DNA from: Bacteroidales bacterium | GTDB lineage: Bacteria > Bacteroidota > Bacteroidia > Bacteroidales > G3-4614 | Assembly (NCBI GenBank): GCA_017521245.1 | Contig: JAFXDI010000023.1 | Location: 1,614-65,613 of the forward strand | Length of the DNA: 64,000 nt | Direction of reading: 5' to 3' | In this document: positions 1 to 64,000 of the stretch, piece after piece | How the letters are laid out: each line of letters starts with the position of its first letter | How positions within the stretch are numbered: position 1 is the stretch's first letter | The notes under the pieces: model-generated | Database searches by the model: none | What the model saw: the letters and a program-made list of their open reading frames with translations, nothing else | What the model was told of the DNA's origin: nothing | Position numbers and translations under genes: made by a program

Positions 1-697
1 GTGGAGAGTTTGGTGCTTGTGGACCTTCATCTGTTACCGCTTTCATAACCTTTTTACGTAGGGGTTTATCCTCATCTATCAAGTAGATGCAGTTACCCTC
101 TGATTTTCCCATCTTACCGCTACCGTCAAGACCAGGAACTTTTATTGACTCTGAACCGAAGTTATAACTCTCAGGCTCTGGGAAGAACTCTACTCCATAT
201 ATATTATTGAAACGGCGTGCAAAACGGCGAGTCAACTCCAAGTGTTGCTCCTGATCTTTACCCACAGGCACTTTTGTCGCTTTGTGAATAAGTATATCCA
301 CAGCCATTAGTGATGGATAGGTTAATAGTCCAGCATTTACGTTTTCGGGTTGTTTGCGAACTTTATCTTTAAACGATGCAGTACGCTCCAACTCTCCAAT
401 ATATACGTGCATATTCAACAATAGGTACATTTCCGAAATCTCGGGAACATCGCTTTGGATGAATATTGTCGACTTCTCAGGATCAAGTCCCGCTGCAAGA
501 TATTGAGCCAATATACTCTTAACATTATCGTGCAATTGAGCAGGATCTGGGTGTGTTGTTAATGCGTGAAGGTCTGCAATAAAAAAGAAACAATCGTTCT
601 CATTCTGCATCTTCACAAAGTTACGCAACGCTCCATAGTAGTTTCCCAAATGGAGGTTTCCTGTTGAGCGAATACCGCTCACAACTATATCTTTCAT
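1..697 (-). CDS. trpS: tryptophan--tRNA ligase, partial (first ~232 codons; 3' end lies beyond the window edge)
   Basis: Absent from the ORF track because it runs off the edge. My translation from ATG (695-697, minus) reads MKDIVVSGIRSTGNLHLGNYYGALRNF (HIGH-type motif) and later LDGSGKMGKSEGN (KMSKS-type motif). Confidence 0.85.
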   Translation of the reverse strand, partial: MKDIVVSGIRSTGNLHLGNYYGALRNFVKMQNENDCFFFIADLHALTTHPDPAQLHDNVKSILAQYLAAGLDPEKSTIFIQSDVPEISEMYLLLNMHVYIGELERTASFKDKVRKQPENVNAGLLTYPSLMAVDILIHKATKVPVGKDQEQHLELTRRFARRFNNIYGVEFFPEPESYNFGSESIKVPGLDGSGKMGKSEGNCIYLIDEDKPLRKKVMKAVTDEGPQAPNSP

Positions 698-769
698 AAT
701 TCTTTCTCTACTCTTTTTTAATTAATGAGGAACGACTTGCATCGCTCCTCTTTTATATATGTTATTATT

Positions 770-1240
770 TTATATTGACAAATCTTCAATTGGGAGTGGT
801 TGACGGAACGCCTCTTTAAACGAGATTATTGACTCGGTACGAGCCAACCCCAATGGTTGTAATTTATCGTGAATTATATCCAATAGGTGAGCATTATCAC
901 GTGCATATAGTTTAATAAACATATCGTATTGTCCTGTTGTATAGTGACACTCAACCACCTCGGGTATCTCTCTTAGTTTTGCAACCACATCTTCAAATTG
1001 ATCAGGTGTTTGAAGATATAAACCCATATAGGCACATGTTCCAAAACCAACCTTTGCAGGATCAACAAAATAGTCAGTTCCTTTTATTATACCTAAATTC
1101 ACCAATCTTTGTACTCTTTGATGAATTGCTGCACCAGATACTCCACATTCACGAGCCACTTCAAGAAATGGAACTCTGGCATTTGCTGAAATTAATCGTA
1201 AGATTTTATAGTCCAACGAGTCTAATTGTTGTCTTGCCAT
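770..1240 (-). CDS. Lrp/AsnC family transcriptional regulator
   Basis: 156 aa. N-terminal HTH (LDYKILRLISANARVPFLEVARECGVSGAAIHQRVQRL) followed by an AsnC-type ligand-binding half. Confidence 0.85.
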   Translation of the reverse strand: MARQQLDSLDYKILRLISANARVPFLEVARECGVSGAAIHQRVQRLVNLGIIKGTDYFVDPAKVGFGTCAYMGLYLQTPDQFEDVVAKLREIPEVVECHYTTGQYDMFIKLYARDNAHLLDIIHDKLQPLGLARTESIISFKEAFRQPLPIEDLSI

Positions 1241-1480
1241 ATCTTTTATTTTTTAATTACAATTTAATAGTACAAATATATAATATTTTTGAATATAAAT
1301 GTATCTTTAATTAATAATTTTTGAAATTTTGAGTATGAAATTATAATTTTCAAACAATTTATATGAATTTAACACCTATATTATTATAATTTATAAGTAA
1401 CAATTTAATTTTATGCAATTAGCAAATAGTCCTAATCTCAGGGATTTATAGATTTGATAATATGTTTTTACAGATTCAGT

Positions 1481-1511
1481 TTTGTAGAATAAAAATATTT
1501 GATTACCTTTG
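1481..1511 (+). promoter_or_regulatory. Bacteroides-type promoter for tRNA-Pro(GGG)
   Basis: TTTG (1481-1484), 19-nt spacer, TACCTTTG (1504-1511). Matches the TTTG / TAnnTTTG consensus about 20 nt upstream of the tRNA 5' end. Confidence 0.55.
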
Positions 1512-1531
1512 CACCCGATTCAGACAAGATT

Positions 1532-1606
1532 CGGGATGTAGCTCAGCCCGGTTAGAGTACACGTCTGGGGGGCGTGTTGTCGCTGGTTCGAATCCAGTCA
1601 TCCCGA
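1532..1606 (+). tRNA. tRNA-Pro, anticodon GGG
   Basis: Hand-folded 75-nt cloverleaf: acceptor CGGGATG/CATCCCG, D stem GCTC/GAGT, anticodon stem CACGT/GCGTG with loop CTGGGGG, T arm GCTGG-TTCGAAT-CCAGT, discriminator A. No encoded CCA. Confidence 0.9.
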
Positions 1607-1615
1607 CAAAATAGA

Positions 1616-1654
1616 AATGCTAATTGGTTAAAACCGATTAGCATTTTTTGTTTT
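1616..1654 (+). terminator. rho-independent terminator after tRNA-Pro(GGG)
   Basis: 12-bp stem AATGCTAATTGG / CCGATTAGCATT (one G-T pair) followed by TTTTTGTTTT. Confidence 0.7.
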
Positions 1655-1680
1655 ACCTGCTATCTTTAATTTCTTATAAT

Positions 1681-1899
1681 TTAAAGAGTAAGCGTATAAA
1701 GCAATATTCCCATTACTAATAACAAGAATAGCAATAATATAGGATATATTATGCAAGCAAAGATTTTTTTTAGTACTGAAAAATCCAATGGATTCTCAAT
1801 CCATTCCTTTATAAGTTTCTTGTATAAAAAAAACATATACACAAAAAACAGCATTAACGGGAAAACCATTAATACAAAAAATAATATTTTACCCATCAT
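1681..1899 (-). CDS. small hydrophobic membrane protein (hypothetical, 72 aa)
   Basis: Two predicted TM segments. Sits 9 nt downstream of the thioesterase gene on the same strand. No recognisable family. Confidence 0.4.
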   Translation of the reverse strand: MMGKILFFVLMVFPLMLFFVYMFFLYKKLIKEWIENPLDFSVLKKIFACIIYPILLLFLLLVMGILLYTLTL

Positions 1900-1908
1900 A
1901 TTGCTAAA

Positions 1909-2286
1909 CTAAATTGACAATCCAAGTTTCTGCATAAACTTTTGGATATTAACAATATAGCGAATATGTATTCCCTCGCCTATTGTTTTATTATCTTCTG
2001 TTGCCAGAACAGAGAATGTTAGTTTTCTGCCCTCCTGTTGCAAGAGAGTTGCGGTTGCTTTTATGTTTGCTCCTATTGGAGAGGGCGAAAGGTGTTTAAT
2101 ATTTAACTCCGAGCCAACGGTGGTTTCTCCCTCTGATAGTATTTTCTCTGCCGCTTTCATTGCTGCGTTCTCCATAAGAGCTGCCATTGACGGAGTAGCA
2201 AATACAGGAAGCGTTCCCGAGCCTACAAACTCGGCGGTATTCTCTTTTTGAACTTGAACTTCTGAAGTGCTACTTATCTTATCCAT
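1909..2286 (-). CDS. hotdog-fold thioesterase family protein
   Basis: 125 aa. The VGSGTLPVFATPSMAALMENAAM segment resembles the FlK-like small thioesterase family. Assignment is from memory of the family. Confidence 0.6.
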   Translation of the reverse strand: MDKISSTSEVQVQKENTAEFVGSGTLPVFATPSMAALMENAAMKAAEKILSEGETTVGSELNIKHLSPSPIGANIKATATLLQQEGRKLTFSVLATEDNKTIGEGIHIRYIVNIQKFMQKLGLSI

Positions 2287-2295
2287 TATTGTTTT

Positions 2296-2847
2296 TTAGA
2301 AAAGTGATAAAATTGTGGGAACGGAACCGTCCTCATCATCCTCTTTAATATTCTCAATTTCAATATCTTCCTCTAACAAATCATCTATTTTTGGTTCCTC
2401 TGCAATAATAGGTTCCTCTTCAACCGTACTATATGTTTGAGGCTCCTCTTTCTCCATCTTCTTTGAAGCCTTTTTCGATAAAGTCTCATTCTCCTTCGCT
2501 TCAAGAAATTCTATATAGTTGCGTATTGCCATAAGTTCAGCTCTGACATCTTTTAGACGATTCACAACCTCTATTGTGGTGTTCTCTAAATCAGGGTTAT
2601 CTTTGAGACGTTTTTTTGCACCATCAAGAGTTAAACCTTTCTCTTTTACAAGATGATATATTAGTTTTACAACCTCTAAATCAGAGTTGCTATAAAGGCG
2701 AACTCCTCGCGATGCTCTACGAGGTTTTATCTCTTTAAATTCTCGCTCCCAGAAACGAAGTGTCGATTCATTTGTGCCTACAATTTCGGCAACCTCACTT
2801 ATTGAGTAAAACTGTTTTTTTGGGTATTCTGAACGTTCGCCTGCCAT
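2296..2847 (-). CDS. MerR family transcriptional regulator with acidic C-terminal tail
   Basis: YSISEVAEIVGTNESTLRFWEREF...GVRLYSNSDLEVVKLI is a MerR-type HTH. Divergent from alaS. Confidence 0.8.
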   Translation of the reverse strand: MAGERSEYPKKQFYSISEVAEIVGTNESTLRFWEREFKEIKPRRASRGVRLYSNSDLEVVKLIYHLVKEKGLTLDGAKKRLKDNPDLENTTIEVVNRLKDVRAELMAIRNYIEFLEAKENETLSKKASKKMEKEEPQTYSTVEEEPIIAEEPKIDDLLEEDIEIENIKEDDEDGSVPTILSLF

Positions 2848-3030
2848 ATTTTGAGTTTATTTTATATAAAACTGCTATTTTTTGATAGATATTATCAACT
2901 TATTTGTTCATAATTTACGCAAAATTAATATTTTGAATTATTTTTGCAAATTGTTTGAGGACTTTTTATATGGAACATATAACTTGCCACTTAAACTTTC
3001 ATTTTTTTGAATAAAATAAACTAAACAAAT

Positions 3031-5655
3031 ATGCTTACATCAAAAGAAATTCGCGAATCGTTTAAAGAATTTTTCAGATCAAAGGGACACGAGATTGTTC
3101 CTTCGGCTCCTATGGTTATAAAAGGAGATCCCACTCTAATGTTTACAAATGCAGGTATGAACCAATTTAAAGATATTATTCTTGGTAATGCCCCTATCAA
3201 ATACCCCAGAGTTGCAGACTCTCAAAAGTGTTTGCGTGTAAGTGGTAAACATAACGACCTTGAAGAGGTTGGTTTGGATACTTATCACCACACTATGTTT
3301 GAAATGTTAGGTAACTGGTCGTTTGGTGATTACTTCAAAAAAGAGGCTATCGATTGGGCTTGGGAATACCTTACTGAGGTTCTTAAACTTGACAAGAATC
3401 GTTTGTATGCTACCGTTTTTGAGGGTTATGCACCCGAAGGTTTGGAGCGTGATGATGAGGCTGCTGGTTATTGGGAGAAACACTTACCTGCTTCACACAT
3501 CATAAACGGAAACCGTAAAGACAACTTCTGGGAGATGGGCGATACAGGACCATGCGGACCTTGCTCTGAGATTCACATTGACCTCCGCTCTGATGCTGAA
3601 CGTGCAGAGAAAGATGGTCGTGAACTTGTTAACGAGAGTCACCCACAAGTTATTGAGATATGGAACTTGGTATTTATGCAATACAACCGCAAAGCAGATG
3701 GTTCATTAGAGGGACTTCCTGCTAAGGTTATCGACACAGGTATGGGATTTGAGCGTTTGTGTATGGCTATACAAGGCAAGACTTCGAACTACGACACTGA
3801 TGTTTTCCAACCTATCATTCTTGCAATTGGTCAACTTTGCGGTAAAAAATATGGCGAAGATGCTCAAGCAGATATTGCAATGCGTGTTATTGCCGACCAC
3901 GTTCGTACAATCTCATTTGCTATTACTGATGGTCAATTACCTTCAAATGCAAAAGCAGGTTATGTAATACGCCGTATCTTACGCCGTGCTGTACGTTACG
4001 GATACACCTTCTTAGGACGTCAATCGGCATTTATATACTCACTTATTCCTACTCTTGCCGACCTTATGGGAGATGCTTATCCCGAACTTGTTTCTCAAAA
4101 GGAACTTATTATGAAGGTGGTTAAAGAGGAAGAGGAGGCATTCCTTCGTACTCTTGCTACTGGTATTAAACTTTTAGATAAGGTTATGGCAGATGCTAAA
4201 GAGGCTGGTAAAGATAAAATTGGCGGTAAAGAGGCATTTACTCTTTACGACACATACGGATTCCCATTAGACTTAACCGAACTTATTCTTAAAGAGAACA
4301 ATTTAGGAGTTGACATTGAGGAGTTCAACAAAAATATGCAGGCTCAAAAAGAGCGCGCTCGTAACGCTGCCGCTACTGAAACTGGCGACTGGGTTATTGT
4401 TAAAGAGGGAGATCAAGAGTTTGTTGGTTACGACTTTACAGAGTGCGATGTTGAGATTTTACGCTATCGTAAAATGAAACAAAAAGATAAAGAGTTTTAT
4501 CAAATCATATTAGACAAAACTCCTTTCTATGCCGAAATGGGAGGTCAAGTTGGTGATACTGGTACTCTTACTGCCGACAATGGCGAGGTGGTAAAAATCA
4601 TAAACACTGTATCGGAAAACAACTTGGGTATGCAAATTACCGAGAAACTTCCCGAAGACCTTACTTGTGGCTACGTTGCAAAAATTGATGTAGAGAAACG
4701 TTTGGCTACTGCATGCAACCACACAGCAACCCACCTGCTTCACGAGGCACTACGCGAGGTATTAGGCTCTCACGTTGAGCAAAAAGGTTCGTATGTAAAC
4801 CCAAAAACTTTACGTTTCGACTTCTCTCACTTCCAAAAGGTTACTCAAGAGGAGTTACGTGAGGCAGAGAAACTTGCAAACAAAAAAGTTCGCCAATGTA
4901 TAGCTCTTGATGAGCGTAGAAATATGCCAATTGCAGAGGCTAAAGCAATGGGTGCAATGGCATTGTTCGGCGAGAAGTATGGCGATGCTGTTCGTGTTAT
5001 CAAATATGGCTCATCAGTTGAACTTTGTGGAGGTACTCACGTTGCCAACACAGGTATGATTGGTCAAATAAGAATTATCTCAGAGAGTTCAGTTGCAGCA
5101 GGCATCCGCCGTATTGAGGCTATCACTGCTGAGGTTTGCGAAAAATCACTTTACGATCTTGAGGACCTATTGAGCGGACTAAGAGAGATGATGAACAACG
5201 CTCCCGATATTAAGACCTCTATTAAAAAGATGATGGAGGATAACAGCTCTCTACGTCAGCAAGCACAAGAGTTTGCAAAAGAGCGTGGAAAACGTTTGAA
5301 AGATGATATTATCAAAAACATTGATGAGCGTTCAGGCATAAAAGTAGCATCAATTGTCAACGTTGTTGCTCCCGAAACTATTAAAGATATTGCATTCCAA
5401 TTAAGAGGAGAGTTTACAGAGAACTTTGCATTTGTTGCAGGAACAATCTCTGGCGAAGACAAGCCTTTGCTTACTGTTATGTTAAGTGAGGATTTGGTCA
5501 ACAAGGGATTAAATGCTTCGGCTCTTGTTCGTGAAGGTGCAAAACTTATTCAAGGAGGCGGTGGCGGACAACCTCACTTTGCTCAAGCAGGAGGAAAGAA
5601 CAAAGAGGGTATAAGCCAAGCAGTAGAGGCTATTATTAATGCTATTGTTGGATAA
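3031..5655 (+). CDS. alaS: alanine--tRNA ligase
   Basis: 874 aa. Class II AlaRS N-terminus ([31 protein letters not shown]), editing-domain HxxxH (HTATHLLH), C-terminal DHHA1-like [14 protein letters not shown]. Confidence 0.97.
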
Positions 5656-5733
5656 TAACTAACAGTTATCAGCAGTCAGGTTTGAGAACAAAACCATAAA
5701 ATAATAATCAACCAAAATAAAAGTAAAATATAG

Positions 5734-7635
5734 ATGAGAAGATGGCGTATTGAAGACTCTATGGAGTTGTATAATATCAACGGCTGGGGCCTTAAATATT
5801 TCACTATTAACGACAAAGGGCATGTAGCAGTTACTCCCAAAGAGGGAGGTGCGAGTGTCGATTTAAAAGAATTGATGGATGAACTTCAGGTGCGTGACGT
5901 TACTGCTCCTGTATTGGTTCGTTTCCCTGATATTCTTGATAATCGTATCGAAAAGATATCGAACTGCTTCAAGAGAGCAGCAGATGAGTATGGTTATACT
6001 GCACAAAACTTTGTGATTTACCCTATAAAGGTAAACCAAATGCGACAAGTGGTTGAGGAGATTGTCAGTCATGGTAAAAAGTTCAACATAGGTTTGGAGG
6101 CAGGCTCTAAGCCCGAACTACATGCTGTGTTGGCTACAAATGCAGGTAAGGATTCATTGATTATCTGTAACGGTTATAAAGATGAGAACTATATTGAGTT
6201 GGCTCTTCTTGCTCAAAAGATGGGACGCAGAATATTCCTTGTTGTTGAGAAGATGAACGAACTTGTTCTTATTGCCGACATTGCCAAACGTTTGAACATA
6301 CGCCCAAATATTGGTATCCGCATTAAACTTGCAAGTAGCGGTAGCGGTAAATGGGAAGAGTCGGGAGGCGATGTAAGTAAGTTCGGATTAAACTCGAGCG
6401 AACTTTTAGACGCCCTTGATTTTATAGACAAAAAACAACTTCGCGACTGCGTACGCCTAATTCACTTTCATATAGGTAGTCAAGTAACAAAGATACGCCG
6501 TATCAAGAATGCTCTTAAAGAGGCATCACAATTCTACGTTCAATTGCGTAAGTTAGGATTCAATGTAGATTTTGTTGATATTGGCGGAGGTCTTGGCGTT
6601 GATTACGATGGTACACGCTCATCGGCAAGTGAGAGTAGTATGAACTACTCTATACAAGAGTATGTAAATGACTCTATCTGGGCATTGGTTGATGCCTCAA
6701 ACAAGAACAATGTACCCCACCCCAATATCATCACCGAATCGGGACGTTCACTTACAGCCCACCACTCGGTATTAGTTTTTGAGGTATTGGAGACTGCTTG
6801 CCTTCCCAAATGGGAACGCGATGATGAGATGCCTGATGATGCTCATGAGTTAGTTAAGGAGTTATACCACCTACGCGACAAAGTATCATCTTCGCAACTT
6901 ATTGAGACTTGGCACGATGCCCTTCAAATCAGAGAAGAGGCACTTGACCTGTTCAGTATGGGACTTTTAGACCTTCCAAACCGAGCTTTGGTTGAGCGTC
7001 TGTTCTGGAGTGTGGCAAGAGATGTTTATGCCGAATCGGCTTCACTTAAACACGTCCCAGAAGAGTTGAAGAAAATCTCCAGAATGTTACCAGATAAATA
7101 TTTCTGTAACTTCTCATTATTCCAATCTCTTCCAGACCTTTGGGCTATTGATCAAGTATTCCCAATTATGCCTATCGCTCGTTTGGATGAGAAACCCGAT
7201 TGCAATGCAACTCTACAAGATATTACTTGCGACTCTGATGGTAAGATTACAAACTTTATATCATACCAAAGTTTGAGTAACAGTCTGCCTGTTCACTCAA
7301 TCAAGAACAAGAAGGAGTCATATTATATAGGCGTATTCCTTGTGGGTGCATATCAAGAGATTTTGGGAGACCTACACAACCTGTTTGGCGACACCAATGC
7401 AGTTCATGTCAGCGTGTATGACGACCACTATGAGATTGACCAGATCATAGATGGCGAGACTGTTGCCGAAGTATTGGATTACGTTCAATATAATCCTAAG
7501 AAGATGGTACGCTCGTTAGAGACTTGGGTTACATCTTCAATGAAGGCTGGTATAATAACTCCCGAAGAGGGACGCGAGTTCTTATCGAACTACCGTTCGG
7601 GACTTTATGGATATACATATCTCGAAAGAGATTAA
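5734..7635 (+). CDS. speA: biosynthetic arginine decarboxylase
   Basis: 633 aa. SpeA-type N-terminus (WRIEDSMELYNINGWG), PLP-lysine region YPIKVNQ, GGGLGVDYDG motif. Confidence 0.95.
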   Translation: MRRWRIEDSMELYNINGWGLKYFTINDKGHVAVTPKEGGASVDLKELMDELQVRDVTAPVLVRFPDILDNRIEKISNCFKRAADEYGYTAQNFVIYPIKVNQMRQVVEEIVSHGKKFNIGLEAGSKPELHAVLATNAGKDSLIICNGYKDENYIELALLAQKMGRRIFLVVEKMNELVLIADIAKRLNIRPNIGIRIKLASSGSGKWEESGGDVSKFGLNSSELLDALDFIDKKQLRDCVRLIHFHIGSQVTKIRRIKNALKEASQFYVQLRKLGFNVDFVDIGGGLGVDYDGTRSSASESSMNYSIQEYVNDSIWALVDASNKNNVPHPNIITESGRSLTAHHSVLVFEVLETACLPKWERDDEMPDDAHELVKELYHLRDKVSSSQLIETWHDALQIREEALDLFSMGLLDLPNRALVERLFWSVARDVYAESASLKHVPEELKKISRMLPDKYFCNFSLFQSLPDLWAIDQVFPIMPIARLDEKPDCNATLQDITCDSDGKITNFISYQSLSNSLPVHSIKNKKESYYIGVFLVGAYQEILGDLHNLFGDTNAVHVSVYDDHYEIDQIIDGETVAEVLDYVQYNPKKMVRSLETWVTSSMKAGIITPEEGREFLSNYRSGLYGYTYLERD

Positions 7636-7650
7636 ACTATATAAAAGAGT

Positions 7651-8430
7651 ATGCGATATTTCCTCGAGATTGCTTATGACGGCAGTGCCTACCATGGTTG
7701 GCAGGTGCAACCAAATGCCATAAGCGTACAACAGGTTATTGAGGAGATATTGCATAAACTTTTGGGTACCCCTACCCCCGTTGTTGGTGCTGGAAGAACA
7801 GATGCTGGTGTTCACGCCAAAAGAATGTTCCTGCACTTTGACACAGAGAAAGAGATATGCTCCGATGATTTTGTGCGTAGATTAAACTCTATTCTACCAC
7901 AAGACATATCGGTATATGCCATACACCGAGTCAAGGATGATGCTCACGCACGTTTTGACGCAACATACCGCACCTACAACTACTATATAACAAATGTAAA
8001 GAGCCCTTTCACAAGACACTATTTTCACAGATACTTTGGCACTCTCGATTTTGATGCTATGAACCAAGCTGCAGAGAGGTTGAAGAGTTTTACCGACTTT
8101 ACAAGTTTCAGCAAACTGCACACCGATACAGTTACCAATAACTGTTGTGTAATGGATGCCCATTGGGAGGAGTGCGAGGGAGGACACCGATTTGTCATAA
8201 CTGCCGACCGTTTTTTACGCAATATGGTGCGTTCAATTGTTGGTACTCTTATTGAAGTTGGCAGAGGCAAACTTACAATAGAGGAGTTTTGTAAAATTAT
8301 TGAGGCCAAAGACCGTTGCAAAGCAGGAACATCAATGCCCGGCAATGCACTATTCTTGGTTGATGTGGGATACCCAGAAGAGGTTGTTAGTTGTCAACTT
8401 CGTTACCCCTATGGGGTAGTTGTTAGTTAA
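7651..8430 (+). CDS. truA: tRNA pseudouridine(38-40) synthase
   Basis: 259 aa. [14 protein letters not shown] and catalytic [11 protein letters not shown] motif. Confidence 0.93.
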
Positions 8431-8476
8431 AGTAGGAACGTAGTATGCTACGTACACTAAAATACAAAAGTAGAGA

Positions 8477-9307
8477 ATGAAAAAAGTTACAATACAAGGA
8501 GTTACAGGCTGTTTTCACGAAGCAGCAGCAAGAAACTATTTTGCAGGAGAGGAGATTGAGACCGTACCCTGTCAAACATTTAAGGAGTTGTTCAATACAA
8601 TGGCTTGTGAGAGCGACTACTATGGTATTGTTGCAATAGAGAATACCATTGCAGGCTCGTTGTTGCAAAACTATGAACTATTACGAGCAAGTGAGTTGCA
8701 AATCATAGGAGAGTATAAACTCCGCATATCGCACGTTTTAGCGGCTCTTAAAGGGCAAACTATTGAAGATATTACTGAGGTAAACTCTCACCCCATCGCT
8801 CTTGCTCAATGCGACAACTTCTTGGATGCTCACCCACGTCTGAAAATTGTTGAGAAAGATGATACCGCAGGCTCGGCAAAGGAGATTGCAGAGAAAAATC
8901 TCACAGGACATGCTGCCATTTGTGCCGATATTGCCGCTGAGTATTACGGACTAAATATACTTGAAAGAGGAATTGAGACTAACAAACGTAACTTTACCCG
9001 CTTCTTAATATTGGCAAATGCCAACAAAACAGAGAACAGTGCCAACATTCCCGGCATCAACAAAGCATCGTTAGTATTCAGTCTTCCTCACGCACACGGA
9101 AGTTTATCAAAGATATTGACAATCTTCTCGTTCTACGATATAAACCTAACAAAGATTGAGTCAATGCCAATTATCGGTTGCGAATGGGAGTATCGTTTTT
9201 ATGTAGATGTTACATTTAACAACTATGTTCGTTACCGCCAATCACTAACCGCTATCACCCCACTCACTAAATCGTTTAGAATATTGGGAGAGTATAAGGA
9301 GTTTTAG
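8477..9307 (+). CDS. pheA: prephenate dehydratase
   Basis: 276 aa. PDT domain (GVTGCFHEAAA, ENTIAGS, TRF motif at NFTRFLIL) plus C-terminal ACT-like region. Ends TAG-TAA. Confidence 0.9.
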   Translation: MKKVTIQGVTGCFHEAAARNYFAGEEIETVPCQTFKELFNTMACESDYYGIVAIENTIAGSLLQNYELLRASELQIIGEYKLRISHVLAALKGQTIEDITEVNSHPIALAQCDNFLDAHPRLKIVEKDDTAGSAKEIAEKNLTGHAAICADIAAEYYGLNILERGIETNKRNFTRFLILANANKTENSANIPGINKASLVFSLPHAHGSLSKILTIFSFYDINLTKIESMPIIGCEWEYRFYVDVTFNNYVRYRQSLTAITPLTKSFRILGEYKEF

Positions 9308-9390
9308 TAATTAGGAATGAGTAATTAGGAATTGTAGCAAAGCCCTGTACTAATTCCTAACTACTCTCTTCTAACTACTAATTATTTACC
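9305..9390. repeat. heptamer-phased AATTAGGAAT repeat / long composite hairpin filling the pheA-gadB convergent gap
   Basis: GTAATTAGGAAT occurs twice (9307-9318, 9321-9332). An inverted partner TAATTCCTAA lies at 9351-9360, giving a ~16-bp imperfect stem 9320-9336 / 9346-9365. CTAACTACT occurs twice at 14-nt spacing. Confidence 0.7.
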
Positions 9391-10825
9391 TTCCCGTATG
9401 TGAAAAGAAGTGCCACTTACGTTTATGACAATCTTTTTTATCTGTTGCTATACGCGACTCGGTTGGGTATTCCAACTTCTCCAAATCGGCAATGTAGGTT
9501 TTAATATCGGCAAGTAGCATATCTGCCATATCGCGAGAGAAGCCTTGACGTACTACTATTCGCATTACGGTCATATCCTCAATATCCTTTGGCATTGTAT
9601 AGGCAGGTACCATCCAACCACTCTGTTTTAGTCGGTCTTGCAGGTCAAATAGTGTCCATTTTGCTTTTTTTGCATAATCATCTTTGAGAGACCAAATGAA
9701 CAACGGATTTTCAAGTGTTGTACTATATGCGTGGAATTGTGGCATTTTGGCAATCTCAGCGTGTAGATACTCTGCTACCGCCATACTGCTCTGCTGAATG
9801 GCTTTATATCCTTCAAATCCCAATCGGATGAATTGGTAGTATTGTCCTAAGATTTGTGCCGCAGGGCGAGAGAAGTTTAATCCTACTTGCGTTATATTTG
9901 CTCCAAGATAGTTTACACTGAACGACATCTCTTCGGGTAGATACGATTTATCTTTCCATACCACCCAACCCAATCCGGGATATACAAGACCATATTTGTG
10001 ACCTGAGGTGCTTATTGAGAGTACCCACTTCAAACGGAAATCCCAACGCTTTTCGGGTTGTAGGAATGGTAATATAAACCCGCCCGATGCTGCATCAACG
10101 TGAATTGGCACGTTATGCCCTGTTGAGGCATTATACTTTTCGAGTGCTTGATTGAGTGCCTCCACATCATCATTTAGTCCTGTCCATGTTACTCCTTGAA
10201 TTGGCACAACGCATATTGTATTCTCATCACACATTGATATGGCTTTCTCAATATCAAGTGTTATATGTTCGTGTGTTAGGGGTACAGTACGCATCTCAAT
10301 TTGCCACAACTGTGCAAACTTTTCCCATACTACCTGATAGCCCGATGATATTACAAAGTTTGGTTTGTCGCATGGCTTTCCTGCTGCTTTTCGGCGTGCT
10401 TTCCAGCGTAACCACGCTGCCACTCCTCCCAACATACACGCCTCTGATGAGCCTATTGCTATTGCTCCCGTTTTCCATTTGTTCTGTTCAGGAGAGTTCC
10501 AAAGGTTTGCCATAATGTTAATGCATTTGGCATTCATCACCGCTACACGAGGATATTCTGTTTCATCAATGTAGTTAACCGCTATTGCCTCGTTCATAAG
10601 TCGGGTTGCATACTTATCCATATAGGTTGTTACAAAGGTGGCAAGATTTAGACGTGGCTGAGTTTGTGCAAAGGTCTCATCTTTTACCATCTGGTAGGCA
10701 ATCTCGGGTGAGGTTGGATGACATGGGATTGTTTCACATGGTGCTGATTGCAACATTCGCTCCGATCCAAAGATTGGAGTTGTGCATCCACAACTGTCGG
10801 TGTGGCAACTGTTATTTTCTTTCAT
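9386..10825 (-). CDS. gadB: glutamate decarboxylase (PLP-dependent)
   Basis: 479 aa. Group II decarboxylase; SISTSGHKYG contains the PLP lysine. Strong overall resemblance to bacterial GadA/GadB. Confidence 0.93.
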   Translation of the reverse strand: MKENNSCHTDSCGCTTPIFGSERMLQSAPCETIPCHPTSPEIAYQMVKDETFAQTQPRLNLATFVTTYMDKYATRLMNEAIAVNYIDETEYPRVAVMNAKCINIMANLWNSPEQNKWKTGAIAIGSSEACMLGGVAAWLRWKARRKAAGKPCDKPNFVISSGYQVVWEKFAQLWQIEMRTVPLTHEHITLDIEKAISMCDENTICVVPIQGVTWTGLNDDVEALNQALEKYNASTGHNVPIHVDAASGGFILPFLQPEKRWDFRLKWVLSISTSGHKYGLVYPGLGWVVWKDKSYLPEEMSFSVNYLGANITQVGLNFSRPAAQILGQYYQFIRLGFEGYKAIQQSSMAVAEYLHAEIAKMPQFHAYSTTLENPLFIWSLKDDYAKKAKWTLFDLQDRLKQSGWMVPAYTMPKDIEDMTVMRIVVRQGFSRDMADMLLADIKTYIADLEKLEYPTESRIATDKKDCHKRKWHFFSHTGR

Positions 10826-10920
10826 AATTAAAGTTTTTATTGTTTACCTCTTATAAACACCTTGTATTATAAAAGAGTTTTACAAATGCTCCTGATATCC
10901 TCTTATTTAACTTATTTATA

Positions 10921-10961
10921 TAGAAAATAAGCGATGTCAAGTTTTTTTGACATCGCTTATT
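10921..10961 (-). terminator. rho-independent terminator after the tandem-CotH gene
   Basis: Perfect 15-bp stem AATAAGCGATGTCAA (10926-10940) / TTGACATCGCTTATT (10947-10961), followed on the minus strand by TTCTATATAAAT. Confidence 0.75.
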
Positions 10962-10985
10962 GATTGTTAGTTTTATAGAAAAATT

Positions 10986-13900
10986 CTACAAAGCGTTTAT
11001 TGCACTATCTAATGCTATTATACGATTGTCTATTGCCTGTTTCATCCTCTCAACTGCTGAATCAAAATCCATTAACTCATCGCCATTAGGATAGTTGTGG
11101 CGCGAATCTATTGGCCACATTTCATGGTTTACCGCCTCCGACTCACGAATTAAATCGGCTTGTTCATCAATGAATGTATCAATATTTTCAAATATGGGTT
11201 TTATCTCTGCCCAACGTGCTTTTATGGCTGTTCGGAACTCAGCAGAGTTCATTAACTGTCCATACCATAGAGAGTTTGTTAGCAACAATCCTGTTTTGTT
11301 TGGATCAAATGTTCCCCAGTCAAAATCCCAGATAGGTCCTGCACACAACTTACCTCCGGCATCTTTATACATATAGCAACTTTTGGGATGCTTGGGCTCT
11401 TCGTTTGAAGTAACCTCATGTATCAACAAATAATCGATATAGGTTGAGTAATCAATTTTGCTGAATACGGTCTCAAAATCATTATCTACAAGAGCATTCT
11501 CAACATCTCCTATATAGTTGTCAATATATGTAAAATATGGATGTGTCCACTCTGTTATTATCTCCTCATCGGGATCTTTTATAGTTACAGGGTAGCCATA
11601 GACTTGCGACATAAAATAGTTTATCTCTGCTTGATAGTTGGTGTCAAATTCCAATAGATAACCTCCATCTTCGCCTGTTGCTGTACCATCCTCAAACTCG
11701 GTGATATTTACTCTGTTTTTGTCAATCTTTATCTGCTCACACAGGTAGTAGTTTCCTTGATGAGAACCATTTAAATAGAACTCCACAAACTCACCTCTTG
11801 GTGCCCAATCCATTATCTGACGTGCCATCTCAAATGCTACTGCATTACGCATTAGGGTGCGGTCCATCCAGTTTGCCAACAATACCCAACGTTTATGTTT
11901 TGGCATACCTAAAACCTCTGCTTTACTATCAAGTTTAATGGCGTATGGCTTTTTAGGGTAGTTCCATGTTGAGTTTCCACGTCCTCGGAAGTTAGTTGTG
12001 GTATTCATAACCTCCTCGCCAAATTCATCTTCAATGCGGATTATGCACTCCTCTGTCCACACATCTTTACTTGTAATTGCTACTCCATTAGGTGTTTCAA
12101 CATATACTTTTGGAAGAGTTTTTTTTATCTCTTTAAAGTTGGCTTTCACCTCTGTTGTTGAAGTTACGACCAACTCCATAGGATTTTCGTTTCCAGCATC
12201 TGCGCCGTCAATAGTCCAATTTACAAATTTGCAACCCTCCGCCGGTGTTGCTGTAAGGGTAACTGTATCATTTGCATTTACTGTTGTTTTAGAAACCGAT
12301 ACCGTTCCCAATGTGCTGTTTGAAGATGTGGCTAATACTGAATATAGTGTCTCTGTCATCTCAAATTGAGAGTCAAGGTATGCAATACGATCTCGTACAT
12401 ACTCTTTTAGGAATTCAACCTCTGCCTCGTACGAGCCACGTGCTGCAAGTTCGTTGTAAACTATTGTATTTAATATATTCCAAACCTCAAAGTTATTCTT
12501 TTGCGAAGCATCAAGATAGGAGGCAGTAGTTGTGATATAGTTTGTCATAAATGCCTCTAATCCTGCGGCTCTCAACTCTGCCCAACGTGTTTTTACTGCC
12601 GATACAAAACCAGCATCTTGCCACCAACGAGAAATCCACGTTTTGGGTTCGTGTGCGTATGTTCGCATCATAAGGGTTGTTGCATCGCCCAAACGATTAT
12701 CGTTGTTGAAGGCTATATCAAAGTCCCATAGTGGTCCAAATTTAAATACGTCATCTCGCTCTTTATACATATAGGTACTCCACCATGCGTCAGAGTTTCC
12801 GAATAATTCACATGCTATGTACCAATCTACCATTGAGGCTTCATCTATGTATTTTCGCCATCCTAATTCTGCATCGGTAAAGTTGGTGCTGAACAGTGCA
12901 TCCTCCATCTGTTGGGTGTAGTTACTAATATAGTAACTTTGGTCAGAGTTTATCTCATCATCTTTGGGGTATTTAATTGTTACCTTCATTCCTCGTGTGG
13001 TTTGGAACCATGAGATTTCACTATCGGCAAAGCCGTCAACTTCAATTAGGTATCCGCCTGTTATTTCTGCATCACTCATTGTGGTTGTGGTCTCTTGCTC
13101 AGTTACTGGTACACGTTTTTTCTTTACCTCTACTTGGTCGGTTAGCATATAACTTCCCAAATTCTCACCATTCAACACTACATCAACAAATGTTACCGAT
13201 GGGGTAAAACCAAAGTTCATCATATTTCGTGCGGTCTCAAAGGCAAGGGCGTTACGCATTAGTGTTTTATCAGCATAGTTGGCTAACAATACCCAGTTTT
13301 TCTCTTTGGCTTCGTTACCCAAGAATTTGATTTTTTCATCAAATTTCAAGCGGTATGGTTTCTTTGCCATTCCCCATGTTGAGTTTCCTCGTCCTTTTAT
13401 CTCAGTGAGAACCTCTGTTATATTATCCTCTTCATTCTCTGCTCCACGTACTGTTACGTATGCGTTTACATAATCTTCTTTACTTGTTACTCCTACTCCA
13501 CCCTCTGTATTGATATAGATTGTGGGAACGGTTGTGAGTTGAGAGTACATATCTGTAAAGGTTGCTACATACTCAGCGTTACCTCTTGCTGTTATAGTGT
13601 AGGGATTTTCGGTTGATACTACCTCGCCATTTAGTGACCAACTCTCAAATTGAAAACCTGCATTGGCTGTTGCGGTAAGTGTTACTTCCGTTCCTTCAAG
13701 AGGATTTGGATTAGATACTTCAACACTTCCTCCTTTAGCAACTGTTGCTGATACGGTTACGGTCTCTGCTTGACGGAAACATACCTCAATCTCTGTGTTG
13801 GCAGATATAGTTGCTACGTAAGGGTTATCTGTTGATATTTGCAATCCGTTTATTTTCCAACACTCAAATACATATCCTGCATTGGCTGTTGCCAACAAGG

Positions 13901-14939
13901 TTGCTTTGTCAACGTTTTCATCTACAACTGATGCTGTTCCTGCCAATTGAGGTGTTGATTTAAATGTTACATCGTATAATAAATCGGTTGCTCCAACCCG
14001 AAGCGTTAAATCACATACAACTCCACCATTGTTTTGTATTGAGTTTTTAGAGTCGGTTGAGCCACAAGGATCGAGCGATTCCCAGTCAATTTTAAAACGC
14101 ATACGATATTCGCCCGATTCGAGATTTTCAGGTAATGTCCACGATGGAATATTGTTTGCATATACTCCACATGAGTTTGAAACAACATTTCCTTTACTGT
14201 CAGTACCAACATTACTATCATCGGCAGAATAGAAGTTATAACTTACCAACTCTCCATCGTTGTTTCCGTAGGGATTTGATGTAGTATTAAAAACGCCATC
14301 TCTGTTATAGTCAATATATACAAATGCATGCATCCAAGCTCCTGTCCAATCCATTTCCGAGAAGTTTAGTGTCTCGCCCTGTTGGGTGTGTAGATAAAAT
14401 TCTGTTTTGTCTTTATATACTGCATCACGAGTTGAAGATTGGATATTTGAGAGTGATAAACTATTTGTTCCATCAGTAAGAGTAAATGAGTTCAACTGAC
14501 GACTACTTAACATAGTTCCTTCTGGAGTACAATATTGCAACTGACTCTCTTCAAAGTTTGCAACGTATGTTACCGCTCCGTTTACCACTACTGAGCAACT
14601 ATTGTTTGTTGAAACAACACTTCCATTAAGTGTCCAGTTTACAAATTGGTATCCACTATTTGCCACCGCTTTTAGGGTAATTGACTCTCCCTCTTTAAAG
14701 AGGTCTGATGTTGTTTTATCATTGATTAAGACATATCCTGCTTCAGAGTTGTTTGCAGTTACTCCAACTTGGTAAAGTGCAACCTTATCGAATTTTATAC
14801 TATCTACTTCAGAGATAAGATAACTATTTAATATCTCTCCATCTTTATAAATTTTTACAACTCGTTCATATTGCTGAGCAAGTATAACAGTTGCAAATGT
14901 TGCCAAAGCAACAATTAATGTGATAAATTTTGTTTTCAT
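10986..14939 (-). CDS. secreted multidomain protein with two CotH kinase-like modules, divergent InlB B-repeats and a GEVED-like domain
   Basis: The track ORF starts at a TTG (14990). I prefer ATG 14939 (MKTKFITLIVALATFATVILAQQ, a signal peptide). CotH hallmarks occur twice: RGNSTW..KKPY.LKF, LLAN..D.TLMRNA.AFE, GGYL.E, WDFD. No T9SS C-terminal domain at the C-terminus. Confidence 0.8.
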   Translation of the reverse strand: MKTKFITLIVALATFATVILAQQYERVVKIYKDGEILNSYLISEVDSIKFDKVALYQVGVTANNSEAGYVLINDKTTSDLFKEGESITLKAVANSGYQFVNWTLNGSVVSTNNSCSVVVNGAVTYVANFEESQLQYCTPEGTMLSSRQLNSFTLTDGTNSLSLSNIQSSTRDAVYKDKTEFYLHTQQGETLNFSEMDWTGAWMHAFVYIDYNRDGVFNTTSNPYGNNDGELVSYNFYSADDSNVGTDSKGNVVSNSCGVYANNIPSWTLPENLESGEYRMRFKIDWESLDPCGSTDSKNSIQNNGGVVCDLTLRVGATDLLYDVTFKSTPQLAGTASVVDENVDKATLLATANAGYVFECWKINGLQISTDNPYVATISANTEIEVCFRQAETVTVSATVAKGGSVEVSNPNPLEGTEVTLTATANAGFQFESWSLNGEVVSTENPYTITARGNAEYVATFTDMYSQLTTVPTIYINTEGGVGVTSKEDYVNAYVTVRGAENEEDNITEVLTEIKGRGNSTWGMAKKPYRLKFDEKIKFLGNEAKEKNWVLLANYADKTLMRNALAFETARNMMNFGFTPSVTFVDVVLNGENLGSYMLTDQVEVKKKRVPVTEQETTTTMSDAEITGGYLIEVDGFADSEISWFQTTRGMKVTIKYPKDDEINSDQSYYISNYTQQMEDALFSTNFTDAELGWRKYIDEASMVDWYIACELFGNSDAWWSTYMYKERDDVFKFGPLWDFDIAFNNDNRLGDATTLMMRTYAHEPKTWISRWWQDAGFVSAVKTRWAELRAAGLEAFMTNYITTTASYLDASQKNNFEVWNILNTIVYNELAARGSYEAEVEFLKEYVRDRIAYLDSQFEMTETLYSVLATSSNSTLGTVSVSKTTVNANDTVTLTATPAEGCKFVNWTIDGADAGNENPMELVVTSTTEVKANFKEIKKTLPKVYVETPNGVAITSKDVWTEECIIRIEDEFGEEVMNTTTNFRGRGNSTWNYPKKPYAIKLDSKAEVLGMPKHKRWVLLANWMDRTLMRNAVAFEMARQIMDWAPRGEFVEFYLNGSHQGNYYLCEQIKIDKNRVNITEFEDGTATGEDGGYLLEFDTNYQAEINYFMSQVYGYPVTIKDPDEEIITEWTHPYFTYIDNYIGDVENALVDNDFETVFSKIDYSTYIDYLLIHEVTSNEEPKHPKSCYMYKDAGGKLCAGPIWDFDWGTFDPNKTGLLLTNSLWYGQLMNSAEFRTAIKARWAEIKPIFENIDTFIDEQADLIRESEAVNHEMWPIDSRHNYPNGDELMDFDSAVERMKQAIDNRIIALDSAINAL
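10989..12125 (-). other. CotH module 2 (approximate domain bounds)
   Basis: LPKVYVETPNG...RGRGNSTWNYPKKPYAIKL...LLANWMDRTLMRNAVAFE...GGYLLEFD...GPIWDFDWGTFD. Confidence 0.65.
12360..13535 (-). other. CotH module 1 (approximate domain bounds)
   Basis: TVPTIYINTEGG...KGRGNSTWGMAKKPYRLKF...LLANYADKTLMRNALAFE...GGYLIEVDG...GPLWDFDIAFNND. Confidence 0.65.
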
Positions 14940-15108
14940 ATTTCTTTTTTTGAGTTGTTTGTTGTTAGAGTCTTTATTTGCTAAAAACAAAGGTACTAAG
15001 TACCGTACAACTAAAAACTAACAAATCTGCGATTAAGCAAGAGCAGAAGCATACTTGTTTGAGTTATGCCAAGCGGTAAGCAGATTCAACAAACGAATGT
15101 TTGTTAAC

Positions 15109-15609
15109 TTATTTTAAAATCTTCTCTGTTACTATTTGCCCGTTTGCTTGTACTACTACAACATATATACCTCTTGGATATGCACTTATATTGTACGACA
15201 CACTATTTTCATTGGGTATTTGTGCCATCATTTGCACTCCTTGCATATTATATACCTGCACCATTGATATTGGCTCTGGGGCTACAATTTGCAGTTCTTC
15301 TACTCCTGACAGATATTTTATCTCTATCTCTGCACTCTCAATTTCGTTCTCCTCTATTGAAGTTATATCAGTATCTCCAAAGGTTATAACTTCAATATCA
15401 TCAATTAGCATTGGGCTTGCAACACCTTTCATAGTTAATAGAACTTCATCTTCTGAAGGAAAGGTAATTTTATCTATCTCATCAATAGATATTGAGGTTG
15501 CCTTGCCTGTTGAATTTAGATAGATATTCATATAACTATCCTCCGATGCTATTACTGATAAAGTAATTGTCATCATCATTGTTGTTATTAAAATTTTTAA
15601 TCTCTTCAT
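15109..15609 (-). CDS. small T9SS C-terminal-sorting-domain protein (166 aa)
   Basis: Signal peptide, then ~70 aa of short beta-type modules, then a CTD-like tail (MVQVYNMQGVQMM...YPRGIYVVVVQANGQIVTEKILK). The fully overlapping plus-strand ORF 15101-15523 is rejected. Confidence 0.7.
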   Translation of the reverse strand: MKRLKILITTMMMTITLSVIASEDSYMNIYLNSTGKATSISIDEIDKITFPSEDEVLLTMKGVASPMLIDDIEVITFGDTDITSIEENEIESAEIEIKYLSGVEELQIVAPEPISMVQVYNMQGVQMMAQIPNENSVSYNISAYPRGIYVVVVQANGQIVTEKILK

Positions 15610-15632
15610 AATATATAGAATTTATCAATTTA

Positions 15633-16925
15633 CTAAAACATTACCGATGTTGATACTCCTGTAAAAAGTTCGTGCTGCATCTGTTGTGGTGCAAGTCGTG
15701 ATGAAGATAGGAGATTGTAATCGCAGTCTAATGAGAATCGCATATTCTCTGTTGCAAGATATGAAAGCGAAACTCCCGTTACAAAGCCAAAACTTCCGTC
15801 ATTTTTTTCGATACCTCGCTCTTGCCACGATGCACAACCTGAATAGAAGTTATAACCAAATAGAGTTTTTGAGCCTATTGCCCATCGTGATGAGAGTTGT
15901 GTTTCGTAATATGCTCCTACATATAGCGACAACTCTCCCATCCAATCTTCCATTATCTCTTCATTAACCGCAAACATATTATTGCTTACGGCAACTCTTC
16001 CTCCTACTCCGATGTTTTTGTGAGGGAAATATACCCCCTCAAAACCTACACGATTGCCAACCTTAATATCAATCTTTTCACCATTTGAGGCTGTATAGTT
16101 GCCAAACACTGTTGACACCCCTATCATTGAGGAGAAACGAGAAGGTTTTCTGCCATACTCCCATTTTGGGGGTACTGCTTTATATAGCAACCCCTTATCT
16201 TTGAATATAAGATCGGCAAAATAGTATCCAAGTTCGGCCGATACTATTCCTATCCCTGCTCCTACAAAAAGGTCGCTTACCCAATGTTCAGAATTAAATT
16301 GACGTCCCATTGCGGTAAGTGATGCTACTGTATATGATGCAACTGGTATCCATGGCGAAAGATGGCCATACTCTTTATTTAAAAGTGTAGCTGACATAAA
16401 TGCTGTTGCTGTGTGTCCTGATGGAAACGAATGGTTATCCTCTCCGTTTGGGCGAGGAGAGTCTATTGTATGTTTTAATAACTCAACCGAGCCTACCATA
16501 AGAGCAACAGAGAAGAGATCGGATGTTATCATTCTGCCCCACGATGAACGACCTTTTACCCCTGCCACCTTCATTATATATTTAGTTGCAATGGAAAGGT
16601 ATTGGATGTAATCATCAAATGGGCATTTTGTTCCTCGTGTTTTGGTCATTTGGTATGTTGCAAAACGATTATCTTCGGGCTTAGTTGCCACACCTGCCAC
16701 TACCATTGGGAGCGCTAATGCTGTTATCTCAAATGCTTTTGATGATGTGATATGGTCAAATTTTGTAACTTCATAGATATTTAAACTCTCTTTCTCCTCT
16801 CCATCTTTTGGAATGGTTGATAATTCTTGAGGAGTTGTGTAGATTGTTATTCTGTTTAATGCACACAGAGGAGTTGCTTCTATAAAAAGCAATAGCAAAA
16901 ATATTAAAATAGATACCCCTCTCAT
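15633..16925 (-). CDS. PAP2-family phosphatase fused to a C-terminal beta-barrel-like domain
   Basis: All three PAP2 motifs are present: KHTIDSPRP, PSGH, SEHWVSD. The C-terminal ~180 aa has alternating hydrophobic beta-strand patterning and ends in ...GVSTSVMF (terminal Phe, as in outer-membrane barrels). Confidence 0.75.
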   Translation of the reverse strand: MRGVSILIFLLLLFIEATPLCALNRITIYTTPQELSTIPKDGEEKESLNIYEVTKFDHITSSKAFEITALALPMVVAGVATKPEDNRFATYQMTKTRGTKCPFDDYIQYLSIATKYIMKVAGVKGRSSWGRMITSDLFSVALMVGSVELLKHTIDSPRPNGEDNHSFPSGHTATAFMSATLLNKEYGHLSPWIPVASYTVASLTAMGRQFNSEHWVSDLFVGAGIGIVSAELGYYFADLIFKDKGLLYKAVPPKWEYGRKPSRFSSMIGVSTVFGNYTASNGEKIDIKVGNRVGFEGVYFPHKNIGVGGRVAVSNNMFAVNEEIMEDWMGELSLYVGAYYETQLSSRWAIGSKTLFGYNFYSGCASWQERGIEKNDGSFGFVTGVSLSYLATENMRFSLDCDYNLLSSSRLAPQQMQHELFTGVSTSVMF

Positions 16926-16945
16926 TAAACCTTATATTTGACACC

Positions 16946-16976
16946 CAAATATAATTATTTATATTTGACCTACAAA
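16946..16976 (-). promoter_or_regulatory. Bacteroides-type promoter upstream of the PAP2 gene
   Basis: On the minus strand: TTTG (16976-16973), 19-nt spacer, TATATTTG (16953-16946). Lies about 20 nt upstream of ATG 16925. Confidence 0.55.
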
Positions 16977-17037
16977 TAAATCATATATAGTTTATTATCC
17001 TTTAATAGGAAATAGAACTATTTTTTAACAGAAGGAA

Positions 17038-17313
17038 CTATTTACTCTCTTTTTTTAACGGAGATAGTTGTTGTTCGTTGGGTGTATATACCTTTTTTGT
17101 TTTCTTTCGGGGTGTTCGTTTTTTTTCTTTGACGGTATCCGTTGGGACAACTCTATTTTTGAACTCCTCTATCTCTGTTCTATAATCTTTTGCGACAACT
17201 TCACTTTCTCTCTTAGAGTAAAACTTCACTGCCAATAGCAACGCTATGATAATTGTTAATGCTATTGCCGCTATACGCTCTGCCTTTGTAAAGTTCCAGA
17301 ATTTGTCCGACAT
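17038..17313 (-). CDS. single-pass membrane protein with lysine-rich tail (hypothetical, ~91 aa)
   Basis: I prefer ATG 17313 (MSDKFWNFTKAERIAAIALTIIIALLLAV...), 4 nt after the TAG of the upstream transporter. The track start 17334 would overlap that gene. Confidence 0.45.
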   Translation of the reverse strand: MSDKFWNFTKAERIAAIALTIIIALLLAVKFYSKRESEVVAKDYRTEIEEFKNRVVPTDTVKEKKRTPRKKTKKVYTPNEQQLSPLKKESK

Positions 17314-17317
17314 ACAC

Positions 17318-18664
17318 CTATATTTTAAACACACCTGTTAATGAAAGGAATATGAATATTATAGCAATAGGAGCTATAAATTTTATACTAAAGAGTATTA
17401 GTTTATATATTAGTGATGGATGTTTTCCTCCGCCCAACTCAGCAAGAAAATCTCTCTTCTTCATTACCCATCCTACATATATTGCCAACAAAAATCCTCC
17501 TATGGGAAGCAATATATTTGCTGAGAAGTAATCAGATAGTTCAAAGAAATTCATATCGAATAGTTTTATTTCTCTTAGTAAACTAAACGATAGTGATGAT
17601 AACACACTCAACACGGCTACAATAAAAAGTATTACTATTGATGCTTTTTTACGTCCAACTTTAAATTCTTCTGATATATATGCTATTGCTACCTCAAGTA
17701 GTGATATAGTTGATGTTAATGCCGCCACCGCAGCAAAGATAAAGAACAATACTGCCCACAGGTCTGGCATAAACATCTGCTTAAACACATTGGGCAGGGT
17801 TACAAATATTAAATCAGGGCCTTGAGTTGGACTTATTCCAAACGATGCCATAATTGGGAATATCATAACCCCTGCGAGTATAGCAACTAACATATCCAAT
17901 AGAGCAACTGTTAATCCTGTTTTGGGCAATGATACGTTTCGTTTAAAATAGGAGCCGTATGTTATTAGTATTCCAAGACCTATACTTAACGAGAAGAATG
18001 CCTGTCCCATCGCAGCCAACACCACTCCTCCGTCTATTTTAGAGAAATCGGGATTGAAAAGATAGTTTAATCCCTTTGCTGCGCCCGGTAATGTGAGCGC
18101 ATACCCACAAAATACAAGCAATATCAAAAATAGTAGTGGCATCATTATATTTGATGCTTTCTCTATACCCTTAGTTACTCCTCGCGATATAATCAGATAG
18201 TTTATAACAAGTAATGCTCCCATCCAAACAAGAGGTCTCCATATATTGGTTTTAAAAGCATTAAAACTATCTGATATCTCAGTTGCCGACAATGCAAAAA
18301 GTTCCCCTTTAAATGCTTGATAGACATACTCAACTACCCACCCTGCAATAACCATATAGTAACCAAGTATGAGTGTTGAGGCAAGAATACCTATATACCC
18401 TATAACGTGCCATTGCGACTTTGGTGCCAATACTTTTAATGCTCCCGCTGCATTGGTACGAGATTTACGTCCAATTGCAAACTCGGCACACATTAGGGGT
18501 ATTCCTAATACCAAAACACAACATATATATACCACAAGAAAGGCTCCTCCTCCATTCTCAGCTGTCATATAGGGAAATCGCCATATATTACCTAACCCAA
18601 CAGCTGATCCTACTGTTGCCGCTATAACTCCTATTTTTGTCGCAAATTGCGCTCTTTCGCTCAT
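17318..18664 (-). CDS. sodium-dependent transporter, neurotransmitter:sodium symporter (SNF) family
   Basis: 448 aa, about 11-12 TM segments, signature GLGNIWRFPY near the N-terminus. Confidence 0.9.
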   Translation of the reverse strand: MSERAQFATKIGVIAATVGSAVGLGNIWRFPYMTAENGGGAFLVVYICCVLVLGIPLMCAEFAIGRKSRTNAAGALKVLAPKSQWHVIGYIGILASTLILGYYMVIAGWVVEYVYQAFKGELFALSATEISDSFNAFKTNIWRPLVWMGALLVINYLIISRGVTKGIEKASNIMMPLLFLILLVFCGYALTLPGAAKGLNYLFNPDFSKIDGGVVLAAMGQAFFSLSIGLGILITYGSYFKRNVSLPKTGLTVALLDMLVAILAGVMIFPIMASFGISPTQGPDLIFVTLPNVFKQMFMPDLWAVLFFIFAAVAALTSTISLLEVAIAYISEEFKVGRKKASIVILFIVAVLSVLSSLSFSLLREIKLFDMNFFELSDYFSANILLPIGGFLLAIYVGWVMKKRDFLAELGGGKHPSLIYKLILFSIKFIAPIAIIFIFLSLTGVFKI

Positions 18665-18788
18665 ATTTTTTTATTTTACTAACGGCAAAGTTAATTATTT
18701 TAAGTTATAAACACAATTGTATTATATATATTTAATTAGGGAATAAAATAGGAGAAAGAGTTTTAGACTTTTATTGTATATTCTACTA

Positions 18789-19514
18789 CTACAATATTTT
18801 TAAACTTTTTGCCGTACAACACGCCTGTAATGAATTTTTTGCTTGTAGTTTCTCCAAAATATTTTGACGATGACGGCTAACGGTAAATATACTTATATTT
18901 AAATTTGCTGAGATCTCCTTGCTTGAGAAGCCGAGATCTATCATTTTAAGGATCTCTTTCTCTCTGTCAGACAAGATATTATCAGAGTCAATATCATCAA
19001 TATAGATAGTTTTTGAGGTAACCGGATTTACTATAACAGAGCGTTCATTACCAATAGCTGGGGTATATAGACACATAGCATAACGTATAGCTTTACTCTC
19101 TTTAAAATAAAATATTCGATGTGTTACCTCTACTAACACTCCAACTCGGTTTCTCATCCTGATTATATTCTGCATAAAGCAATCACTCTCTTTACTATTA
19201 CGCTTCATATAATCAAAAAACTTTAACTCTTCAAGATGTTTTCGCTCTAAATCATTTGGCATTATTCGACAAAAGACCTCATTTTCCCATATTGAGTTTA
19301 TGCTTTTAGCCTCACCCTTTTTTCCTATGCCTAAGTACTCTGCATAACCGCCATAAAAGATATGACTCTCCACTCTTTTCAAATCACTCAATACAACAAG
19401 TGCATTTTCTGCAACTGAATATGCTTTTGCAATTGCAAGATAATTTGAAATATCACAATTGCAACTTTTCTCAAATTCTTGATATAATAATTTCTTGTCT
19501 AAAACTACATTCAT
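18789..19514 (-). CDS. LuxR-family helix-turn-helix transcriptional regulator
   Basis: C-terminal LSDREKEILKMIDLGFSSKEISANLNISIFTVSRHRQNILEKL (GerE/LuxR HTH). N-terminal ~170 aa unassigned. Confidence 0.75.
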   Translation of the reverse strand: MNVVLDKKLLYQEFEKSCNCDISNYLAIAKAYSVAENALVVLSDLKRVESHIFYGGYAEYLGIGKKGEAKSINSIWENEVFCRIMPNDLERKHLEELKFFDYMKRNSKESDCFMQNIIRMRNRVGVLVEVTHRIFYFKESKAIRYAMCLYTPAIGNERSVIVNPVTSKTIYIDDIDSDNILSDREKEILKMIDLGFSSKEISANLNISIFTVSRHRQNILEKLQAKNSLQACCTAKSLKIL

Positions 19515-19591
19515 TATGGTTATTTTTTACCATTGTATTGTATTAAATAGATATGTACATTTGCAAATGTAATAATTTTAATGGTTATTTT

Positions 19592-20236
19592 ATGAAAAGT
19601 AAAATTTTAATTCTTCTGCTATTGAGTATGAGTTTTGGTGTATCGGCTCAAACTCTTGAAAAGATGCAATGGTTTAACGAGCCCGAAAGTTGGAGTATAA
19701 ACAGTGAAACAATTACAATGGATGTGACTCCTCATAGTGATTACTGGAGAATATCGCACTACGGATTTACGGTTGATGATGCTCCATTTTTTTACACAAC
19801 AAGGGGTGGAGAGTTTGAAGTTAAGGTGAGAATATGGGGCGACTACAAAGTTAGATTTGATCAGGCTGGTTTAATGCTTAGGATTGACCATGAGAACTAT
19901 ATTAAGACAGGTATTGAATTTGTTGATGGTAAATTTAATATTAGCACAGTTGTTACTCACAATACAAGCGACTGGAGTGTTATTGAGCTGGATAAACCTA
20001 TTGAATATATTTGGATTAAGGCTGTTAGAAGATTGGATGCTGTTGAGATATTCTACTCTTTTGATGATAAAGAGTACACTATGATGCGTAATTGCTGGCT
20101 ACAAGACAACACTCCCGTTATGGTTGGCGTTATGGCTGCAAGTCCCGATGGAGAAGGATTTAAAGCCTCATTTGATAATTTTAAAATTAAACACCTACCC
20201 GACCAAAGACGTATGGAGTGGTTAGAGAAGAACTAA
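19592..20236 (+). CDS. DUF1349 (concanavalin-like) domain protein with signal peptide
   Basis: I prefer ATG 19592 (MKSKILILLLLSMSFGVSAQ). WFNEPESW...DYWRISHYGF..DDAPFF...FDQAGLMLRID..NYIKTGIE matches the DUF1349 pattern. Confidence 0.75.
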   Translation: MKSKILILLLLSMSFGVSAQTLEKMQWFNEPESWSINSETITMDVTPHSDYWRISHYGFTVDDAPFFYTTRGGEFEVKVRIWGDYKVRFDQAGLMLRIDHENYIKTGIEFVDGKFNISTVVTHNTSDWSVIELDKPIEYIWIKAVRRLDAVEIFYSFDDKEYTMMRNCWLQDNTPVMVGVMAASPDGEGFKASFDNFKIKHLPDQRRMEWLEKN

Positions 20237-20270
20237 TTTTATATAGATTAAAACTAAATTTAAGATTATG

Positions 20271-20304
20271 AAAGTGACGCAGATATTATGCGTCACTTTT
20301 TATA
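20271..20304 (+). terminator. rho-independent terminator after the DUF1349 gene
   Basis: 10-bp stem AAAGTGACGC / GCGTCACTTT, 9-nt loop, then TTTTTAT. Confidence 0.7.
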
Positions 20305-20334
20305 TAGTAAATTGGCAATATTGAGAGGGTACAA

Positions 20335-20372
20335 GAACAAAAAATAAGGGTTACCGTTTGGTAACCCTTATT
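20335..20372 (-). terminator. rho-independent terminator after fbaA
   Basis: 13-bp stem AATAAGGGTTACC / GGTAACCCTTATT with 4-nt loop. The minus strand continues TTTTTTG. Confidence 0.75.
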
Positions 20373-20393
20373 ACTCTATTGATGTTTAATCAA

Positions 20394-21398
20394 TTAACAG
20401 CACTCGCATTTACCTGCACTACCAAGAACGTTCTCAATTTTGTGCATGTATTGTTTTTTCATATTCTCGCGAGCAGGTCCAAGATATTTTCTTGGGTCAA
20501 ACTCAGCTGGTTTGTTAGCGAATACCTCGCGGATTGCTGCTGTCATTGCAAGACGGCTGTCAGAGTCGATATTGATTTTACATACTGCTGACTCAGCTGC
20601 TTTACGCAACCACTCTTCTGGAATACCGATTGCATCTTTCAATGCACCGCCGTATTTGTTGATAGTTGCAACCTCTTCTTGAGGTACTGATGATGATCCG
20701 TGAAGCACGATAGGGAATCCCGGAAGTTCTTTCTCAACACCCTCTAATACGTCGAAACGTAGTGGAGGAGGAACTAAACGTCCGTTCTCATCTTTTGTAC
20801 ATTGCTCAGGTTTGAATTTGTTTGCTCCGTGTGAAGTACCGATTGAAATTGCCAAGCTATCGCATCCTGTTTTAGTTACGAAGTCAACAACCTCCTCAGG
20901 ACGAGTGTAAGTGTGGTGTTCTGCACATACCTCATCTTCAACTCCTGCTAATACTCCAAGTTCTCCCTCAACTGTTACGTCAAATTGATGAGCGTACTCT
21001 ACTACTTTTTTAGTTAGAGCAACGTTCTCTTCGTATGGAAGGTGTGATCCGTCAATCATTACTGAAGAGAATCCCATATCGATACATGATTTACAAGTCT
21101 CGAATGAATCACCATGGTCAAGGTGAAGAACTATTTGAGGTTTCTCACATCCTAACTCTTTTGCATACTCAACTGCACCTTCTGCCATATAACGCAAAAG
21201 TGTTTGATTTGCGTATTGACGTGCTCCTTTTGATACTTGTAGGATAACTGGAGATTTTGTTTCAACTGCTGCTTGAATAATTGCTTGTAGTTGCTCCATG
21301 TTGTTGAAGTTGAATGCGGGGATTGCATATCCGCCTTTGATGGCTTTTGCAAACATCTCTTTGGTGTTTACCAAACCAAGGTCTTTGTAGCTAATCAT
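20394..21398 (-). CDS. fbaA: class II fructose-bisphosphate aldolase
   Basis: 334 aa. Typical class II FBA sequence (LHLDHG, GELG, HGSSSVP). Confidence 0.95.
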   Translation of the reverse strand: MISYKDLGLVNTKEMFAKAIKGGYAIPAFNFNNMEQLQAIIQAAVETKSPVILQVSKGARQYANQTLLRYMAEGAVEYAKELGCEKPQIVLHLDHGDSFETCKSCIDMGFSSVMIDGSHLPYEENVALTKKVVEYAHQFDVTVEGELGVLAGVEDEVCAEHHTYTRPEEVVDFVTKTGCDSLAISIGTSHGANKFKPEQCTKDENGRLVPPPLRFDVLEGVEKELPGFPIVLHGSSSVPQEEVATINKYGGALKDAIGIPEEWLRKAAESAVCKINIDSDSRLAMTAAIREVFANKPAEFDPRKYLGPARENMKKQYMHKIENVLGSAGKCECC

Positions 21399-21524
21399 TT
21401 TGTTTAATTTTTATAATGTTAGTAAAAAAATTGATCTAATTGGTGTACTATTTTCAAATACTTTACAAAGTTACTATTTTTTTATGAATTATAGCCTATG
21501 TGAAGTTTAAAAATATATACTATT

Positions 21525-22298
21525 CTATCTGTTTTTACTTATTGATAACATTCTCTCCAATGCTTGTGTTGTTATATTGCGAGATATTTTTCCATTCTTG
21601 GCGAACGATATTTCTCCTCGCTCCTCTGACACTATCACTGCTACTGCATCTGTCTCTTGCGTTATTCCTAATGCCGAACGGTGTCTTAAGCCTAACTCTC
21701 GCGGGATATTGGGTGCATGCGATACTGGCAATATACAACTTGCAGCGATTATCTTTCCGTCTCCTATAATTATGGCTCCATCGTGAAGCGGAGTTCCTTT
21801 ATAGAATATTGTCTCTATTAATCGAGACTCTATCTCGGCATTTATCTTCTCTCCTGTTGCCTCATATTTTACCAATGGCATATCTTGTTTTACCACTATT
21901 AATGCTCCTGTTTTTGTTTGAGACATATTTTTACAGGCATATACTATATGCATTACATATTCCGGAACTTCATTAGTCTCGTTCTTTTTGGCCTTAAAGA
22001 AATTAGTAAAGCGTTTCCAACTCTTGTGCGAACCTAGTTCACTCAAGAATATACGTATGTCATCCTGAAAAAGAATAACCAATATTATCACTCCTACATT
22101 TACCAACTTGTCCATTATTGAACCAAGGAGTTGCATCTCAAATATGCGAGAGACTAATATCCATATTACTATGAAGGCTATTATTCCTCCAAATATCTTT
22201 ATTGTTCCTGATACTCGCATTACTCTATATACATAGTAGAGTATTATTGATACCAAGAATATATCTATTATATCTTTTATTCCAATAGAGGTAAACAT
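21525..22298 (-). CDS. cdaA: diadenylate cyclase (c-di-AMP synthase), membrane-anchored CdaA type
   Basis: 257 aa. Three N-terminal TM helices plus a DisA_N domain (GALIVV, TPLHDGAIII, RHRSALG, SEERG). Confidence 0.9.
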   Translation of the reverse strand: MFTSIGIKDIIDIFLVSIILYYVYRVMRVSGTIKIFGGIIAFIVIWILVSRIFEMQLLGSIMDKLVNVGVIILVILFQDDIRIFLSELGSHKSWKRFTNFFKAKKNETNEVPEYVMHIVYACKNMSQTKTGALIVVKQDMPLVKYEATGEKINAEIESRLIETIFYKGTPLHDGAIIIGDGKIIAASCILPVSHAPNIPRELGLRHRSALGITQETDAVAVIVSEERGEISFAKNGKISRNITTQALERMLSISKNR

Positions 22299-22301
22299 AT
22301 A

Positions 22302-23132
22302 TTATTTTGATAGTTCAAATATTCGTACTGTCTCTACGCACTCGCTTACATCGTGTACCCTAAGAATGTTCGCACCCTTAGTTAATGCCATAGTGTTTAA
22401 CGCTATCGTACCGGGCAATGCCTCTTGAGGTGTTGTATTAAATAGTTTGTATATCATCGACTTCCGAGATACTCCCACCAACAAAGGTAGTTTAAATTGT
22501 GCAAAATCTGCAAGATTTTTTATGATATTATAGTTTTGTTCTAAACTTTTTGCAAATCCTATTCCGGGATCTAATATGATATCGTTTACTCCCAATAGAT
22601 GCAACTCTGTTACTTTTCTTGAAAAATACTCAATAATATCAACAATAATATTATGGTACGAGGTCTCATTCTGCATTGTTTGGGGAGTTCCTCGCATATG
22701 CATTAATATGTAAGGCACCTTTAGTTGTGCTACTGTCTTAAACATATCAGCATCACCTTCTCCTCCTGTTATATCGTTTACTATATCAACACCACACTCT
22801 TCAACGGCATATCTTGCAACTCCGCTACGGAATGTATCTACCGATATTATTGTTTTTGGGTATCTCTCTCTTATCTGTGGCAGAACTGATTTCAACCTCT
22901 TGATCTCCTCCTCTTCTGATATATCATCTGCTCCCGGACGCGATGAGTATGCTCCCACATCTATAATATCTGCACCTTCTCCTATAATCTGGTCAGCTCT
23001 ACGAAGAGCATCATTATATTCAAGATTTCTGCTCGACTCATAGAATGAATCAGGTGTAATATTCAATATACCCATAACAAGAGGTCGTTCCAACGACACT
23101 AACTCTCCTCGTATATTAATAGTTTGGGGCAT
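22302..23132 (-). CDS. folP: dihydropteroate synthase
   Basis: 276 aa. Pterin-binding domain (GILNITPDSF, DIIDVGAYSSRPG, LRVHDV). Confidence 0.93.
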   Translation of the reverse strand: MPQTINIRGELVSLERPLVMGILNITPDSFYESSRNLEYNDALRRADQIIGEGADIIDVGAYSSRPGADDISEEEEIKRLKSVLPQIRERYPKTIISVDTFRSGVARYAVEECGVDIVNDITGGEGDADMFKTVAQLKVPYILMHMRGTPQTMQNETSYHNIIVDIIEYFSRKVTELHLLGVNDIILDPGIGFAKSLEQNYNIIKNLADFAQFKLPLLVGVSRKSMIYKLFNTTPQEALPGTIALNTMALTKGANILRVHDVSECVETVRIFELSK

Positions 23133-23225
23133 TGTATTGTTTATCTATAATAAAGTTCCACTACAAAAAAGGAGTTTTTAACTCTCCATTGCGAAGATAA
23201 TATTTTGATTTGAATTACGTAACAT

Positions 23226-23270
23226 AAAACGAGAGGAGATTGATCTTTAGAACAAATCTCCTCTCGTTTT
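23226..23270 (-). terminator. rho-independent terminator after the TPR gene
   Basis: Perfect 16-bp stem AAAACGAGAGGAGATT / AATCTCCTCTCGTTTT with 13-nt loop. A/T tracts on both sides. Confidence 0.75.
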
Positions 23271-23289
23271 GACTATTTATTTAACTCTA

Positions 23290-24915
23290 TTATAATTGAC
23301 TCATTGCCTCTTTGATGCTGTGCTCAGGATTTATCTCTAAGATTTTACCCCACCATTTGCGAGTCTCAATATATTTTGCTCCTTGTGGATTCTCAGCATA
23401 CTCTTTTAGGTAGTTGTAGTATCCAAGATATTGATAAGCCTCAATGATAGTGTTGCTCTTATCTCCTTTAGCCTCTAACATTTCAACTACTTTCTCGTAG
23501 AATGGTTTTGCCAATCCTAACTCAGTCTCAGGGTCCATTCCTGAGTGAGCACGTGCTCTCCACATATTTCCACGATAATCCTCTGGTGCGCGCTCTGCAA
23601 CTACTGCAAATGCATTATCTGCTTTTTTGAACAACTCAACTTTTGTCTCCATTACTGTGTCTGCTTGCGCAGCAGAGTAGTATGCACGTCCTAAGTTGAA
23701 GAAGTCCATAGTTTTAACCTCGTCTCCTGCTAAATCCATATATTTTGCCATAGCATCAGCACTCTTAACCATCTCGTCTGCTGCTTTGTAAGCATCGCTT
23801 AGGTCTTTTATCAAAGTTGCATCCTCAGGATTTTTAGCAACTGCTTTCTCTAACAATGCAACATACTCTTTTGGACGATTTACTTTTTTAAGTGCATTTC
23901 CGTAAATTGAGTAGTCTTGAGCAGTTAGAAGATCAGCATTTGCCTCATCGTTCATATATCTTGCTCCACACTCTGCTGCTTGCTCAAAGTTCTCTAGTGC
24001 ATTGTTGTTGTACATTGCAAAACGATTTAACAAAATATCGTTGGGATTTTCAACCAAAGCCTCCTCAATAATTGTTAATGACTCTTCATATTTTTTATCG
24101 AAGAACAATAATGCTGCGTGACGTGAAAGGTCTGATGCAAAGTGGTTAGGATTTGACATATATGTTGCATATGCCTTAACTGCCTGAGTAAAACGTCCTG
24201 CGTTGAACAATGCCTCAGCATACTCGCGTTGCGCAATTGCCGATGCTTGGTTAAGGTTCAATAGAGCCTCCAATTTTGAGATAGCAAATTTTGGGTTAAT
24301 AGGATAGTGCATCTTTGCATATTTTACGTACGCCTCAACACAATTTTGGTCAAAATAGATTGCATTCTCATACTCACCTGCTGCTAATCCTGTATCACCA
24401 TTCTTCAATGCAATATCTCCTTGTAATACATACAAAGGTGCATACTCTGGATTTGTACGGTTTGCCACATCGACATACTTTTTATATTGTGGCATTCCTG
24501 CTTCAAAGTATGCTCTTGCAATGTTTGTGTTAACTCCTGCTTTTTCAGTTTTTGATAATTTAACTGCTTTTTTAAAGTTTGCCTCAGCCTCTTTGTCATT
24601 TACACCTAAAAGCAATTTTCCTAATCCAATGTAGTTGTAAGGATATGCAGCATCTTGTTTAACACCTTCGTTGAAACATTTTGATGCCACCTCTTTGTTT
24701 CCTAAAGCAAACTCTGCCTCTCCTAAATAGTAAAGGGCTGCTGCCTTGTCTGTTGCCGACAATCCTGGCAATGTATTGTCAAGGATTATTTTTGCACGAT
24801 CAGGTTGTCCTGCTTTGAAATACTCAACTCCATCTGCATAGTTTTGAGCAACTACTGTGCTAACTAAACTTGCACTAAATAGAAGTGCTACGAATAAAAT
24901 TGATTTCTTTAACAT
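23290..24915 (-). CDS. tetratricopeptide-repeat protein with signal peptide
   Basis: 541 aa. Repeated TPR-like A..Y..G/A helices throughout. Last gene of the Ton cluster. Confidence 0.75.
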   Translation of the reverse strand: MLKKSILFVALLFSASLVSTVVAQNYADGVEYFKAGQPDRAKIILDNTLPGLSATDKAAALYYLGEAEFALGNKEVASKCFNEGVKQDAAYPYNYIGLGKLLLGVNDKEAEANFKKAVKLSKTEKAGVNTNIARAYFEAGMPQYKKYVDVANRTNPEYAPLYVLQGDIALKNGDTGLAAGEYENAIYFDQNCVEAYVKYAKMHYPINPKFAISKLEALLNLNQASAIAQREYAEALFNAGRFTQAVKAYATYMSNPNHFASDLSRHAALLFFDKKYEESLTIIEEALVENPNDILLNRFAMYNNNALENFEQAAECGARYMNDEANADLLTAQDYSIYGNALKKVNRPKEYVALLEKAVAKNPEDATLIKDLSDAYKAADEMVKSADAMAKYMDLAGDEVKTMDFFNLGRAYYSAAQADTVMETKVELFKKADNAFAVVAERAPEDYRGNMWRARAHSGMDPETELGLAKPFYEKVVEMLEAKGDKSNTIIEAYQYLGYYNYLKEYAENPQGAKYIETRKWWGKILEINPEHSIKEAMSQL

Positions 24916-24974
24916 AATCTTCTTTCTTATTTGTGTTATTACTTATATTTCTTTTTTAAGTCTCTTCCCTAATA

Positions 24975-25931
24975 TTAGTCCGATATTTTAACAGGTTTTA
25001 TTACGACCTGTTGTGTTGTTGGCATCATTCCTGCCTTTAAGATAATAAGTTGACCTTTATCTGAAGCAAGGAAGTTTGAAAATCCTCTTACCAAGCCTGT
25101 TCGTGATGATGTATTCAGTGCATACACATGACGAGTAAACGGATAGTAATCAAGTGCTATATATGCTTGATATGGTTGGTACGAGTTTATTGGTGTTGCG
25201 ACTCCATCTCTACTCATTGCAACTACTCGCACCTTATCAGAGAAACTCATATTGGTTGAATCCTTCTCGTTTCCAATCCAACTTGCACCAATTACCCCTA
25301 TTGCTCCCGGTGTTGCAGCCACATAGTCAATAACTTTCTCATTTGTACCTTGTGCATATATATTTTTACTTGCTAAAGGCTCGCCCTTACATATTGAATC
25401 AAGAGCATATCGCACTGTACTTGAGTTCTTATTATCAAATGTCAGAGACAACTCTTTTAACCTTGACTTTGGATTTATCTCTTTCCACGATGTTATTTTT
25501 CCTGTAAGAATATCTTTTACCTGCTTTACAGTCAACATTGAATCGGGATTACTCTTATTAATTATAAGTGCTATCGCATCTTTTGCTATACAGAAAGATA
25601 CTGGTATCATCTTTTTACTTCTGATTAAATTTTTCTCTTCCATTGAGAAATCTCTTGTTGTTATGGCAAATCTAACACTATCGGTCAATAGCAGATCCAT
25701 AACTTCAACTTCAGAAGTGTATATGGGAATGATACTTGCTTTGGGGTAGGTAAACTCAAACAGGTCAATCTCCTCCTCAATAATGGGAGCAAATGACTCA
25801 TCTGCCGACATTATGATTACACCTGAGGTTGGTGTGTCTAATACCTTCTTTTTTTGCTCTTTGTTACTACACGAAAATAGGGCAAGAACTGCAACAAATA
25901 ATATGTAAACTGCTCTCTTCATAATTTTCAC
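24975..25931 (-). CDS. PstS-like periplasmic substrate-binding lipoprotein
   Basis: 318 aa. Lipobox-like LALFSC. PBP-type pattern (TPTSGVIIMSADESF...GTNEKVIDYVAATPGAIGVIGASW). Confidence 0.65.
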   Translation of the reverse strand: MKIMKRAVYILFVAVLALFSCSNKEQKKKVLDTPTSGVIIMSADESFAPIIEEEIDLFEFTYPKASIIPIYTSEVEVMDLLLTDSVRFAITTRDFSMEEKNLIRSKKMIPVSFCIAKDAIALIINKSNPDSMLTVKQVKDILTGKITSWKEINPKSRLKELSLTFDNKNSSTVRYALDSICKGEPLASKNIYAQGTNEKVIDYVAATPGAIGVIGASWIGNEKDSTNMSFSDKVRVVAMSRDGVATPINSYQPYQAYIALDYYPFTRHVYALNTSSRTGLVRGFSNFLASDKGQLIILKAGMMPTTQQVVIKPVKISD

Positions 25932-26164
25932 GATTTTTTGTAACCTCTATACTTTATAAAACGATATGCTCTAAAAATAGCATATACTACAAATATTGTT
26001 GCGAATATATAACGTGTTAAAGGTGCAAAATTATTAAATAAGTCGGTAAATACCAAAAGATATGCAAAACCGAAATATGCTATAATCATTATTATTCCAA
26101 AGATATAACCCAAATTTATTGTTATAACTTTTTCATCTTTAACTTCTTCGTTATTATTCTCCAT
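25928..26164 (-). CDS. small two-TM membrane protein (hypothetical, 78 aa)
   Basis: Its stop overlaps the start of the PstS-like gene by 4 nt, suggesting translational coupling. Hydrophobic. Confidence 0.5.
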   Translation of the reverse strand: MENNNEEVKDEKVITINLGYIFGIIMIIAYFGFAYLLVFTDLFNNFAPLTRYIFATIFVVYAIFRAYRFIKYRGYKKS

Positions 26165-26454
26165 ATATAGTTTAAAATTATATTCTTGTTTTAAGTTGCA
26201 TCTAATCTACAATATTGTCGATGCCTATCTGTTTTATGGTTTCTTGTCTTTTTGACAAATAAAAACCTTAAGCGTTTAATTTGTGAGAGGATTTATCAAT
26301 TTCTTTATTGAACTTTCTCTTCACTCCGTCCTTGTCTGCTATAAACAAGTTGCTGTTTTATTTTGTTTAAGCATACATCTTTTTTGATAGTATACTAAGA
26401 GCTTTTACCGAGTTTAAACTTATCCCATTTAGGAGCAGTTTTTAGTACTCTATT

Positions 26455-26499
26455 TTTTGAAAATCCGCACGTCCGTACCTTTTAGGGTACAAACGTGCG
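26455..26499 (-). terminator. terminator-like nested hairpin after tonB
   Basis: CGCACGT (26466-26472) pairs with ACGTGCG (26493-26499). Inner pair GTACC/GGTAC. The minus strand continues GATTTTCAAAAAA. Confidence 0.55.
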
Positions 26500-26531
26500 A
26501 TATTTCAAGTATTCTTATTTTAGTTTGAATA

Positions 26532-27362
26532 CTACATTAGTTTAAATTGTACAGGAAGTGTAAACCATACGTTAACTGCATGTCCGTTTTGTTTACCGGG
26601 GATGAAGTTAGGTATTGATTTTACTACGCGAACTGCCTCTTTATCAAGAGTTGCATCAACTCCACGTAATACTTGAACTTCTCCTACAGAACCGTCTTTC
26701 TTAACAACGAAGCGAACAACTACCCTTCCTTGAATACCGTTCTCTTGAGCGATTGATGGGTATTTAATGTTGTCACTGATGTATTGAAGAAGTGCTTTTT
26801 GACCTCCGGGGAATGTAGGCATTTGCTCTACAACCTCAAGTACTTGATTATCCTCTTCCTCTACTACAGGTTTAATTGCCTCTTTAAAGTCAGCAATGTC
26901 TTGACCATTCTCCTCGTCATTTCCTTCAACGTCGGCAATAGAGATTGTTACCTTAGACTCAATCAACTCCTCTTGTGATTTGATCTCCTCTTCCTCACTT
27001 ACCTCTTCGTCCTTCTTAATTACAGGAGCTGTAAACTTAATAGAACTTTTTAGTGGTGGTGGGGGAGGTGTTTCCATCAAAGGTTTGTACTCTTCGTTTT
27101 TCTTAACCTCTGCCTCTTTCAAGTCAGACAACTCTGTTACTTGAGTCATTACTATCTCCTCCTCTTCCTCAGGTCTGATTTTATCAATCAAATCACCGAT
27201 TACTCCAGGTAAGAAGAACGCAGCAGCGGCAATCAAAACAACCGATAATGTTGCAATATTGTGACGTTTTGGTGAATCCTTACGCAAATCGTATGCGCCA
27301 TAAGCCTTATTTCTACCTTCAAAAATAAGGTCGCACCATTCTTGTGAACTGATATTTGCCAT
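26532..27362 (-). CDS. tonB: energy transducer TonB
   Basis: 276 aa. N-terminal TM anchor, Glu/Pro/Lys-rich spacer (PPPPPLK), C-terminal TonB domain (PTFPGG...YP..A...GIQGRVVV.F.V..DG). Confidence 0.85.
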   Translation of the reverse strand: MANISSQEWCDLIFEGRNKAYGAYDLRKDSPKRHNIATLSVVLIAAAAFFLPGVIGDLIDKIRPEEEEEIVMTQVTELSDLKEAEVKKNEEYKPLMETPPPPPLKSSIKFTAPVIKKDEEVSEEEEIKSQEELIESKVTISIADVEGNDEENGQDIADFKEAIKPVVEEEDNQVLEVVEQMPTFPGGQKALLQYISDNIKYPSIAQENGIQGRVVVRFVVKKDGSVGEVQVLRGVDATLDKEAVRVVKSIPNFIPGKQNGHAVNVWFTLPVQFKLM

Positions 27363-27385
27363 TGTTCTTATTTTTTAGGTATTAA

Positions 27386-28045
27386 TTATAATTTAGACGT
27401 ATCAATTTGGCTTGATAATTCACCTTTTGATTCATAATTATCAATCAAAAATTGGTCTCCCTCTGTTATATCTACGATTGCATATTTGCTAATTCCGCAA
27501 AGGTGCATTTCGTCAAGTGCATCGATAAGGTTTTTGTAATTTGATTCATCAGATCCTTTAATCATAACAACTGGAGCAGTTTTTACGTTTTTAATCTCTG
27601 ATGCTTTTGCATTAAAGTCCTCATCGGTCATTCCAGTCTCTAACTTCTCTTGCTTCAAGTCCTCTAATTGAGTTACTATCTCACGGTTTCTGTCTTGCAA
27701 TACTGCACGTAATCCATCAGCAGCGAAAGTAGTTTCGCTCAATGTTTGATAGTCAGTATAGTCAGGTTGTCCTGAATAATAGTAAACTTTATCTTGTCCT
27801 CCAAGTAAGATTGTTATAGCACGTGAAGCAGCGACCTTAGTTTGGTCCTCTTCTGTTATATTCTTATCGTTCGAAGGCATACTTATCTCCATGGTTTGTG
27901 GCTTTTTCAAAGTTGTACAAAGCATGAAGAAGGTAATCAAAAGCATGTTCATATCAACCATGGGGGTAAAGTCCACGTGGATATGCATTTTTTTAGGTTT
28001 ACCTTTTTTGCCGTCTCCTGAATCTTTTTGTTGTACTTCTGCCAT
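27386..28045 (-). CDS. exbD: ExbD/TolR family biopolymer transporter
   Basis: 219 aa. VDFTPMVDMNMLLITFFML is the ExbD TM signature. Confidence 0.8.
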   Translation of the reverse strand: MAEVQQKDSGDGKKGKPKKMHIHVDFTPMVDMNMLLITFFMLCTTLKKPQTMEISMPSNDKNITEEDQTKVAASRAITILLGGQDKVYYYSGQPDYTDYQTLSETTFAADGLRAVLQDRNREIVTQLEDLKQEKLETGMTDEDFNAKASEIKNVKTAPVVMIKGSDESNYKNLIDALDEMHLCGISKYAIVDITEGDQFLIDNYESKGELSSQIDTSKL

Positions 28046-28056
28046 ATTACAATTCT

Positions 28057-28722
28057 CTATTTAATAACGACTCTATCCTCATCAGATATTTTTTTGAGGT
28101 TTGTTATAAGGTTATAACGGTTCTCACGAATATCTTGTAAAGAAGTCATTAAGTTTCTGATAATAGGATAGGGTGTTCCTGCAGCAGCTTTGATAGCAAT
28201 TCTTAAGTTGCTATTTGCAGCACGTGCACTTTTTACCCACATCTTAACTTCATTCTTATCGTCAATTCCTTCTGCATTTTTTGTAGTATCGCAAGGGATA
28301 CCGGCAGCGATTCCCATTACCTCTCCTTTAAGAGCTTTGTCTTGTTCGTGAGATTGAAGAGCTAAGAACTCTTTCAAATCTTTAATAGGGAATCCAAAAG
28401 TAGGAAGAACTTTAAAAGATTGGATGTCTTTATTTGACAATTCTATTCCATACTGTGCTGCAACATCTCCAAGAACCGCTTCCTTATCTGCAGGTCTATC
28501 AAGACTCATGTATATTTTACCGTCTTGGTCGATCAAAATTTGCAAAATATCTGTCTCAGGAATCTTAATTTCCGATACTGAATCGGGAGTTGAAACCTGA
28601 ACTGGCTCTTTTTGCACGAAGGTTGAGGTCAACATAAAGAATGTAAGCAAAAGCACAGTAACGTCACTCATCGCGGTCATATCGATGAGCGTACTCTTTC
28701 TTTTTACTTTTACTCTTGGCAT
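28057..28722 (-). CDS. exbD: ExbD/TolR family biopolymer transporter (second copy)
   Basis: 221 aa. IDMTAMSDVTVLLLTFFML is the ExbD TM signature. Confidence 0.8.
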   Translation of the reverse strand: MPRVKVKRKSTLIDMTAMSDVTVLLLTFFMLTSTFVQKEPVQVSTPDSVSEIKIPETDILQILIDQDGKIYMSLDRPADKEAVLGDVAAQYGIELSNKDIQSFKVLPTFGFPIKDLKEFLALQSHEQDKALKGEVMGIAAGIPCDTTKNAEGIDDKNEVKMWVKSARAANSNLRIAIKAAAGTPYPIIRNLMTSLQDIRENRYNLITNLKKISDEDRVVIK

Positions 28723-28742
28723 ATTCTTAATATGTTAAATGA

Positions 28743-29564
28743 TTATTTCTCGTGTGTAGCCGCGTATGTTCCAACGATAGAGAATCCTATTTCGTCGATA
28801 GCGAATGTTAAGTTGTCAATTTTACTTGTAAAGAAGTTGTAAGAAATTACAGCCAAAGCACCAGTTGCGATACCGAATGCTGTGTTGATAAGTGCCTCAG
28901 AAATACCGGCAGATAGAGCAACAGAGTCAGCAGCACCGTCAGAAGCCAAAGCAGAGAATGATTTAATCATACCCATAACGGTTCCAAGTAGTCCGACCAA
29001 AGTACCAAGAGTTGTCAAAGTTGCAATGATAGGCAAGTTTTGGTTAAGTGCAGGAAGTTCCAATGCTGTAGCCTCCTCAACCTCTTGTTGGATAACTGCA
29101 AGTTTTTGCTCTTTAGTTAAACGAGTATCGTTCTCCATTTGCTCGTATTTAACAAGTACTGAAGTTACAACGTTAGCAACACATCCTTGTTGTTTGTCGC
29201 AAAGCTCTTGAGCACCTTTAATATCGTTAGCAGCCAATTTCTCTTTGATAGCAGCAACGAATTTTGCAGTTTTACCTTTACCCATTGCTTTCATAAGAAC
29301 GATTGCACGCTCAACACTTAATACGATAACTGTTAAGAATAATGTTTGTAGAACTGGTACAATGAAACCTCCTTTAAAGATTGTTCCCAACATGTTCTCT
29401 GGGTGTCCAAGATCTGAGTCTCCGATTCCGTCACCGTTTACGTCTGTAAAGTTAGCAGGATCTCCTAAAAGGAAAATAAATACACATACTGCCACAACAG
29501 CACAACATAAAATTACCAAAAAGGCAGATTCAATACCTTTAAATCTTTTAGCTTTAGTTGCCAT
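28743..29564 (-). CDS. exbB: MotA/TolQ/ExbB proton-channel protein
   Basis: 273 aa. C-terminal TLGTLVGLLGTVMGMI...ISEALINTAFGI is the MotA/ExbB signature. Confidence 0.88.
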   Translation of the reverse strand: MATKAKRFKGIESAFLVILCCAVVAVCVFIFLLGDPANFTDVNGDGIGDSDLGHPENMLGTIFKGGFIVPVLQTLFLTVIVLSVERAIVLMKAMGKGKTAKFVAAIKEKLAANDIKGAQELCDKQQGCVANVVTSVLVKYEQMENDTRLTKEQKLAVIQQEVEEATALELPALNQNLPIIATLTTLGTLVGLLGTVMGMIKSFSALASDGAADSVALSAGISEALINTAFGIATGALAVISYNFFTSKIDNLTFAIDEIGFSIVGTYAATHEK

Positions 29565-29796
29565 AATAGAAATAAATTAATTTGTTAAGTTAATAATAAA
29601 AATATTTGATAGTTCTCTCTGTTTTTATCCTCTATATAGTTATGTATATAAAACGTGACTACTCCTTTTTTATTGTTGCCACACCTCAATATACGCCTCG
29701 TACGAACCTCTATTTTGGTCATACGAAAGCATTTACGATTTAACTACACCATGCACCATTCAAAAAATAAGTGAAAACAATGCACTATGCAGCGGT

Positions 29797-29826
29797 CAAA
29801 GTTACTTCATTATTTTGAATTACAAA
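29797..29826 (-). promoter_or_regulatory. Bacteroides-type promoter for the exbB cluster, implying a ~225-nt leader
   Basis: On the minus strand: TTTG (29826-29823), 18-nt spacer, TAACTTTG (29804-29797). The exbB ATG is at 29564. Confidence 0.45.
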
Positions 29827-29883
29827 AATTTTAGAGCCTTTTTTGAAGATTTTATCTCCGTTTTGATACATTTTTATTCATTA

Positions 29884-29922
29884 TATAAAAAACGAGAAAT
29901 AGACGACCGTCTATCTCTCGTT
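29884..29922 (-). terminator. rho-independent terminator after the Bax-inhibitor gene
   Basis: About 14-bp stem AACGAGAAATAGACG / CGTCTATCTCTCGTT with one mismatch. The minus strand continues TTTTTATATAA. Confidence 0.7.
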
Positions 29923-29951
29923 AATGTTTATTTGAAAATTATTCTCTTTTA

Positions 29952-30650
29952 CTATTTTCTATCGCCCAATAATCGCAATAGATAAAGGAACAGATTTATA
30001 AAATCTAAATAGAGCGTCAATGCTCCTAACAGAGCTATTTTTTGAGTCGCCACCTCGTCGCCTTGGTGATACTCTAACATTGCTTTTATTTTGTTGGTAT
30101 CGTAAATTGTCAAACCTACAAATATCAACACCCCTGCGTATGTTATAATCCAGTACATAGTACTGTTTGCCCAAAATATATTTACTACCGTTGCAATGAT
30201 AAGACCTATCAGCAACATAAATAATATACCACCTAATTTAGATAAATCTTTTTTAGTGAAATATCCGACAAGACTCATAACTCCAAATGTTCCTGCCGTC
30301 ACAAAGAATGTTGTTGCCACCGACTCTTTTGTGTATACTGCAAATATTACAGAGAGTGTTAATCCATTCACCAATGAGTACAAGAAGAACAATAGCAAGG
30401 ATGTCGAAAACGACATTTTATTTATTCTTGCGCTTATAATCATCACCAATGCAAACTCTGCTATAATCAATCCCCAAAACAAAATTGGGGAAGAGAATAT
30501 CGAATACATCAACTCTGTTGATTGTGCAACATATAGTGCCACAACTCCTGTTACTCCTAATGCAAGAGTCATCCACATATATACACTTTTCATTAATGCT
30601 CCCACCTGTGTTGCAGAATGTGAAGGCACATAATAATAGTTATTTCCCAT
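29952..30650 (-). CDS. Bax inhibitor-1 / YccA family membrane protein
   Basis: 232 aa, 7 TM segments, typical BI-1 C-terminal LYLDFINLFLYLLRLLG. Confidence 0.88.
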   Translation of the reverse strand: MGNNYYYVPSHSATQVGALMKSVYMWMTLALGVTGVVALYVAQSTELMYSIFSSPILFWGLIIAEFALVMIISARINKMSFSTSLLLFFLYSLVNGLTLSVIFAVYTKESVATTFFVTAGTFGVMSLVGYFTKKDLSKLGGILFMLLIGLIIATVVNIFWANSTMYWIITYAGVLIFVGLTIYDTNKIKAMLEYHQGDEVATQKIALLGALTLYLDFINLFLYLLRLLGDRK

Positions 30651-30724
30651 CTTATAAAAGTATTAATATTATTCTAAAATCTATTACACAAAATTGAGAT
30701 ACAAAGTTCATCAACTTTGCCCCA

Positions 30725-30755
30725 CAAAGTTAATACTTTATATATTACCTGCAAA
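30725..30755 (-). promoter_or_regulatory. Bacteroides-type promoter for the Bax-inhibitor gene
   Basis: On the minus strand: TTTG (30755-30752), 19-nt spacer, TAACTTTG (30732-30725). The leader then holds a hairpin CAAAGTT-GATG-AACTTTG (30719-30702). Confidence 0.55.
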
Positions 30756-30814
30756 ATGAGATCTTATATTGTTCCAACATCTTACTTGCATTGAATAGCA
30801 CAAACCTTTTTTTC

Positions 30815-31291
30815 TTAAAAATAGTTTGTTGGACGGCGAGGGCGACCTAATGCTTTGTTCAAAGTCATTTTAAGCAGTGTTATCATATCATCACACTGCA
30901 TGGCCAAATAAGCTGCTTTCTCATTAAGTTTATCTAAGTACCACTGCGACAAGAGATAAGCAATCATCATCTCTTTCATATAGTGAATTACAGAATCTTC
31001 GCAACCCGCCCCTATGGTTACTTTAAAACTAAACTCAGTCTCATTTTCGTCAGCAAACTCATCGCCACCCGAAGAGTACGGCAGAAGAATATCTCGCAAT
31101 TTATAAAATACCATACGCAATTTATCTCTACTCCACGGATAGTCATCACTACTTAATACCAACTTATCTACTACCCCATTATCTTCTCCTGCAGGAGGCG
31201 ACACCGATAGCGCTGTATAAGATGAACGACGAGTAAGTTCATTCAAAATCTCTCCTTTGTTAATTTTTAAATTGATTGAAATCTTTTTCAT
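30815..31291 (-). CDS. hypothetical protein (158 aa), no family recognised
   Basis: Long ORF on the locally coding strand, 26 nt after the preceding ORF. Basic C-terminal end GRPRRPTNYF. Confidence 0.5.
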   Translation of the reverse strand: MKKISINLKINKGEILNELTRRSSYTALSVSPPAGEDNGVVDKLVLSSDDYPWSRDKLRMVFYKLRDILLPYSSGGDEFADENETEFSFKVTIGAGCEDSVIHYMKEMMIAYLLSQWYLDKLNEKAAYLAMQCDDMITLLKMTLNKALGRPRRPTNYF

Positions 31292-31317
31292 AACTACCTT
31301 TTTTTTGTTTTTATTAT

Positions 31318-31770
31318 TTAAACTGTCTGTTTCTCTGCTTTAAGTTTTGCTAAATCCCTTCTTGCTTTTCTCTGACTTCGATAGTGCTGATACAATATCA
31401 ACTTTGCCGTTTGTACTCCAAAGAAAAAACGCGATGCTCTACTCTCTGCCAGCACTCGGTATAGAGCAGTTCGATAATCACAAGAGGGGTGGCGTTGCAT
31501 ATAATCCGAAACTTTTAAAGCCATCTCTTCATACATAGCCATTTTACATCCGTTTTTACATCTGATTGCTTGATGATCTAAAACTTTTCGCACGTTTCGA
31601 GCTGCCTCATCAAAAGTTATATAGTAACGTCCCTTTCCACTATAAAGAGTTTTCATTATTATCTTATCGCGCTCCTCAAAAGGTGCCATATCTCCCAACT
31701 CCTTCAACTCCTCTTCAAAAGCTTTAATAAAATCGTGCATTTTCTCTTCTTTAAACCTGTAACTTGTCAT
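31318..31770 (-). CDS. hypothetical protein (150 aa), no family recognised
   Basis: Predicted helical. Has H-x3-C-x3-C ... H-x2-C spacing (HQAIRCKNGC ... HPSC) and a basic tail. Preceded by AGGAG 4 nt before the ATG. Confidence 0.5.
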   Translation of the reverse strand: MTSYRFKEEKMHDFIKAFEEELKELGDMAPFEERDKIIMKTLYSGKGRYYITFDEAARNVRKVLDHQAIRCKNGCKMAMYEEMALKVSDYMQRHPSCDYRTALYRVLAESRASRFFFGVQTAKLILYQHYRSQRKARRDLAKLKAEKQTV

Positions 31771-31813
31771 AACTCCTAATTTATATATCTACCTAATTAA
31801 TATTTTTGTTTTG

Positions 31814-31867
31814 CAAAGATAAAACCTATATTGTAATTTTACAATACATAATGTGGTATTATTACCA
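31814..31867 (-). promoter_or_regulatory. putative promoter with two palindromes upstream of the orphan cassette
   Basis: -7 box TATCTTTG (31821-31814, minus). ATTG lies 20 nt upstream inside the palindrome TTGTAATTTTACAA (31831-31844). Second palindrome TGGTATTATTACCA at 31854-31867. Confidence 0.4.
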
Positions 31868-31947
31868 TTTTATATAATTTTACCAATACAACTTATTGAA
31901 CTTCGGTAGTTTAATTCATAGCAACATTTTTATTTTTTAGAGATAAG

Positions 31948-31982
31948 ACAAAAAAAGAGCAACTACATTATTGTAATTGCTC
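31948..31982 (-). terminator. rho-independent terminator after tRNA-Pro(CGG)
   Basis: 11-bp stem GAGCAACTACA / TGTAATTGCTC (one mismatch), loop TTAT. The minus strand continues TTTTTTTG. Confidence 0.7.
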
Positions 31983-31994
31983 AATCAACTAAAG

Positions 31995-32067
31995 TCGGGG
32001 CAAGAAGATTCGAACTTCCGACCTCCACGTCCCGAACGTGGCGCGCTACCAACTGCGCTATACCCCG
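31995..32067 (-). tRNA. tRNA-Pro, anticodon CGG
   Basis: Hand-folded 73-nt cloverleaf on the minus strand: CGGGGTA-TA-GCGC-AGTTGGTA-GCGC-G-CCACG-TTCGGGA-CGTGG-AGGTC-GGAAG-TTCGAAT-CTTCT-TGCCCCG-A. Confidence 0.9.
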
Positions 32068-32077
32068 AAATGCAATG

Positions 32078-32108
32078 CAAAAATACTCTTTTATTGTAAA
32101 TCTGCAAA
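32078..32108 (-). promoter_or_regulatory. Bacteroides-type promoter for tRNA-Pro(CGG)
   Basis: On the minus strand: TTTG (32108-32105), 19-nt spacer, TATTTTTG (32085-32078). Lies 10 nt upstream of the tRNA 5' end. Confidence 0.55.
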
Positions 32109-32246
32109 AAAATATATTTTATAAATTATAAATTAGATGTATTGATATTTTTGAAAACCGGCACGTTCATTTCGCTATATCGAGAAGAATCTTACAGCAT
32201 TATCGAATGTAGCTTTTTGAATATCATCAGGCGACATTTCAAGCAC

Positions 32247-32933
32247 CTATGCTACCTTATTTATAGTATTAACTATATAAGAAGGCTCGTTTCGTTTCCC
32301 CCGATATGGCACAGGTGTTAAGTACGGAGCATCAGTTTCAACCATTAACCTATCAATACCTATCTCCCTTATGGTATCATCTAATTTTGCATTTTTAAAT
32401 GTTGCTACCCCATTTATACCAAAATAAGCATCACCAACCTCTCGCACTCGTTTAACCTCATCCGGTGTTCCGCCAAAACTGTGCATAACAAATCTTTCAA
32501 TAGGATTTTGTTTTAGTGTCTGGAGCGTATCTTCAAATGCCTCTCTGTTATGTATTATAATAGGTAACGACATACTATTTGCCCACTTTATTTGCTCAGC
32601 GAAGACATCAATTTGTTCTTTACGATATGTAGTATCCCAATATAAATCAATACCAATCTCACCTACCGCCTTATAATCTCCCTGCAACAACTCATCATAA
32701 ACTTGTTGCAGTTGTTGTTTATAATCTTCTCCTACCGATGTGGGATGCAATCCCATTGCAGCAATACAGCAATCCGGATAGCTGTTTAGAACCCTCTTTA
32801 AGGGTGCAATTGTCTCAATATCTACATTGGGCAGCATCATTACTACCCCACTCTCTCTTGCCCGCTGTACTACCAAGTGACAATCTTCATCAAACTCGGG
32901 TAGATATATATGGGTATGGGTATCAAATATCAT
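32247..32933 (-). CDS. TatD family metal-dependent hydrolase, interrupted by an in-frame TAG (conserved C-terminus continues to 32175)
   Basis: 228 aa; DTHTHIY N-terminus and TatD-type H/E/D pattern. Directly after TAG (32247-32249) the same frame reads VLEMSPDDIQKATFDNAVRFFSI then TAG (32175-32177), which looks like the usual TatD C-terminal helix. Confidence 0.85.
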   Translation of the reverse strand: MIFDTHTHIYLPEFDEDCHLVVQRARESGVVMMLPNVDIETIAPLKRVLNSYPDCCIAAMGLHPTSVGEDYKQQLQQVYDELLQGDYKAVGEIGIDLYWDTTYRKEQIDVFAEQIKWANSMSLPIIIHNREAFEDTLQTLKQNPIERFVMHSFGGTPDEVKRVREVGDAYFGINGVATFKNAKLDDTIREIGIDRLMVETDAPYLTPVPYRGKRNEPSYIVNTINKVA

Positions 32934-33886
32934 ATCTTACGTTCAGTTAGCGAATTGGCAAATGCTTTTAACTCTTCGTTATTGGGTATGTTATTGAGAT
33001 ATGCCAATGCCTTTTGACTATAATCCGATATTTTTTCACGAGCCATCTTATCTATTCCCAACTCTGTATATATGGCAGTTACCTGTTCAATCTTATTATC
33101 ATCTTGCGGACCTTCCAACAGAGTTAACAATCTCTCTTTTGTATCTCCTTTTGCCATAGTCATAGCAGAGATAAGCATATAGGTTTTTTTGTTATTAAGT
33201 ATATCTCCACCTATTTTTTTACCAAAAGTTTTGGCATCGCCGTAAACATCTAAATAGTCATCTTGCAATTGGAATGCCAATCCTATATTCTCTCCAAATT
33301 TATATAGTGCTTCTGATTGTTCAGTAGTTGCACCTCCAATTATTGCACCCATCTTCAAAGCACAACCTATCAATACCGCAGTTTTTAGGCGAATCATATT
33401 TATATACTCCTCAACGGTCACATCCTCACGACTCTCAAACTCCATATCATATTGTTGCCCTTCGCATATCTCTAATGCAGTTTTATTGTAAAGGTCAAGC
33501 ACCTCTTTATGTACATTTGAGGGAACTTCACACACCTTTTGTGTTGCAACGATTTGCATTGCATCACCTGAAAGAATTGCGGTATTTTCGCTCCATGCAA
33601 TATGAACAGTGGGACGTCCTCTGCGAATCTCAGCCTTATCCATAACATCATCGTGCAAGAGAGTAAAATTATGAAATATCTCTAAACCTAATGCAGGAGA
33701 TATTGCACTATTAACATTCCCACCAAACATATCACACGCCATTAGTGTTAAGAGAGGTCTTACACGTTTGCCGCCCATATCTAACTGATATTTCACAGGT
33801 TCATACAATCCAAATGGTGTTTTTGGATATTCAATGTTAGCAACCGCCTTGTTTATTAGCTCTATATACTCTTCGACTGTTTGCAC
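32930..33886 (-). CDS. polyprenyl diphosphate synthase (trans-isoprenyl diphosphate synthase family)
   Basis: 318 aa. First and second Asp-rich motifs LLHDDVMD and QLQDDYLDVYGD. Product chain length not inferable. Confidence 0.88.
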   Translation of the reverse strand: MQTVEEYIELINKAVANIEYPKTPFGLYEPVKYQLDMGGKRVRPLLTLMACDMFGGNVNSAISPALGLEIFHNFTLLHDDVMDKAEIRRGRPTVHIAWSENTAILSGDAMQIVATQKVCEVPSNVHKEVLDLYNKTALEICEGQQYDMEFESREDVTVEEYINMIRLKTAVLIGCALKMGAIIGGATTEQSEALYKFGENIGLAFQLQDDYLDVYGDAKTFGKKIGGDILNNKKTYMLISAMTMAKGDTKERLLTLLEGPQDDNKIEQVTAIYTELGIDKMAREKISDYSQKALAYLNNIPNNEELKAFANSLTERKI

Positions 33887-33914
33887 GACTATTATAATAT
33901 TCTGGGGTAATTAT

Positions 33915-34604
33915 TTATTCTGTAACTCTCTTTTGAAATTCGTTCATCAACCACTCATCCTGCTCTGCAATACTCATATTTGAGTTGTCTAACACAAGTG
34001 CATCATCAGCTTTTCGTAACGGGCTTACTGCTCGAGTTTGGTCAATACGGTCACGCTCCTCAACATTAAAAAGCACCTCTTCAAAGGTTACTTCATTATT
34101 ACCCTTTGAACGCATCTCATCTAAACGGCGCTGTGCTCTTATTTGTGGCGAAGCAGTTACAAATATTTTTAGTTCGGCATCCGGGAATACTGTTGTTCCA
34201 ATATCTCTGCCATCCATTACAATACCTTTGTCATCGCCCATCTTTCGTTGAAGAGCAACCATTGCCTCACGCACCAAAGGAACTGCCGCAACAATACTCA
34301 CTTTGCCCGAGACCTCCATCCCGCGTATCTCCTTCTCTACATTCTCGTCATTGAGCATAAGATATTGGGCTCCTGATTCATCAAGGCCAAAGGTTATTGA
34401 GATATTGTTGATTACGGCTTTGAGAGCCTCTTCATCAACCTTATCTCCTTTAATCATATTGTTTCGCAAACAATATAGAGTTACTCCGCGATACATTGCT
34501 CCTGTATCAACATACACATACCCTATTCTCCTTGCCAACTCTTTTGACATAGTACTCTTTCCACAAGATGAGAATCCGTCGATGGCTATCGTAATTTTTT
34601 TCAT
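33915..34604 (-). CDS. cmk: (d)CMP kinase
   Basis: 229 aa. P-loop [13 protein letters not shown], then YVDTGAMYR, as in cytidylate kinases. Confidence 0.93.
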
Positions 34605-34618
34605 ATATAACGTTGCTT

Positions 34619-35638
34619 TTATCGTTTAAAATCGTTTAAACGCATATTGATGTTGAACATAAACATTGTTCCCTTAGCATGGCGATTTGCCACTGAAATA
34701 CCAAGTCCTACCATCTTTACCTGTACTCCTGTTCCGAATGTAAATCCCGATAAGAAATTTCTTCCGTAACGAAGCATATCGGTATGCGTTTTGTAATTAT
34801 ATCCCAAAGCTATATAAAAATTTCGACTTGGAATATACTCCACTCCAAAAATCATATGGCGAAACAGATTTGAAAAGAAGGTATCTTTTGTCTCAAGGAT
34901 TTCTCCTCCCGAAAATTCATCGGTACGAGGTTTAGTATATGGCAAGTGCCACTTGCTCAGGTGATCAACAGTTACCGACCATCTTATAGGTACACTACGC
35001 ATCGTTTTTGAGAATCCAAATTGTATATCCCATGGCAAGCGTTCGTGAGTTTCGGTAAATCTTTTTAATTGACCTCCTAAATTTTTAAACACCAATGACA
35101 TTGAAAACTCTTTGTTTGGATTGTAGTAGTTAAGACCAACATCTACTGCAAGTGCCAATGATGAGTAGTCGGCATAAGCCGAATATATTAATTTTGCTTG
35201 AAATCCACCTCGCCACCTTGCACCAAAATCATGAGTGTAACCACCGTTTATCACCATATCTTTTGCCGAGAATGTTCCCAATATATTACCTTGAGCATCG
35301 GCTTCGGTTAAATTACCATAACCAACATATTGCAATCCTGCCGACCACGCAGCCCTATCACCTGCCGCCTTTGCAAACATTGCTCCAGCAGAATTGGTTC
35401 CCGCCATATATCGCATATAGTTAAGGTCTATTATCATATCCATCTCTGGACCTAACAATGCGGGATTATAACGAACCATAGAGACATCCTCTTCAATGAT
35501 AGAGATATTGTTTCCGCCCAACGAATTGGCATGTGAAGACACAGGCAAACCGAGAAAATCAAATGCCGATTTTCCCTCTTGCGACTTTACGGTTGGCGCT
35601 ATCCAGAGCGCTATCACAAAAAAAACAATTCTCTTCAT
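34619..35638 (-). CDS. porQ: PorQ-like T9SS outer-membrane beta-barrel protein
   Basis: 339 aa. Signal peptide, [17 protein letters not shown] start and beta-barrel patterning resemble the PorQ family as I remember it. Next to cmk. Confidence 0.6.
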
Positions 35639-35825
35639 TATATTGTATTATCCTAATAATCTTACCAATAAGTCAGATATAACAATCCTTAAAAATCCCT
35701 CCAAAGGGCAAAACTACAAAATAATAACGTAAAAATATCGTTTTGATTATATCAAGAGATAAAAATTATCGTATAATTAGTTAAATTTGCGATGAAATTG
35801 ATTTTAAAATTAAAGATAATAGTAT

Positions 35826-36674
35826 ATGAAACTTTCATTAAAAACTACACTTGCAGTTATTTTTGCGTTACTCACTTTTAGTAATATAAGTGCATACGAC
35901 TTTAAGGAGGTTAGCGGAAGCGATACCATCTACTACAACAAAACTAAAAACCCAAAAATTGTTTATGTTACATACAAAGACGCCAATGAGGGTTGTTATG
36001 TAGGAGATATTGTAATTCCCACATACGTTACAAACGAGGGGACAAAATATATTGTTGGTGGCATAGACAATGGTGCTTTCAAAAATTGCTATGCTTTAAC
36101 AAATATATCTCTTCCAATAGGTATTGAGTACATTGGTGACGATGCATTTAGAAATTGCACTACTATTACTCAAATCACTCTACCCGAGTATATTACCAAG
36201 ATTGGATACTACTCTTTTGGCAATACAGGTTTGAAAGAGGTTAAGATTCCTGCCGTTGCAAAGATTGAGGGTATGGCATTTAAAGGATGCAAAAACCTTA
36301 AATATGTAACCCTACACGATAGTACAAAAGTTATTGACGACTTTGCTTTTATGGATTGTCACAAACTTGAAAAAATTAACCTACCAGTAGGATTGGAGCG
36401 TTTAGGTAGAAGTGCATTTTTTAATTGCTACAATTTGGGAGAAGAGGTTACTATATGGCACAAAACAAAACTTATTGGTTTGTACGCATTTGGCAACTGT
36501 CACAAATTAAAAGTTATTCGTTGTAACGGAACAGCATATATTCCCTATTGCGAAAAGTTCGCCTTTGGAGATATTCGCCCAATTAACAAAACACTTATTG
36601 TTCCACCTAATACCAAGAATGGTTATATTAGAATACAAGAGTGGCAAGATTTTACCAATATCATAGAGGAGTAA
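35826..36674 (+). CDS. BspA-type leucine-rich-repeat protein with signal peptide
   Basis: 282 aa. Repeated ~23-aa units with AF..C..L..I.LP (FKNCYALTNISLP, FRNCTTITQITLP, FKGCKNLKYVTL, FMDCHKLEKINLP). Confidence 0.8.
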   Translation: MKLSLKTTLAVIFALLTFSNISAYDFKEVSGSDTIYYNKTKNPKIVYVTYKDANEGCYVGDIVIPTYVTNEGTKYIVGGIDNGAFKNCYALTNISLPIGIEYIGDDAFRNCTTITQITLPEYITKIGYYSFGNTGLKEVKIPAVAKIEGMAFKGCKNLKYVTLHDSTKVIDDFAFMDCHKLEKINLPVGLERLGRSAFFNCYNLGEEVTIWHKTKLIGLYAFGNCHKLKVIRCNGTAYIPYCEKFAFGDIRPINKTLIVPPNTKNGYIRIQEWQDFTNIIEE

Positions 36675-36689
36675 TTATAAAAAATAATT

Positions 36690-37565
36690 ATGTCAATTGT
36701 TGAGATAGATAGTAAGTCGGGGTTTTGCTTTGGAGTGGTAACTGCCATTCGCAAAGCAGAAGAGGAACTTGAAAAAGGCAATACACTGTATTGTTTAGGA
36801 GACATTGTGCATAATAACGAAGAGGTAGAGAGACTTAAACATAAAGGATTAGTTACAATAAACCACGAAGAGTTTAAGCAACTAAAAAACGCAAAAGTTC
36901 TGTTAAGGGCTCACGGAGAACCACCCGAAACATATCGCATTGCAAAAGAGAACAATATTGAAATTATAGATGCCACATGTCCTGTTGTGCTTCGTTTACA
37001 GCAACAGATAAAAGAGTCGTACATAAACGGAGACAGGGAGAACGAAGAGATTGTTATTTATGGCAAACGTGGGCATGCCGAAGTAAATGGTCTTGTTGGG
37101 CAAACCGAAGGCAATGCCATTGTAATTGAGGGTAGCGAGGATTGGAGTCTTGTTGACACTTCAAAAAAGATTCTCTTATACTCTCAAACCACAAAATCAG
37201 TTGAGGGACTAAATAAGATGGCAGAGGGTTTGCGTAGTTTACAAATAGGCGGTAATACACTTGAATATCACGACACTATTTGCCGCCAGGTTGCAAACAG
37301 AATACCAAATATTAGAGAGTTTGCGACCAAACACGATGTTGTTCTTTTTGTGTGTGGCGAAAAGAGTTCAAATGGCAAAGTGTTGTTTGAAGAGTGCAAA
37401 AAAGTTAACCCCGACACTCATATGATTTCAAATATTTCAATGATAGATAATCAATACCTATGCAACAAAAAGAGCATTGGAATATGCGGAGCCACATCTA
37501 CTCCAAAATGGCTTATGGAAGAGATTGCCGAATATGTAACAAACATAGTTAATGGCAAACTGTAA
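36690..37565 (+). CDS. ispH: 4-hydroxy-3-methylbut-2-enyl diphosphate reductase
   Basis: 291 aa. GFCFGV, DATCP and typical LytB layout. Confidence 0.93.
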   Translation: MSIVEIDSKSGFCFGVVTAIRKAEEELEKGNTLYCLGDIVHNNEEVERLKHKGLVTINHEEFKQLKNAKVLLRAHGEPPETYRIAKENNIEIIDATCPVVLRLQQQIKESYINGDRENEEIVIYGKRGHAEVNGLVGQTEGNAIVIEGSEDWSLVDTSKKILLYSQTTKSVEGLNKMAEGLRSLQIGGNTLEYHDTICRQVANRIPNIREFATKHDVVLFVCGEKSSNGKVLFEECKKVNPDTHMISNISMIDNQYLCNKKSIGICGATSTPKWLMEEIAEYVTNIVNGKL

Positions 37566-37729
37566 GAATTAGAGCAAAGGTAGAAAAATTTTGAGTATCC
37601 AAACATTGAAGGAGAAAAGTTATATTATCCTATTTTTCTCAAATTTTAAAACGGCATTCTACTCTTTTCTTGTAATACTATACACTTTTATAAAATATTT
37701 ATTATCTTCGCAGTAAATAATTTACTACA

Positions 37730-38713
37730 ATGAGCGAGAAAAAGAGATGTATAGGCATACTCACCTCAGGAGGTGATGCCCCCGGTATGAATGCGGCTAT
37801 CCGTGCCGTAACACGCACAGCAATTTACAATGGTTTCAGTGTAAAAGGCATTTATAGAGGTTATAAAGGTCTTATCGATAACGACATCGTTGACTTTAAA
37901 ACTCAAAACGTAAGTAATATCATTCAAATGGGTGGTACTATTCTAAAAACCGCTCGCTGTAAAGAGTTCACCACTCCCGAAGGAAGAAAGATTGCTTACG
38001 ACAATATGAAAAAACATGGTATAGATGCCATAGTAGCAATTGGTGGTGATGGAACATTAACTGGTGCAAGAGTATTTGCTACTGAATTTAACTTCCCTAT
38101 TATTGGTATTCCCGGAACTATCGACAATGACCTTTATGGTACAGATCGCACCATTGGTTACGATACTGCTCTAAACACAATAATGGAGTGCGTGGATAAA
38201 ATCAGAGATACTGCCACTTCGCACGAGCGTTTGTTCTTCATAGAGGTTATGGGACGCGATGCCGGTTTCCTTGCTCTTAACGGAGCTATTGCCGCTGGAG
38301 CAGAGGCTGCAATCATACCTGAGATTTCAACAGAGGTTGACCAACTTGAGGAGTTGATTAATAATGGCTTCAGAAAATCAAAAAACAGTAGTATTGTATT
38401 GGTTGCAGAGAGTCCTCACACAGGAGGTGCTATGCACTTGGCAGAACGTGTTAAAGAGGAATTCCCCAAATATGATGTTAGGGTATCTATCTTAGGACAC
38501 CTTCAACGAGGAGGCTCACCTACTGCCGAAGACCGTATCCTTGCAAGCAGAATGGGAGAGGCAGCAATCTCGGCTCTATTAGATGACCAACGCAACGTAA
38601 TGATTGGTGTAAGGAACAACGAGATTGTTTATGTTCCTTTCTCAAAAGCAATCAAATACGACAAACCTATAAACAGAGACCTACTTAACACTCTAAAAAC
38701 TCTTTCTATCTAA
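37730..38713 (+). CDS. pfkA: ATP-dependent 6-phosphofructokinase
   Basis: 327 aa. [33 protein letters not shown] motifs. Confidence 0.95.
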
Positions 38714-38764
38714 AAAGAGTTATTTAGTGATAAGTAATGGTATAGATTAACTAATAAACGAGAG

Positions 38765-41023
38765 ATGCCCAATAGCAAAATATCGGAAGAGGAGTTGATT
38801 GAAGGGGAATTTCAGAAACTGCTTTCGGAATACTTATCTTCAAATCACCGCAAAAGAACCGAAATAATTGAGCGTGCTTATCACTTTGCAAAAGAGGCAC
38901 ACCAAGGTGTTCTACGACAATCGGGAGAGCCATATATTCTACACCCGATTGCCGTAGCACGTATTGCGTGTAAAGAGATAGGATTGGGCTCTACTTCAAT
39001 TTGTGCCGCTCTACTTCACGATGTGGTAGAGGACACAGAATACACCATCGAAGATATTGAGAATCTGTTTGGTAAAAAGATTGCTCAACTTGTTGATGGA
39101 CTGACTAAAATAGCAGGTGGAATATTTGGAGATAAAGCATCGGAACAAGCCGAGAACTTTAGAAAGCTGCTCATTACAATGTCGGAGGATATTCGCGTCA
39201 TATTGATTAAGATGGCTGATCGTCTCCACAATATGCGTACCCTCTCATCGCTATATAAAAGCAAACAACACAAAATAGCAGGAGAGACTCTGTACATCTA
39301 TGCTCCTCTTGCTCACCGATTGGGATTGTTCGCCATAAAGACAGAGTTAGAAGACCTAAGTTTCAAATATGAGCAACCCAAAATCTACAACGAGATAAAG
39401 CAAAAGATTACTGCAACGGAAACAGAGAGGGAGGCAGAGTTTAAAAACTTCGCCGTTCCTATTGTAGAGAAACTCAACGAACTTGGTATAAGTTACGAGA
39501 TAAAAGCAAGAATAAAGAGCATATACTCTATCTGGAAGAAGATGGAGAATAAACATATTCCATTTGAAGAGGTATACGACCTTTATGCTGCAAGAATAAT
39601 TTTTACTCCCAAAAGAGAGGAAGATGAAAAACGCGAATGTTGGGAGATATACTCTATAATAACCGACATATACCGACCTCATCCCGACCGCATCAGAGAT
39701 TGGATTAGCAGACCTAAAGCAAACGGCTATCAGGCTCTACACGTTACGGTTATGGGCAAAGATGGCAACTGGGTTGAAGTGCAAATTCGTTCAAAGAAGA
39801 TGGATGAGATTGCCGAGCGAGGTTTTGCCGCTCACTGGAAATACAAAACAGGAGAGAATACCGATTACAACGAGCGTGAAAACGAACTCGACACATGGCT
39901 CAAAACCATTAAAGAGATATTGGAACATCCCGAGCCTAATGCACTCGATTTTCTAGACACTATAAAACTAAACCTATACGCATCTGAGATTTTTGTATTT
40001 ACGCCCAAAGGGGATATTAAGACATTCCCCAAAGATGCGACTGCTCTTGACTTTGCATTCACACTTCACTCTGATATTGGATACCATTGTATTGCAGCAA
40101 AGGTAAACCACAAACTTGTTCCTTTAAGTCAGAGATTACAGAGTGGTGACCAAGTAGAGATTTTAACATCCAAATCGCAACGTCCCAAACAGGAGTGGAT
40201 CAACTTTATTACAACTGCAAAATCTAAAACCAGACTTATTGCTGCTCTACGAAAAGACCGAAAGAACATAGCATCAAAAGGAGAGGTTATGTTTAAGGCT
40301 TTTATAGAAGCACAAAGCGATAATATAGACACCGAAGCTCTGATAAAACGACTTATAAATCACTTCAAGATAAATCGCAGAGATGAGCTCTTCTTTCTTA
40401 TAGGTAACGGAGATATTACCCTTGATGCCAATATCCTTAAAGTTACAGAGGAGAAGAGCGACAACATTATTATCAGATACCTTAAAAAGCCTTTCTCAGC
40501 CCTTACCTTAAACAAAACAGCCGAGAAAGAAAAAGAGAAAGAGGAGGATGACAACGAATTTATTGATCGCACATCAATATTCTATATACGTCCCGAAGAG
40601 GAGGGAAAACGATACACCTTTGCTTCGTGCTGTACCCCTATCCCCGGTGAAGAGGTTATTGGTTATGTTAACGACAACGAAACAGTTACAATTCATAAAG
40701 TTGATTGTTCTGTTGCCACTCGTCTAAAAAGTAGTTTTGGAGAGAGACTTGTTGCCGCACGTTGGATTGAGGGTATTGGACAAAAACCTGTTGCCGCAAC
40801 AATTGAGATAAACGGAATAGACTCCGTTGGAGTGTTGAATCATATCACGCAAATTATATCACGCGATATGGCAATTAATATTCGTGCCATAACCATTGAA
40901 ACTAAAGATGGGCTCTTTACAGGAAAACTCTCAATAATGGTTAATGACGCTAAAAAGATTACAGCTCTATGCTCAAGTCTTAAAAAAATTGCAGAGGTTA
41001 AATCTGCCACAAGAATTGATTAA
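38765..41023 (+). CDS. bifunctional RelA/SpoT-family (p)ppGpp synthetase/hydrolase
   Basis: 752 aa. HD hydrolase motif (HPIAVA, LLHDVVEDT), synthetase region (YAARIIF...GYQALHVTV), TGS, and C-terminal ACT-like domain. Confidence 0.93.
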   Translation: MPNSKISEEELIEGEFQKLLSEYLSSNHRKRTEIIERAYHFAKEAHQGVLRQSGEPYILHPIAVARIACKEIGLGSTSICAALLHDVVEDTEYTIEDIENLFGKKIAQLVDGLTKIAGGIFGDKASEQAENFRKLLITMSEDIRVILIKMADRLHNMRTLSSLYKSKQHKIAGETLYIYAPLAHRLGLFAIKTELEDLSFKYEQPKIYNEIKQKITATETEREAEFKNFAVPIVEKLNELGISYEIKARIKSIYSIWKKMENKHIPFEEVYDLYAARIIFTPKREEDEKRECWEIYSIITDIYRPHPDRIRDWISRPKANGYQALHVTVMGKDGNWVEVQIRSKKMDEIAERGFAAHWKYKTGENTDYNERENELDTWLKTIKEILEHPEPNALDFLDTIKLNLYASEIFVFTPKGDIKTFPKDATALDFAFTLHSDIGYHCIAAKVNHKLVPLSQRLQSGDQVEILTSKSQRPKQEWINFITTAKSKTRLIAALRKDRKNIASKGEVMFKAFIEAQSDNIDTEALIKRLINHFKINRRDELFFLIGNGDITLDANILKVTEEKSDNIIIRYLKKPFSALTLNKTAEKEKEKEEDDNEFIDRTSIFYIRPEEEGKRYTFASCCTPIPGEEVIGYVNDNETVTIHKVDCSVATRLKSSFGERLVAARWIEGIGQKPVAATIEINGIDSVGVLNHITQIISRDMAINIRAITIETKDGLFTGKLSIMVNDAKKITALCSSLKKIAEVKSATRID

Positions 41024-41047
41024 ACACCATATTGTCACAAGATAGTT

Positions 41048-43084
41048 ATGAGTAAAGATAAATTAAAGAATACAAGCAGAATAATATGGCAAACTCTATT
41101 TTTTATATTTGCCGTTTCACTAACAATAACTTTTATCCCTCGCGAAAAACAATTTCGCTATCACTTTGAAAAGGGCAAACCTTGGAGATATGGACTACTT
41201 ACCGCTCCTTTTGACTTTCCCATATATAAAAGCGAGCAAGATATTGCAATAGAGAGAAACAACATTATAAACTCTCATATCCCTTTCTTTTTAAGTGACA
41301 AGGAGAGGCCTGTAAATGAATTAGCAGACTTTAGGGCAAATAACAAATCTTCTGACATAGACTCTATGGCTATGTTTGCTCAAATAGAGGGATTACTTAA
41401 AAAGGTTTACGAAAAAGGTGTTGTAGATATTGAAAATTACGACTCTTTAAAAGGCGACAAAACCAAAATTAGAATAAAAAATGGAGGAATAGCAACAGAA
41501 TATAGCGTTGACAACCTATTGACTCCCAGAATGGCATACGAATATATTTTAAGAAACTGCAAAACCCCTGAAACAAAAGAGGTGGCGAGCAATATAAATT
41601 TAAATTTATATATAGAACCAAATCTTATATATGACACTGAATCAAATAACAGAACCATTAATCAACAGATAGACAACATTCTGCCAACTGCTGGAATGAT
41701 TCAGAAGGGAGAAAGAATAATAGACAAAGGCGTAATTGTCACTCCCGAAATACTCAGAGTCTTAAACTCTTTTGAAAAAGAGACATTAAAGAATAAGGTA
41801 GATGTAAATGAAGGTTGGTACACTCTTAGTGGTGAAGTATTATTGGTTTTAATAATATATTCGTTCCTATACCTCTATTTAGGACTCTTCCGCAAGAGAA
41901 TATTCAGTGATATCAGAAAGTTGTCTCTATTGATGCTGATGATATTGATTATAGTAATCTCTTCGTACCTACTATCGCAACGTTGGTTATTAGGAGTATA
42001 TATGGTTCCGTTTGCTGTGTTACCAATAATTGTTGTAACCTTTATGGACACAAGAACTGCGCTATATGCAAGCATTGTTGCAATAATGTTATCGTGTTGG
42101 TCTTCGCCATTCCCAATAGAGTATGTTCTTCTTCAATTAATTGTTAGTATGACTGCAATTAACTCACTAAAAGAGCTTACAAAACGCTCACAAATGTTCC
42201 GCAGTATTGTATTAATGTTTATTGCATATTGTGTGACATATATTGCATACGTACTAATGACCGAAGGTGACTTTGCGAAGATAAACTTCTCGATGTTCCT
42301 ATTCTTGGGTATAAACTGTTTTATGCTTCTCTTCGCCTACATATTTATATATATGATAGAGAAGTTATGGGGATTCACTTCAAACGTTATGTTGGTGGAG
42401 TTGGCAGACCTCAACTCTCCCCTTTTGAAAACATTGTCGGAGAAGTGTCCGGGAACATTCCAACATGCTACTCAAGTTGCTAACCTTGCAGCCGAAGCTG
42501 CCAAAGCAATAGGGGCAAATGCCTTACTTGTCAGAACAGGAGCTCTATACCACGACATAGGCAAGAGCGCAAACCCTATGTTCTTTACAGAGAATCAACA
42601 CGAGATAAATCCACATAAAAATCTATCATACAAAGAGAGTGCAAGGATAATAATCTCTCACGTAAAAGAGGGTATGAAATTGGCAAAGAGTTATCATATA
42701 CCAGAATCAATAAAGGGATTCATTACAACTCACCATGGTGTTAGTAAAGCAAAATACTTCTACACTATGTACAAAAACGAGCATCCCGAGGAGGAGGTTG
42801 ATGAGACACTATTTACTTACGAAGGGCCCAAACCAAGAACTAAGGAGGAGGGTATTTTAATGATAGCCGATATTATTGAGGCTAAATCTCGTTCTCTTAA
42901 AGACTTCTCCCAAGAGTCGTTAAGCAGAATTGTTAATGGTACTATCGATGATATCGTTGCAGAAGGTCAGCTATCAGACACTCCTCTAACTTTCCGCGAT
43001 GTAACCGAAATTCGCAAAGTTCTGATTGGCAGATTAGAGGCAATATACCACCCTCGCATAAGTTATCCTGAAGCTAAGAAATAG
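41048..43084 (+). CDS. 7TM-receptor / HD-domain phosphohydrolase (PgpH/YqfF-like)
   Basis: 678 aa. Extracytoplasmic N-terminal domain, 7 TM helices, HD domain with HATQVANL, LYHDIGKS, TTHHG. Starts 24 nt after the RelA/SpoT stop. Confidence 0.85.
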   Translation: MSKDKLKNTSRIIWQTLFFIFAVSLTITFIPREKQFRYHFEKGKPWRYGLLTAPFDFPIYKSEQDIAIERNNIINSHIPFFLSDKERPVNELADFRANNKSSDIDSMAMFAQIEGLLKKVYEKGVVDIENYDSLKGDKTKIRIKNGGIATEYSVDNLLTPRMAYEYILRNCKTPETKEVASNINLNLYIEPNLIYDTESNNRTINQQIDNILPTAGMIQKGERIIDKGVIVTPEILRVLNSFEKETLKNKVDVNEGWYTLSGEVLLVLIIYSFLYLYLGLFRKRIFSDIRKLSLLMLMILIIVISSYLLSQRWLLGVYMVPFAVLPIIVVTFMDTRTALYASIVAIMLSCWSSPFPIEYVLLQLIVSMTAINSLKELTKRSQMFRSIVLMFIAYCVTYIAYVLMTEGDFAKINFSMFLFLGINCFMLLFAYIFIYMIEKLWGFTSNVMLVELADLNSPLLKTLSEKCPGTFQHATQVANLAAEAAKAIGANALLVRTGALYHDIGKSANPMFFTENQHEINPHKNLSYKESARIIISHVKEGMKLAKSYHIPESIKGFITTHHGVSKAKYFYTMYKNEHPEEEVDETLFTYEGPKPRTKEEGILMIADIIEAKSRSLKDFSQESLSRIVNGTIDDIVAEGQLSDTPLTFRDVTEIRKVLIGRLEAIYHPRISYPEAKK

Positions 43085-43121
43085 GGTTATATCTATAGTA
43101 CTCTTTACTGCTATATTGTTA

Positions 43122-43355
43122 ATGGTCTTAGCTATAATTGTAGCTGTGGCAGCGTTTTACCTTATTGTGTTTATTATTGCTTTTATATACAACAGTTATC
43201 TTATTGCTTCGGGTAAAATGAACAGAGAAGAACTCGCTCAAAAAGTAGCAATAGATAGTGATAAACGCAAAAAGGAACGATCAGAAAGAAGAAAAAAGAG
43301 AAAAGAGAGGTATGAAAGATGGCTCTCCTTCCCTACTCGGGTTCCATGGCAATAA
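43122..43355 (+). CDS. single-pass membrane protein with Arg/Lys-rich tail (hypothetical, ~77 aa)
   Basis: I prefer ATG 43122 (MVLAIIVAVAAFYLIVFIIAF...KRKKERSERRKKRKERYERW). The track start is a TTG at 43116. Confidence 0.4.
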   Translation: MVLAIIVAVAAFYLIVFIIAFIYNSYLIASGKMNREELAQKVAIDSDKRKKERSERRKKRKERYERWLSFPTRVPWQ

Positions 43356-43570
43356 AGTATAAGAAAACCTACTAGAATAAAAAAGCAAATATATAAACCT
43401 ATGTAGGCTATCTTAACAAGATAAATTGCTTACATTTAACAACATTATTATAGATATACTCACTAATTACACCTATCATTATAACAAAACTATCTAAATA
43501 AGATAAGAGATATAAATCTACAACTGGTTGATATCTTGTATTTATTTTTCGGAATTATCAATTTATTAGC

Positions 43571-43604
43571 ACAAAAAAAAGAGGAGTCTTACAACTCCTC
43601 TTTT
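43571..43604 (-). terminator. rho-independent terminator after secDF
   Basis: Stem AAAAGAGGAGT / ACTCCTCTTTT with 6-nt loop. The minus strand continues with a T-run (A8 on the plus strand at 43573-43580). Confidence 0.75.
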
Positions 43605-43626
43605 CATATCTAATGCCTAACGGCAA

Positions 43627-46470
43627 TTATTTCTCTGCTTTCTTTGCTTTTTTATTCAATATTGAATATGCAGTAGGCACAGCCAAGAACAATGTTGAGA
43701 TTGTTCCTGATATAACACCTAATGTCATTGCAAAGATGAAACTACGGATTGTATCACCTCCCAATATAAACATACAAAGCAGTACCAATATTGTACTCAA
43801 TGATGTATTTATTGTACGAGACAATGTTGCATTAAGAGCATTATTGAACAATAGTAGTTTCTCGCGTTTTGGATATAAACCTGTCTCCTCACGGATACGG
43901 TCAAATACCACCACCTTATCATTTACTGAGTAACCGATAACTGTTAGAATTGCTGCAATAAATGCTTGGTCAATCTCCATTGAGAATGGCAATAATCCGC
44001 TGAATAGAGAGTAGAATGCCAAGATAAACAACGCATCAAATGTCAATGCAACCAATGTACCGATACTGAATGCGATGTCGCTAAAGCGAACTAACACATA
44101 AAGAGCAATTGCTATCAACGATAGGATAACTGCCCAAATTGCTCCGTATGCAATCTCTTTTGCAATTGAGTTATCAACTTTCTCGATACTTGCAACAATT
44201 CCTGACTCTTGTGATTTGAACTCATCTAATGTTACATCACCAAGTTTTGGTTGTAATGCTTTATATAGTTTGTCCAAAATCAAAGTCTCAACTTCAGGAT
44301 TGCTGTCTGTAATCTTGTAGTTAGTTGATACACGAACTTGGTTGTCGTTACCAATTGTGATAACAGATACTGCTGCTCCCTCCTCATCTGCAAATTGAGC
44401 ACGTACCATTGCAGCAATCTCTTGTGTATTTGCTTTCTCGTTAAGTGCAATTACATAGTTACGACCTCCTGTGAAATCAATTCCTTTATCCAATCCTAAT
44501 GTAGTAAGAGATGCTACTCCAACCAATGAGATAATTGCAAATGTTATGAAAGAAACTTTACGATTCTTCAAGAAGTTGAAGTTAGTATTTGTTAGGAAAT
44601 TCTTAGTTAAAGGAGTTGAGAATGTAAGGTTCTTAATCCAGTTCTTTGATAGCGCAAATTCATAGAACAAGCGAGTCAAGAATACTGCAGTAAAGAACGA
44701 TACAATAATACCTATTATAAGAGTTGTTGCAAATCCTTTGATAGGACCTGTTCCGAACACAAATAGAATAATACCTGTAATGATTGATGTAATGTTTGCG
44801 TCAAAGATTGCAGAGAAGGCATTTTTGTAACCATCGGCAATTGATGCTGCAAGTGATTTTCCACCACGCAACTCCTCTTTTGCACGCTCATAAATTAGTA
44901 CGTTAGCATCCACTGCAATTGCAAGTGATAGCACAAGTCCGGCAATACCTGACAAAGTTAACACTGCTTGGAACGATGCTAAAATACCAATTGTAAAGAA
45001 CAAGTTGATGATAAGAGCAACGTTTGCGACCAATCCAGGAACTACTCCATATACAGCAATCATATATATCATCAATATCACAATTGCCAATATAAATGAA
45101 ACTATACCACTATCAATTGCCTCTTGTCCAAGAGAGGGACCGATTACTGCTTTTTGTTTAACCTCAACAGATGCTGACATCTTACCTGATTTCAACACTG
45201 TTGCAAGGTCTCTAGCCTCATCAACTGTAAAGTTTCCACTGATTTGTGAGTTACCACCTTTAATCTCAGTATTTACAACTGGGAATGAATATACATGACC
45301 ATCAAGCACGATTGCGATACAACGACCAATGTTGTCTCTTGTTATTTGAGCCCATTTTTCAGCAGCAACCTCATTCATGCTCATGCTAACCACTGATTGG
45401 TTAGTAAAACGATCAAAATCATCACTTGCTGTGTTTATAATGTCCTCTTCTCCAAGTGATGCTTTACCTGCTGGAGTTGCTTTCAATGCAACCAATTGGT
45501 AGATTTTTGAACCCTCCTCAATAGGTTTAACGCTCCAACGAAGTACCAAGTCTGCCGGTAACATATCTTTTACTTGAGGTAAAGAGAACATGCTATCGAT
45601 AGCAGCCATATCGTTCTCACGAGCATATCCTAATACTGGACTTCCAGGAACATTTGAGGGAGAAAGAAGAGAGAAGATTGTTGTTGCTTTAACAGAATCG
45701 TTCTCTACATTTGACATCTCTTGCAATTTTGTATCAGCAGCCATCAATGATGAACTAACTTGATCAAAATTGTAAGTTTCCCAGAACTCTAAGTTTGCAC
45801 TTCCTTGAAGAAGTTTCTCAACACGCTCAGGTTCTTTTACACCGGGTAACTCAATTAAGATACGACCTGAACCTTTAATTTTTTGGATATTGGGCGAAAC
45901 AACTCCATATTGGTCGATACGTTTACGAAGTACCTCTACTGTACTATTTACAATATCATCCAACTCAGTTTCCAATACGGCTAAAACTTTATCGTTTGAG
46001 TCGCCCGGACCAATTTGTCCTCTATTAGATGAGTTGGCAAAAATTGAAGCCAATTGAATGTCCGGATCAATTTTTTGATATTCATCCATGAAAATTTCAA
46101 GGAAGTTTCCACCATCTAATCTTTGAGCGGCTGCTCTTTCTACTGCCAAGTTAAAGTTTTCATCCGGATTGTTTCTTGAAAGTTTACGAAGTACCTCATC
46201 AACAGAAACTTGAAGAGTTACTGTCATACCTCCTTTTAGGTCCAATCCAAGACCTACACCCATCTCTTGACATTGTTTAAATGTGTACCAAAGATATACC
46301 TTCTCAGTAGAGATTGAGTCAAGGTAATCAGCATACTTTTGCTCATCTCCTGCGGCAAACTCTTCGGCTTTCTTAATTTGGCGGTTCGTTACTACCGAGA
46401 ATGATAGGTAAAAGATACATACCAAAGTCAATAGCACCGCAAAAACTCTAATAAATCCTTTGTTTTGCAT
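43627..46470 (-). CDS. secDF: protein translocase subunit SecDF (fused)
   Basis: 947 aa. SecD-type periplasmic head plus 6 TM, followed by a SecF-type 6 TM half. The fusion is typical of Bacteroidota. Confidence 0.95.
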   Translation of the reverse strand: MQNKGFIRVFAVLLTLVCIFYLSFSVVTNRQIKKAEEFAAGDEQKYADYLDSISTEKVYLWYTFKQCQEMGVGLGLDLKGGMTVTLQVSVDEVLRKLSRNNPDENFNLAVERAAAQRLDGGNFLEIFMDEYQKIDPDIQLASIFANSSNRGQIGPGDSNDKVLAVLETELDDIVNSTVEVLRKRIDQYGVVSPNIQKIKGSGRILIELPGVKEPERVEKLLQGSANLEFWETYNFDQVSSSLMAADTKLQEMSNVENDSVKATTIFSLLSPSNVPGSPVLGYARENDMAAIDSMFSLPQVKDMLPADLVLRWSVKPIEEGSKIYQLVALKATPAGKASLGEEDIINTASDDFDRFTNQSVVSMSMNEVAAEKWAQITRDNIGRCIAIVLDGHVYSFPVVNTEIKGGNSQISGNFTVDEARDLATVLKSGKMSASVEVKQKAVIGPSLGQEAIDSGIVSFILAIVILMIYMIAVYGVVPGLVANVALIINLFFTIGILASFQAVLTLSGIAGLVLSLAIAVDANVLIYERAKEELRGGKSLAASIADGYKNAFSAIFDANITSIITGIILFVFGTGPIKGFATTLIIGIIVSFFTAVFLTRLFYEFALSKNWIKNLTFSTPLTKNFLTNTNFNFLKNRKVSFITFAIISLVGVASLTTLGLDKGIDFTGGRNYVIALNEKANTQEIAAMVRAQFADEEGAAVSVITIGNDNQVRVSTNYKITDSNPEVETLILDKLYKALQPKLGDVTLDEFKSQESGIVASIEKVDNSIAKEIAYGAIWAVILSLIAIALYVLVRFSDIAFSIGTLVALTFDALFILAFYSLFSGLLPFSMEIDQAFIAAILTVIGYSVNDKVVVFDRIREETGLYPKREKLLLFNNALNATLSRTINTSLSTILVLLCMFILGGDTIRSFIFAMTLGVISGTISTLFLAVPTAYSILNKKAKKAEK

Positions 46471-46534
46471 AATATTTAATGTTTCAGTTATATTCCTATT
46501 ACCCCCTTTAAGGGGATTTTAATTCAATATCGTG

Positions 46535-46565
46535 CAAAGATAGAACTTTTTTCGTTTATGACAAT
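46535..46565 (-). promoter_or_regulatory. putative promoter for secDF
   Basis: On the minus strand: ATTG (46565-46562), 19-nt spacer, TATCTTTG (46542-46535). The leader contains the palindrome CCCCTTTAAGGGG (46503-46515). Confidence 0.4.
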
Positions 46566-46690
46566 AAAATAGTTAATATAAATCAACATTTAAGGGTGAT
46601 ATTCTTATTTTAAACAATAAAATGGTATATAAAATGAGAGAAAAGTGAGCGTTTATGATTAACTTTACACCCGAATTTTAAAAATTAGGA

Positions 46691-48631
46691 ATGAAAAATA
46701 ACAGAATACAATTTTTTACACGACTTTTTTCGGTAATATTATCCTCTATAATTGTTGTTTCGTGTGCAAGTATTGGCACTCCTTCCGGAGGTCCTCGCGA
46801 TTACGCACCACCTGTTTTCAAAAAAAGCAACCCGGAGCCAAATCAAACCGAGGTAAAAAGCAGAAAACTCACTTTGGAATTTGATGAAGTTCTTCAATTA
46901 GACAATCCTTCGGAAAATGTAATTATATCTCCTCCTCAAAAAGAGATGCCTAAAATTAAAGCAAACCTGAAGAGGATTGACATAGAGCTTATTGACTCAC
47001 TGCTCCCAAACACTTCGTACACCATTGATTTTGGAAGTGCCATAAAGGACAACAACGAAGGCAATATATTAAATGGTTTTAGTTTGGCCTTTTCAACCGG
47101 CAAGATATTAGACACGCTTCAAATATCAGGAACAGTTTTAAATGCAAGCAACTTAGAGCCTGTTACCGGAATGACTATCGGACTACATCCTGCCGATAAC
47201 GATACTGCATTTACAACTCTGCCATTTTCAAGAGTTACACGCACCGACCTATACGGAGGATTCTCCATAAAAAATCTCGCCGAGGGCAGATATAAAGTGT
47301 ATGGAGTAATAGATGCCGATCGCAACTATATGTTCAATGCACCAACAGAGAATATAGCTTTTTACGATGAGATTATCATCCCTTCAGCTAAGGTAACTAC
47401 CCATACAGACACAATCTTTAGCGATAGCACTCGCACCGTTATAGATACTATTATGACTCATAGTACAACCAAGTTCTTTCCCGATTCAATAGTACTGTTT
47501 GCATTTAACGAAGGGCAAAAGCCTCTATATCTTGCAAAGCATGACAGAAAAGACAGAGAGAAGCTAACCGTTACACTTTCAGACGCAACCAGAAAGTTAA
47601 TGAAACTCACGCCTGTAAATTTTGAGGCAAAAGAGGATTGGACCATAATAGAGCGTAACGTAACAAATGACACCCTTACCTTCTGGATAGAAGATTCTCT
47701 CATATATAATCTTGATACACTACAAGTTATTGCTGATTATCTTAAAACCGATTCTATTCTAAATATAGTTCCAGCAAGTGATACCCTTAATTTTATATAT
47801 AGAGAAGGGCCAACATCAAATAAAAACTCAAATAACGAAGAGGCAACACAATCTCGACGCCGCAGAGCAAAAACCGACACCATTAGGGTTGAAAGTTTAG
47901 AACTTGACAAGTCGATCTCTGGATTAATAGATATTTTCACATCACCTGCTATAAGGTTTGAAACTCCGCTAAGCAAGCTTGACAAAGATAAAATATCACT
48001 TAAAACCATCGTTGACTCCACTTGGATCGATGTCAGCGATTGGAGCATAGACAAAGATACTCTATCTCCTCGCCGATATATCATTAAGCACAAATGGGAG
48101 TTTGACAAAAAATATCTTCTATCTCTTGACTCTGCTTGTGCAACATCTATTTACGGACTATCAAACGACAGCATAGGTATTGATTTTAAAGTAAAGAAGA
48201 GTTCAGACTATTCAAATTTATACGTTGAGACAATAGGTGTTCAATCGGGGGCATTTGCCGAGTTATTAGACACAAAAGATACTCCCGTCAGATTTGCCAC
48301 CATAAAAAACGGAGGGGCAGAGTTTCCCTTTGTAAAACCCGGCAAGTATTATATAAGATTGGTTATTGATAGTGATAACAACAAAAAATTCACTACTGGC
48401 AATTTTAAAAAGAGATTGCAACCCGAAAAGACATACTACTACTCTAAACTCATTGAGTTAAAGGCAAATTGGGATATTGAACAGACTTGGGATGTTTTCG
48501 AGAAACCTTTTACTAAGCAAAAACCTTACGACTTGATTAAGAACAAGCCTAAGAAAGACAAAAACAAACCTAAGAAAGTAGAAGAGGATAACGATCCCAT
48601 ATACTCAAACAGACCATCTGCTAAATTTTAA
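46691..48631 (+). CDS. Ig-like (Big_5/SbsA-type) domain lipoprotein
   Basis: 646 aa. Lipobox VVSCAS, then GTPSGGPRDYAPPVF..SNPEPNQTEV...LTLEFDE, as in conserved Bacteroidales Ig-like domain proteins. Lys-rich tail. Confidence 0.6.
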   Translation: MKNNRIQFFTRLFSVILSSIIVVSCASIGTPSGGPRDYAPPVFKKSNPEPNQTEVKSRKLTLEFDEVLQLDNPSENVIISPPQKEMPKIKANLKRIDIELIDSLLPNTSYTIDFGSAIKDNNEGNILNGFSLAFSTGKILDTLQISGTVLNASNLEPVTGMTIGLHPADNDTAFTTLPFSRVTRTDLYGGFSIKNLAEGRYKVYGVIDADRNYMFNAPTENIAFYDEIIIPSAKVTTHTDTIFSDSTRTVIDTIMTHSTTKFFPDSIVLFAFNEGQKPLYLAKHDRKDREKLTVTLSDATRKLMKLTPVNFEAKEDWTIIERNVTNDTLTFWIEDSLIYNLDTLQVIADYLKTDSILNIVPASDTLNFIYREGPTSNKNSNNEEATQSRRRRAKTDTIRVESLELDKSISGLIDIFTSPAIRFETPLSKLDKDKISLKTIVDSTWIDVSDWSIDKDTLSPRRYIIKHKWEFDKKYLLSLDSACATSIYGLSNDSIGIDFKVKKSSDYSNLYVETIGVQSGAFAELLDTKDTPVRFATIKNGGAEFPFVKPGKYYIRLVIDSDNNKKFTTGNFKKRLQPEKTYYYSKLIELKANWDIEQTWDVFEKPFTKQKPYDLIKNKPKKDKNKPKKVEEDNDPIYSNRPSAKF

Positions 48632-48760
48632 CAGCGGATTTTTAGACATTGACTACACTATCACTTAAAACAAAAAATTATAGTCGATAAATTATAGAAG
48701 TACCCATAAAAATGAGTACCTTTGCAAAGTTTTATAAAAAAAGTAAATAAAATAGACAAA

Positions 48761-51529
48761 ATGGAATACAATTTTAGGGAAATTGAGCAACGTTGGCAAG
48801 AGTTTTGGCAAAACAACGACACATACCGCGTAAAAGAGGATGAATCAAAACCCAAGTTTTATGTTCTTGATATGTTCCCCTACCCTTCGGGAGCAGGGTT
48901 GCATGTTGGACACCCACTCGGATACATAGCATCTGATATATTTGCACGTTACAAACGCCTAAAAGGGTTTAACGTACTTCACCCAATGGGATATGATGCA
49001 TACGGATTACCTGCTGAGCAATACGCTATTCAAACAGGACAACACCCTGCAATAACAACTCAAAAAAATATAGAACGTTATCGTAATCAATTAGACAAGA
49101 TAGGTTTCTGTTTTGATTGGAATAGAGAGGTTCGTACTTGCGACCCCGGCTACTATCGTTGGACACAATGGGCATTTGTACAAATGTTCAATAGCTACTA
49201 CGACAACACAGAAGATAAAGCAATGCCTATTAAGGATTTAATTGACAAATTCAGCAAAGAGGGAACTTATAATCTTAATGTTGCATGTAGCGAGGAGTTA
49301 GAGTTCACTGCCGAAGAGTGGAACGCCATGAGCAAAGTTGAGCAAGAGAAAATCTTGTTAAACTATCGTATAGCATACCTTGGAGATACAATGGTTAACT
49401 GGTGTCCAAAATTGGGAACAGTTCTTGCAAATGATGAGGTTAGCGAAGGAGTTTCAATTCGTGGAGGTTACCCTGTTGAGCAAAAAGTTATGCGTCAATG
49501 GTGTTTGAGAGTATCGGCATACGCTCAACGTCTATTGAACGGACTTGACAAAATTGATTGGAGCGACTCACTAAAAGAGACACAACGCAACTGGATTGGA
49601 AGAAGCGAGGGTGCTGAGATGCAATTTAAAGTTGCAAACTCAGACGTTGTCTTTACTATATTCACAACTCGTGCAGATACTATATTTGGTGTAACATTTA
49701 TGGTGTTGGCACCTGAAAGCGAGTATGTAAACCAAGTTGTTACAACAGAGCAAGCAGAAGAGGTTAAACAATACTTAGAGAGCATTAAACACAGAACAGA
49801 GCGTGAACGTATTGCCGACCGCAAAGTTACCGGAGTATTCACAGGTGCATACGCTATCAATCCTCTTAACAACAAAGAGATACCCATCTATATCAGTGAT
49901 TACGTTTTAGCAGGATACGGAACTGGAGCTATTATGGCTGTTCCTGCGCACGATAGTCGCGACTACGCTTTTGCAAAAACATTTAATCTTCCTATCATTC
50001 CATTGATTGAGGGGTGCGATGTTTCAGAGGAGAGTTTTGATGCAAAAGAGGGTAAAATGATGAACTCTGAAGGCAACGGACTTAACCTTAACGGACTTGA
50101 AGTAAAAGAGGCTATCGCCAAAACAAAAGAGTTTATAAAAGAGAACAATCTTGGAAAGGTAAAAGTAAATTATCGTTTGCGTGATGCAATATTCAGCCGC
50201 CAAAGATATTGGGGAGAGCCATTCCCAGTTTACTACAAAGAGGGAATGCCTTATATGTTACCCGATGAGAAGTTACCACTACAACTTCCTGAGATTGACA
50301 AATATCTGCCAACCGAGAGCGGAGAGCCTCCATTGGGAAGAGCAAAAAACTGGGAGACAGCAGAGCACTATCCATTAGAACTCTGCACAATGCCGGGATT
50401 TGCAGGCTCATCGGCATACTACTTACGCTATATGGATCCACACAATCCAACAGCACTTGTATCAAAAGAGGCAAATGAGTATTGGAGAAATGTTGACCTA
50501 TACATAGGAGGAACAGAGCACGCAACAGGGCACTTAATTTATAGCCGTTTCTGGAATAAATTCTTATTTGACTTAGGAGTTGTCTGCGAGGACGAGCCAT
50601 TCAAAAAACTTGTAAACCAAGGAATGATTCAAGGACGTTCAAACTTTGTATATCGTATAAAAGATACCAATACATTTGTCTCACTAAACCTAAAAGGCAA
50701 CTATGACACAACACCTATTCACGTTGACGTAAACATTGTAAGCAACGACCGCTTGGATATTGAGGCATTCCGCAACTGGAATCCCGAATACAAAAATGCG
50801 GAGTTCATCTTAGAGGATGGCGAGTATATTTGTGGATGGGCAGTTGAGAAGATGTCAAAATCGATGTTCAATGTTGTAAATCCTGATGATATAGTTGAGC
50901 GTTACGGAGCAGACACACTACGTTTATACGAAATGTTCCTTGGTCCTTTGGAGCAAAGCAAACCTTGGGATACAAACGGAATTGACGGAGTTCACCGCTT
51001 TATCAAAAAACTTTGGAACTTGTTCTACGACAAAGAGACATTGGCCATTACCGATGAAGAGGCTACACCAGAGGAGTTGAAAGCACTTCACAAACTTATC
51101 AATAAAGTTGGTTCAGATATTGAGAACTTCTCATTCAACACTTCGGTAAGTGCATTTATGATTTGTGTAAATGAGTTAACATCATTGAAGTGCCGTAAGA
51201 GAGCAATCCTAAAAGAGTTGGTAATACTACTTGCACCATTTACTCCTCACCTTTGCGAAGAGTTATGGAGTCTGTTAGGATTTGAGCCATCAGTTTGTGA
51301 TGCTCCATGGCCTGTATATAATGCCGAGTTTACAAAAGAGAGTACAATAAACTATGCAATATCTTTCAATGGTAAGATGCGTTTCAATATGTCGTTCCCT
51401 GCTGATGCAGCAAAAGAGGATATTGAAAAAGCAGTATTGGAAGCTGAACAATCAGCAAAATGGATTGACGGCAAAACACCTAAAAAGATTATTGTTGTAC
51501 CAAACAAACTTGTAAATATTGTAATATAG
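48761..51529 (+). CDS. leuS: leucine--tRNA ligase
   Basis: I prefer ATG 48761 ([16 protein letters not shown]). HIGH-type [13 protein letters not shown] ([10 protein letters not shown]). A -7-like box TACCTTTG lies at 48717-48724. The track start 48722 is a TTG. Confidence 0.97.
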
Positions 51530-51557
51530 AATTACAAATAAAACAACATAACTAAAG

Positions 51558-51588
51558 AAAGCATCGAGAATACTCGGTGCTTTTTTTA
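51558..51588 (+). terminator. rho-independent terminator after leuS
   Basis: 8-bp stem GCATCGAG / CTCGGTGC (one G-T pair), loop AATA, then T7. Confidence 0.75.
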
Positions 51589-51596
51589 TCTAACAA

Positions 51597-51645
51597 CTGA
51601 AAACTAATAGCTTAAAACTGGCAACCGACAGCTGAAACCTATTGC
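51597..51645. repeat. degenerate heptamer-phased tract (7 x CTnnnnn)
   Basis: Reads as CTGAAAA CTAATAG CTTAAAA CTGGCAA CCGACAG CTGAAAC CTATTGC, directly after the leuS terminator. Confidence 0.45.
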
Positions 51646-51725
51646 ATTATTAATAAATTTTATATTATTTTGTAACTTGGCATAAGTTTAAATTAGAAAT
51701 TTAAAAACAATATAACCAATAAATT

Positions 51726-54700
51726 ATGAGATCTAAAGCAATTCTATTTCTTGCATTGTTTGTAACACTATTTGCAACTAATGCAAAAGCCGCCTATGAT
51801 GTTTCTCATGGGGCAAACGTGAATATCTCACACTCAACGCACTATCCCATAGCAGTAAACATTAGTGGGACAGAGAGTCCCGTTCAGTTACTAAACAACA
51901 TTGCAACCGCACCCAGATGTGCGGCATACTTTGACAAGACAAGCACTGTATTTGAAGTAAGAGCAGGAGAAACTGTTACTCCAAATATCTCAATCAACGG
52001 AGACTGGATGCATGGTTATGTATATGTCGATTGGAACAACAATGGGCAATTTGACGTTAACATTACCGGAACAGGACCTTACACTAAAGGAACAAACAAT
52101 GAGTTGATGTGCTGGTCACTATACGGACACAACACCGATGGAGATACAGGATACAACAGCGATGGAGTATATCAATCAAGCGGAAATGTTCTTGCTCCGG
52201 GTTCTTTCACCGTTCCTGCTGGATTATCAGAGGGAGCAACTTTCCGTATGCGTTACAAAGTTGAGTGGAACAATATTGAACCCGCCGGATCATCAAGCAA
52301 TAAATTCTTAATAGACGGAGGTTCTATCATTGACGTTACTCTTAAAATTGTAGCAAGCAGTGGCAATATTGATACAGATGAACAATATCCTATTAATGAC
52401 TACACAGAGCCTCGCGTTGGAACAACTCCCGATGAAGCTGCGTGGTCAACAATTGAGGACGGATTAAACGCAACATGGGCATCACGCGACGTACACTATA
52501 AATTGCACGAAGTTCCCGAAGTTACAAAGAAGAGCGAAGCAACAATCTACGCTTGGCAAGGAGAACGTGCAAACATTCAAGCATTGCTTTATAGCAAAAC
52601 AGATCAAGGCTATTTGAGTGTTCGTATGACAACATGGAAGAAAGGCGAAACAGCAACAACCATAAATGCAGGTGAGGCTCGTTTTGTAAACTATGTTATT
52701 ACAGATGATTACAAACAATGTGGTGATCATCCCATTAACTTAACACCATGGTTGGTAGCCGATGTCATTGACCAAGACAAACCACACGCAGTTCCAGCAA
52801 TGGAGACCCGCCCTGTATGGTGTAAAATAGAGGTTCCTCGCAATATAGAGGCAGGAACATATAACACAACTTTGGAGATTGTTGATGAAAACGAGCAAGT
52901 AGTTGAGACATTAAAACTATATATAAACGTAAACAGTCGTTCAATTCCTGAGGTTAAAGATCAAAAATTCCACTTAGACTTTTGGCAACAACCATACGCA
53001 GTAAGTCGTTACTACCAAGTTGACCGCTGGAGCGATGCTCACATTGAAGCACTTCGCCCATACCTTGAGGCATTAGGTAAAGCAGGACAAAGAACAGTTA
53101 CTGCAATTCTGTTCTACGAACCTTGGGGAGTTCAATCACACGACAAATTTGACCCAATGATTCAAACAACAAAGAAAACAGATGGAACATGGAGTTATGA
53201 CTATACAATATTCGACAAATATGTAAACCTATGTGCCGAGTATGGTATTGACAAACAGATAAACTGTTTCAGCATGGTACCATGGGATATGAGTTTCCGC
53301 TATTGGGACGAGGCAACAAATTCATACCAAACCATTTCAACCACAACAGGAACAACAACATACCAAGACCTCTGGAATAGTTTCCTATCATCATTCAAAG
53401 CACACCTGCAATCAAAAGGGTGGTTTGACAAGACAAACATTGCTATGGATGAGCGTGCAGAGGCAGATATGTTGAACGCATATAACATTGCAAGTGGTTT
53501 AGGATTTAAGATGGCATTGGCAGGAAACTATCACTCATCATTGAGCGACAAACTTCAGGATTTCTGCGTAGCATTAGGACAAGACAAGAGTTTCACCGAT
53601 GCACAACGCCAATATCGTAAATCAAACAACATGGTAACAACCGTATATACAAGTTGTGCCGATGTTGAACCAAACATCTACTCAAACTCACTTCCAGCAG
53701 AGGCAACATTCTTACCTATCTACGCTGCGGCAAACGATTTGAGCGGATACCTACACTGGTCATGGATGAACTGGGCAGAAAACCCATTAAAAGATACACG
53801 TTTCCGTTTGTTTGGAGCAGGAGATACATATTGCTACTACCCAGGCAATCGTTCAAGTGTAAGATTTGAACGTTTAGTTGAGGGAATACACCAATATGAA
53901 AAGATACAAATTCTAAAAGAGGAGTATAAAAACGACTCTGAAAAATTGGCTACACTTAACGGATTGTTAGACAGATTTATGAGCAGTTCGGTTGCAGGAG
54001 AGCAATGTGCTAAATATGTTAATGATTTGGAGAACTTCCTCAATGGACTCGATGTTACGATACCAACACCTCAGGATGTAACAACAGGATACTACCATAT
54101 AGTGAGCCGTGCAACTGCTCGTACCGAGAATATCTATAACGATGCATTCCTAAGCGGTAACACCAAGAAATTTACACTTCAATCAGACAGTAAAGTTACT
54201 ACCAACAATGGTATATGGCATGTAACAGTTAATAGCAACACACTTGGCATTAAGAACGGAGACGGAAACAACTTGATTGCAGGAGCAAGTTACTATGGAA
54301 ATGTAGTAGGTAATTTCAGTCAACTAACAATTGGCTCAACTTACGATGTTGGCGAGTACCGTTACTACTTCTTTAATGAAGCACTAAACTGTACAAACGG
54401 AGATGTAAACTTCAAAGTAAACAATATCGACTACGTAACAACATGGACAGACGGTCCAGCTACTGCCGATGACCTACAATGGCGTTTTGAGCCAGTTGAT
54501 ATGGAAGGCAAGAGAGCATACACCGTAGTTTTGAACGGAGCTGCATCGGGAGCATACGTTACATATACACACGGCATAGTAGTTGAGAAAGCATTTAACG
54601 GAGGATTCTTTATTGCTCCAGAAAATGTTGCCGCAACAGCATTCTCGGTTGTTGTTCCCAACGAAATTGTATTAGGAGCAGATATTCAAGTAGCAAACGG

Positions 54701-57674
54701 CACAATTACAGTTTCTAACATTGTATTAATGGAAGAGCCTGAAAAGATTGAGTTGTTCAACACGAGTAGAGGTAGTATGACTATCCCTCCCTATCGTATT
54801 CCGGGTATCGCAAAAACAAGCACAGGACGCCTAATAGCAGTTGCAGGACGTTTGGTCTGCGGAACAGACCCCGGATACGGACAAGTTGACGCAGTATGTC
54901 GTATAAGTGATGACAACGGAAAAACTTGGGGAGCAGAAAAAGATATTGCTGTTGGAACAGGACGAACATCAGCAACCGTAAACTACTTTGATACAGCCTT
55001 TGGAGATCCTGCCATTGTTGCAGACCGTACAAGCCAAGAGGTAGCAGTTATAGTAGTTGCAGGATGTACAGTATATGGCAATGGTAACACAACTCGTAGT
55101 AACCCAAATAAGATAGGAATAATACACAGTACCGATAACGGAAACACATGGGGGACACCTGTTGATATTACAGAACAAATCTACTCATTGTTTGACAGCG
55201 GTAATCCAATTGAATCGGCATTCGTAGCAGGAGGTAAAGTATTCCAAAGCCGTATAGTTAAGAAAGGGCAATACTACCGTTTATACGCTGCAATGTGTGC
55301 TCGTCCCAACGGAAACCGAGTAATATACTCTGACGACTTTGGACGTACTTGGCATGCACTTGGAGGAGCAAGTGCACTACCGGCACCCAGCGGTGATGAG
55401 CCAAAATGCGAAGAGACACCAGACGGACGCGTAATACTCTCAAGCCGTACAGCAGGTGGTCGTTACTATAATATATTCACCTACACCAACACAATGGAGG
55501 CTGAAGGAAGTTGGAGTACCGATGTTAAGAGTACATTCTCCGGTTCAGGTAAAACTCCGGGAAACAACTCAACCAATGGAGAAATTTTGATTGTTCCCGT
55601 TAAACGCAACAGCGACAACAAAGAGATGTACTTGGCATTGCAATCTCTTCCAACCGGAAGCAGTCGTACAAATGTTGGAATCTTCTACAAAGAGCTCACA
55701 GAATATTCTGATTATAGCAATGTGGCAAACCTTGCAACGGGTTGGGACGGATACTACGAAGTAAGTTCAACTGCTTCGGCATATAGTTCAATGGATCTAC
55801 AAGCCGACAACAAAATAGCCTTTATCTACGAGGAGACATTAACAAAACATGGTACAGCACAAAACCCAGTATCAACAAGTTTCCCAACAGGAGCAGGAAC
55901 TCACAACTATGATGGATTCGACAACTTCTATATTGGCTACAACTTGGAGTATATAACCAATGGAGCATATAGCGTTAAAACAGACGTAAATCGTGGAAAC
56001 ATTGTAAAGAAATATCTAACATCATACGTTGCAAATGCTGAGGCATCAGAAGAACTTAAAGCCGAAGCAAACGAGGCAGTAGAGGCACTGGGAGATAACC
56101 CAACAACAACCGAAATTGATAACATATATACACTACTCCAACCACGCGACCCTTTTGACGGTAAGGTTGTAACATTCACAAACGTTCAACAAAACGGGAT
56201 GGAATACACCATATATGTTAACAGTAGCAACAAACTTGCATTGAGCAGTTCAAATGCAACAACACTTGGAGAGAGCGCACAATTTGAGTGTACAAAACAA
56301 GATAATGGCAAATACTCATTTCGCAATGTTGCAACAAATATGTATATGATATGGCGTGCAGGGGATAGCCAAAATTATGGATATAACAGCAATTCAGGAA
56401 CATTATCAACATACAATGCAACATATTGCGACTTCTCAATAGTTGACGGAAGTTCAACAAAAGAGGGAACATACTATATGGTTGGTAAGAGAGACGGCGG
56501 TTCATCAGAGGGAACATTTGTAGCAATGTCAGCAACAGGAGTCTTTGACTCATGGGGCAACTCAGTTGCATGGTCAAGCACATACAGCAACCTATATAAA
56601 ATAGGCTTTATAGAGATTGCTCCCACAACATATACAGTTACAGTATCAACCGAGAACTCTTTGTACGGAACAGTAGCAATTCAAGGAAACACAGGAACAA
56701 CAGCAGATATTGAAGAGGGAGCAACTGTTACAGTAGTTGCAACACCAGCTGAAAGTTATCAATTTGAGGGTTGGTATTCAAACGGAACAGAGGTTAGTGC
56801 AGATGCTTCGTACACATTTACAGTATCGGCAGAAACATCATTACAAGCAAGATTTGAGGAGATTCCTACCACTCCCGAAGAGCCAGAGTACTGTACAACT
56901 TTCGGCACATCAACTCGCACAAACGGAGATAGAAAATTAACCTCATTCACACTTTCTGACGGAGCAAACGAAGGCACAATAGACGTAAATCAATCATCTG
57001 CATCAGGAGCAAATATATATTTTGACAAAACAGATATTGCAATATCACTTGAAGCAGGCAAAGAGATTACATCAACAATCAATTGGTCTGGAACATGGAT
57101 GCACTCATACTTGTACATCGACTTCAACGATGACAAAGAGTTTACCCCAGTAGTATTAAATAATGCAGTAACAGAAGATAGCGAGTTACTGTCATACTCA
57201 TTCTGGGCAGGAACAGACGGAGCACCATCAACCACAGGAGCAAACGACAGTTACGGATACAACAGTGCTGGTCAATATATAACAGGAGATAATCGTTCAG
57301 TATGGGCATTACCGGCATTTACTATCCCGTCAACGGTAGCAGAGGGAACTTATCGTGCAAGGCTAAAAATAGACTGGAACACTGCTAACGCATGTGCAAT
57401 AAACAGCACCGACGAAGCACCTTGTATTGTTGACTTTATGATAACAGTAACATATCCCGATGGAATCGCAGATGCCGATGCTAACACAGTAAAAGTTTTC
57501 GCAACTGACAGAGGTATTATCATAAAAGGTTACGAAGGCAACGTAAAAGTAGTAAACGTAGTTGGACAACTTATTAAAGACCTATACGTAAACGGAGAGG
57601 CTCAACTTGACATAAACGCAGGTTTCTACATTGTAGTAACCGGAGAGAAAGCAACAGAGGTAGTAGTTAAATAG
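51726..57674 (+). CDS. 1982-aa T9SS cargo: GEVED-like domain, DUF4091/GH123-like region, unassigned beta-rich domains, GH33 sialidase, InlB B-repeat, second GEVED-like domain, T9SS CTD
   Basis: Signal peptide MRSKAILFLALFVTLFATNAKA. Sialidase YRIP motif (Y1023) and three Asp boxes (SDDNGKTW, STDNGNTW, SDDFGRTW). C-terminal sorting-domain pattern (VKVVNVVGQLIKDLYVNGEAQLDINAGFYIVVTGEKATEVVVK). Confidence 0.85.
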   Translation: MRSKAILFLALFVTLFATNAKAAYDVSHGANVNISHSTHYPIAVNISGTESPVQLLNNIATAPRCAAYFDKTSTVFEVRAGETVTPNISINGDWMHGYVYVDWNNNGQFDVNITGTGPYTKGTNNELMCWSLYGHNTDGDTGYNSDGVYQSSGNVLAPGSFTVPAGLSEGATFRMRYKVEWNNIEPAGSSSNKFLIDGGSIIDVTLKIVASSGNIDTDEQYPINDYTEPRVGTTPDEAAWSTIEDGLNATWASRDVHYKLHEVPEVTKKSEATIYAWQGERANIQALLYSKTDQGYLSVRMTTWKKGETATTINAGEARFVNYVITDDYKQCGDHPINLTPWLVADVIDQDKPHAVPAMETRPVWCKIEVPRNIEAGTYNTTLEIVDENEQVVETLKLYINVNSRSIPEVKDQKFHLDFWQQPYAVSRYYQVDRWSDAHIEALRPYLEALGKAGQRTVTAILFYEPWGVQSHDKFDPMIQTTKKTDGTWSYDYTIFDKYVNLCAEYGIDKQINCFSMVPWDMSFRYWDEATNSYQTISTTTGTTTYQDLWNSFLSSFKAHLQSKGWFDKTNIAMDERAEADMLNAYNIASGLGFKMALAGNYHSSLSDKLQDFCVALGQDKSFTDAQRQYRKSNNMVTTVYTSCADVEPNIYSNSLPAEATFLPIYAAANDLSGYLHWSWMNWAENPLKDTRFRLFGAGDTYCYYPGNRSSVRFERLVEGIHQYEKIQILKEEYKNDSEKLATLNGLLDRFMSSSVAGEQCAKYVNDLENFLNGLDVTIPTPQDVTTGYYHIVSRATARTENIYNDAFLSGNTKKFTLQSDSKVTTNNGIWHVTVNSNTLGIKNGDGNNLIAGASYYGNVVGNFSQLTIGSTYDVGEYRYYFFNEALNCTNGDVNFKVNNIDYVTTWTDGPATADDLQWRFEPVDMEGKRAYTVVLNGAASGAYVTYTHGIVVEKAFNGGFFIAPENVAATAFSVVVPNEIVLGADIQVANGTITVSNIVLMEEPEKIELFNTSRGSMTIPPYRIPGIAKTSTGRLIAVAGRLVCGTDPGYGQVDAVCRISDDNGKTWGAEKDIAVGTGRTSATVNYFDTAFGDPAIVADRTSQEVAVIVVAGCTVYGNGNTTRSNPNKIGIIHSTDNGNTWGTPVDITEQIYSLFDSGNPIESAFVAGGKVFQSRIVKKGQYYRLYAAMCARPNGNRVIYSDDFGRTWHALGGASALPAPSGDEPKCEETPDGRVILSSRTAGGRYYNIFTYTNTMEAEGSWSTDVKSTFSGSGKTPGNNSTNGEILIVPVKRNSDNKEMYLALQSLPTGSSRTNVGIFYKELTEYSDYSNVANLATGWDGYYEVSSTASAYSSMDLQADNKIAFIYEETLTKHGTAQNPVSTSFPTGAGTHNYDGFDNFYIGYNLEYITNGAYSVKTDVNRGNIVKKYLTSYVANAEASEELKAEANEAVEALGDNPTTTEIDNIYTLLQPRDPFDGKVVTFTNVQQNGMEYTIYVNSSNKLALSSSNATTLGESAQFECTKQDNGKYSFRNVATNMYMIWRAGDSQNYGYNSNSGTLSTYNATYCDFSIVDGSSTKEGTYYMVGKRDGGSSEGTFVAMSATGVFDSWGNSVAWSSTYSNLYKIGFIEIAPTTYTVTVSTENSLYGTVAIQGNTGTTADIEEGATVTVVATPAESYQFEGWYSNGTEVSADASYTFTVSAETSLQARFEEIPTTPEEPEYCTTFGTSTRTNGDRKLTSFTLSDGANEGTIDVNQSSASGANIYFDKTDIAISLEAGKEITSTINWSGTWMHSYLYIDFNDDKEFTPVVLNNAVTEDSELLSYSFWAGTDGAPSTTGANDSYGYNSAGQYITGDNRSVWALPAFTIPSTVAEGTYRARLKIDWNTANACAINSTDEAPCIVDFMITVTYPDGIADADANTVKVFATDRGIIIKGYEGNVKVVNVVGQLIKDLYVNGEAQLDINAGFYIVVTGEKATEVVVK
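52437..54050 (+). other. DUF4091 / GH123-like region (tentative, approximate bounds)
   Basis: ATIYAWQGERANIQALLYS, HLDFWQQPY, and an adjacent Asp-Glu pair in NIAMDERAE (D575-E576, nt 53448-53453). Family call is from memory only. Confidence 0.45.
54747..55960 (+). other. GH33 exo-alpha-sialidase catalytic domain (approximate bounds)
   Basis: YRIPGIAKTSTGRLIAV, three S-x-D-x-G-x-T-W Asp boxes, DEPK, AYSSMD (candidate nucleophile Tyr), FIYEE. Confidence 0.85.
57474..57671 (+). other. T9SS C-terminal sorting domain
   Basis: The last ~65 aa have the alternating beta-strand pattern and terminal K typical of Por secretion tails. Confidence 0.7.
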
Positions 57675-57716
57675 ATTTGTCAGTTATTAGACAATAAAAA
57701 CATAGTAATATAATTA

Positions 57717-57749
57717 AAGCGAGGTAGTTTAGCTACCTCGCTTATTTTT
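57717..57749. terminator. bidirectional rho-independent terminator between the sialidase gene and the ACT gene
   Basis: Perfect 11-bp stem AAGCGAGGTAG / CTACCTCGCTT with 5-nt loop. ATTTTTG follows on the plus strand; the minus-strand side is also T-rich. Confidence 0.75.
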
Positions 57750-57784
57750 GCACCAATCAGCCTTATCAGTCTAATTGAATTTTA

Positions 57785-58165
57785 CTATTTAATTGCTTCC
57801 ACACAAGCGTCAATATCAGCAGTTTTGATAACGATATTTGCAACGCCACCTTGAGCAAAGGCATACATATACTCAATTGAGATATTCTTTGAAGAGATAT
57901 TCTCAACAATTGAAGCTAATGCTCCGGGTTGGTTAGGAACTTCAACACACACAACATCGCTCTCTTTAACTGCAAAGTGAGCCTCTTTAAGAATCTTTGT
58001 TGCAAGAGCATTATCCGACACCAATAGGCGGAGGATACCAAAGTCGCTACTTTCAGCAAGGCTGAAAGCAAACATATCCACACCATTAGCAGCCAACACT
58101 TTTGCTACCTCGTTAATTCTTCCTGCACGGTTTTCAAGAAACACCGATAACTGTTTTACTATCAT
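57785..58165 (-). CDS. ACT domain-containing protein
   Basis: 126 aa, two short ACT-like halves (LSVFLENRAGRINEV...). Sits 34 nt downstream of the phenylacetate-CoA ligase gene. Confidence 0.8.
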   Translation of the reverse strand: MIVKQLSVFLENRAGRINEVAKVLAANGVDMFAFSLAESSDFGILRLLVSDNALATKILKEAHFAVKESDVVCVEVPNQPGALASIVENISSKNISIEYMYAFAQGGVANIVIKTADIDACVEAIK

Positions 58166-58199
58166 AACTCTTATATTTTTTTAGATGTGGTTTATAATA

Positions 58200-59501
58200 T
58201 TATTCAAGAACACGTTTATCAATTACTCTCTTTGATTTACCAACACTACGCTCAAGAGTGTTAGGCGAAACAATCTTGACATCAGCCGATATACTCAACA
58301 CGCTTTGTAGGCGACGAGCAAGACGATCGCGCATCTCAATTGTTTTATTAATCTCATCAGAGTAGTACTCCTCCTTAAGTTCAACATGCACTTCAAGGTT
58401 ATCGCGGTTATTCTCACGAGTAACAACAAGCAAGTATTGAGGTTCAAACTCTGGCAACTGAAGAATAACACTCTCAATTTGTGATGGGAATACATTGATA
58501 CCACGAATAATCAACATATCATCGCTACGTCCCATAATACGAGTCATTCTCACACTTGTACGTCCACACTCGCAAGGTTCATAAATTAAAGAACAAAGAT
58601 CTTTAGTTCTGTAACGCAACAGAGGCATACCCTCTTTAGTAAGGGTAGTAAATACCAACTCTCCTTGCTCACCTTCGGGTAACACCTCGCAAGTTTCAGG
58701 ATTTATGATTTCAGGGAAGAAGTGATCTTCGATGATATGTGAGCCATTCTTGCACTCACACTCATGCGACACACCGGGACCCATAATCTCGCTCAATCCA
58801 TATATGTTATAAGCATCTATTTGTAACTTCTCCTCAAGGCTCTTACGCATATTCTCAGTCCAAGGCTCACCACCAAATATACCTATACGAAGTTTTAGGT
58901 CATCAGGAGTAATTCCTTTTTTACGCATAACCTCAGCCATGTGCAGAGCATACGAAGGAGTACAAGCCACGCCAGTAATACCCAAATCTTTTATAAGAAG
59001 AATATGTTTGTCGGTGTTACCGCTCGAAGTTGGAACAACCGATGCACCCAAATGTTCAACACCATAGTGCAAACCTAAACCACCAGTAAACAATCCGTAA
59101 CCGTATGCCACAGAGATAGTATCTTCGCGTGAAGCGCCAAAAGCGGCCAAACAACGAGCAATAGCCTCTGACCAAACAGCAAGATCTCTGCGAGTATAAC
59201 CCACAACTGTTGGGCGTCCTGTTGTTCCAGACGAAGCGTGAACTCTCACAATAGCCGATTGAGGAACAGCATTCAATCCAAACGGATAGTTATCGCGAAG
59301 GTCTTGCTTAGTAGTAAAAGGCAATTTTTTAATATCATCAATAGTTTTGATGTCATCAGGCATAATATTCATAGCCTGCATCTTTTCGCGATAGAAAGGC
59401 ACATTGTGATATACATTATCAACCAATTTTCTTAATCTTGCACCTTGAAGTTGTCGCATCTCCTCTCGCGACATACACTCCTTATTTTTATTCCAAATCA
59501 T
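58200..59501 (-). CDS. paaK: phenylacetate--CoA ligase family protein (PaaK-like)
   Basis: 433 aa. SSGTTGRPT AMP-binding motif, PaaK-type length and layout. Confidence 0.9.
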   Translation of the reverse strand: MIWNKNKECMSREEMRQLQGARLRKLVDNVYHNVPFYREKMQAMNIMPDDIKTIDDIKKLPFTTKQDLRDNYPFGLNAVPQSAIVRVHASSGTTGRPTVVGYTRRDLAVWSEAIARCLAAFGASREDTISVAYGYGLFTGGLGLHYGVEHLGASVVPTSSGNTDKHILLIKDLGITGVACTPSYALHMAEVMRKKGITPDDLKLRIGIFGGEPWTENMRKSLEEKLQIDAYNIYGLSEIMGPGVSHECECKNGSHIIEDHFFPEIINPETCEVLPEGEQGELVFTTLTKEGMPLLRYRTKDLCSLIYEPCECGRTSVRMTRIMGRSDDMLIIRGINVFPSQIESVILQLPEFEPQYLLVVTRENNRDNLEVHVELKEEYYSDEINKTIEMRDRLARRLQSVLSISADVKIVSPNTLERSVGKSKRVIDKRVLE

Positions 59502-59509
59502 CTTTTTTA

Positions 59510-59592
59510 TTTAATGAGGAATTAGGAATGAGGAATGTGAAATGAAAACAATCTCTGTCCTAAAATTCCTAATTACCAATTTTTAATTAACA
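59510..59592. repeat. heptamer-phased GAGGAAT/TAGGAAT repeat with inverted ATTCCTA partner (imperfect hairpin)
   Basis: GAGGAAT TAGGAAT GAGGAAT GTGAAAT GAAAACA (59516-59550) faces ATTCCTA ATTACCA ATTTTTA ATTAACA (59565-59592). Arms 59518-59533 / 59559-59577 can pair. Confidence 0.7.
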
Positions 59593-59663
59593 AACCTTCG
59601 TTTCTTGATTTTGCTAACGCTCTACATAGTTCAAGTAAACTTGACTCTGCCCTCGCTCACTCG

Positions 59664-59716
59664 CAAAATTCCTAATTTCTAATTGTTGCAAAGCAACGAA
59701 CTAATTCCTAATTTAA
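59664..59716. repeat. two direct AATTCCTAATTT copies flanking a GTTGC-AAA-GCAAC hairpin, overlapping the aminotransferase stop codon
   Basis: AATTCCTAATTT at 59667-59678 and 59703-59714; hairpin at 59685-59697. The stop TAA (59713-59715, minus) lies inside the second copy. Confidence 0.7.
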
Positions 59717-61029
59717 ATAGGGTGATCCATTTTAAAGTTACGCATACGCTCCTCCAGTACAGGGTATAGTTCCTCTCTCATTCGTGATGTACAGGCTCTA
59801 ACACCCTCCTCCTCGCTACCAGTTGTAGAGAGCGATATTGAACTAACACCATAATAGAGTAACTCTTTTAGGAGTTCACCGCTCTTAATACCCGGATAAC
59901 CTATTGTAAAGAAGAAACCATCACCAACCTTGCGAGTAACATCGTGGTCATAAACAATATAAAAGCCGTTATCGGTAAAAATCTTTTTCATTCGTGCCGC
60001 TCTACGAGCATACTCTTCGGTTTCGGCAACAAAATCCAACTCTCCGTCTGTTGCAGCTTTAAGCATTGCGGCATAACCATATTGAGTTGAGTGCGTAACA
60101 CCCGAAGTTATCATATACATTATAGAGGCCGTAAATGTAGAACCAAAGTGTCCTTTGCCACCATAACGCGTAGCCAACCCCTCAAAACAACTATTCCAGA
60201 GATTAGGCGAAATACACGCCACCGCCATACGTTGACCTGCGTATGAGAATATCTTTGATGACGATAGCATAACTATATAGTTCTTGCAATAGCGACCAAC
60301 AGTAGGCACAAATGGTGGAGTAAATGGCTTACCAAGATATTGGCGGAAGTCCATACAGAAATATGCCAAATCTTCCAATACAATCACACCATATTTATCG
60401 GCAAGTTCACCAATAATTTGCAACTCGCTCTCCTCTAAACAGATCCATGCAGGGTTATTGGGGTTTGAGTATATTATAGCAGCAATATCTCCACGCTCAA
60501 AGAAACTCTCAATCTTTGCTCTCAAAGCCTCTCCGCGATATGAGTATATATCAAACTGAAGATAGTCAGCACCAATAATTTTAAGTTGCGAACGCTGTAT
60601 CGGGAAACCGGGGTCGATAAAAAGAACTTTGTTCTTTTTGGGGTTAGCCTGTGTAACAGCAATAAACGAGCCATACGAAGCGGCAACCGAGCCCACCGTT
60701 GGGATACAACACTCGGCAGGGATATCAATATCGATGAATGCCTTAACAAAACGCGATGCCTCTTTTTTGAGCTCGGGCACACCTGCCGCGGCAGGATATT
60801 GCGATGCAACATCTCTGTCAAGAGCCACCTTCTCAGCCTCACGTCCAATCACGCATGAGGGCAATCCCGGAGAGCCTTGATCCATACGAATAAAGGGAAT
60901 ACCTGTACGGCGCTCCAACTCGCTCGACAACAGCAACACTTCGCCAATAGTGGCACGTTGAAGGTCGGCAATAAGCAACTCTTCGGCAACCTCATTTACA
61001 AGTTCTTCTGAAAATATTCTATTATTCAT
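59713..61029 (-). CDS. class I/II PLP-dependent aminotransferase
   Basis: 438 aa. NPNNP and SSSKIFSYAGQR (PLP lysine) motifs. Substrate not inferable from sequence alone. Confidence 0.85.
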   Translation of the reverse strand: MNNRIFSEELVNEVAEELLIADLQRATIGEVLLLSSELERRTGIPFIRMDQGSPGLPSCVIGREAEKVALDRDVASQYPAAAGVPELKKEASRFVKAFIDIDIPAECCIPTVGSVAASYGSFIAVTQANPKKNKVLFIDPGFPIQRSQLKIIGADYLQFDIYSYRGEALRAKIESFFERGDIAAIIYSNPNNPAWICLEESELQIIGELADKYGVIVLEDLAYFCMDFRQYLGKPFTPPFVPTVGRYCKNYIVMLSSSKIFSYAGQRMAVACISPNLWNSCFEGLATRYGGKGHFGSTFTASIMYMITSGVTHSTQYGYAAMLKAATDGELDFVAETEEYARRAARMKKIFTDNGFYIVYDHDVTRKVGDGFFFTIGYPGIKSGELLKELLYYGVSSISLSTTGSEEEGVRACTSRMREELYPVLEERMRNFKMDHPI

Positions 61030-61052
61030 TATTTACATTTTTACTAATTAGG

Positions 61053-61631
61053 CTAAAAACTACTTTTTGCCTCATACCCCAACATAACCGCTTTAAGGTT
61101 TTGCTCAATAACAGCATCGCCCTTTGAAGCAAATATACGTTTTACACTATCCAAAATCATCTCCAAAGGCAAACCAATAGCATCAACAGCACCGCCCAAC
61201 AAAACCATATTCTCTGAACGAGGCATACCATTATCGGCAGCAATTTGAGCAGTATCAAGCAATACAATGTTTTTAACCTTATCCAATTCTTTGTCTAAAA
61301 GTTCTTGTTCGGGATAGTTAGGAATATTTATAAAAGGTTTTGATGAAGTTATCACCCAACCATCAGGAGCAAGATATGGCATATAACGCAAAGCCTCCAT
61401 AGGCTCTAACGAAATTATAACATTAGCCGAGCCCAAAGGAATAAGGTCAGAGTGAATAGGCTCTGATGATATTCTCAAGTTCGATTGAACATCACCACCA
61501 CGTTGGCTCATACCATGAACCTCAGCCTGTTTCAAATGCAACCCCTCGTTAAGAGCAGCATCACCAATAACTGTGGCAATCGACAAAATACCTTGTCCGC
61601 CAACACCCGAAAGAATTATATCTGTTTTCAT
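61053..61631 (-). CDS. iorB: indolepyruvate:ferredoxin oxidoreductase subunit beta
   Basis: 192 aa. GVGGQGILS N-terminus. Overlaps the iorA stop by 4 nt. Confidence 0.88.
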   Translation of the reverse strand: MKTDIILSGVGGQGILSIATVIGDAALNEGLHLKQAEVHGMSQRGGDVQSNLRISSEPIHSDLIPLGSANVIISLEPMEALRYMPYLAPDGWVITSSKPFINIPNYPEQELLDKELDKVKNIVLLDTAQIAADNGMPRSENMVLLGGAVDAIGLPLEMILDSVKRIFASKGDAVIEQNLKAVMLGYEAKSSF

Positions 61632-63247
61632 TTCTTCTCTGCTTTTTGTTTTTTAAGACGACGGTTTAGAGTTTGAATACACTCTCGGCAAGGAATAATC
61701 ACCGACACACCTTTATACTCAATCTCTTCTCTAATTATATTAACAATCTCATCGTGATTTTTAGGAATAGGCACCACACAACGAATATGCTCAGGCTCAA
61801 CACCAATACCTTGGCAAATTGCTTGCAAGCGGTTAGTACCTGCCGAGTCTTGACCACCAGTCATAGCAGTGGTAAGGTTGTCGGAGATAATAACTGTGAT
61901 AGGCGATTTTGCATTAACAGCATCCAAAAGACCTGTCATACCCGAGTGAGTAAAAGTAGAGTCTCCAATAACAGCAACAGCGGGAAACAATCCGGCATCC
62001 GAAGCACCCTTTGCCATAGTAATTGAGGCACCCATATCAACGCAACTATCAATAGCCTTAAACGGAGGTAATGCACCCAAAGTATAACAACCAATATCGC
62101 TAAACACCTTACCTTGTGGATACTCAGCAATAACACGTTTTAAAGTTGCATAAACATCGCGGTGTCCGCATCCTTGACATAGTGCAGGAGGACGAGCAAC
62201 AACAGCCTCCGATTTATCGAATGTTTCGTGTGCAGGCAAGCCCATAGCAGCACGAACATTATCGGGAGTAAGTTCACCAGTTCGAGGCAACTCACCAGTA
62301 ATACGTCCTTTAATAATTAACTTATCGTTTGGCAAAGCACCACGCACCATATCTTCAACAAAAGGCTGTCCGTCTTCGGCAATTAAAATCTCCGAAGAGT
62401 TCTCTGCCAACTCCTTCAATAGAGCAGTGGGTATAGGATATTGCGATATTTTAAGGATATTCATCTCCTCCGCTTCTGCAACATTCTCCATAACATAGTT
62501 ATATGCTATACCACAAGCAACAATACCTTTTGCACCCTTTTTATTAATTATAAGTTTATTAAACTCTGTTGTTTCAGAAGAGGCAAGATAATCGGTTTGC
62601 TGAGCCACTACCTGAGCATAACGGCGGCGCGCAATAACAGGTAACAACACCCAATCGGCAGGATTCTTTGGCATAGCCATAGAGTTTTCTTCAGCAACAG
62701 AGCCAACCTCTACTACTGCACGAGAGTGAGCCATACGAGTTACAACACGCATCAAAACAGGAGTTGACATCTTCTCCGAATAGTCAAAGGCGTATGCCAT
62801 CATATCGTAAGCCTCTTGTTGTGAAGATGGCTCTAACATAGGCACCAAAGCAAATCTACCATAGTTACGAGTATCTTGCTCGTTTTGTGAAGAGTGCATC
62901 GAAGGGTCATCAGCGACCAACACCACCACACCACCATTAACACCAGTTATGGCAGAGTTCACAAAGGGGTCGGCAGCCACGTTCATACCAACGTGTTTCA
63001 TACAAACCAAAGCACGTTTTCCTGCATACGACATACCCAACGCAGCCTCCATAGCAGTCTTCTCGTTAGTACACCAACGAGAATGTATACCTCTCTCTTT
63101 AGCGAGTTTATTAGTTTGAATAAACTCTGTTATCTCGGTTGAAGGAGTACCCGGATAGGCATATACTCCCGATAGCCCGGCGTTAATTGCTCCAAGAGCA
63201 ATTGCCTGATCGCCAAGCAACATCATTTTTTTTGTATCTGTACTCAT
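61628..63247 (-). CDS. iorA: indolepyruvate:ferredoxin oxidoreductase subunit alpha (TPP-dependent)
   Basis: 539 aa. GYPGTPSTEI-type start (YAYPGTPSTEITEF), TPP motif GDSTFTHSG, Cys cluster CQGCGH. Confidence 0.9.
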   Translation of the reverse strand: MSTDTKKMMLLGDQAIALGAINAGLSGVYAYPGTPSTEITEFIQTNKLAKERGIHSRWCTNEKTAMEAALGMSYAGKRALVCMKHVGMNVAADPFVNSAITGVNGGVVVLVADDPSMHSSQNEQDTRNYGRFALVPMLEPSSQQEAYDMMAYAFDYSEKMSTPVLMRVVTRMAHSRAVVEVGSVAEENSMAMPKNPADWVLLPVIARRRYAQVVAQQTDYLASSETTEFNKLIINKKGAKGIVACGIAYNYVMENVAEAEEMNILKISQYPIPTALLKELAENSSEILIAEDGQPFVEDMVRGALPNDKLIIKGRITGELPRTGELTPDNVRAAMGLPAHETFDKSEAVVARPPALCQGCGHRDVYATLKRVIAEYPQGKVFSDIGCYTLGALPPFKAIDSCVDMGASITMAKGASDAGLFPAVAVIGDSTFTHSGMTGLLDAVNAKSPITVIISDNLTTAMTGGQDSAGTNRLQAICQGIGVEPEHIRCVVPIPKNHDEIVNIIREEIEYKGVSVIIPCRECIQTLNRRLKKQKAEKK

Positions 63248-64000
63248 TTTAATATAAAGTCATCGGCATCGTTAAGAGCCGGAAATTTATTTCTAAAGTT
63301 ATTAATAAGTTCTAAATCAATAGATGCAGTAACAACATCCTCCACACCCTCTTTACACTCGGCAACGGGTTGTCCGTAAGGATCGATAAGCATAGTATCG
63401 CCCGAGTAGTCGCCCCACTCATCAGTACCACCACGATTAACAGCGGCAACGTAGCATAAATTCTCTATTGCACGAGCCTTAGCGAGAGTACACCATGGAT
63501 AACGGCGAACACGAGGCCAATTTGCCACACATATAATCAACTCATAGTCATTTCTATTACGGCTAAACACAGGAAAACGCAAATCGTAGCAGATAAGCAA
63601 AAGTATTTTCACACCCCTAAACTCTACCACCTTACGCTCCACTCCTGCTGTATAAACCTTATCCTCGCCACTGAACGAGAAGAGGTGATGTTTATCGTAA
63701 ACCTCAACCTCGCCATCGGGTTTGCAGAAGTACATACGATTATAATATTTACCGCCATCCTCAACAGCAACACTACCAACTATGGCAGCATCCATACGTT
63801 TAGCCATCTGCATCATCCACTCAAAGGCAACACCGCCCACAGGCTCAGTTATCTCAGTTGGTTTCATACAGAAACCAGTTGTAAACATTTCTGGTAGAAT
63901 ATATATGTCGCTCTTCTCAGCCCCAAGAATAAGCTCTTCAGCACGAGCCAAGTTCTCCTTTGGACTACACCACTTAATATCAGTTTGCAATAGCGTTATT
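63244..64000 (-). CDS. carbon-nitrogen hydrolase (nitrilase superfamily, omega-amidase/YafV-like), 5' end beyond the window
   Basis: E-K-C triad contexts are visible: YILPEMF, VYDKHHLF, LLICYDLRFP. The track start is a TTG at 63990, but the frame stays open to 64000 (..ITLLQTDIKW), so the true start is outside the window. Confidence 0.85.
   Translation of the reverse strand, partial: ITLLQTDIKWCSPKENLARAEELILGAEKSDIYILPEMFTTGFCMKPTEITEPVGGVAFEWMMQMAKRMDAAIVGSVAVEDGGKYYNRMYFCKPDGEVEVYDKHHLFSFSGEDKVYTAGVERKVVEFRGVKILLLICYDLRFPVFSRNRNDYELIICVANWPRVRRYPWCTLAKARAIENLCYVAAVNRGGTDEWGDYSGDTMLIDPYGQPVAECKEGVEDVVTASIDLELINNFRNKFPALNDADDFILK

Follow-up and report, generated by a model that had tools for sequence, protein, structure and literature searches.

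An LpxE-type phosphatase gene and a candidate T9SS anchor-cargo gene pair, probably on one transcript, in a Bacteroidales genome

Do three tightly spaced genes on one strand of a Bacteroidales contig, encoding a PAP2 phosphatase with a beta-barrel, a very small type IX secretion (T9SS) cargo protein ('mini-CTD') and a tandem-CotH protein, form one functional module? The original prediction for this locus, which lies in a window of 64,000 nucleotides (the whole stretch of DNA that was analysed), had proposed that they do. We consider it on balance likely that the locus consists of an LpxE-type phosphatase gene, followed by a pair of genes for a mini-CTD anchor and its tag-less cargo, and thus of separate units on one probable transcript. 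A recent rearrangement would have brought these two functionally separate units together: First, the PAP2-barrel gene, which elsewhere in Bacteroidales stands alone or behind a two-component system, and second, the mini-CTD gene with a Sec-exported partner that lacks both a CTD and a lipid anchor.

Table 1. Features of the locus in the order of transcription; positions are those of the window, amino-acid (aa) positions those of the respective protein.
Feature	Position	Strand	Basis or remark
Bacteroidetes-type promoter match TTTG-N19-TATATTTG (predicted)	16946..16976	-	pattern scan and sequence reading
PAP2 phosphatase with C-terminal 8-stranded outer-membrane beta-barrel	15633..16925	-	Pfam, AF2, Foldseek; 430 aa
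Helical PAP2 domain, about aa 55-240	16206..16763	-	model helices 63-240; Foldseek match 5jki
Beta-barrel domain, aa 263-430, ending ...VMF	15636..16139	-	eight long strands 263-429 in model
Mini T9SS cargo ('mini-CTD'): signal peptide, two short repeats, type A CTD	15109..15609	-	166 aa
Two mini-CTD repeats, aa 26-83 (YMNIYLNSTGKATSISIDEIDKITF / VLLTMKGVASPMLIDDIEVITF)	15361..15534	-	alignment
T9SS type A C-terminal sorting domain, aa 95-166	15112..15327	-	model pLDDT 85-91
9-bp hairpin directly 3' of mini-CTD stop codon, without U-tract	15086..15107	-	fold
Conserved leader travelling with mini-CTD gene	14940..15025	-	intergenic comparison
Tandem-CotH protein, without CTD, without lipobox	10986..14939	-	1317 aa from ATG; Pfam, orthologues
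N-module, aa 22-60 (QQYERVVKIYKDGEILNSYLISEVDSIKFDKVALYQVGV)	14760..14876	-	HMM from 12 examples
CotH module 1, aa 514-855	12375..13400	-	Pfam CotH, profile positions 1-322 of 322
CotH module 2, aa 941-1317, protein's end	10989..12119	-	second Pfam stretch
Intrinsic terminator, 15-bp stem then UUUUCU	10926..10961	-	-20.5 kcal/mol, z = -9.5

The layout of the locus was largely as predicted. We confirmed three minus-strand open reading frames (Table 1), a spacing of 23 nt from the PAP2 stop codon to the mini-CTD ATG, a single strong terminator with a 15-bp stem, and one complete promoter match on the minus strand inside the locus, which precedes the PAP2 ATG by 21 nt. The mechanical CotH open reading frame begins at a TTG at 14990 and is read here from the ATG at 14939. 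Across the whole window, the promoter pattern occurs 11 times, against 2.84 matches expected. The plus strand carries a mirror match (16937-16967). The hairpin in the 169-nt gap between the mini-CTD and CotH genes does lack a U-tract, but its stem comprises 9 bp rather than the 7 bp initially given. The lone -7-like box TACCTTTG (14995-14988), for which TTTG is absent at the right spacing, was also found; it is not kept in the closest relative with the same leader, L008 (TACCTTGT), or in L088 (TACCTTAG). An internal promoter may be present. With one promoter match, two gaps of 23 and 169 nt, one strong terminator and, in addition, a weak 5-bp hairpin followed by a T-run (GGTAC-TTA-GTACC; 15004-14992), the signals suggest that the PAP2, mini-CTD and CotH genes are probably read as one shared transcript.

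The mini-CTD protein shares the CTD fold of T9SS type A cargo proteins such as RemZ, RgpB, mirolase and PorZ in its C-terminal 72 aa, but differs from them in having almost no passenger, only two repeats of ~25 aa, and in the consistent pairing of its gene with that of a CTD-less secreted protein. Its sorting domain scored 41.1 bits with TIGR04183 (cut-off 23) and 29.5 bits with PF18962 (cut-off 27), the Por_Secre_tail/TIGR04183 match spanning aa 108-166 of 166 (Pfam, NCBIfam). In the PDB, this domain superposed best on the CTD of RemZ within the T9SS translocon (8gl8_D; rmsd 1.8 A, target-normalised TM-score 0.78), and the CTDs of PorZ, mirolase and RgpB were matched as well. We recovered 226 members of this family, mostly of 156-181 aa, in which the N-half is invariant and the best conserved part of the alignment; modelled alone, the repeats in this half gave low confidence (pLDDT 47-65). 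PorA of P. gingivalis, a small CTD protein, is a loose precedent. No T9SS components were detected among the window's open reading frames scanned.

The partner encoded downstream consists of an SPI-type signal peptide, an N-module, InlB B-repeats, GEVED, CotH, a further B-repeat and a second CotH module. Pfam detected CotH twice (5e-86, 289.5 bits, profile 1-322 of 322), Flg_new_2 four times and GEVED, and an NCBIfam scan of this protein gave no match. Both CotH modules keep every invariant column of our alignment A5 (R-G-N, K56, D86, D223, W-D-x-D and W335), all 19 of them in module 1; nucleotide-binding and catalytic residues of CotH include, for example, D228 and D251 in B. subtilis. A profile that includes module 2 finds B. 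cereus CotH 5jd9 (E = 1.1e-7), with residues 38-129, i.e. the N-lobe only, aligned. The window protein thus shares the CotH domain and family-invariant polar residues with the Bacillus spore-coat kinase (5jd9/5jda, PF08757), but unlike this kinase it has a signal peptide for export, bears its modules in tandem, fused to InlB B-repeats and GEVED, and belongs to a non-sporulating Bacteroidales organism. Judged by its sequence, it is a putative kinase. Homologues are numerous, with 12,788 representative clusters at E <= 1e-3, and at least 103 of the 150 closest representatives are lipoproteins with a lipobox cysteine. These lipoproteins, presumably of Bacteroidota, have a CotH module that is 40-60% identical to that of the window protein and usually C-terminal, whereas the window protein and a few others have the SPI-type signal and the N-module instead.

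This N-module of ~35 aa (pattern VKIYKDGE...SEIDSIKF) starts the mature partner protein and has a restricted distribution: In 13,520 open reading frames (1.7 Mb), the HMM matched only CotH orthologues and mini-CTD partners (E-values 1.7e-20 to 2.7e-10; window CotH protein, 9e-20), and the next best hit had E = 15. In every distinct context that we found, about 9 in a small sample of related Bacteroidales metagenome-assembled genomes, the mini-CTD gene adjoins a gene for such an N-module protein (window/L008/L009, L001/L011, L092, L088/L089/L097/L098, L090/L091, L099/L100, L095/L096 and L094). The same arrangement is seen in the distant CotH lineages L101 and L103, whose CotH proteins had been picked solely as non-lipoproteins with an N-module-like start. 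In both, a divergent small CTD gene lies directly upstream of CotH, in L101 with a 24-nt gap (27% identity, E = 8e-20; TIGR04183 27.7 bits) and in L103 with overlapping genes (TIGR04183 23.2 bits). The partners are signal-peptide proteins with CotH or Lcl_C/InlB-repeat domains, the latter in most relatives and tandem CotH in the window, and no CTD or lipobox was seen in a partner in any context examined. One mini-CTD gene precedes two N-module genes in L099, in L092 and L001 a mini-CTD gene shares its locus with two N-module genes, and the CotH orthologues of L003 and L013 have the N-module with no mini-CTD gene within 10 kb. Our literature search found no description of a mini-CTD protein paired with a CTD-less partner, and this two-gene pairing has apparently not been described before. 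The suggestion of a small anchored adaptor for the CTD-less CotH protein thus stands, as a hypothesis only, with which the consistent adjacency and the shared N-terminal module agree.

We tentatively propose, as a possible though not the expected outcome, that mini-CTD is a dedicated T9SS carrier or anchor, which docks the N-modules of passengers that are neither CTD-tagged nor lipid-anchored, such as CotH proteins and Lcl_C/InlB-repeat adhesins. In our main reading, the mini-CTD protein would leave the cell through the T9SS, become attached to anionic LPS and bind, by its repeats, the N-module of the partner, a module of related pattern; the partner would in this way be carried through the T9SS by mini-CTD or held at the cell surface. 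Anchoring by mini-CTD could in this way replace the lipid anchor that is typical of most CotH homologues. Gene pairing and shared motifs are consistent with such physical binding and surface display of CotH. If true, type IX secretion would here take a two-component or 'hitchhiker' form, in which passengers are exported or tethered by proxy, one small anchor may serve several interchangeable passengers, and the anchor and leader cassette could move between passenger genes. Hitchhiker (piggyback) export is known from the Tat pathway and from peroxisomal import. The concept is the same, a partner without a signal rides on, or is retained by, a small signal-bearing partner; unlike its Tat and peroxisomal counterparts, the putative T9SS version is deduced from gene pairing and shared motifs alone. 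The T9SS transports folded proteins (PMC9251779).

Mini-CTD and the N-module proteins might also be co-expressed without binding each other; their related motifs would each bind a third component (for example a glycan of the surface, LPS or an outer-membrane protein) or serve as a vesicle sorting signal, and mini-CTD would be a co-localised factor and not an adaptor. We regard this as rather unlikely. The likeness of the motifs is short and pattern-like: the N-module HMM gave no match when run against the mini-CTD protein, hhalign aligned 17 columns of repeats and N-module at a probability of 13%, a short and weak likeness, and the two are not demonstrably homologous. The single mini-CTD gene before two N-module genes in L099 and the loci with two N-module genes in L092 and L001 also fit an absence of mutual binding. 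However, it would leave unexplained how a partner devoid of CTD and lipid anchor crosses the outer membrane, and the invariant N-half of mini-CTD suggests a specific constraint at the protein level. Even less probable, in our view, is a periplasmic CotH protein next to an unrelated small CTD gene, with the adjacency as a by-product of recombination at similar 5' ends. The partner genes do resemble each other at their 5' ends (ATGAAAACA..., MKT(R/K)xITL), a likeness that could promote cassette shuffling, but the pairing recurs in highly divergent lineages, with mini-CTD only 27% identical and different surroundings, which argues for selection rather than accident.

The PAP2-barrel protein, in comparison, belongs to a known and widespread class of outer-membrane phosphatases, that of P. 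gingivalis LpxE. Its PAP2 Pfam match (PF01569, aa 149-237; 1.2e-11) reached 44.9 bits against a gathering cut-off of 27.2. The catalytic motifs KX6RP, PSGH and (S)RX5HX3D are present as KHTIDSPRP, PSGH and GRQFNSEHWVSD, the third opening with G instead of S, and the 22 homologues compared all keep K151, R158, P159, S169, G170, H171, R208, H214 and D218. The AF2 model (pLDDT 82, pTM 0.80) was matched by Foldseek to OmpA/OmpW/OprG/Ail/OmpX and to the transmembrane PAP2 protein PgpB (5jki), the barrel reaching target-normalised TM-scores of 0.5-0.63 with 8-strand outer-membrane proteins at a probability of 1.0. Most homologues end in an aromatic residue, and the N-terminus of the window protein is hydrophobic (MRGVSILIFLLLLFIEATPLCA, read by eye from the translation). 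Wang et al. (2025, PMC12704123) have described LpxE (PG1773/PGN_1713) as a 'non-standard' lipid A 1-phosphatase with an SPI signal, a PAP2 domain and a C-terminal barrel of ~200 aa, and list homologues from Alistipes, Bacteroides, Barnesiella and Parabacteroides. Both proteins have an N-terminal PAP2 domain with full motifs, a modelled C-terminal 8-strand barrel, a barrel region of ~180-200 aa and a total length of 420-450 aa, and homologues of the window type occur in the same four genera; this likeness to PG1773 is one of architecture and genus overlap, set by the published description of LpxE. The NCBIfam LpxE equivalog gave 18.8 bits on the window protein against a cut-off of 177. By analogy, lipid A is most likely its substrate. 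Homologues form more than 3000 clusters, with 407 confirmed stretches in species-representative genomes, and their commonest neighbours are an OmpR-type regulator and a histidine kinase (16-17 loci). A P-type ATPase adjoins the gene in about 14 loci, which carry the label Alistipes with one exception.

The gene order observed in relatives separates this phosphatase from the pair. Among 80 species loci with a PAP2-barrel homologue, a CotH gene lies within 10 kb in only 6, the closest ones (at least 62% identity), and the remaining 74 have neither CotH nor mini-CTD in this range. Only in L008 and L009, both at about 90% identity, is the mini-CTD gene placed between the other two as it is here. 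The six closest relatives do have PAP2 next to CotH (gaps of 30-78 nt where measured), but the flanking SNF transporter and gad are kept in the same relatives, so that the adjacency is explicable by shared ancestry; a functional link of PAP2 and CotH limited to this clade may exist. L092, which like several close relatives is assigned to the candidate genus Ca. Caccoplasma, has a tandem CotH at the syntenic site without PAP2, and mini-CTD and CotH occur without PAP2 in L101 and L103.

These data largely refute a joint action of all three proteins, which we now hold to be very unlikely despite the common strand, the tight spacing, the single promoter and terminator and the six loci with PAP2-CotH adjacency. 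The claimed three-component module is complete in the window, L008 and L009 alone, and both of its forms, the kinase/phosphatase pair with an adaptor and the proposed tie between lipid A dephosphorylation and CotH display, have against them the CotH genes that lack a PAP2 neighbour and the 74 PAP2 loci without either partner. With its LpxE architecture and these 74 loci, the phosphatase essentially appears to be a routine lipid A phosphatase that occurs without the other two genes, the counter-case that the original prediction itself had named. One module with mini-CTD and CotH is thus not supported, and the phosphatase is merely a local neighbour. It is least credible of all that mini-CTD is the cargo, unidentified in the published model 1, to which the need of P. 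gingivalis LpxE activity for a working T9SS has been attributed (Wang et al. 2025, PMC12704123), as the 23-nt adjacency to PAP2 is confined to the window and its two close relatives, mini-CTD elsewhere is paired with N-module proteins and has a promoter-like box to itself, and the 226 mini-CTD proteins contrast with the far more numerous PAP2-barrel clusters.

How the pair of mini-CTD and tag-less partner came to stand behind the phosphatase gene is suggested by the cassette-like leader upstream of CotH, which contains the small hairpin with T-run and the non-conserved box mentioned above. It is ~90% identical (by eye) to the region between mini-CTD and the Lcl_C gene in L088, its core is also found in L008, L009, L089 and L094, and it is unlike the regions upstream of CotH in L001, L003, L010, L013 and L092. 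Because the leader is common to L088 and absent from these other CotH upstream regions, the mini-CTD gene and its leader appear to have been inserted recently between PAP2 and CotH in the window. The mini-CTD genes of other loci come with a TAnnTTTG box of their own, while that of the window begins directly behind the PAP2 stop codon.

Our data point to a recurrent and seemingly undescribed gene pair, in which a small T9SS-CTD protein (mini-CTD) is encoded next to a secreted partner, or passenger, that carries a segment of ~35 aa behind its signal peptide (N-module). The mini-CTD protein of the window has a T9SS type A sorting domain (TIGR04183, 41 bits; cut-off 23) and belongs to a family of 226 proteins, mainly of 156-181 aa, whose alignment hardly varies in the N-terminal half, where the two short repeats lie. 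The C-terminal domain superposes on the RemZ CTD of the T9SS translocon (target-normalised TM-score 0.78, rmsd 1.8 Å). The N-terminal half is the most conserved part of the protein, yet it reaches a pLDDT of 47-65 when modelled alone with AlphaFold2; the model is reliable for the CTD only, and fold matches of the N-terminal half were disregarded. Such a poor solo model of a conserved region is compatible with folding on a partner, though no proof of it.

A scan of metagenome contigs with the mini-CTD alignment returned two short loci only, and gene contexts were counted on contigs that encode family members. Among the loci fetched from other genomes (L-numbers), the mini-CTD gene lies immediately 5' of a CTD-less Lcl_C and/or InlB B-repeat protein (512 to 1919 aa) in L088/L089/L097/L098, L090/L091, L092, L001/L011, L099/L100 and L094, and in L095/L096 the order is reversed, with a CTD-less Lcl_C/InlB-type protein directly upstream of the mini-CTD. 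The CTD-less partners have no lipobox either, and all of them start with a signal peptide MKT(R/K)xITL followed by the N-module, for example RVIKLYKDGEVIKKYNLSELDSVRF. The same kind of start (QQYERVVKIYKDGEILNSYLISEVDSIKF) is seen in the window's CotH protein and in every orthologue of it. When 13,520 ORFs from 1.7 Mb of Bacteroidales DNA were searched with an N-module HMM, matches were confined to mini-CTD partners and CotH orthologues (E-values 1.7e-20 to 2.7e-10; next best E = 15), and the N-module alignment found four fragments in a set of 5.8 billion proteins. No homology could be established between the repeats of the mini-CTD and the N-module (hhalign probability 13%), and their likeness is treated as a shared short pattern only. 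For some N-module CotH genes, no mini-CTD gene was found within 10 kb.

The CotH partner of the window combines two full-length CotH modules, four InlB B-repeats and GEVED in 1317 aa, as found by domain searches, and has a signal peptide but neither CTD nor lipobox. Both modules retain all family-invariant residues. Phmmer searches of PDB sequences with the whole protein or module 1 gave nothing relevant; the CotH family profile reaches B. cereus CotH (5jd9), with an alignment over the N-lobe only. The module occurs in 12,788 representative clusters at E <= 1e-3, and we assume that these representatives belong to Bacteroidota. At least 103 of the 150 closest ones carry a lipobox cysteine, which probably makes them lipoproteins, and the CotH module is mostly C-terminal. 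The few non-lipoproteins have N-module-like starts, and two of them, the cluster representatives P0301 and P0311, were looked up. At P0301 (L101/L102), a 176-aa CTD protein is encoded 24 nt upstream of CotH; it matches the window mini-CTD over its full length with 27% identity (E = 8e-20) and TIGR04183 with 27.7 bits. P0311 (L103/L104) is overlapped by an upstream 159-aa gene whose product has a CTD (TIGR04183 23.2 bits; cut-off 23) as well as two repeat motifs. Neither locus has a PAP2 gene within the 8 kb of flank searched. Divergent lineages with unrelated gene surroundings therefore show the same pairing of mini-CTD and N-module CotH.

The original prediction of a small anchored adaptor for a CTD-less CotH protein survives as a testable hypothesis and reaches beyond the window locus. 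The mini-CTD protein would be exported by the T9SS and then linked to anionic LPS, while its conserved repeats would bind the N-module of the partner. It could serve CotH, or adhesins of the Lcl_C type, as a carrier or as a tether at the cell surface, and this would replace the lipid anchor of most CotH homologues. The pair is the part of the locus worth following up, as a possible way for gut Bacteroidales to bring adhesin-like and CotH proteins with neither CTD nor lipid anchor to the surface, or to keep them there. If confirmed, proxy targeting would join the T9SS repertoire, and N-module and mini-CTD would form a small portable tag system for surface display. CotH, the T9SS CTD and the PAP2-barrel lipid A phosphatase are each known families; the literature searched held no description of the mini-CTD/N-module passenger pair and no relevant precedent for T9SS piggyback or hitchhiking.

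For the third gene of the locus, the genomes compared show no such recurrent tie to the pair. PAP2, mini-CTD and CotH had been predicted to form one module, either as a kinase/phosphatase pair or for lipid A-linked display of CotH, and the gene neighbourhoods refute this. We searched 80 species loci of PAP2-barrel genes, including at most 10 kb of flank to either side, with the window proteins: CotH is present in six only (L008-L013), all with a PAP2 identity of at least 62%, only L008 and L009 (~90% identity) have the mini-CTD between PAP2 and CotH, and the remaining 74 loci lack both. The six CotH-positive loci are the closest relatives and, where the flank suffices, share the flanking SNF transporter and glutamate decarboxylase genes, so that common ancestry sufficiently explains the adjacency of PAP2 and CotH. 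The label Ca. Caccoplasma is attached to several of these relatives and also to L092, in which SNF, a small ORF and tandem CotH follow without PAP2 between them; the PAP2-barrel gene of that genome (57% identity) is on a different contig.

Shared ancestry and the other neighbours of PAP2-barrel genes thus leave the three-gene module unsupported. The commonest neighbours elsewhere are of two other kinds. In 16-17 of the 80 loci, from several genera, an OmpR-type response regulator and a histidine kinase are encoded directly upstream of the PAP2-barrel gene, which suggests that several Bacteroidales genera regulate lipid A dephosphorylation and makes this frequent two-component linkage relevant to how that process is controlled. 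The regulator, the HisKA histidine kinase and the PAP2-barrel gene are on the same strand in L035:8075-9828 and 15-16 others, for example L038, L040, L042, L044, L049, L059, L077 and L085. A P-type cation ATPase neighbours the PAP2-barrel gene in ~14 loci, all but one labelled Alistipes, and this arrangement may be merely genus-level synteny. In these loci (L034:7290-9863 and ~13 more), the ATPase and a conserved ~480-aa membrane protein precede the PAP2-barrel gene. The arrangement is reminiscent of enterobacteria, where cation transport is linked to lipid A remodelling.

The PAP2-barrel protein adds a member to a class described only recently. A domain search identified PAP2 in this 430-aa protein, with all three catalytic motifs complete and their residues invariant in 22 homologues. 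The AlphaFold2 model (pLDDT 82, pTM 0.80) comprises a helical PAP2 domain (aa 63-240) and eight long strands (aa 263-429). In Foldseek searches, the transmembrane PAP2 enzyme PgpB was the match of the N-terminal half, while the C-terminal half resembles outer-membrane barrels of 8 strands, namely OmpA, OmpW, OprG, Ail and OmpX (target-normalised TM-score 0.5-0.63 at probability 1.0). The same architecture is found in P. gingivalis LpxE (PG1773), described in 2025 as a "new class of lipid A 1-phosphatase" with an SPI signal and a predicted outer-membrane location (PMC12704123); the likeness is one of architecture. The window protein would accordingly be a lipid A phosphatase of known kind, removing either the 1- or the 4'-phosphate. 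Homologues were named from Alistipes, Bacteroides, Barnesiella and Parabacteroides, with 21 species listed (PMC12704123). The class is much wider than this: over 3000 clusters of proteins were found, and 407 stretches were confirmed in species-representative genomes. As P. gingivalis LpxE requires a T9SS cargo of unknown identity (PMC12704123), it is tempting to see this cargo in the mini-CTD and thereby explain its position next to PAP2, but the neighbourhood data speak for a recent accident, and we consider this reading very improbable.

The expression signals of the locus largely agree with the original prediction (Table). The three same-strand ORFs and the 23-nt gap after the PAP2 stop are found as described, the promoter-pattern match is the sole complete one in the locus on the minus strand, and the terminator is convincing. 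The 169-nt gap before CotH contains the isolated TACCTTTG box and opens with a hairpin that indeed has no U-tract, but whose stem is 9 bp instead of the predicted 7 bp. Considered as an internal promoter, TACCTTTG (14988-14995) is not counted as a conserved element, since L008 and L088 lack its TTTG. The promoter pattern has 11 matches in the window versus 2.84 expected; a sigma-70 scan (37 matches versus 35.6 expected) is uninformative for this organism.

Features of the PAP2-barrel, mini-CTD and CotH locus
Feature	Position	Strand	Remarks
PAP2-barrel ORF	16925..15633	minus	430 aa
mini-CTD ORF	15609..15109	minus	166 aa
CotH ORF	14939..10986	minus	1317 aa counted from ATG
Promoter-pattern match TTTG-N19-TATATTTG	16976-16946	minus	pattern scan
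Terminator hairpin	10961-10926	minus	15-bp stem, -20.5 kcal/mol, z = -9.5

TTTG-N19-TAnnTTTG matches both strands of one near-palindromic AT-rich stretch (16937-16976), and the plus-strand copy faces a region (17038-17334) with minus-strand ORFs only. A 98-aa ORF there overlaps the SNF transporter gene at its 3' end; it matches no Pfam family, but L001, L003 and L092 each have an equivalent ORF of 88-92 aa in the corresponding place.

The leader of 85 nt upstream of CotH (15025-14940) is ~90% identical by eye to the mini-CTD/Lcl_C intergenic region of L088 (L088:8508-8637), the mini-CTD proteins of the two loci being only ~57% identical. Its core also occurs in L008, L009, L089 and L094; it bears no relation to the sequences upstream of CotH in L001, L003, L010, L013 and L092. 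Mini-CTD genes at other loci are preceded by a TAnnTTTG box of their own at a distance of 40-60 nt, whereas that of the window begins 23 nt past the PAP2 stop. The simplest reading of these comparisons is that a mini-CTD gene with its leader was inserted into an ancestral PAP2-CotH neighbourhood, as in L003, L010 and L013, with the right-hand junction at the 5' end of the passenger gene, where the partner genes are alike. A small hairpin in the leader, GGTAC-N3-GTACC, is conserved and has a T-run behind it; it could be an attenuator setting the ratio of anchor to passenger, or another RNA element.

Identity to the window is uneven along related loci: L013 has CotH modules of 92-94% identity (L013:11302-15252) but a PAP2 of only 63% (L013:10001-11269), and in L001, PAP2 is 73% and the CotH N-terminal region only 57% identical, which points to recombination or exchange inside the locus. 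CotH orthologues have either a single module (867 aa; L003 at 11317-13920, L004, L005 and L012) or two (1317-1319 aa; the window at 10986-14939, L001, L013 and L092), and the second module with a B-repeat was therefore recently gained or lost.

One mini-CTD gene precedes two consecutive N-module genes in L099:7001-14095, and in L092:2266-13209 and L001 it shares the locus with CotH and Lcl_C N-module genes. Some partners contain an internal second N-module copy (L090 aa 266-299, L092 aa 234-261). A DUF6088/AbiEii pair directly after the Lcl_C passenger gene (L092:13527-15210) hints at a variable island. The window itself encodes another large CTD-less surface-type protein of the same genome (51726-57674), a secreted protein of 1982 aa with GEVED, GH123, BNR/sialidase-like repeats and an InlB B-repeat, which has a signal peptide and neither CTD nor N-module.

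Follow-up and report, generated by a model that had tools for sequence, protein, structure and literature searches.

A predicted secreted protein of ruminant-hindgut Bacteroidales joins an intact GH123 β-N-acetylgalactosaminidase to an intact GH33 sialidase

Does a single gene really combine a GH123-like enzyme with a sialidase, and if so, which host glycan would such a protein dismantle? An earlier note proposed this combination for one gene in the window analyzed here, the whole 64-kb stretch of DNA. The gene is one open reading frame that runs from ATG to stop over 5949 nt with no internal stop or change of frame (Table 1). All of the motifs that had been listed lie where they were placed: AWQGERANIQ (276), HLDFWQQPY (416) and AMDERAE (573, containing D575-E576) in the upstream region, and YRIP (1023), AYSS (1352) and FIYEE (1366) in the sialidase. 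Matches in Pfam, the PDB and NCBIfam confirmed that GH123 and GH33 modules share one polypeptide. Judged from sequence, these matches far exceed chance, and the predicted product is an intact GH123 β-N-acetylgalactosaminidase and an intact GH33 sialidase within one protein that a Bacteroidales bacterium of the ruminant hindgut would secrete.

Table 1. Sequence features of the gene and its downstream flank, in window coordinates
Feature	Position	Strand	Basis
Whole gene	51726..57674	+	1982 aa plus stop; ORF list and translation
Putative Sec-type signal peptide, aa 1-22, MRSKAILFLALFVTLFATNAKA	51726..51791	+	no lipobox Cys; read from translation
N-terminal accessory domain with GEVED (Pfam match aa 98-189)	51792..52427	+	PF20009 E=8.5e-8, 33.3 bits vs cutoff 24.4
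GH123 N-terminal β-sandwich domain, aa 251-385	52476..52880	+	PF22680 E=1.6e-34; aligned with BvGH123 5L7R
GH123 catalytic (β/α)8 domain, aa 420-730	52983..53915	+	PF13320 E=4.8e-93; 5L7R E=3.7e-123
Catalytic Asp575-Glu576 of the GH123 module (IAMDER)	53448..53453	+	alignment to BvGH123, CpNga123 and 5fqg
Predicted β-trefoil lectin-like domain, then small β-sandwich, aa 754-1007	53985..54746	+	AF2 and Foldseek
GH33 exo-α-sialidase six-bladed propeller, aa 1008-1378	54747..55859	+	10qf E=8e-64; NF052328 E=2.8e-78
Low-confidence stretch, then three-helix linker, aa 1379-1479	55860..56162	+	AF2 model
Second predicted β-trefoil lectin-like domain, aa 1480-1635	56163..56630	+	Foldseek; RicinB_lectin_2 weak
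InlB-type B-repeat, aa 1639-1713	56640..56864	+	PF18998 (Flg_new_2) E=1.3e-10; long variant only
Second GEVED domain, ~aa 1795-1891	57108..57398	+	PF20009 E=5.1e-5, 24.4 bits = cutoff; long variant only
C-terminal DUF6383 domain, aa 1917-1981, candidate T9SS sorting signal	57474..57668	+	PF19910 25.1 bits vs cutoff 23.7
Bidirectional intrinsic-terminator-like hairpin, 12-bp stem	57717..57743		terminator scan; before convergent ORF 57785..58165

The protein belongs to a family that forms over 120 clusters at the 90% identity level in public databases; its members span 1667–1982 aa, have equivalent N-termini and are annotated only as “DUF4091 domain-containing protein”. The exact 1982-aa sequence is already deposited in NCBI nr (its identity to P0407 was checked), and its closest relatives are labeled Candidatus Caccoplasma. 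About 23 species-representative metagenome-assembled genomes carry the fusion, and nearly every one derives from the cecum, colon or rectum of a ruminant; the hosts given in record names are deer, sheep, goat, buffalo and yak. The organism studied here is a ruminant-hindgut Bacteroidaceae bacterium. Its DNA, too, most likely comes from a metagenome-assembled genome, with the identical protein on four contigs, the longest of 72 kb, which leaves room for the suspicion that mis-assembly, a missed stop or a frameshift joined adjacent genes. That suspicion is effectively refuted: the same uninterrupted architecture recurs across the independent clusters and species-level genomes, which stem from different studies, domain boundaries are conserved, and the frame stays open from end to end.

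The upstream module is a true GH123, as the earlier note had suggested from its resemblance to DUF4091 proteins. Its catalytic domain scores 312.5 bits against the GH123_cat profile (cutoff 23.1) and covers the full profile (positions 1–324), and the Glyco_hydro_123_N_2 domain preceding it scores 119 bits (cutoff 27). Thus both parts that place a sequence in CAZy family GH123, the catalytic domain and the N-terminal β-sandwich, are present. Residues 235–753 align end to end with residues 30–556 of BvGH123 from Bacteroides vulgatus (PDB 5L7R/5L7U/5L7V), which shares the full module including the IAMDER motif. The proposed Asp-Glu pair falls column for column on the catalytic pair of CpNga123 from Clostridium perfringens (PDB 5FQE), where the wild type reads ISMDER and the inactive mutant 5fqg reads ISMNQR. 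D575-E576 is the same in all 121 family sequences and would act by substrate-assisted retaining hydrolysis of terminal β-GalNAc. CpNga123 and NgaP (Paenibacillus sp. TS12), which act on GA2 and Gb4, have the same catalytic DE, but these Firmicutes enzymes stand alone and are more distant (E=6e-62). BvGH123 and Uhgb_GH123 (B. plebeius BACPLE_01933) also stand alone, at ~560–580 aa, and have no sialidase, lectin-like or GEVED domains; Uhgb_GH123, of the same Bacteroides clade as BvGH123, hydrolyzes asialo-GM2.

The downstream module is a complete GH33 sialidase, unambiguous against solved structures and the NCBIfam family NeuramTDE0471. Its closest structure by phmmer is Td-NanH (TDE0471) of Treponema denticola (PDB 10qf-10qi), matched over 350 aa, followed by the Porphyromonas gingivalis sialidase 8feb (E=4e-23), 1eur (E=1e-14), pneumococcal NanA and others. 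The NeuramTDE0471 score of 264 bits lies below the 900-bit equivalog cutoff, so the module is a relative of Td-NanH and not its ortholog. Propeller homology is accompanied by the full set of GH33 catalytic residues: R1024 (in YRIP), R1241 and R1314 would form the Arg triad, D1048 the acid/base and Y1353-E1225 the nucleophile pair, and exactly three Asp boxes, as had been claimed, lie at 1061, 1135 and 1202. D1048 aligns to Td-NanH Asp165, the residue changed to Ala in 10qi, and Td-NanH shares the Y/FRIP Arg, the other catalytic residues and the three Asp boxes. It differs in setting, being a ~540-aa surface enzyme of an oral spirochaete with a β-grasp N-domain, known in the context of complement evasion. 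Sialidases of the Td-NanH type cleave both Neu5Ac and Neu5Gc (bioRxiv 10.64898/2026.02.05.703967), and the module here is predicted to release sialic acid. The best 120 candidates of the sialidase-domain homolog search omit the fusion family, whose members are 68–92% identical in this domain; we read this as a quirk of candidate selection.

Could one of the two modules be catalytically dead, serving in carbohydrate binding or adhesion, so that the protein has a single activity or is a surface adhesin? On the full protein, Pfam BNR_2 falls short of its gathering threshold (24.2 vs 31.4 bits), and three Asp boxes are fewer than the four or five of a typical GH33. Three boxes are, however, normal for the highly active Td-NanH subfamily (bioRxiv 10.64898/2026.02.05.703967), and the catalytic residues of both modules are all present and do not vary among the 121 family sequences. 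Across these sequences the ten active-site positions are conserved, the one exception being E1229, which is Asp in a single sequence. Moreover, conservation within the protein is highest in the two catalytic modules, with median identities of 73% and 76% against 55–59% for the trefoils and linker. We consider loss of either activity highly improbable.

The regions around the catalytic modules are rich in accessory domains. Both GEVED-like domains and the single B-repeat that had been described were recovered by Pfam profiles. The N-terminal accessory domain with GEVED and the C-terminal GEVED unit are paralogs (30% identity, E=9e-20), and the unit of B-repeat and GEVED matches a unit of the CotH protein encoded at 10986..14990 with 36% identity (E=3e-36). 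The B-repeat is missing from family members of ~1667 aa. The two β-rich domains left unassigned by the earlier note both exist and are predicted β-trefoils, identified solely by structure prediction and Foldseek, in models of medium confidence (pLDDT 74–77) built on shallow alignments of 15 sequences. For the first (pLDDT 77, pTM 0.74), Foldseek found PSL (3phz, E=1e-4) and FGF1 (target-normalized TM about 0.55); the region has no sequence-level match in Pfam or the PDB. For the second, it found LSL (2y9f, E=2.4e-5, target-normalized TM 0.75), BEL (4i4o) and botulinum HA33 (5b2h). The isolated β-rich regions gave nothing in Pfam and NCBIfam beyond a weak RicinB_lectin_2 match on the second trefoil (E=0.002), and family-profile searches against PDB sequences returned nothing significant. 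In the model of aa 1376–1640, helices occupy residues 48–96 of the segment. By their predicted fold the trefoils are lectin-like and may bind glycans.

How the protein reaches the surface is suggested by its two ends. The N-terminus reads as a putative Sec-type signal peptide. The description of the protein as T9SS cargo holds in part: the DUF6383 tail scores above its threshold, whereas the type-A sorting model TIGR04183 stays below cutoff on the C-terminus (14.8 vs 23 bits, E=0.022). PF18962 gives no match to the protein even at E<=10, and the C-terminus weakly matches that of a T9SS endonuclease (E=1.9e-4). The one passing mention of DUF6383 found in the literature concerns P. gingivalis PG2216, where it is described as a putative domain for T9SS targeting. 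The C-terminal 90 aa comprise this domain; a short tail reads IYDLxGRKV...GIYIVNGKKVLVK. A neighboring 166-aa protein encoded in the window bears a genuine T9SS Por_Secre_tail, and no T9SS machinery genes lie within the window. Export by T9SS is plausible on these sequence grounds.

The genomic neighborhood does not point to a substrate. The gene appears monocistronic: by eye, a hairpin and T-run follow the upstream LeuRS gene at ~51560–51590, and a terminator-like hairpin lies downstream. A σ70 promoter scan was uninformative (17 sites against 17.9 expected), Bacteroidota promoters being outside its models. No PUL surrounds the gene, no sialic-acid or GalNAc catabolic genes occur within the 64 kb, and the window otherwise holds housekeeping genes and a few secreted proteins; the context therefore gives no clue to what the enzyme acts on.

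A better guide is a characterized enzyme of the same design. SiaBb3 of Bifidobacterium bifidum JCM 1254 acts on GM2 and Sd(a) by releasing first Neu5Ac and then GalNAc, and strips the Sd(a) cap from gut mucin; its GH123 is inactive before desialylation, and the D617A/E618A exchange, equivalent to D575/E576, abolishes its GalNAc-releasing activity (Katoh et al., J Biol Chem, Dec 2025, PMC12856340). Its authors call this bifunctional enzyme “unique” and see in it the first evidence of gut microbes being able to use Sd(a) caps (PMC12856340). We found no other paper on a GH123–GH33 fusion. The design is thus precedented, and the earlier note's statement that no such fusion was known to its author no longer holds, given this publication, the deposited protein and its more than 120 database relatives. 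SiaBb3 and, by prediction, the protein here are both secreted, cell-surface polypeptides of gut bacteria and of similar size (1753 aa against 1667–1982 aa in the family), with GH123 N-terminal to the sialidase, three Asp boxes and a catalytic Asp-Glu, and by analogy the function predicted here is the one shown there.

What is new here is the unrelated phylum and the subfamilies of the modules. SiaBb3 comes from an actinomycetote of a human host, the present family from Bacteroidota of ruminants. The SiaBb3 sialidase lacks Y/FRIP and is so atypical that its close homolog BBPR_1596 was missing from the CAZy GH33 list, whereas the module here is a canonical, Td-NanH-like GH33 with YRIP. The sialidase domains, the only part compared and in the case of SiaBb3 taken from an OCR-noisy supplementary figure, match only near the Asp boxes, with 28% identity over 106 aa, and belong to different subfamilies, so that the two proteins appear not to be orthologs. 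Similarly, the reported identity of the SiaBb3 GH123 to CpNga123 is 36% whereas the module here is BvGH123-like (E=4e-123), the anchor there is of sortase/LPXTG type whereas the tail here is DUF6383 (T9SS-like), and the protein here has GEVED, β-trefoil and B-repeat domains. Given the differences in sialidase subfamily, accessory domains and C-terminal tail, the fusion here probably arose independently.

Further arrangements occur within Bacteroidales. Three more arrangements join GH123 and GH33 with intact catalytic residues: a compact form (P0241), one with a different GH33 type (P0255) and one in reverse order (P0244). Such recurrence argues for functional coupling of the two activities. 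The same scaffold also exists without the sialidase (L021–L029); these loci are not masked or truncated, because they contain no N runs and their ORFs of 1044–1086 aa are complete, and the GH123 part can therefore evidently function alone. A 605-aa Phocaeicola faecalis protein (P0131), considered as an unfused half next to a GH123 gene, has GH84 and GH20 genes as its neighbors instead.

Taken together, we propose, with a probability of about 0.6, that the protein is a bifunctional exo-glycosidase that strips sialic acid and then β-GalNAc from Sd(a)/GM2-type caps. Sec export, probably with T9SS-type sorting through DUF6383, would leave the protein attached to the cell surface or shed from it, and the two predicted β-trefoils and two GEVED domains may hold it on host glycans. 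The GH33 propeller would first remove the α2,3-linked Neu5Ac or Neu5Gc that shields the neighboring β-GalNAc, and the GH123 module would then remove the exposed β1,4-GalNAc. The likeliest targets would be the Sd(a)/Cad caps carried by O-glycans of colonic mucin, together with gangliosides of the GM2/Sd(a) type from shed epithelium. Moose, deer and bovine intestine contain GM2 as well as Sd(a) gangliosides in NeuAc and NeuGc forms. The sialidase-first logic also fits data from A. muciniphila, whose GH33 sialidases desialylate Sd(a) and in which only one of five GA2-active β-HexNAc-ases, a GH20, tolerates the branching sialic acid. A point against the proposal is that the sialidase belongs to another subfamily than that of SiaBb3; we assume that hindered Neu5Ac, as in Sd(a)/GM2, is accessible to it. 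Of the earlier note's substrate proposal, then, the two-step logic on GalNAc-β1,4-(Neu5Ac-α2,3)-Gal caps stands on experiments with the analogous SiaBb3, and its extension to the present protein is by analogy.

A bifunctional enzyme might instead act on other substrates: linear sialylated β-GalNAc termini taken in series, such as sialyl-LacdiNAc (Neu5Ac-α2,6-GalNAc-β1,4-GlcNAc), or different host glycans decapped independently by modules tethered for co-location. LacdiNAc is abundant on ruminant glycoproteins, characterized GH123 enzymes also cleave the β1,3-GalNAc of Gb4, and the sialidase-less scaffolds fit this reading as well. The sialidase itself is canonical and broad-type, near Td-NanH, which acts on α2,3- and α2,6-sialylated serum glycoproteins (bioRxiv 10.64898/2026.02.05.703967). 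Many other giant multidomain proteins that lack GH123 contain the same GH33 cassette, and in Phocaeicola faecalis the gene for this cassette adjoins GH84 and GH20 genes. Yet GH123 and GH33 appear to have been fused at least three to four separate times, which an obligatory two-step substrate explains better than co-localization; the sole characterized example is specialized for Sd(a)/GM2, and both epitopes are documented in ruminant intestine. We therefore regard a substrate other than the branched caps as rather unlikely, and favor sequential removal of sialic acid and β-GalNAc from Sd(a)/GM2-type structures.

These findings extend the two-activity design well beyond Bifidobacterium, to dozens of uncultured ruminant-hindgut Bacteroidaceae species, in a Bacteroidales version with other module subfamilies, other accessory domains and another surface-sorting tail, alongside further arrangements that include the reverse order. 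More than 120 “DUF4091 domain-containing protein” entries are thereby flagged for re-annotation. The family supplies a canonical GH33 version of the enzyme that is probably easier to study, and an enzyme with the predicted activity could serve as a reagent against Sd(a) and Neu5Gc-Sd(a) epitopes. The occurrence of the design across phyla looks like convergent evolution, which strengthens the case for the ecological weight of Sd(a)/GM2-type cap removal. As a bolder proposal, to which we give somewhat less than even odds, GH123 and GH33 were fused independently at least three to four times (here, in the P0255 type, in the P0244 type and in SiaBb3); β-GalNAc caps shielded by sialic acid (Sd(a)/Cad and GM2, their Neu5Gc forms included) would then be a major overlooked determinant of nutrition or colonization in the hindgut of mammals, with the Bacteroidales family as the dominant enzyme for them in ruminants, and its flanking trefoils may be new sialo- or GalNAc-binding CBMs.

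The earlier note proposed that one protein encoded in the window joins a GH123 beta-N-acetylgalactosaminidase to a GH33 sialidase, and Pfam (for GH123) and PDB matches (5L7R, 10qf) confirm it. Its reading frame is single and uninterrupted, and every motif that had been quoted lies at the residue named: AWQGERANIQ at 276, HLDFWQQPY at 416 and AMDERAE at 573 (hence D575-E576), then YRIP at 1023, AYSS at 1352 and FIYEE at 1366 in the sialidase, with exactly three Asp boxes (1061, 1135 and 1202). The two GEVED-like domains and single B-repeat were likewise recovered by Pfam.

Features of the fusion protein, its surroundings and related proteins and loci (P, database proteins; L, loci in GTDB species-representative genomes)
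Feature	Location	Strand	Evidence or detail
Fusion ORF, 1982 aa	51726..57674	+	ORF list, translation
GEVED domains, two	aa 98-189 and about aa 1795-1891		Pfam
GH123 N-terminal domain	aa 251-385		Pfam E=1.6e-34
GH123 catalytic domain	aa 420-730		Pfam E=4.8e-93, full profile
Predicted beta-trefoil, then small beta-sandwich	aa 754-1007		AF2, pLDDT 77
Predicted three-helix linker	aa 1379-1479		AF2
Second predicted beta-trefoil	aa 1480-1635		AF2
B-repeat, one	aa 1639-1713		Pfam
AlaRS	3031..5655		
CotH protein, secreted, 1334 aa	10986..14990	-	CotH kinase-like domain, three InlB-type B-repeats, GEVED
166-aa protein	15109..15609	-	Por_Secre_tail, 29.5 bits vs cutoff 27
BspA-type leucine-rich-repeat protein	35826..36674	+	probable surface protein
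Big_5 + CarboxypepD_reg protein	46691..48631	+	probable surface protein, directly upstream of LeuRS
P0241			compact GH123-GH33, 1008 aa; module identities 65% and 55%
P0255			GH123 + more typical BNR_2/BNR_3 sialidase; GH33 module identity 29%
P0244			reverse order, GH33 then GH123, 946 aa
L010	3225..16366		fusion ORF 2019 aa, preceded by 2167-aa ORF on same strand
Sialidase-less scaffold, L021	7854..11114		
Sialidase-less scaffold, L025	7983..11117		
Stand-alone sialidase locus, L052	8001..17818		Phocaeicola faecalis GCA_965318375.1

The GH123 module is, judging by its residues, catalytically intact. A PDB search aligned BvGH123 of Bacteroides vulgatus (5L7R, E=3.7e-123) with aa 235-753 from end to end. 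The D-E pair, which had been put forward as catalytic, falls in the expected columns: IAMDER in both the fusion protein and BvGH123 aligns with ISMDER in wild-type CpNga123 (5fqe) and with ISMNQR in its deposited inactive mutant (5fqg). D575 and E576 are invariant in 121/121 family sequences. Mutating the equivalent pair (D617A/E618A) in SiaBb3, a GH123 + sialidase protein of Bifidobacterium bifidum, wholly abolishes pNP-beta-GalNAc activity (PMC12856340).

By its matches and active-site residues, the second module is a canonical GH33 sialidase of the Td-NanH subfamily. With the full protein as query, aa 1022-1371 matched exo-alpha-sialidase 10qf at E=1.8e-62; the isolated domain matched 10qf (E=8e-64) and P. 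gingivalis sialidase 8feb (E=4e-23). Entry 10qf is Td-NanH (TDE0471) of Treponema denticola: adding 12 to its chain numbering gives the R140 (RIP) and Asp165 of bioRxiv 10.64898/2026.02.05.703967, and entry 10qi has Ala in place of Asp165. D1048 aligns with Asp165, and R1024, E1225, R1241, R1314 and Y1353 with other conserved active-site residues; all six are invariant in 121 family sequences. Td-NanH likewise has only three Asp boxes (bioRxiv 10.64898/2026.02.05.703967), so having few of them reflects the subfamily and not decay. With the full protein, Pfam BNR_2 stays under its threshold (24.2 vs 31.4 bits), which tells more of the model than of the protein; NCBIfam NeuramTDE0471 matches at E=2.8e-78, yet far under its equivalog cutoff. 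Sialidase-domain identity to the window sequence is 68-92% within the fusion family and at most 78% for stand-alone sialidases among the matches listed in a homologue search with this domain alone, a search that listed no fusion family members, seemingly through candidate selection in its word-index step.

The GH123-GH33 fusion defines a conserved family. Among 5.8 billion proteins searched, 120 or more 90%-identity clusters share the architecture (64-88% identical), and about 23 MAGs among the GTDB species-representative genomes carry it, which rules out an oddity or an artefact. Recorded MAG hosts are water deer, roe deer, sheep, goat, water buffalo and yak, sampled from cecum, colon or rectum. 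The fusion protein itself is in NCBI nr (confirmed identical to P0407); its closest relatives, at 87-88%, bear the labels Candidatus Caccoplasma sp. or Bacteroidales bacterium, and members with a name are called 'DUF4091 domain-containing protein'. Most clusters are about 1667 aa long, the common short form ending in an 'IYDLxGRKV...GIYIVNGKKVLVK' motif; the window encodes a rarer long variant with an extra B-repeat, a second GEVED and a DUF6383 tail (aa 1640-1982). Conservation is highest in the catalytic modules (median 73% and 76% identity to the window sequence), followed by the N-terminal GEVED region (67%) and the trefoils and linker (55-59%). Locus L010 points to additional variation at the C-terminus and, possibly, to large secreted proteins encoded in tandem.

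Repeated, independent fusion of GH123 with GH33 is a textbook indication that the two functions are coupled, and the evidence best supports a two-step exo-glycosidase, secreted or on the cell surface. The sialidase would first unmask the cap, and GH123 would then take off beta-GalNAc. This order of action and the substrate are inferences, as are a lectin function for the trefoils and the route of secretion. GH123 enzymes cleave GA2 but not GM2. In A. muciniphila, only one of five GA2-active HexNAc-ases, a GH20, can act despite the sialic acid branch of Sd(a), and canonical GH33 sialidases can take that sialic acid off. Moose, fallow deer and bovine intestine contain NeuAc- and NeuGc-Sd(a) gangliosides and GM2, and both Neu5Ac and Neu5Gc were cleaved by all six sialidases studied, Td-NanH included (bioRxiv 10.64898/2026.02.05.703967). 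The main rival keeps both activities and assigns them other substrates, namely linear sialyl-GalNAc termini or independent decapping roles.

The sialidase-then-GH123 mechanism has a direct parallel in SiaBb3. The earlier note knew of no described fusion of this kind, and on this point it is out of date: SiaBb3 was published in December 2025 (PMC12856340). Anchored in the cell wall and 1753 aa long, SiaBb3 has its GH123 module at aa 281-757, ahead of an atypical sialidase (aa 1229-1607); from both GM2 oligosaccharide and mucin Sd(a) it releases Neu5Ac before GalNAc, and its GH33-dead mutant leaves Sd(a) intact (PMC12856340). Its demonstrated function is the one the note had predicted for the fusion protein, whose identity and probable mechanism were correctly called.

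The two proteins nevertheless differ, and are not orthologues. The SiaBb3 sialidase lacks Y/FRIP, whereas the fusion protein has YRIP; BBPR_1596, its close homologue, was absent from the CAZy GH33 list (PMC12856340). Identity between the two sialidases is only 28% over 106 aa, with SiaBb3 read from an OCR-noisy supplementary Fig. S1, and anchoring and accessory domains are unlike. Because the comparison covered the sialidase sequence of SiaBb3, the apparent independence applies to that half only.

Accessory regions were modelled with AF2 from alignments of family members, at medium confidence. The two beta-rich domains noticed earlier are present, and both are predicted beta-trefoils and candidate carbohydrate-binding modules. 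Foldseek matched the first to PSL, a lectin binding Neu5Ac-alpha2,6-Gal (E=1e-4), and to FGF-type trefoils (target-normalised TM about 0.55), and the second to LSL 2y9f (E=2.4e-5, target-normalised TM 0.75), BEL and botulinum HA33. Neither region has a sequence-level family match in Pfam/NCBIfam or in searches of family profiles against PDB sequences.

Export through T9SS, as the earlier note claimed, is plausible. By eye, the N-terminus is a Sec-type signal peptide without a lipobox Cys. The C-terminal 65 aa match Pfam DUF6383, termed a putative T9SS targeting domain in one paper, just over threshold; the T9SS type-A sorting model reaches 14.8 bits vs 23 required, leaving the claim unproven. 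The window's one above-threshold T9SS sorting domain, a genuine Por_Secre_tail, belongs to the 166-aa protein; this and the DUF6383 match make the route plausible. The B-repeat+GEVED unit of the CotH protein (aa 77-318) is 36% identical to the fusion protein's C-terminal extension (E=3e-36), so unrelated secreted proteins have an accessory cassette in common, a likeness that points to accessory-domain shuffling.

Other arrangements of the modules occur. In an exhaustive search of 1.84 billion representatives, only one 50%-identity cluster, the family's own, matched over the whole GH123-to-GH33 span. When domains were mapped locally on the 150 best hits of this search, three further proteins emerged with both modules and all catalytic residues intact (P0241, P0255 and P0244); the P0244 cluster includes a member titled "DUF4091 domain-containing protein [Bacteroidales bacterium]". 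Many other giant proteins, the largest of 3122 aa, contain the same GH33 cassette and a trefoil beside it. Among these, P0243, P0245, P0247, P0250, P0256, P0257 and P0249 span 1437-3122 aa, and their remaining regions had no Pfam match; P0249 has two GH33 modules in tandem. At L052, the gene for P0131, a sialidase of this subfamily that stands alone (65% identity), is followed directly by two GH84 and two GH20 (hexosaminidase) genes and adjoins PRTRC/ThiF/Toprim genes typical of a mobile element.

The sialidase also appears to have been lost. Nine species-representative genomes (L021-L029) carry the GEVED-GH123-trefoil scaffold and tail without it; direct inspection of two of them gave ORFs of 1044 and 1086 aa. 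When GH123 modules were placed in a neighbour-joining tree, drawn without support values, the sialidase-less forms branched at three or more points of the fusion clade, itself sister to stand-alone Prevotella-type GH123 enzymes. This nesting suggests repeated loss of the GH33-linker-trefoil cassette, and one fusion event followed by several losses would be the simplest reading.

In the window, the fusion gene is solitary, with terminator-like hairpins on either side and housekeeping neighbours (SecDF, LeuRS, PaaK, aminotransferase, IOR); Sus and nan genes are absent from the 64-kb window. We compared window 43627..61631 with four fusion loci. L004 and L018 match its gene order: both have orf126, PaaK, aminotransferase and IOR downstream, and L004 also has SecDF, Big_5 and LeuRS upstream, where L018 breaks off inside the fusion gene. 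Their flanking proteins are 75-97% identical to the window's, but their fusion copies are more distant (82% and 79%), that of L004 being the short form. In L001 and L002 the fusion is of the long type (87-88% identity), yet its gene adjoins an AlaRS 97-99% identical to the window's. The mismatch implies translocation, a recombination event or a second paralogue.

The fusion protein represents a new Bacteroidales version, probably arisen by convergence, of the only recently described bifunctional sialidase/beta-GalNAc-ase design, and it belongs to a large family without functional annotation.
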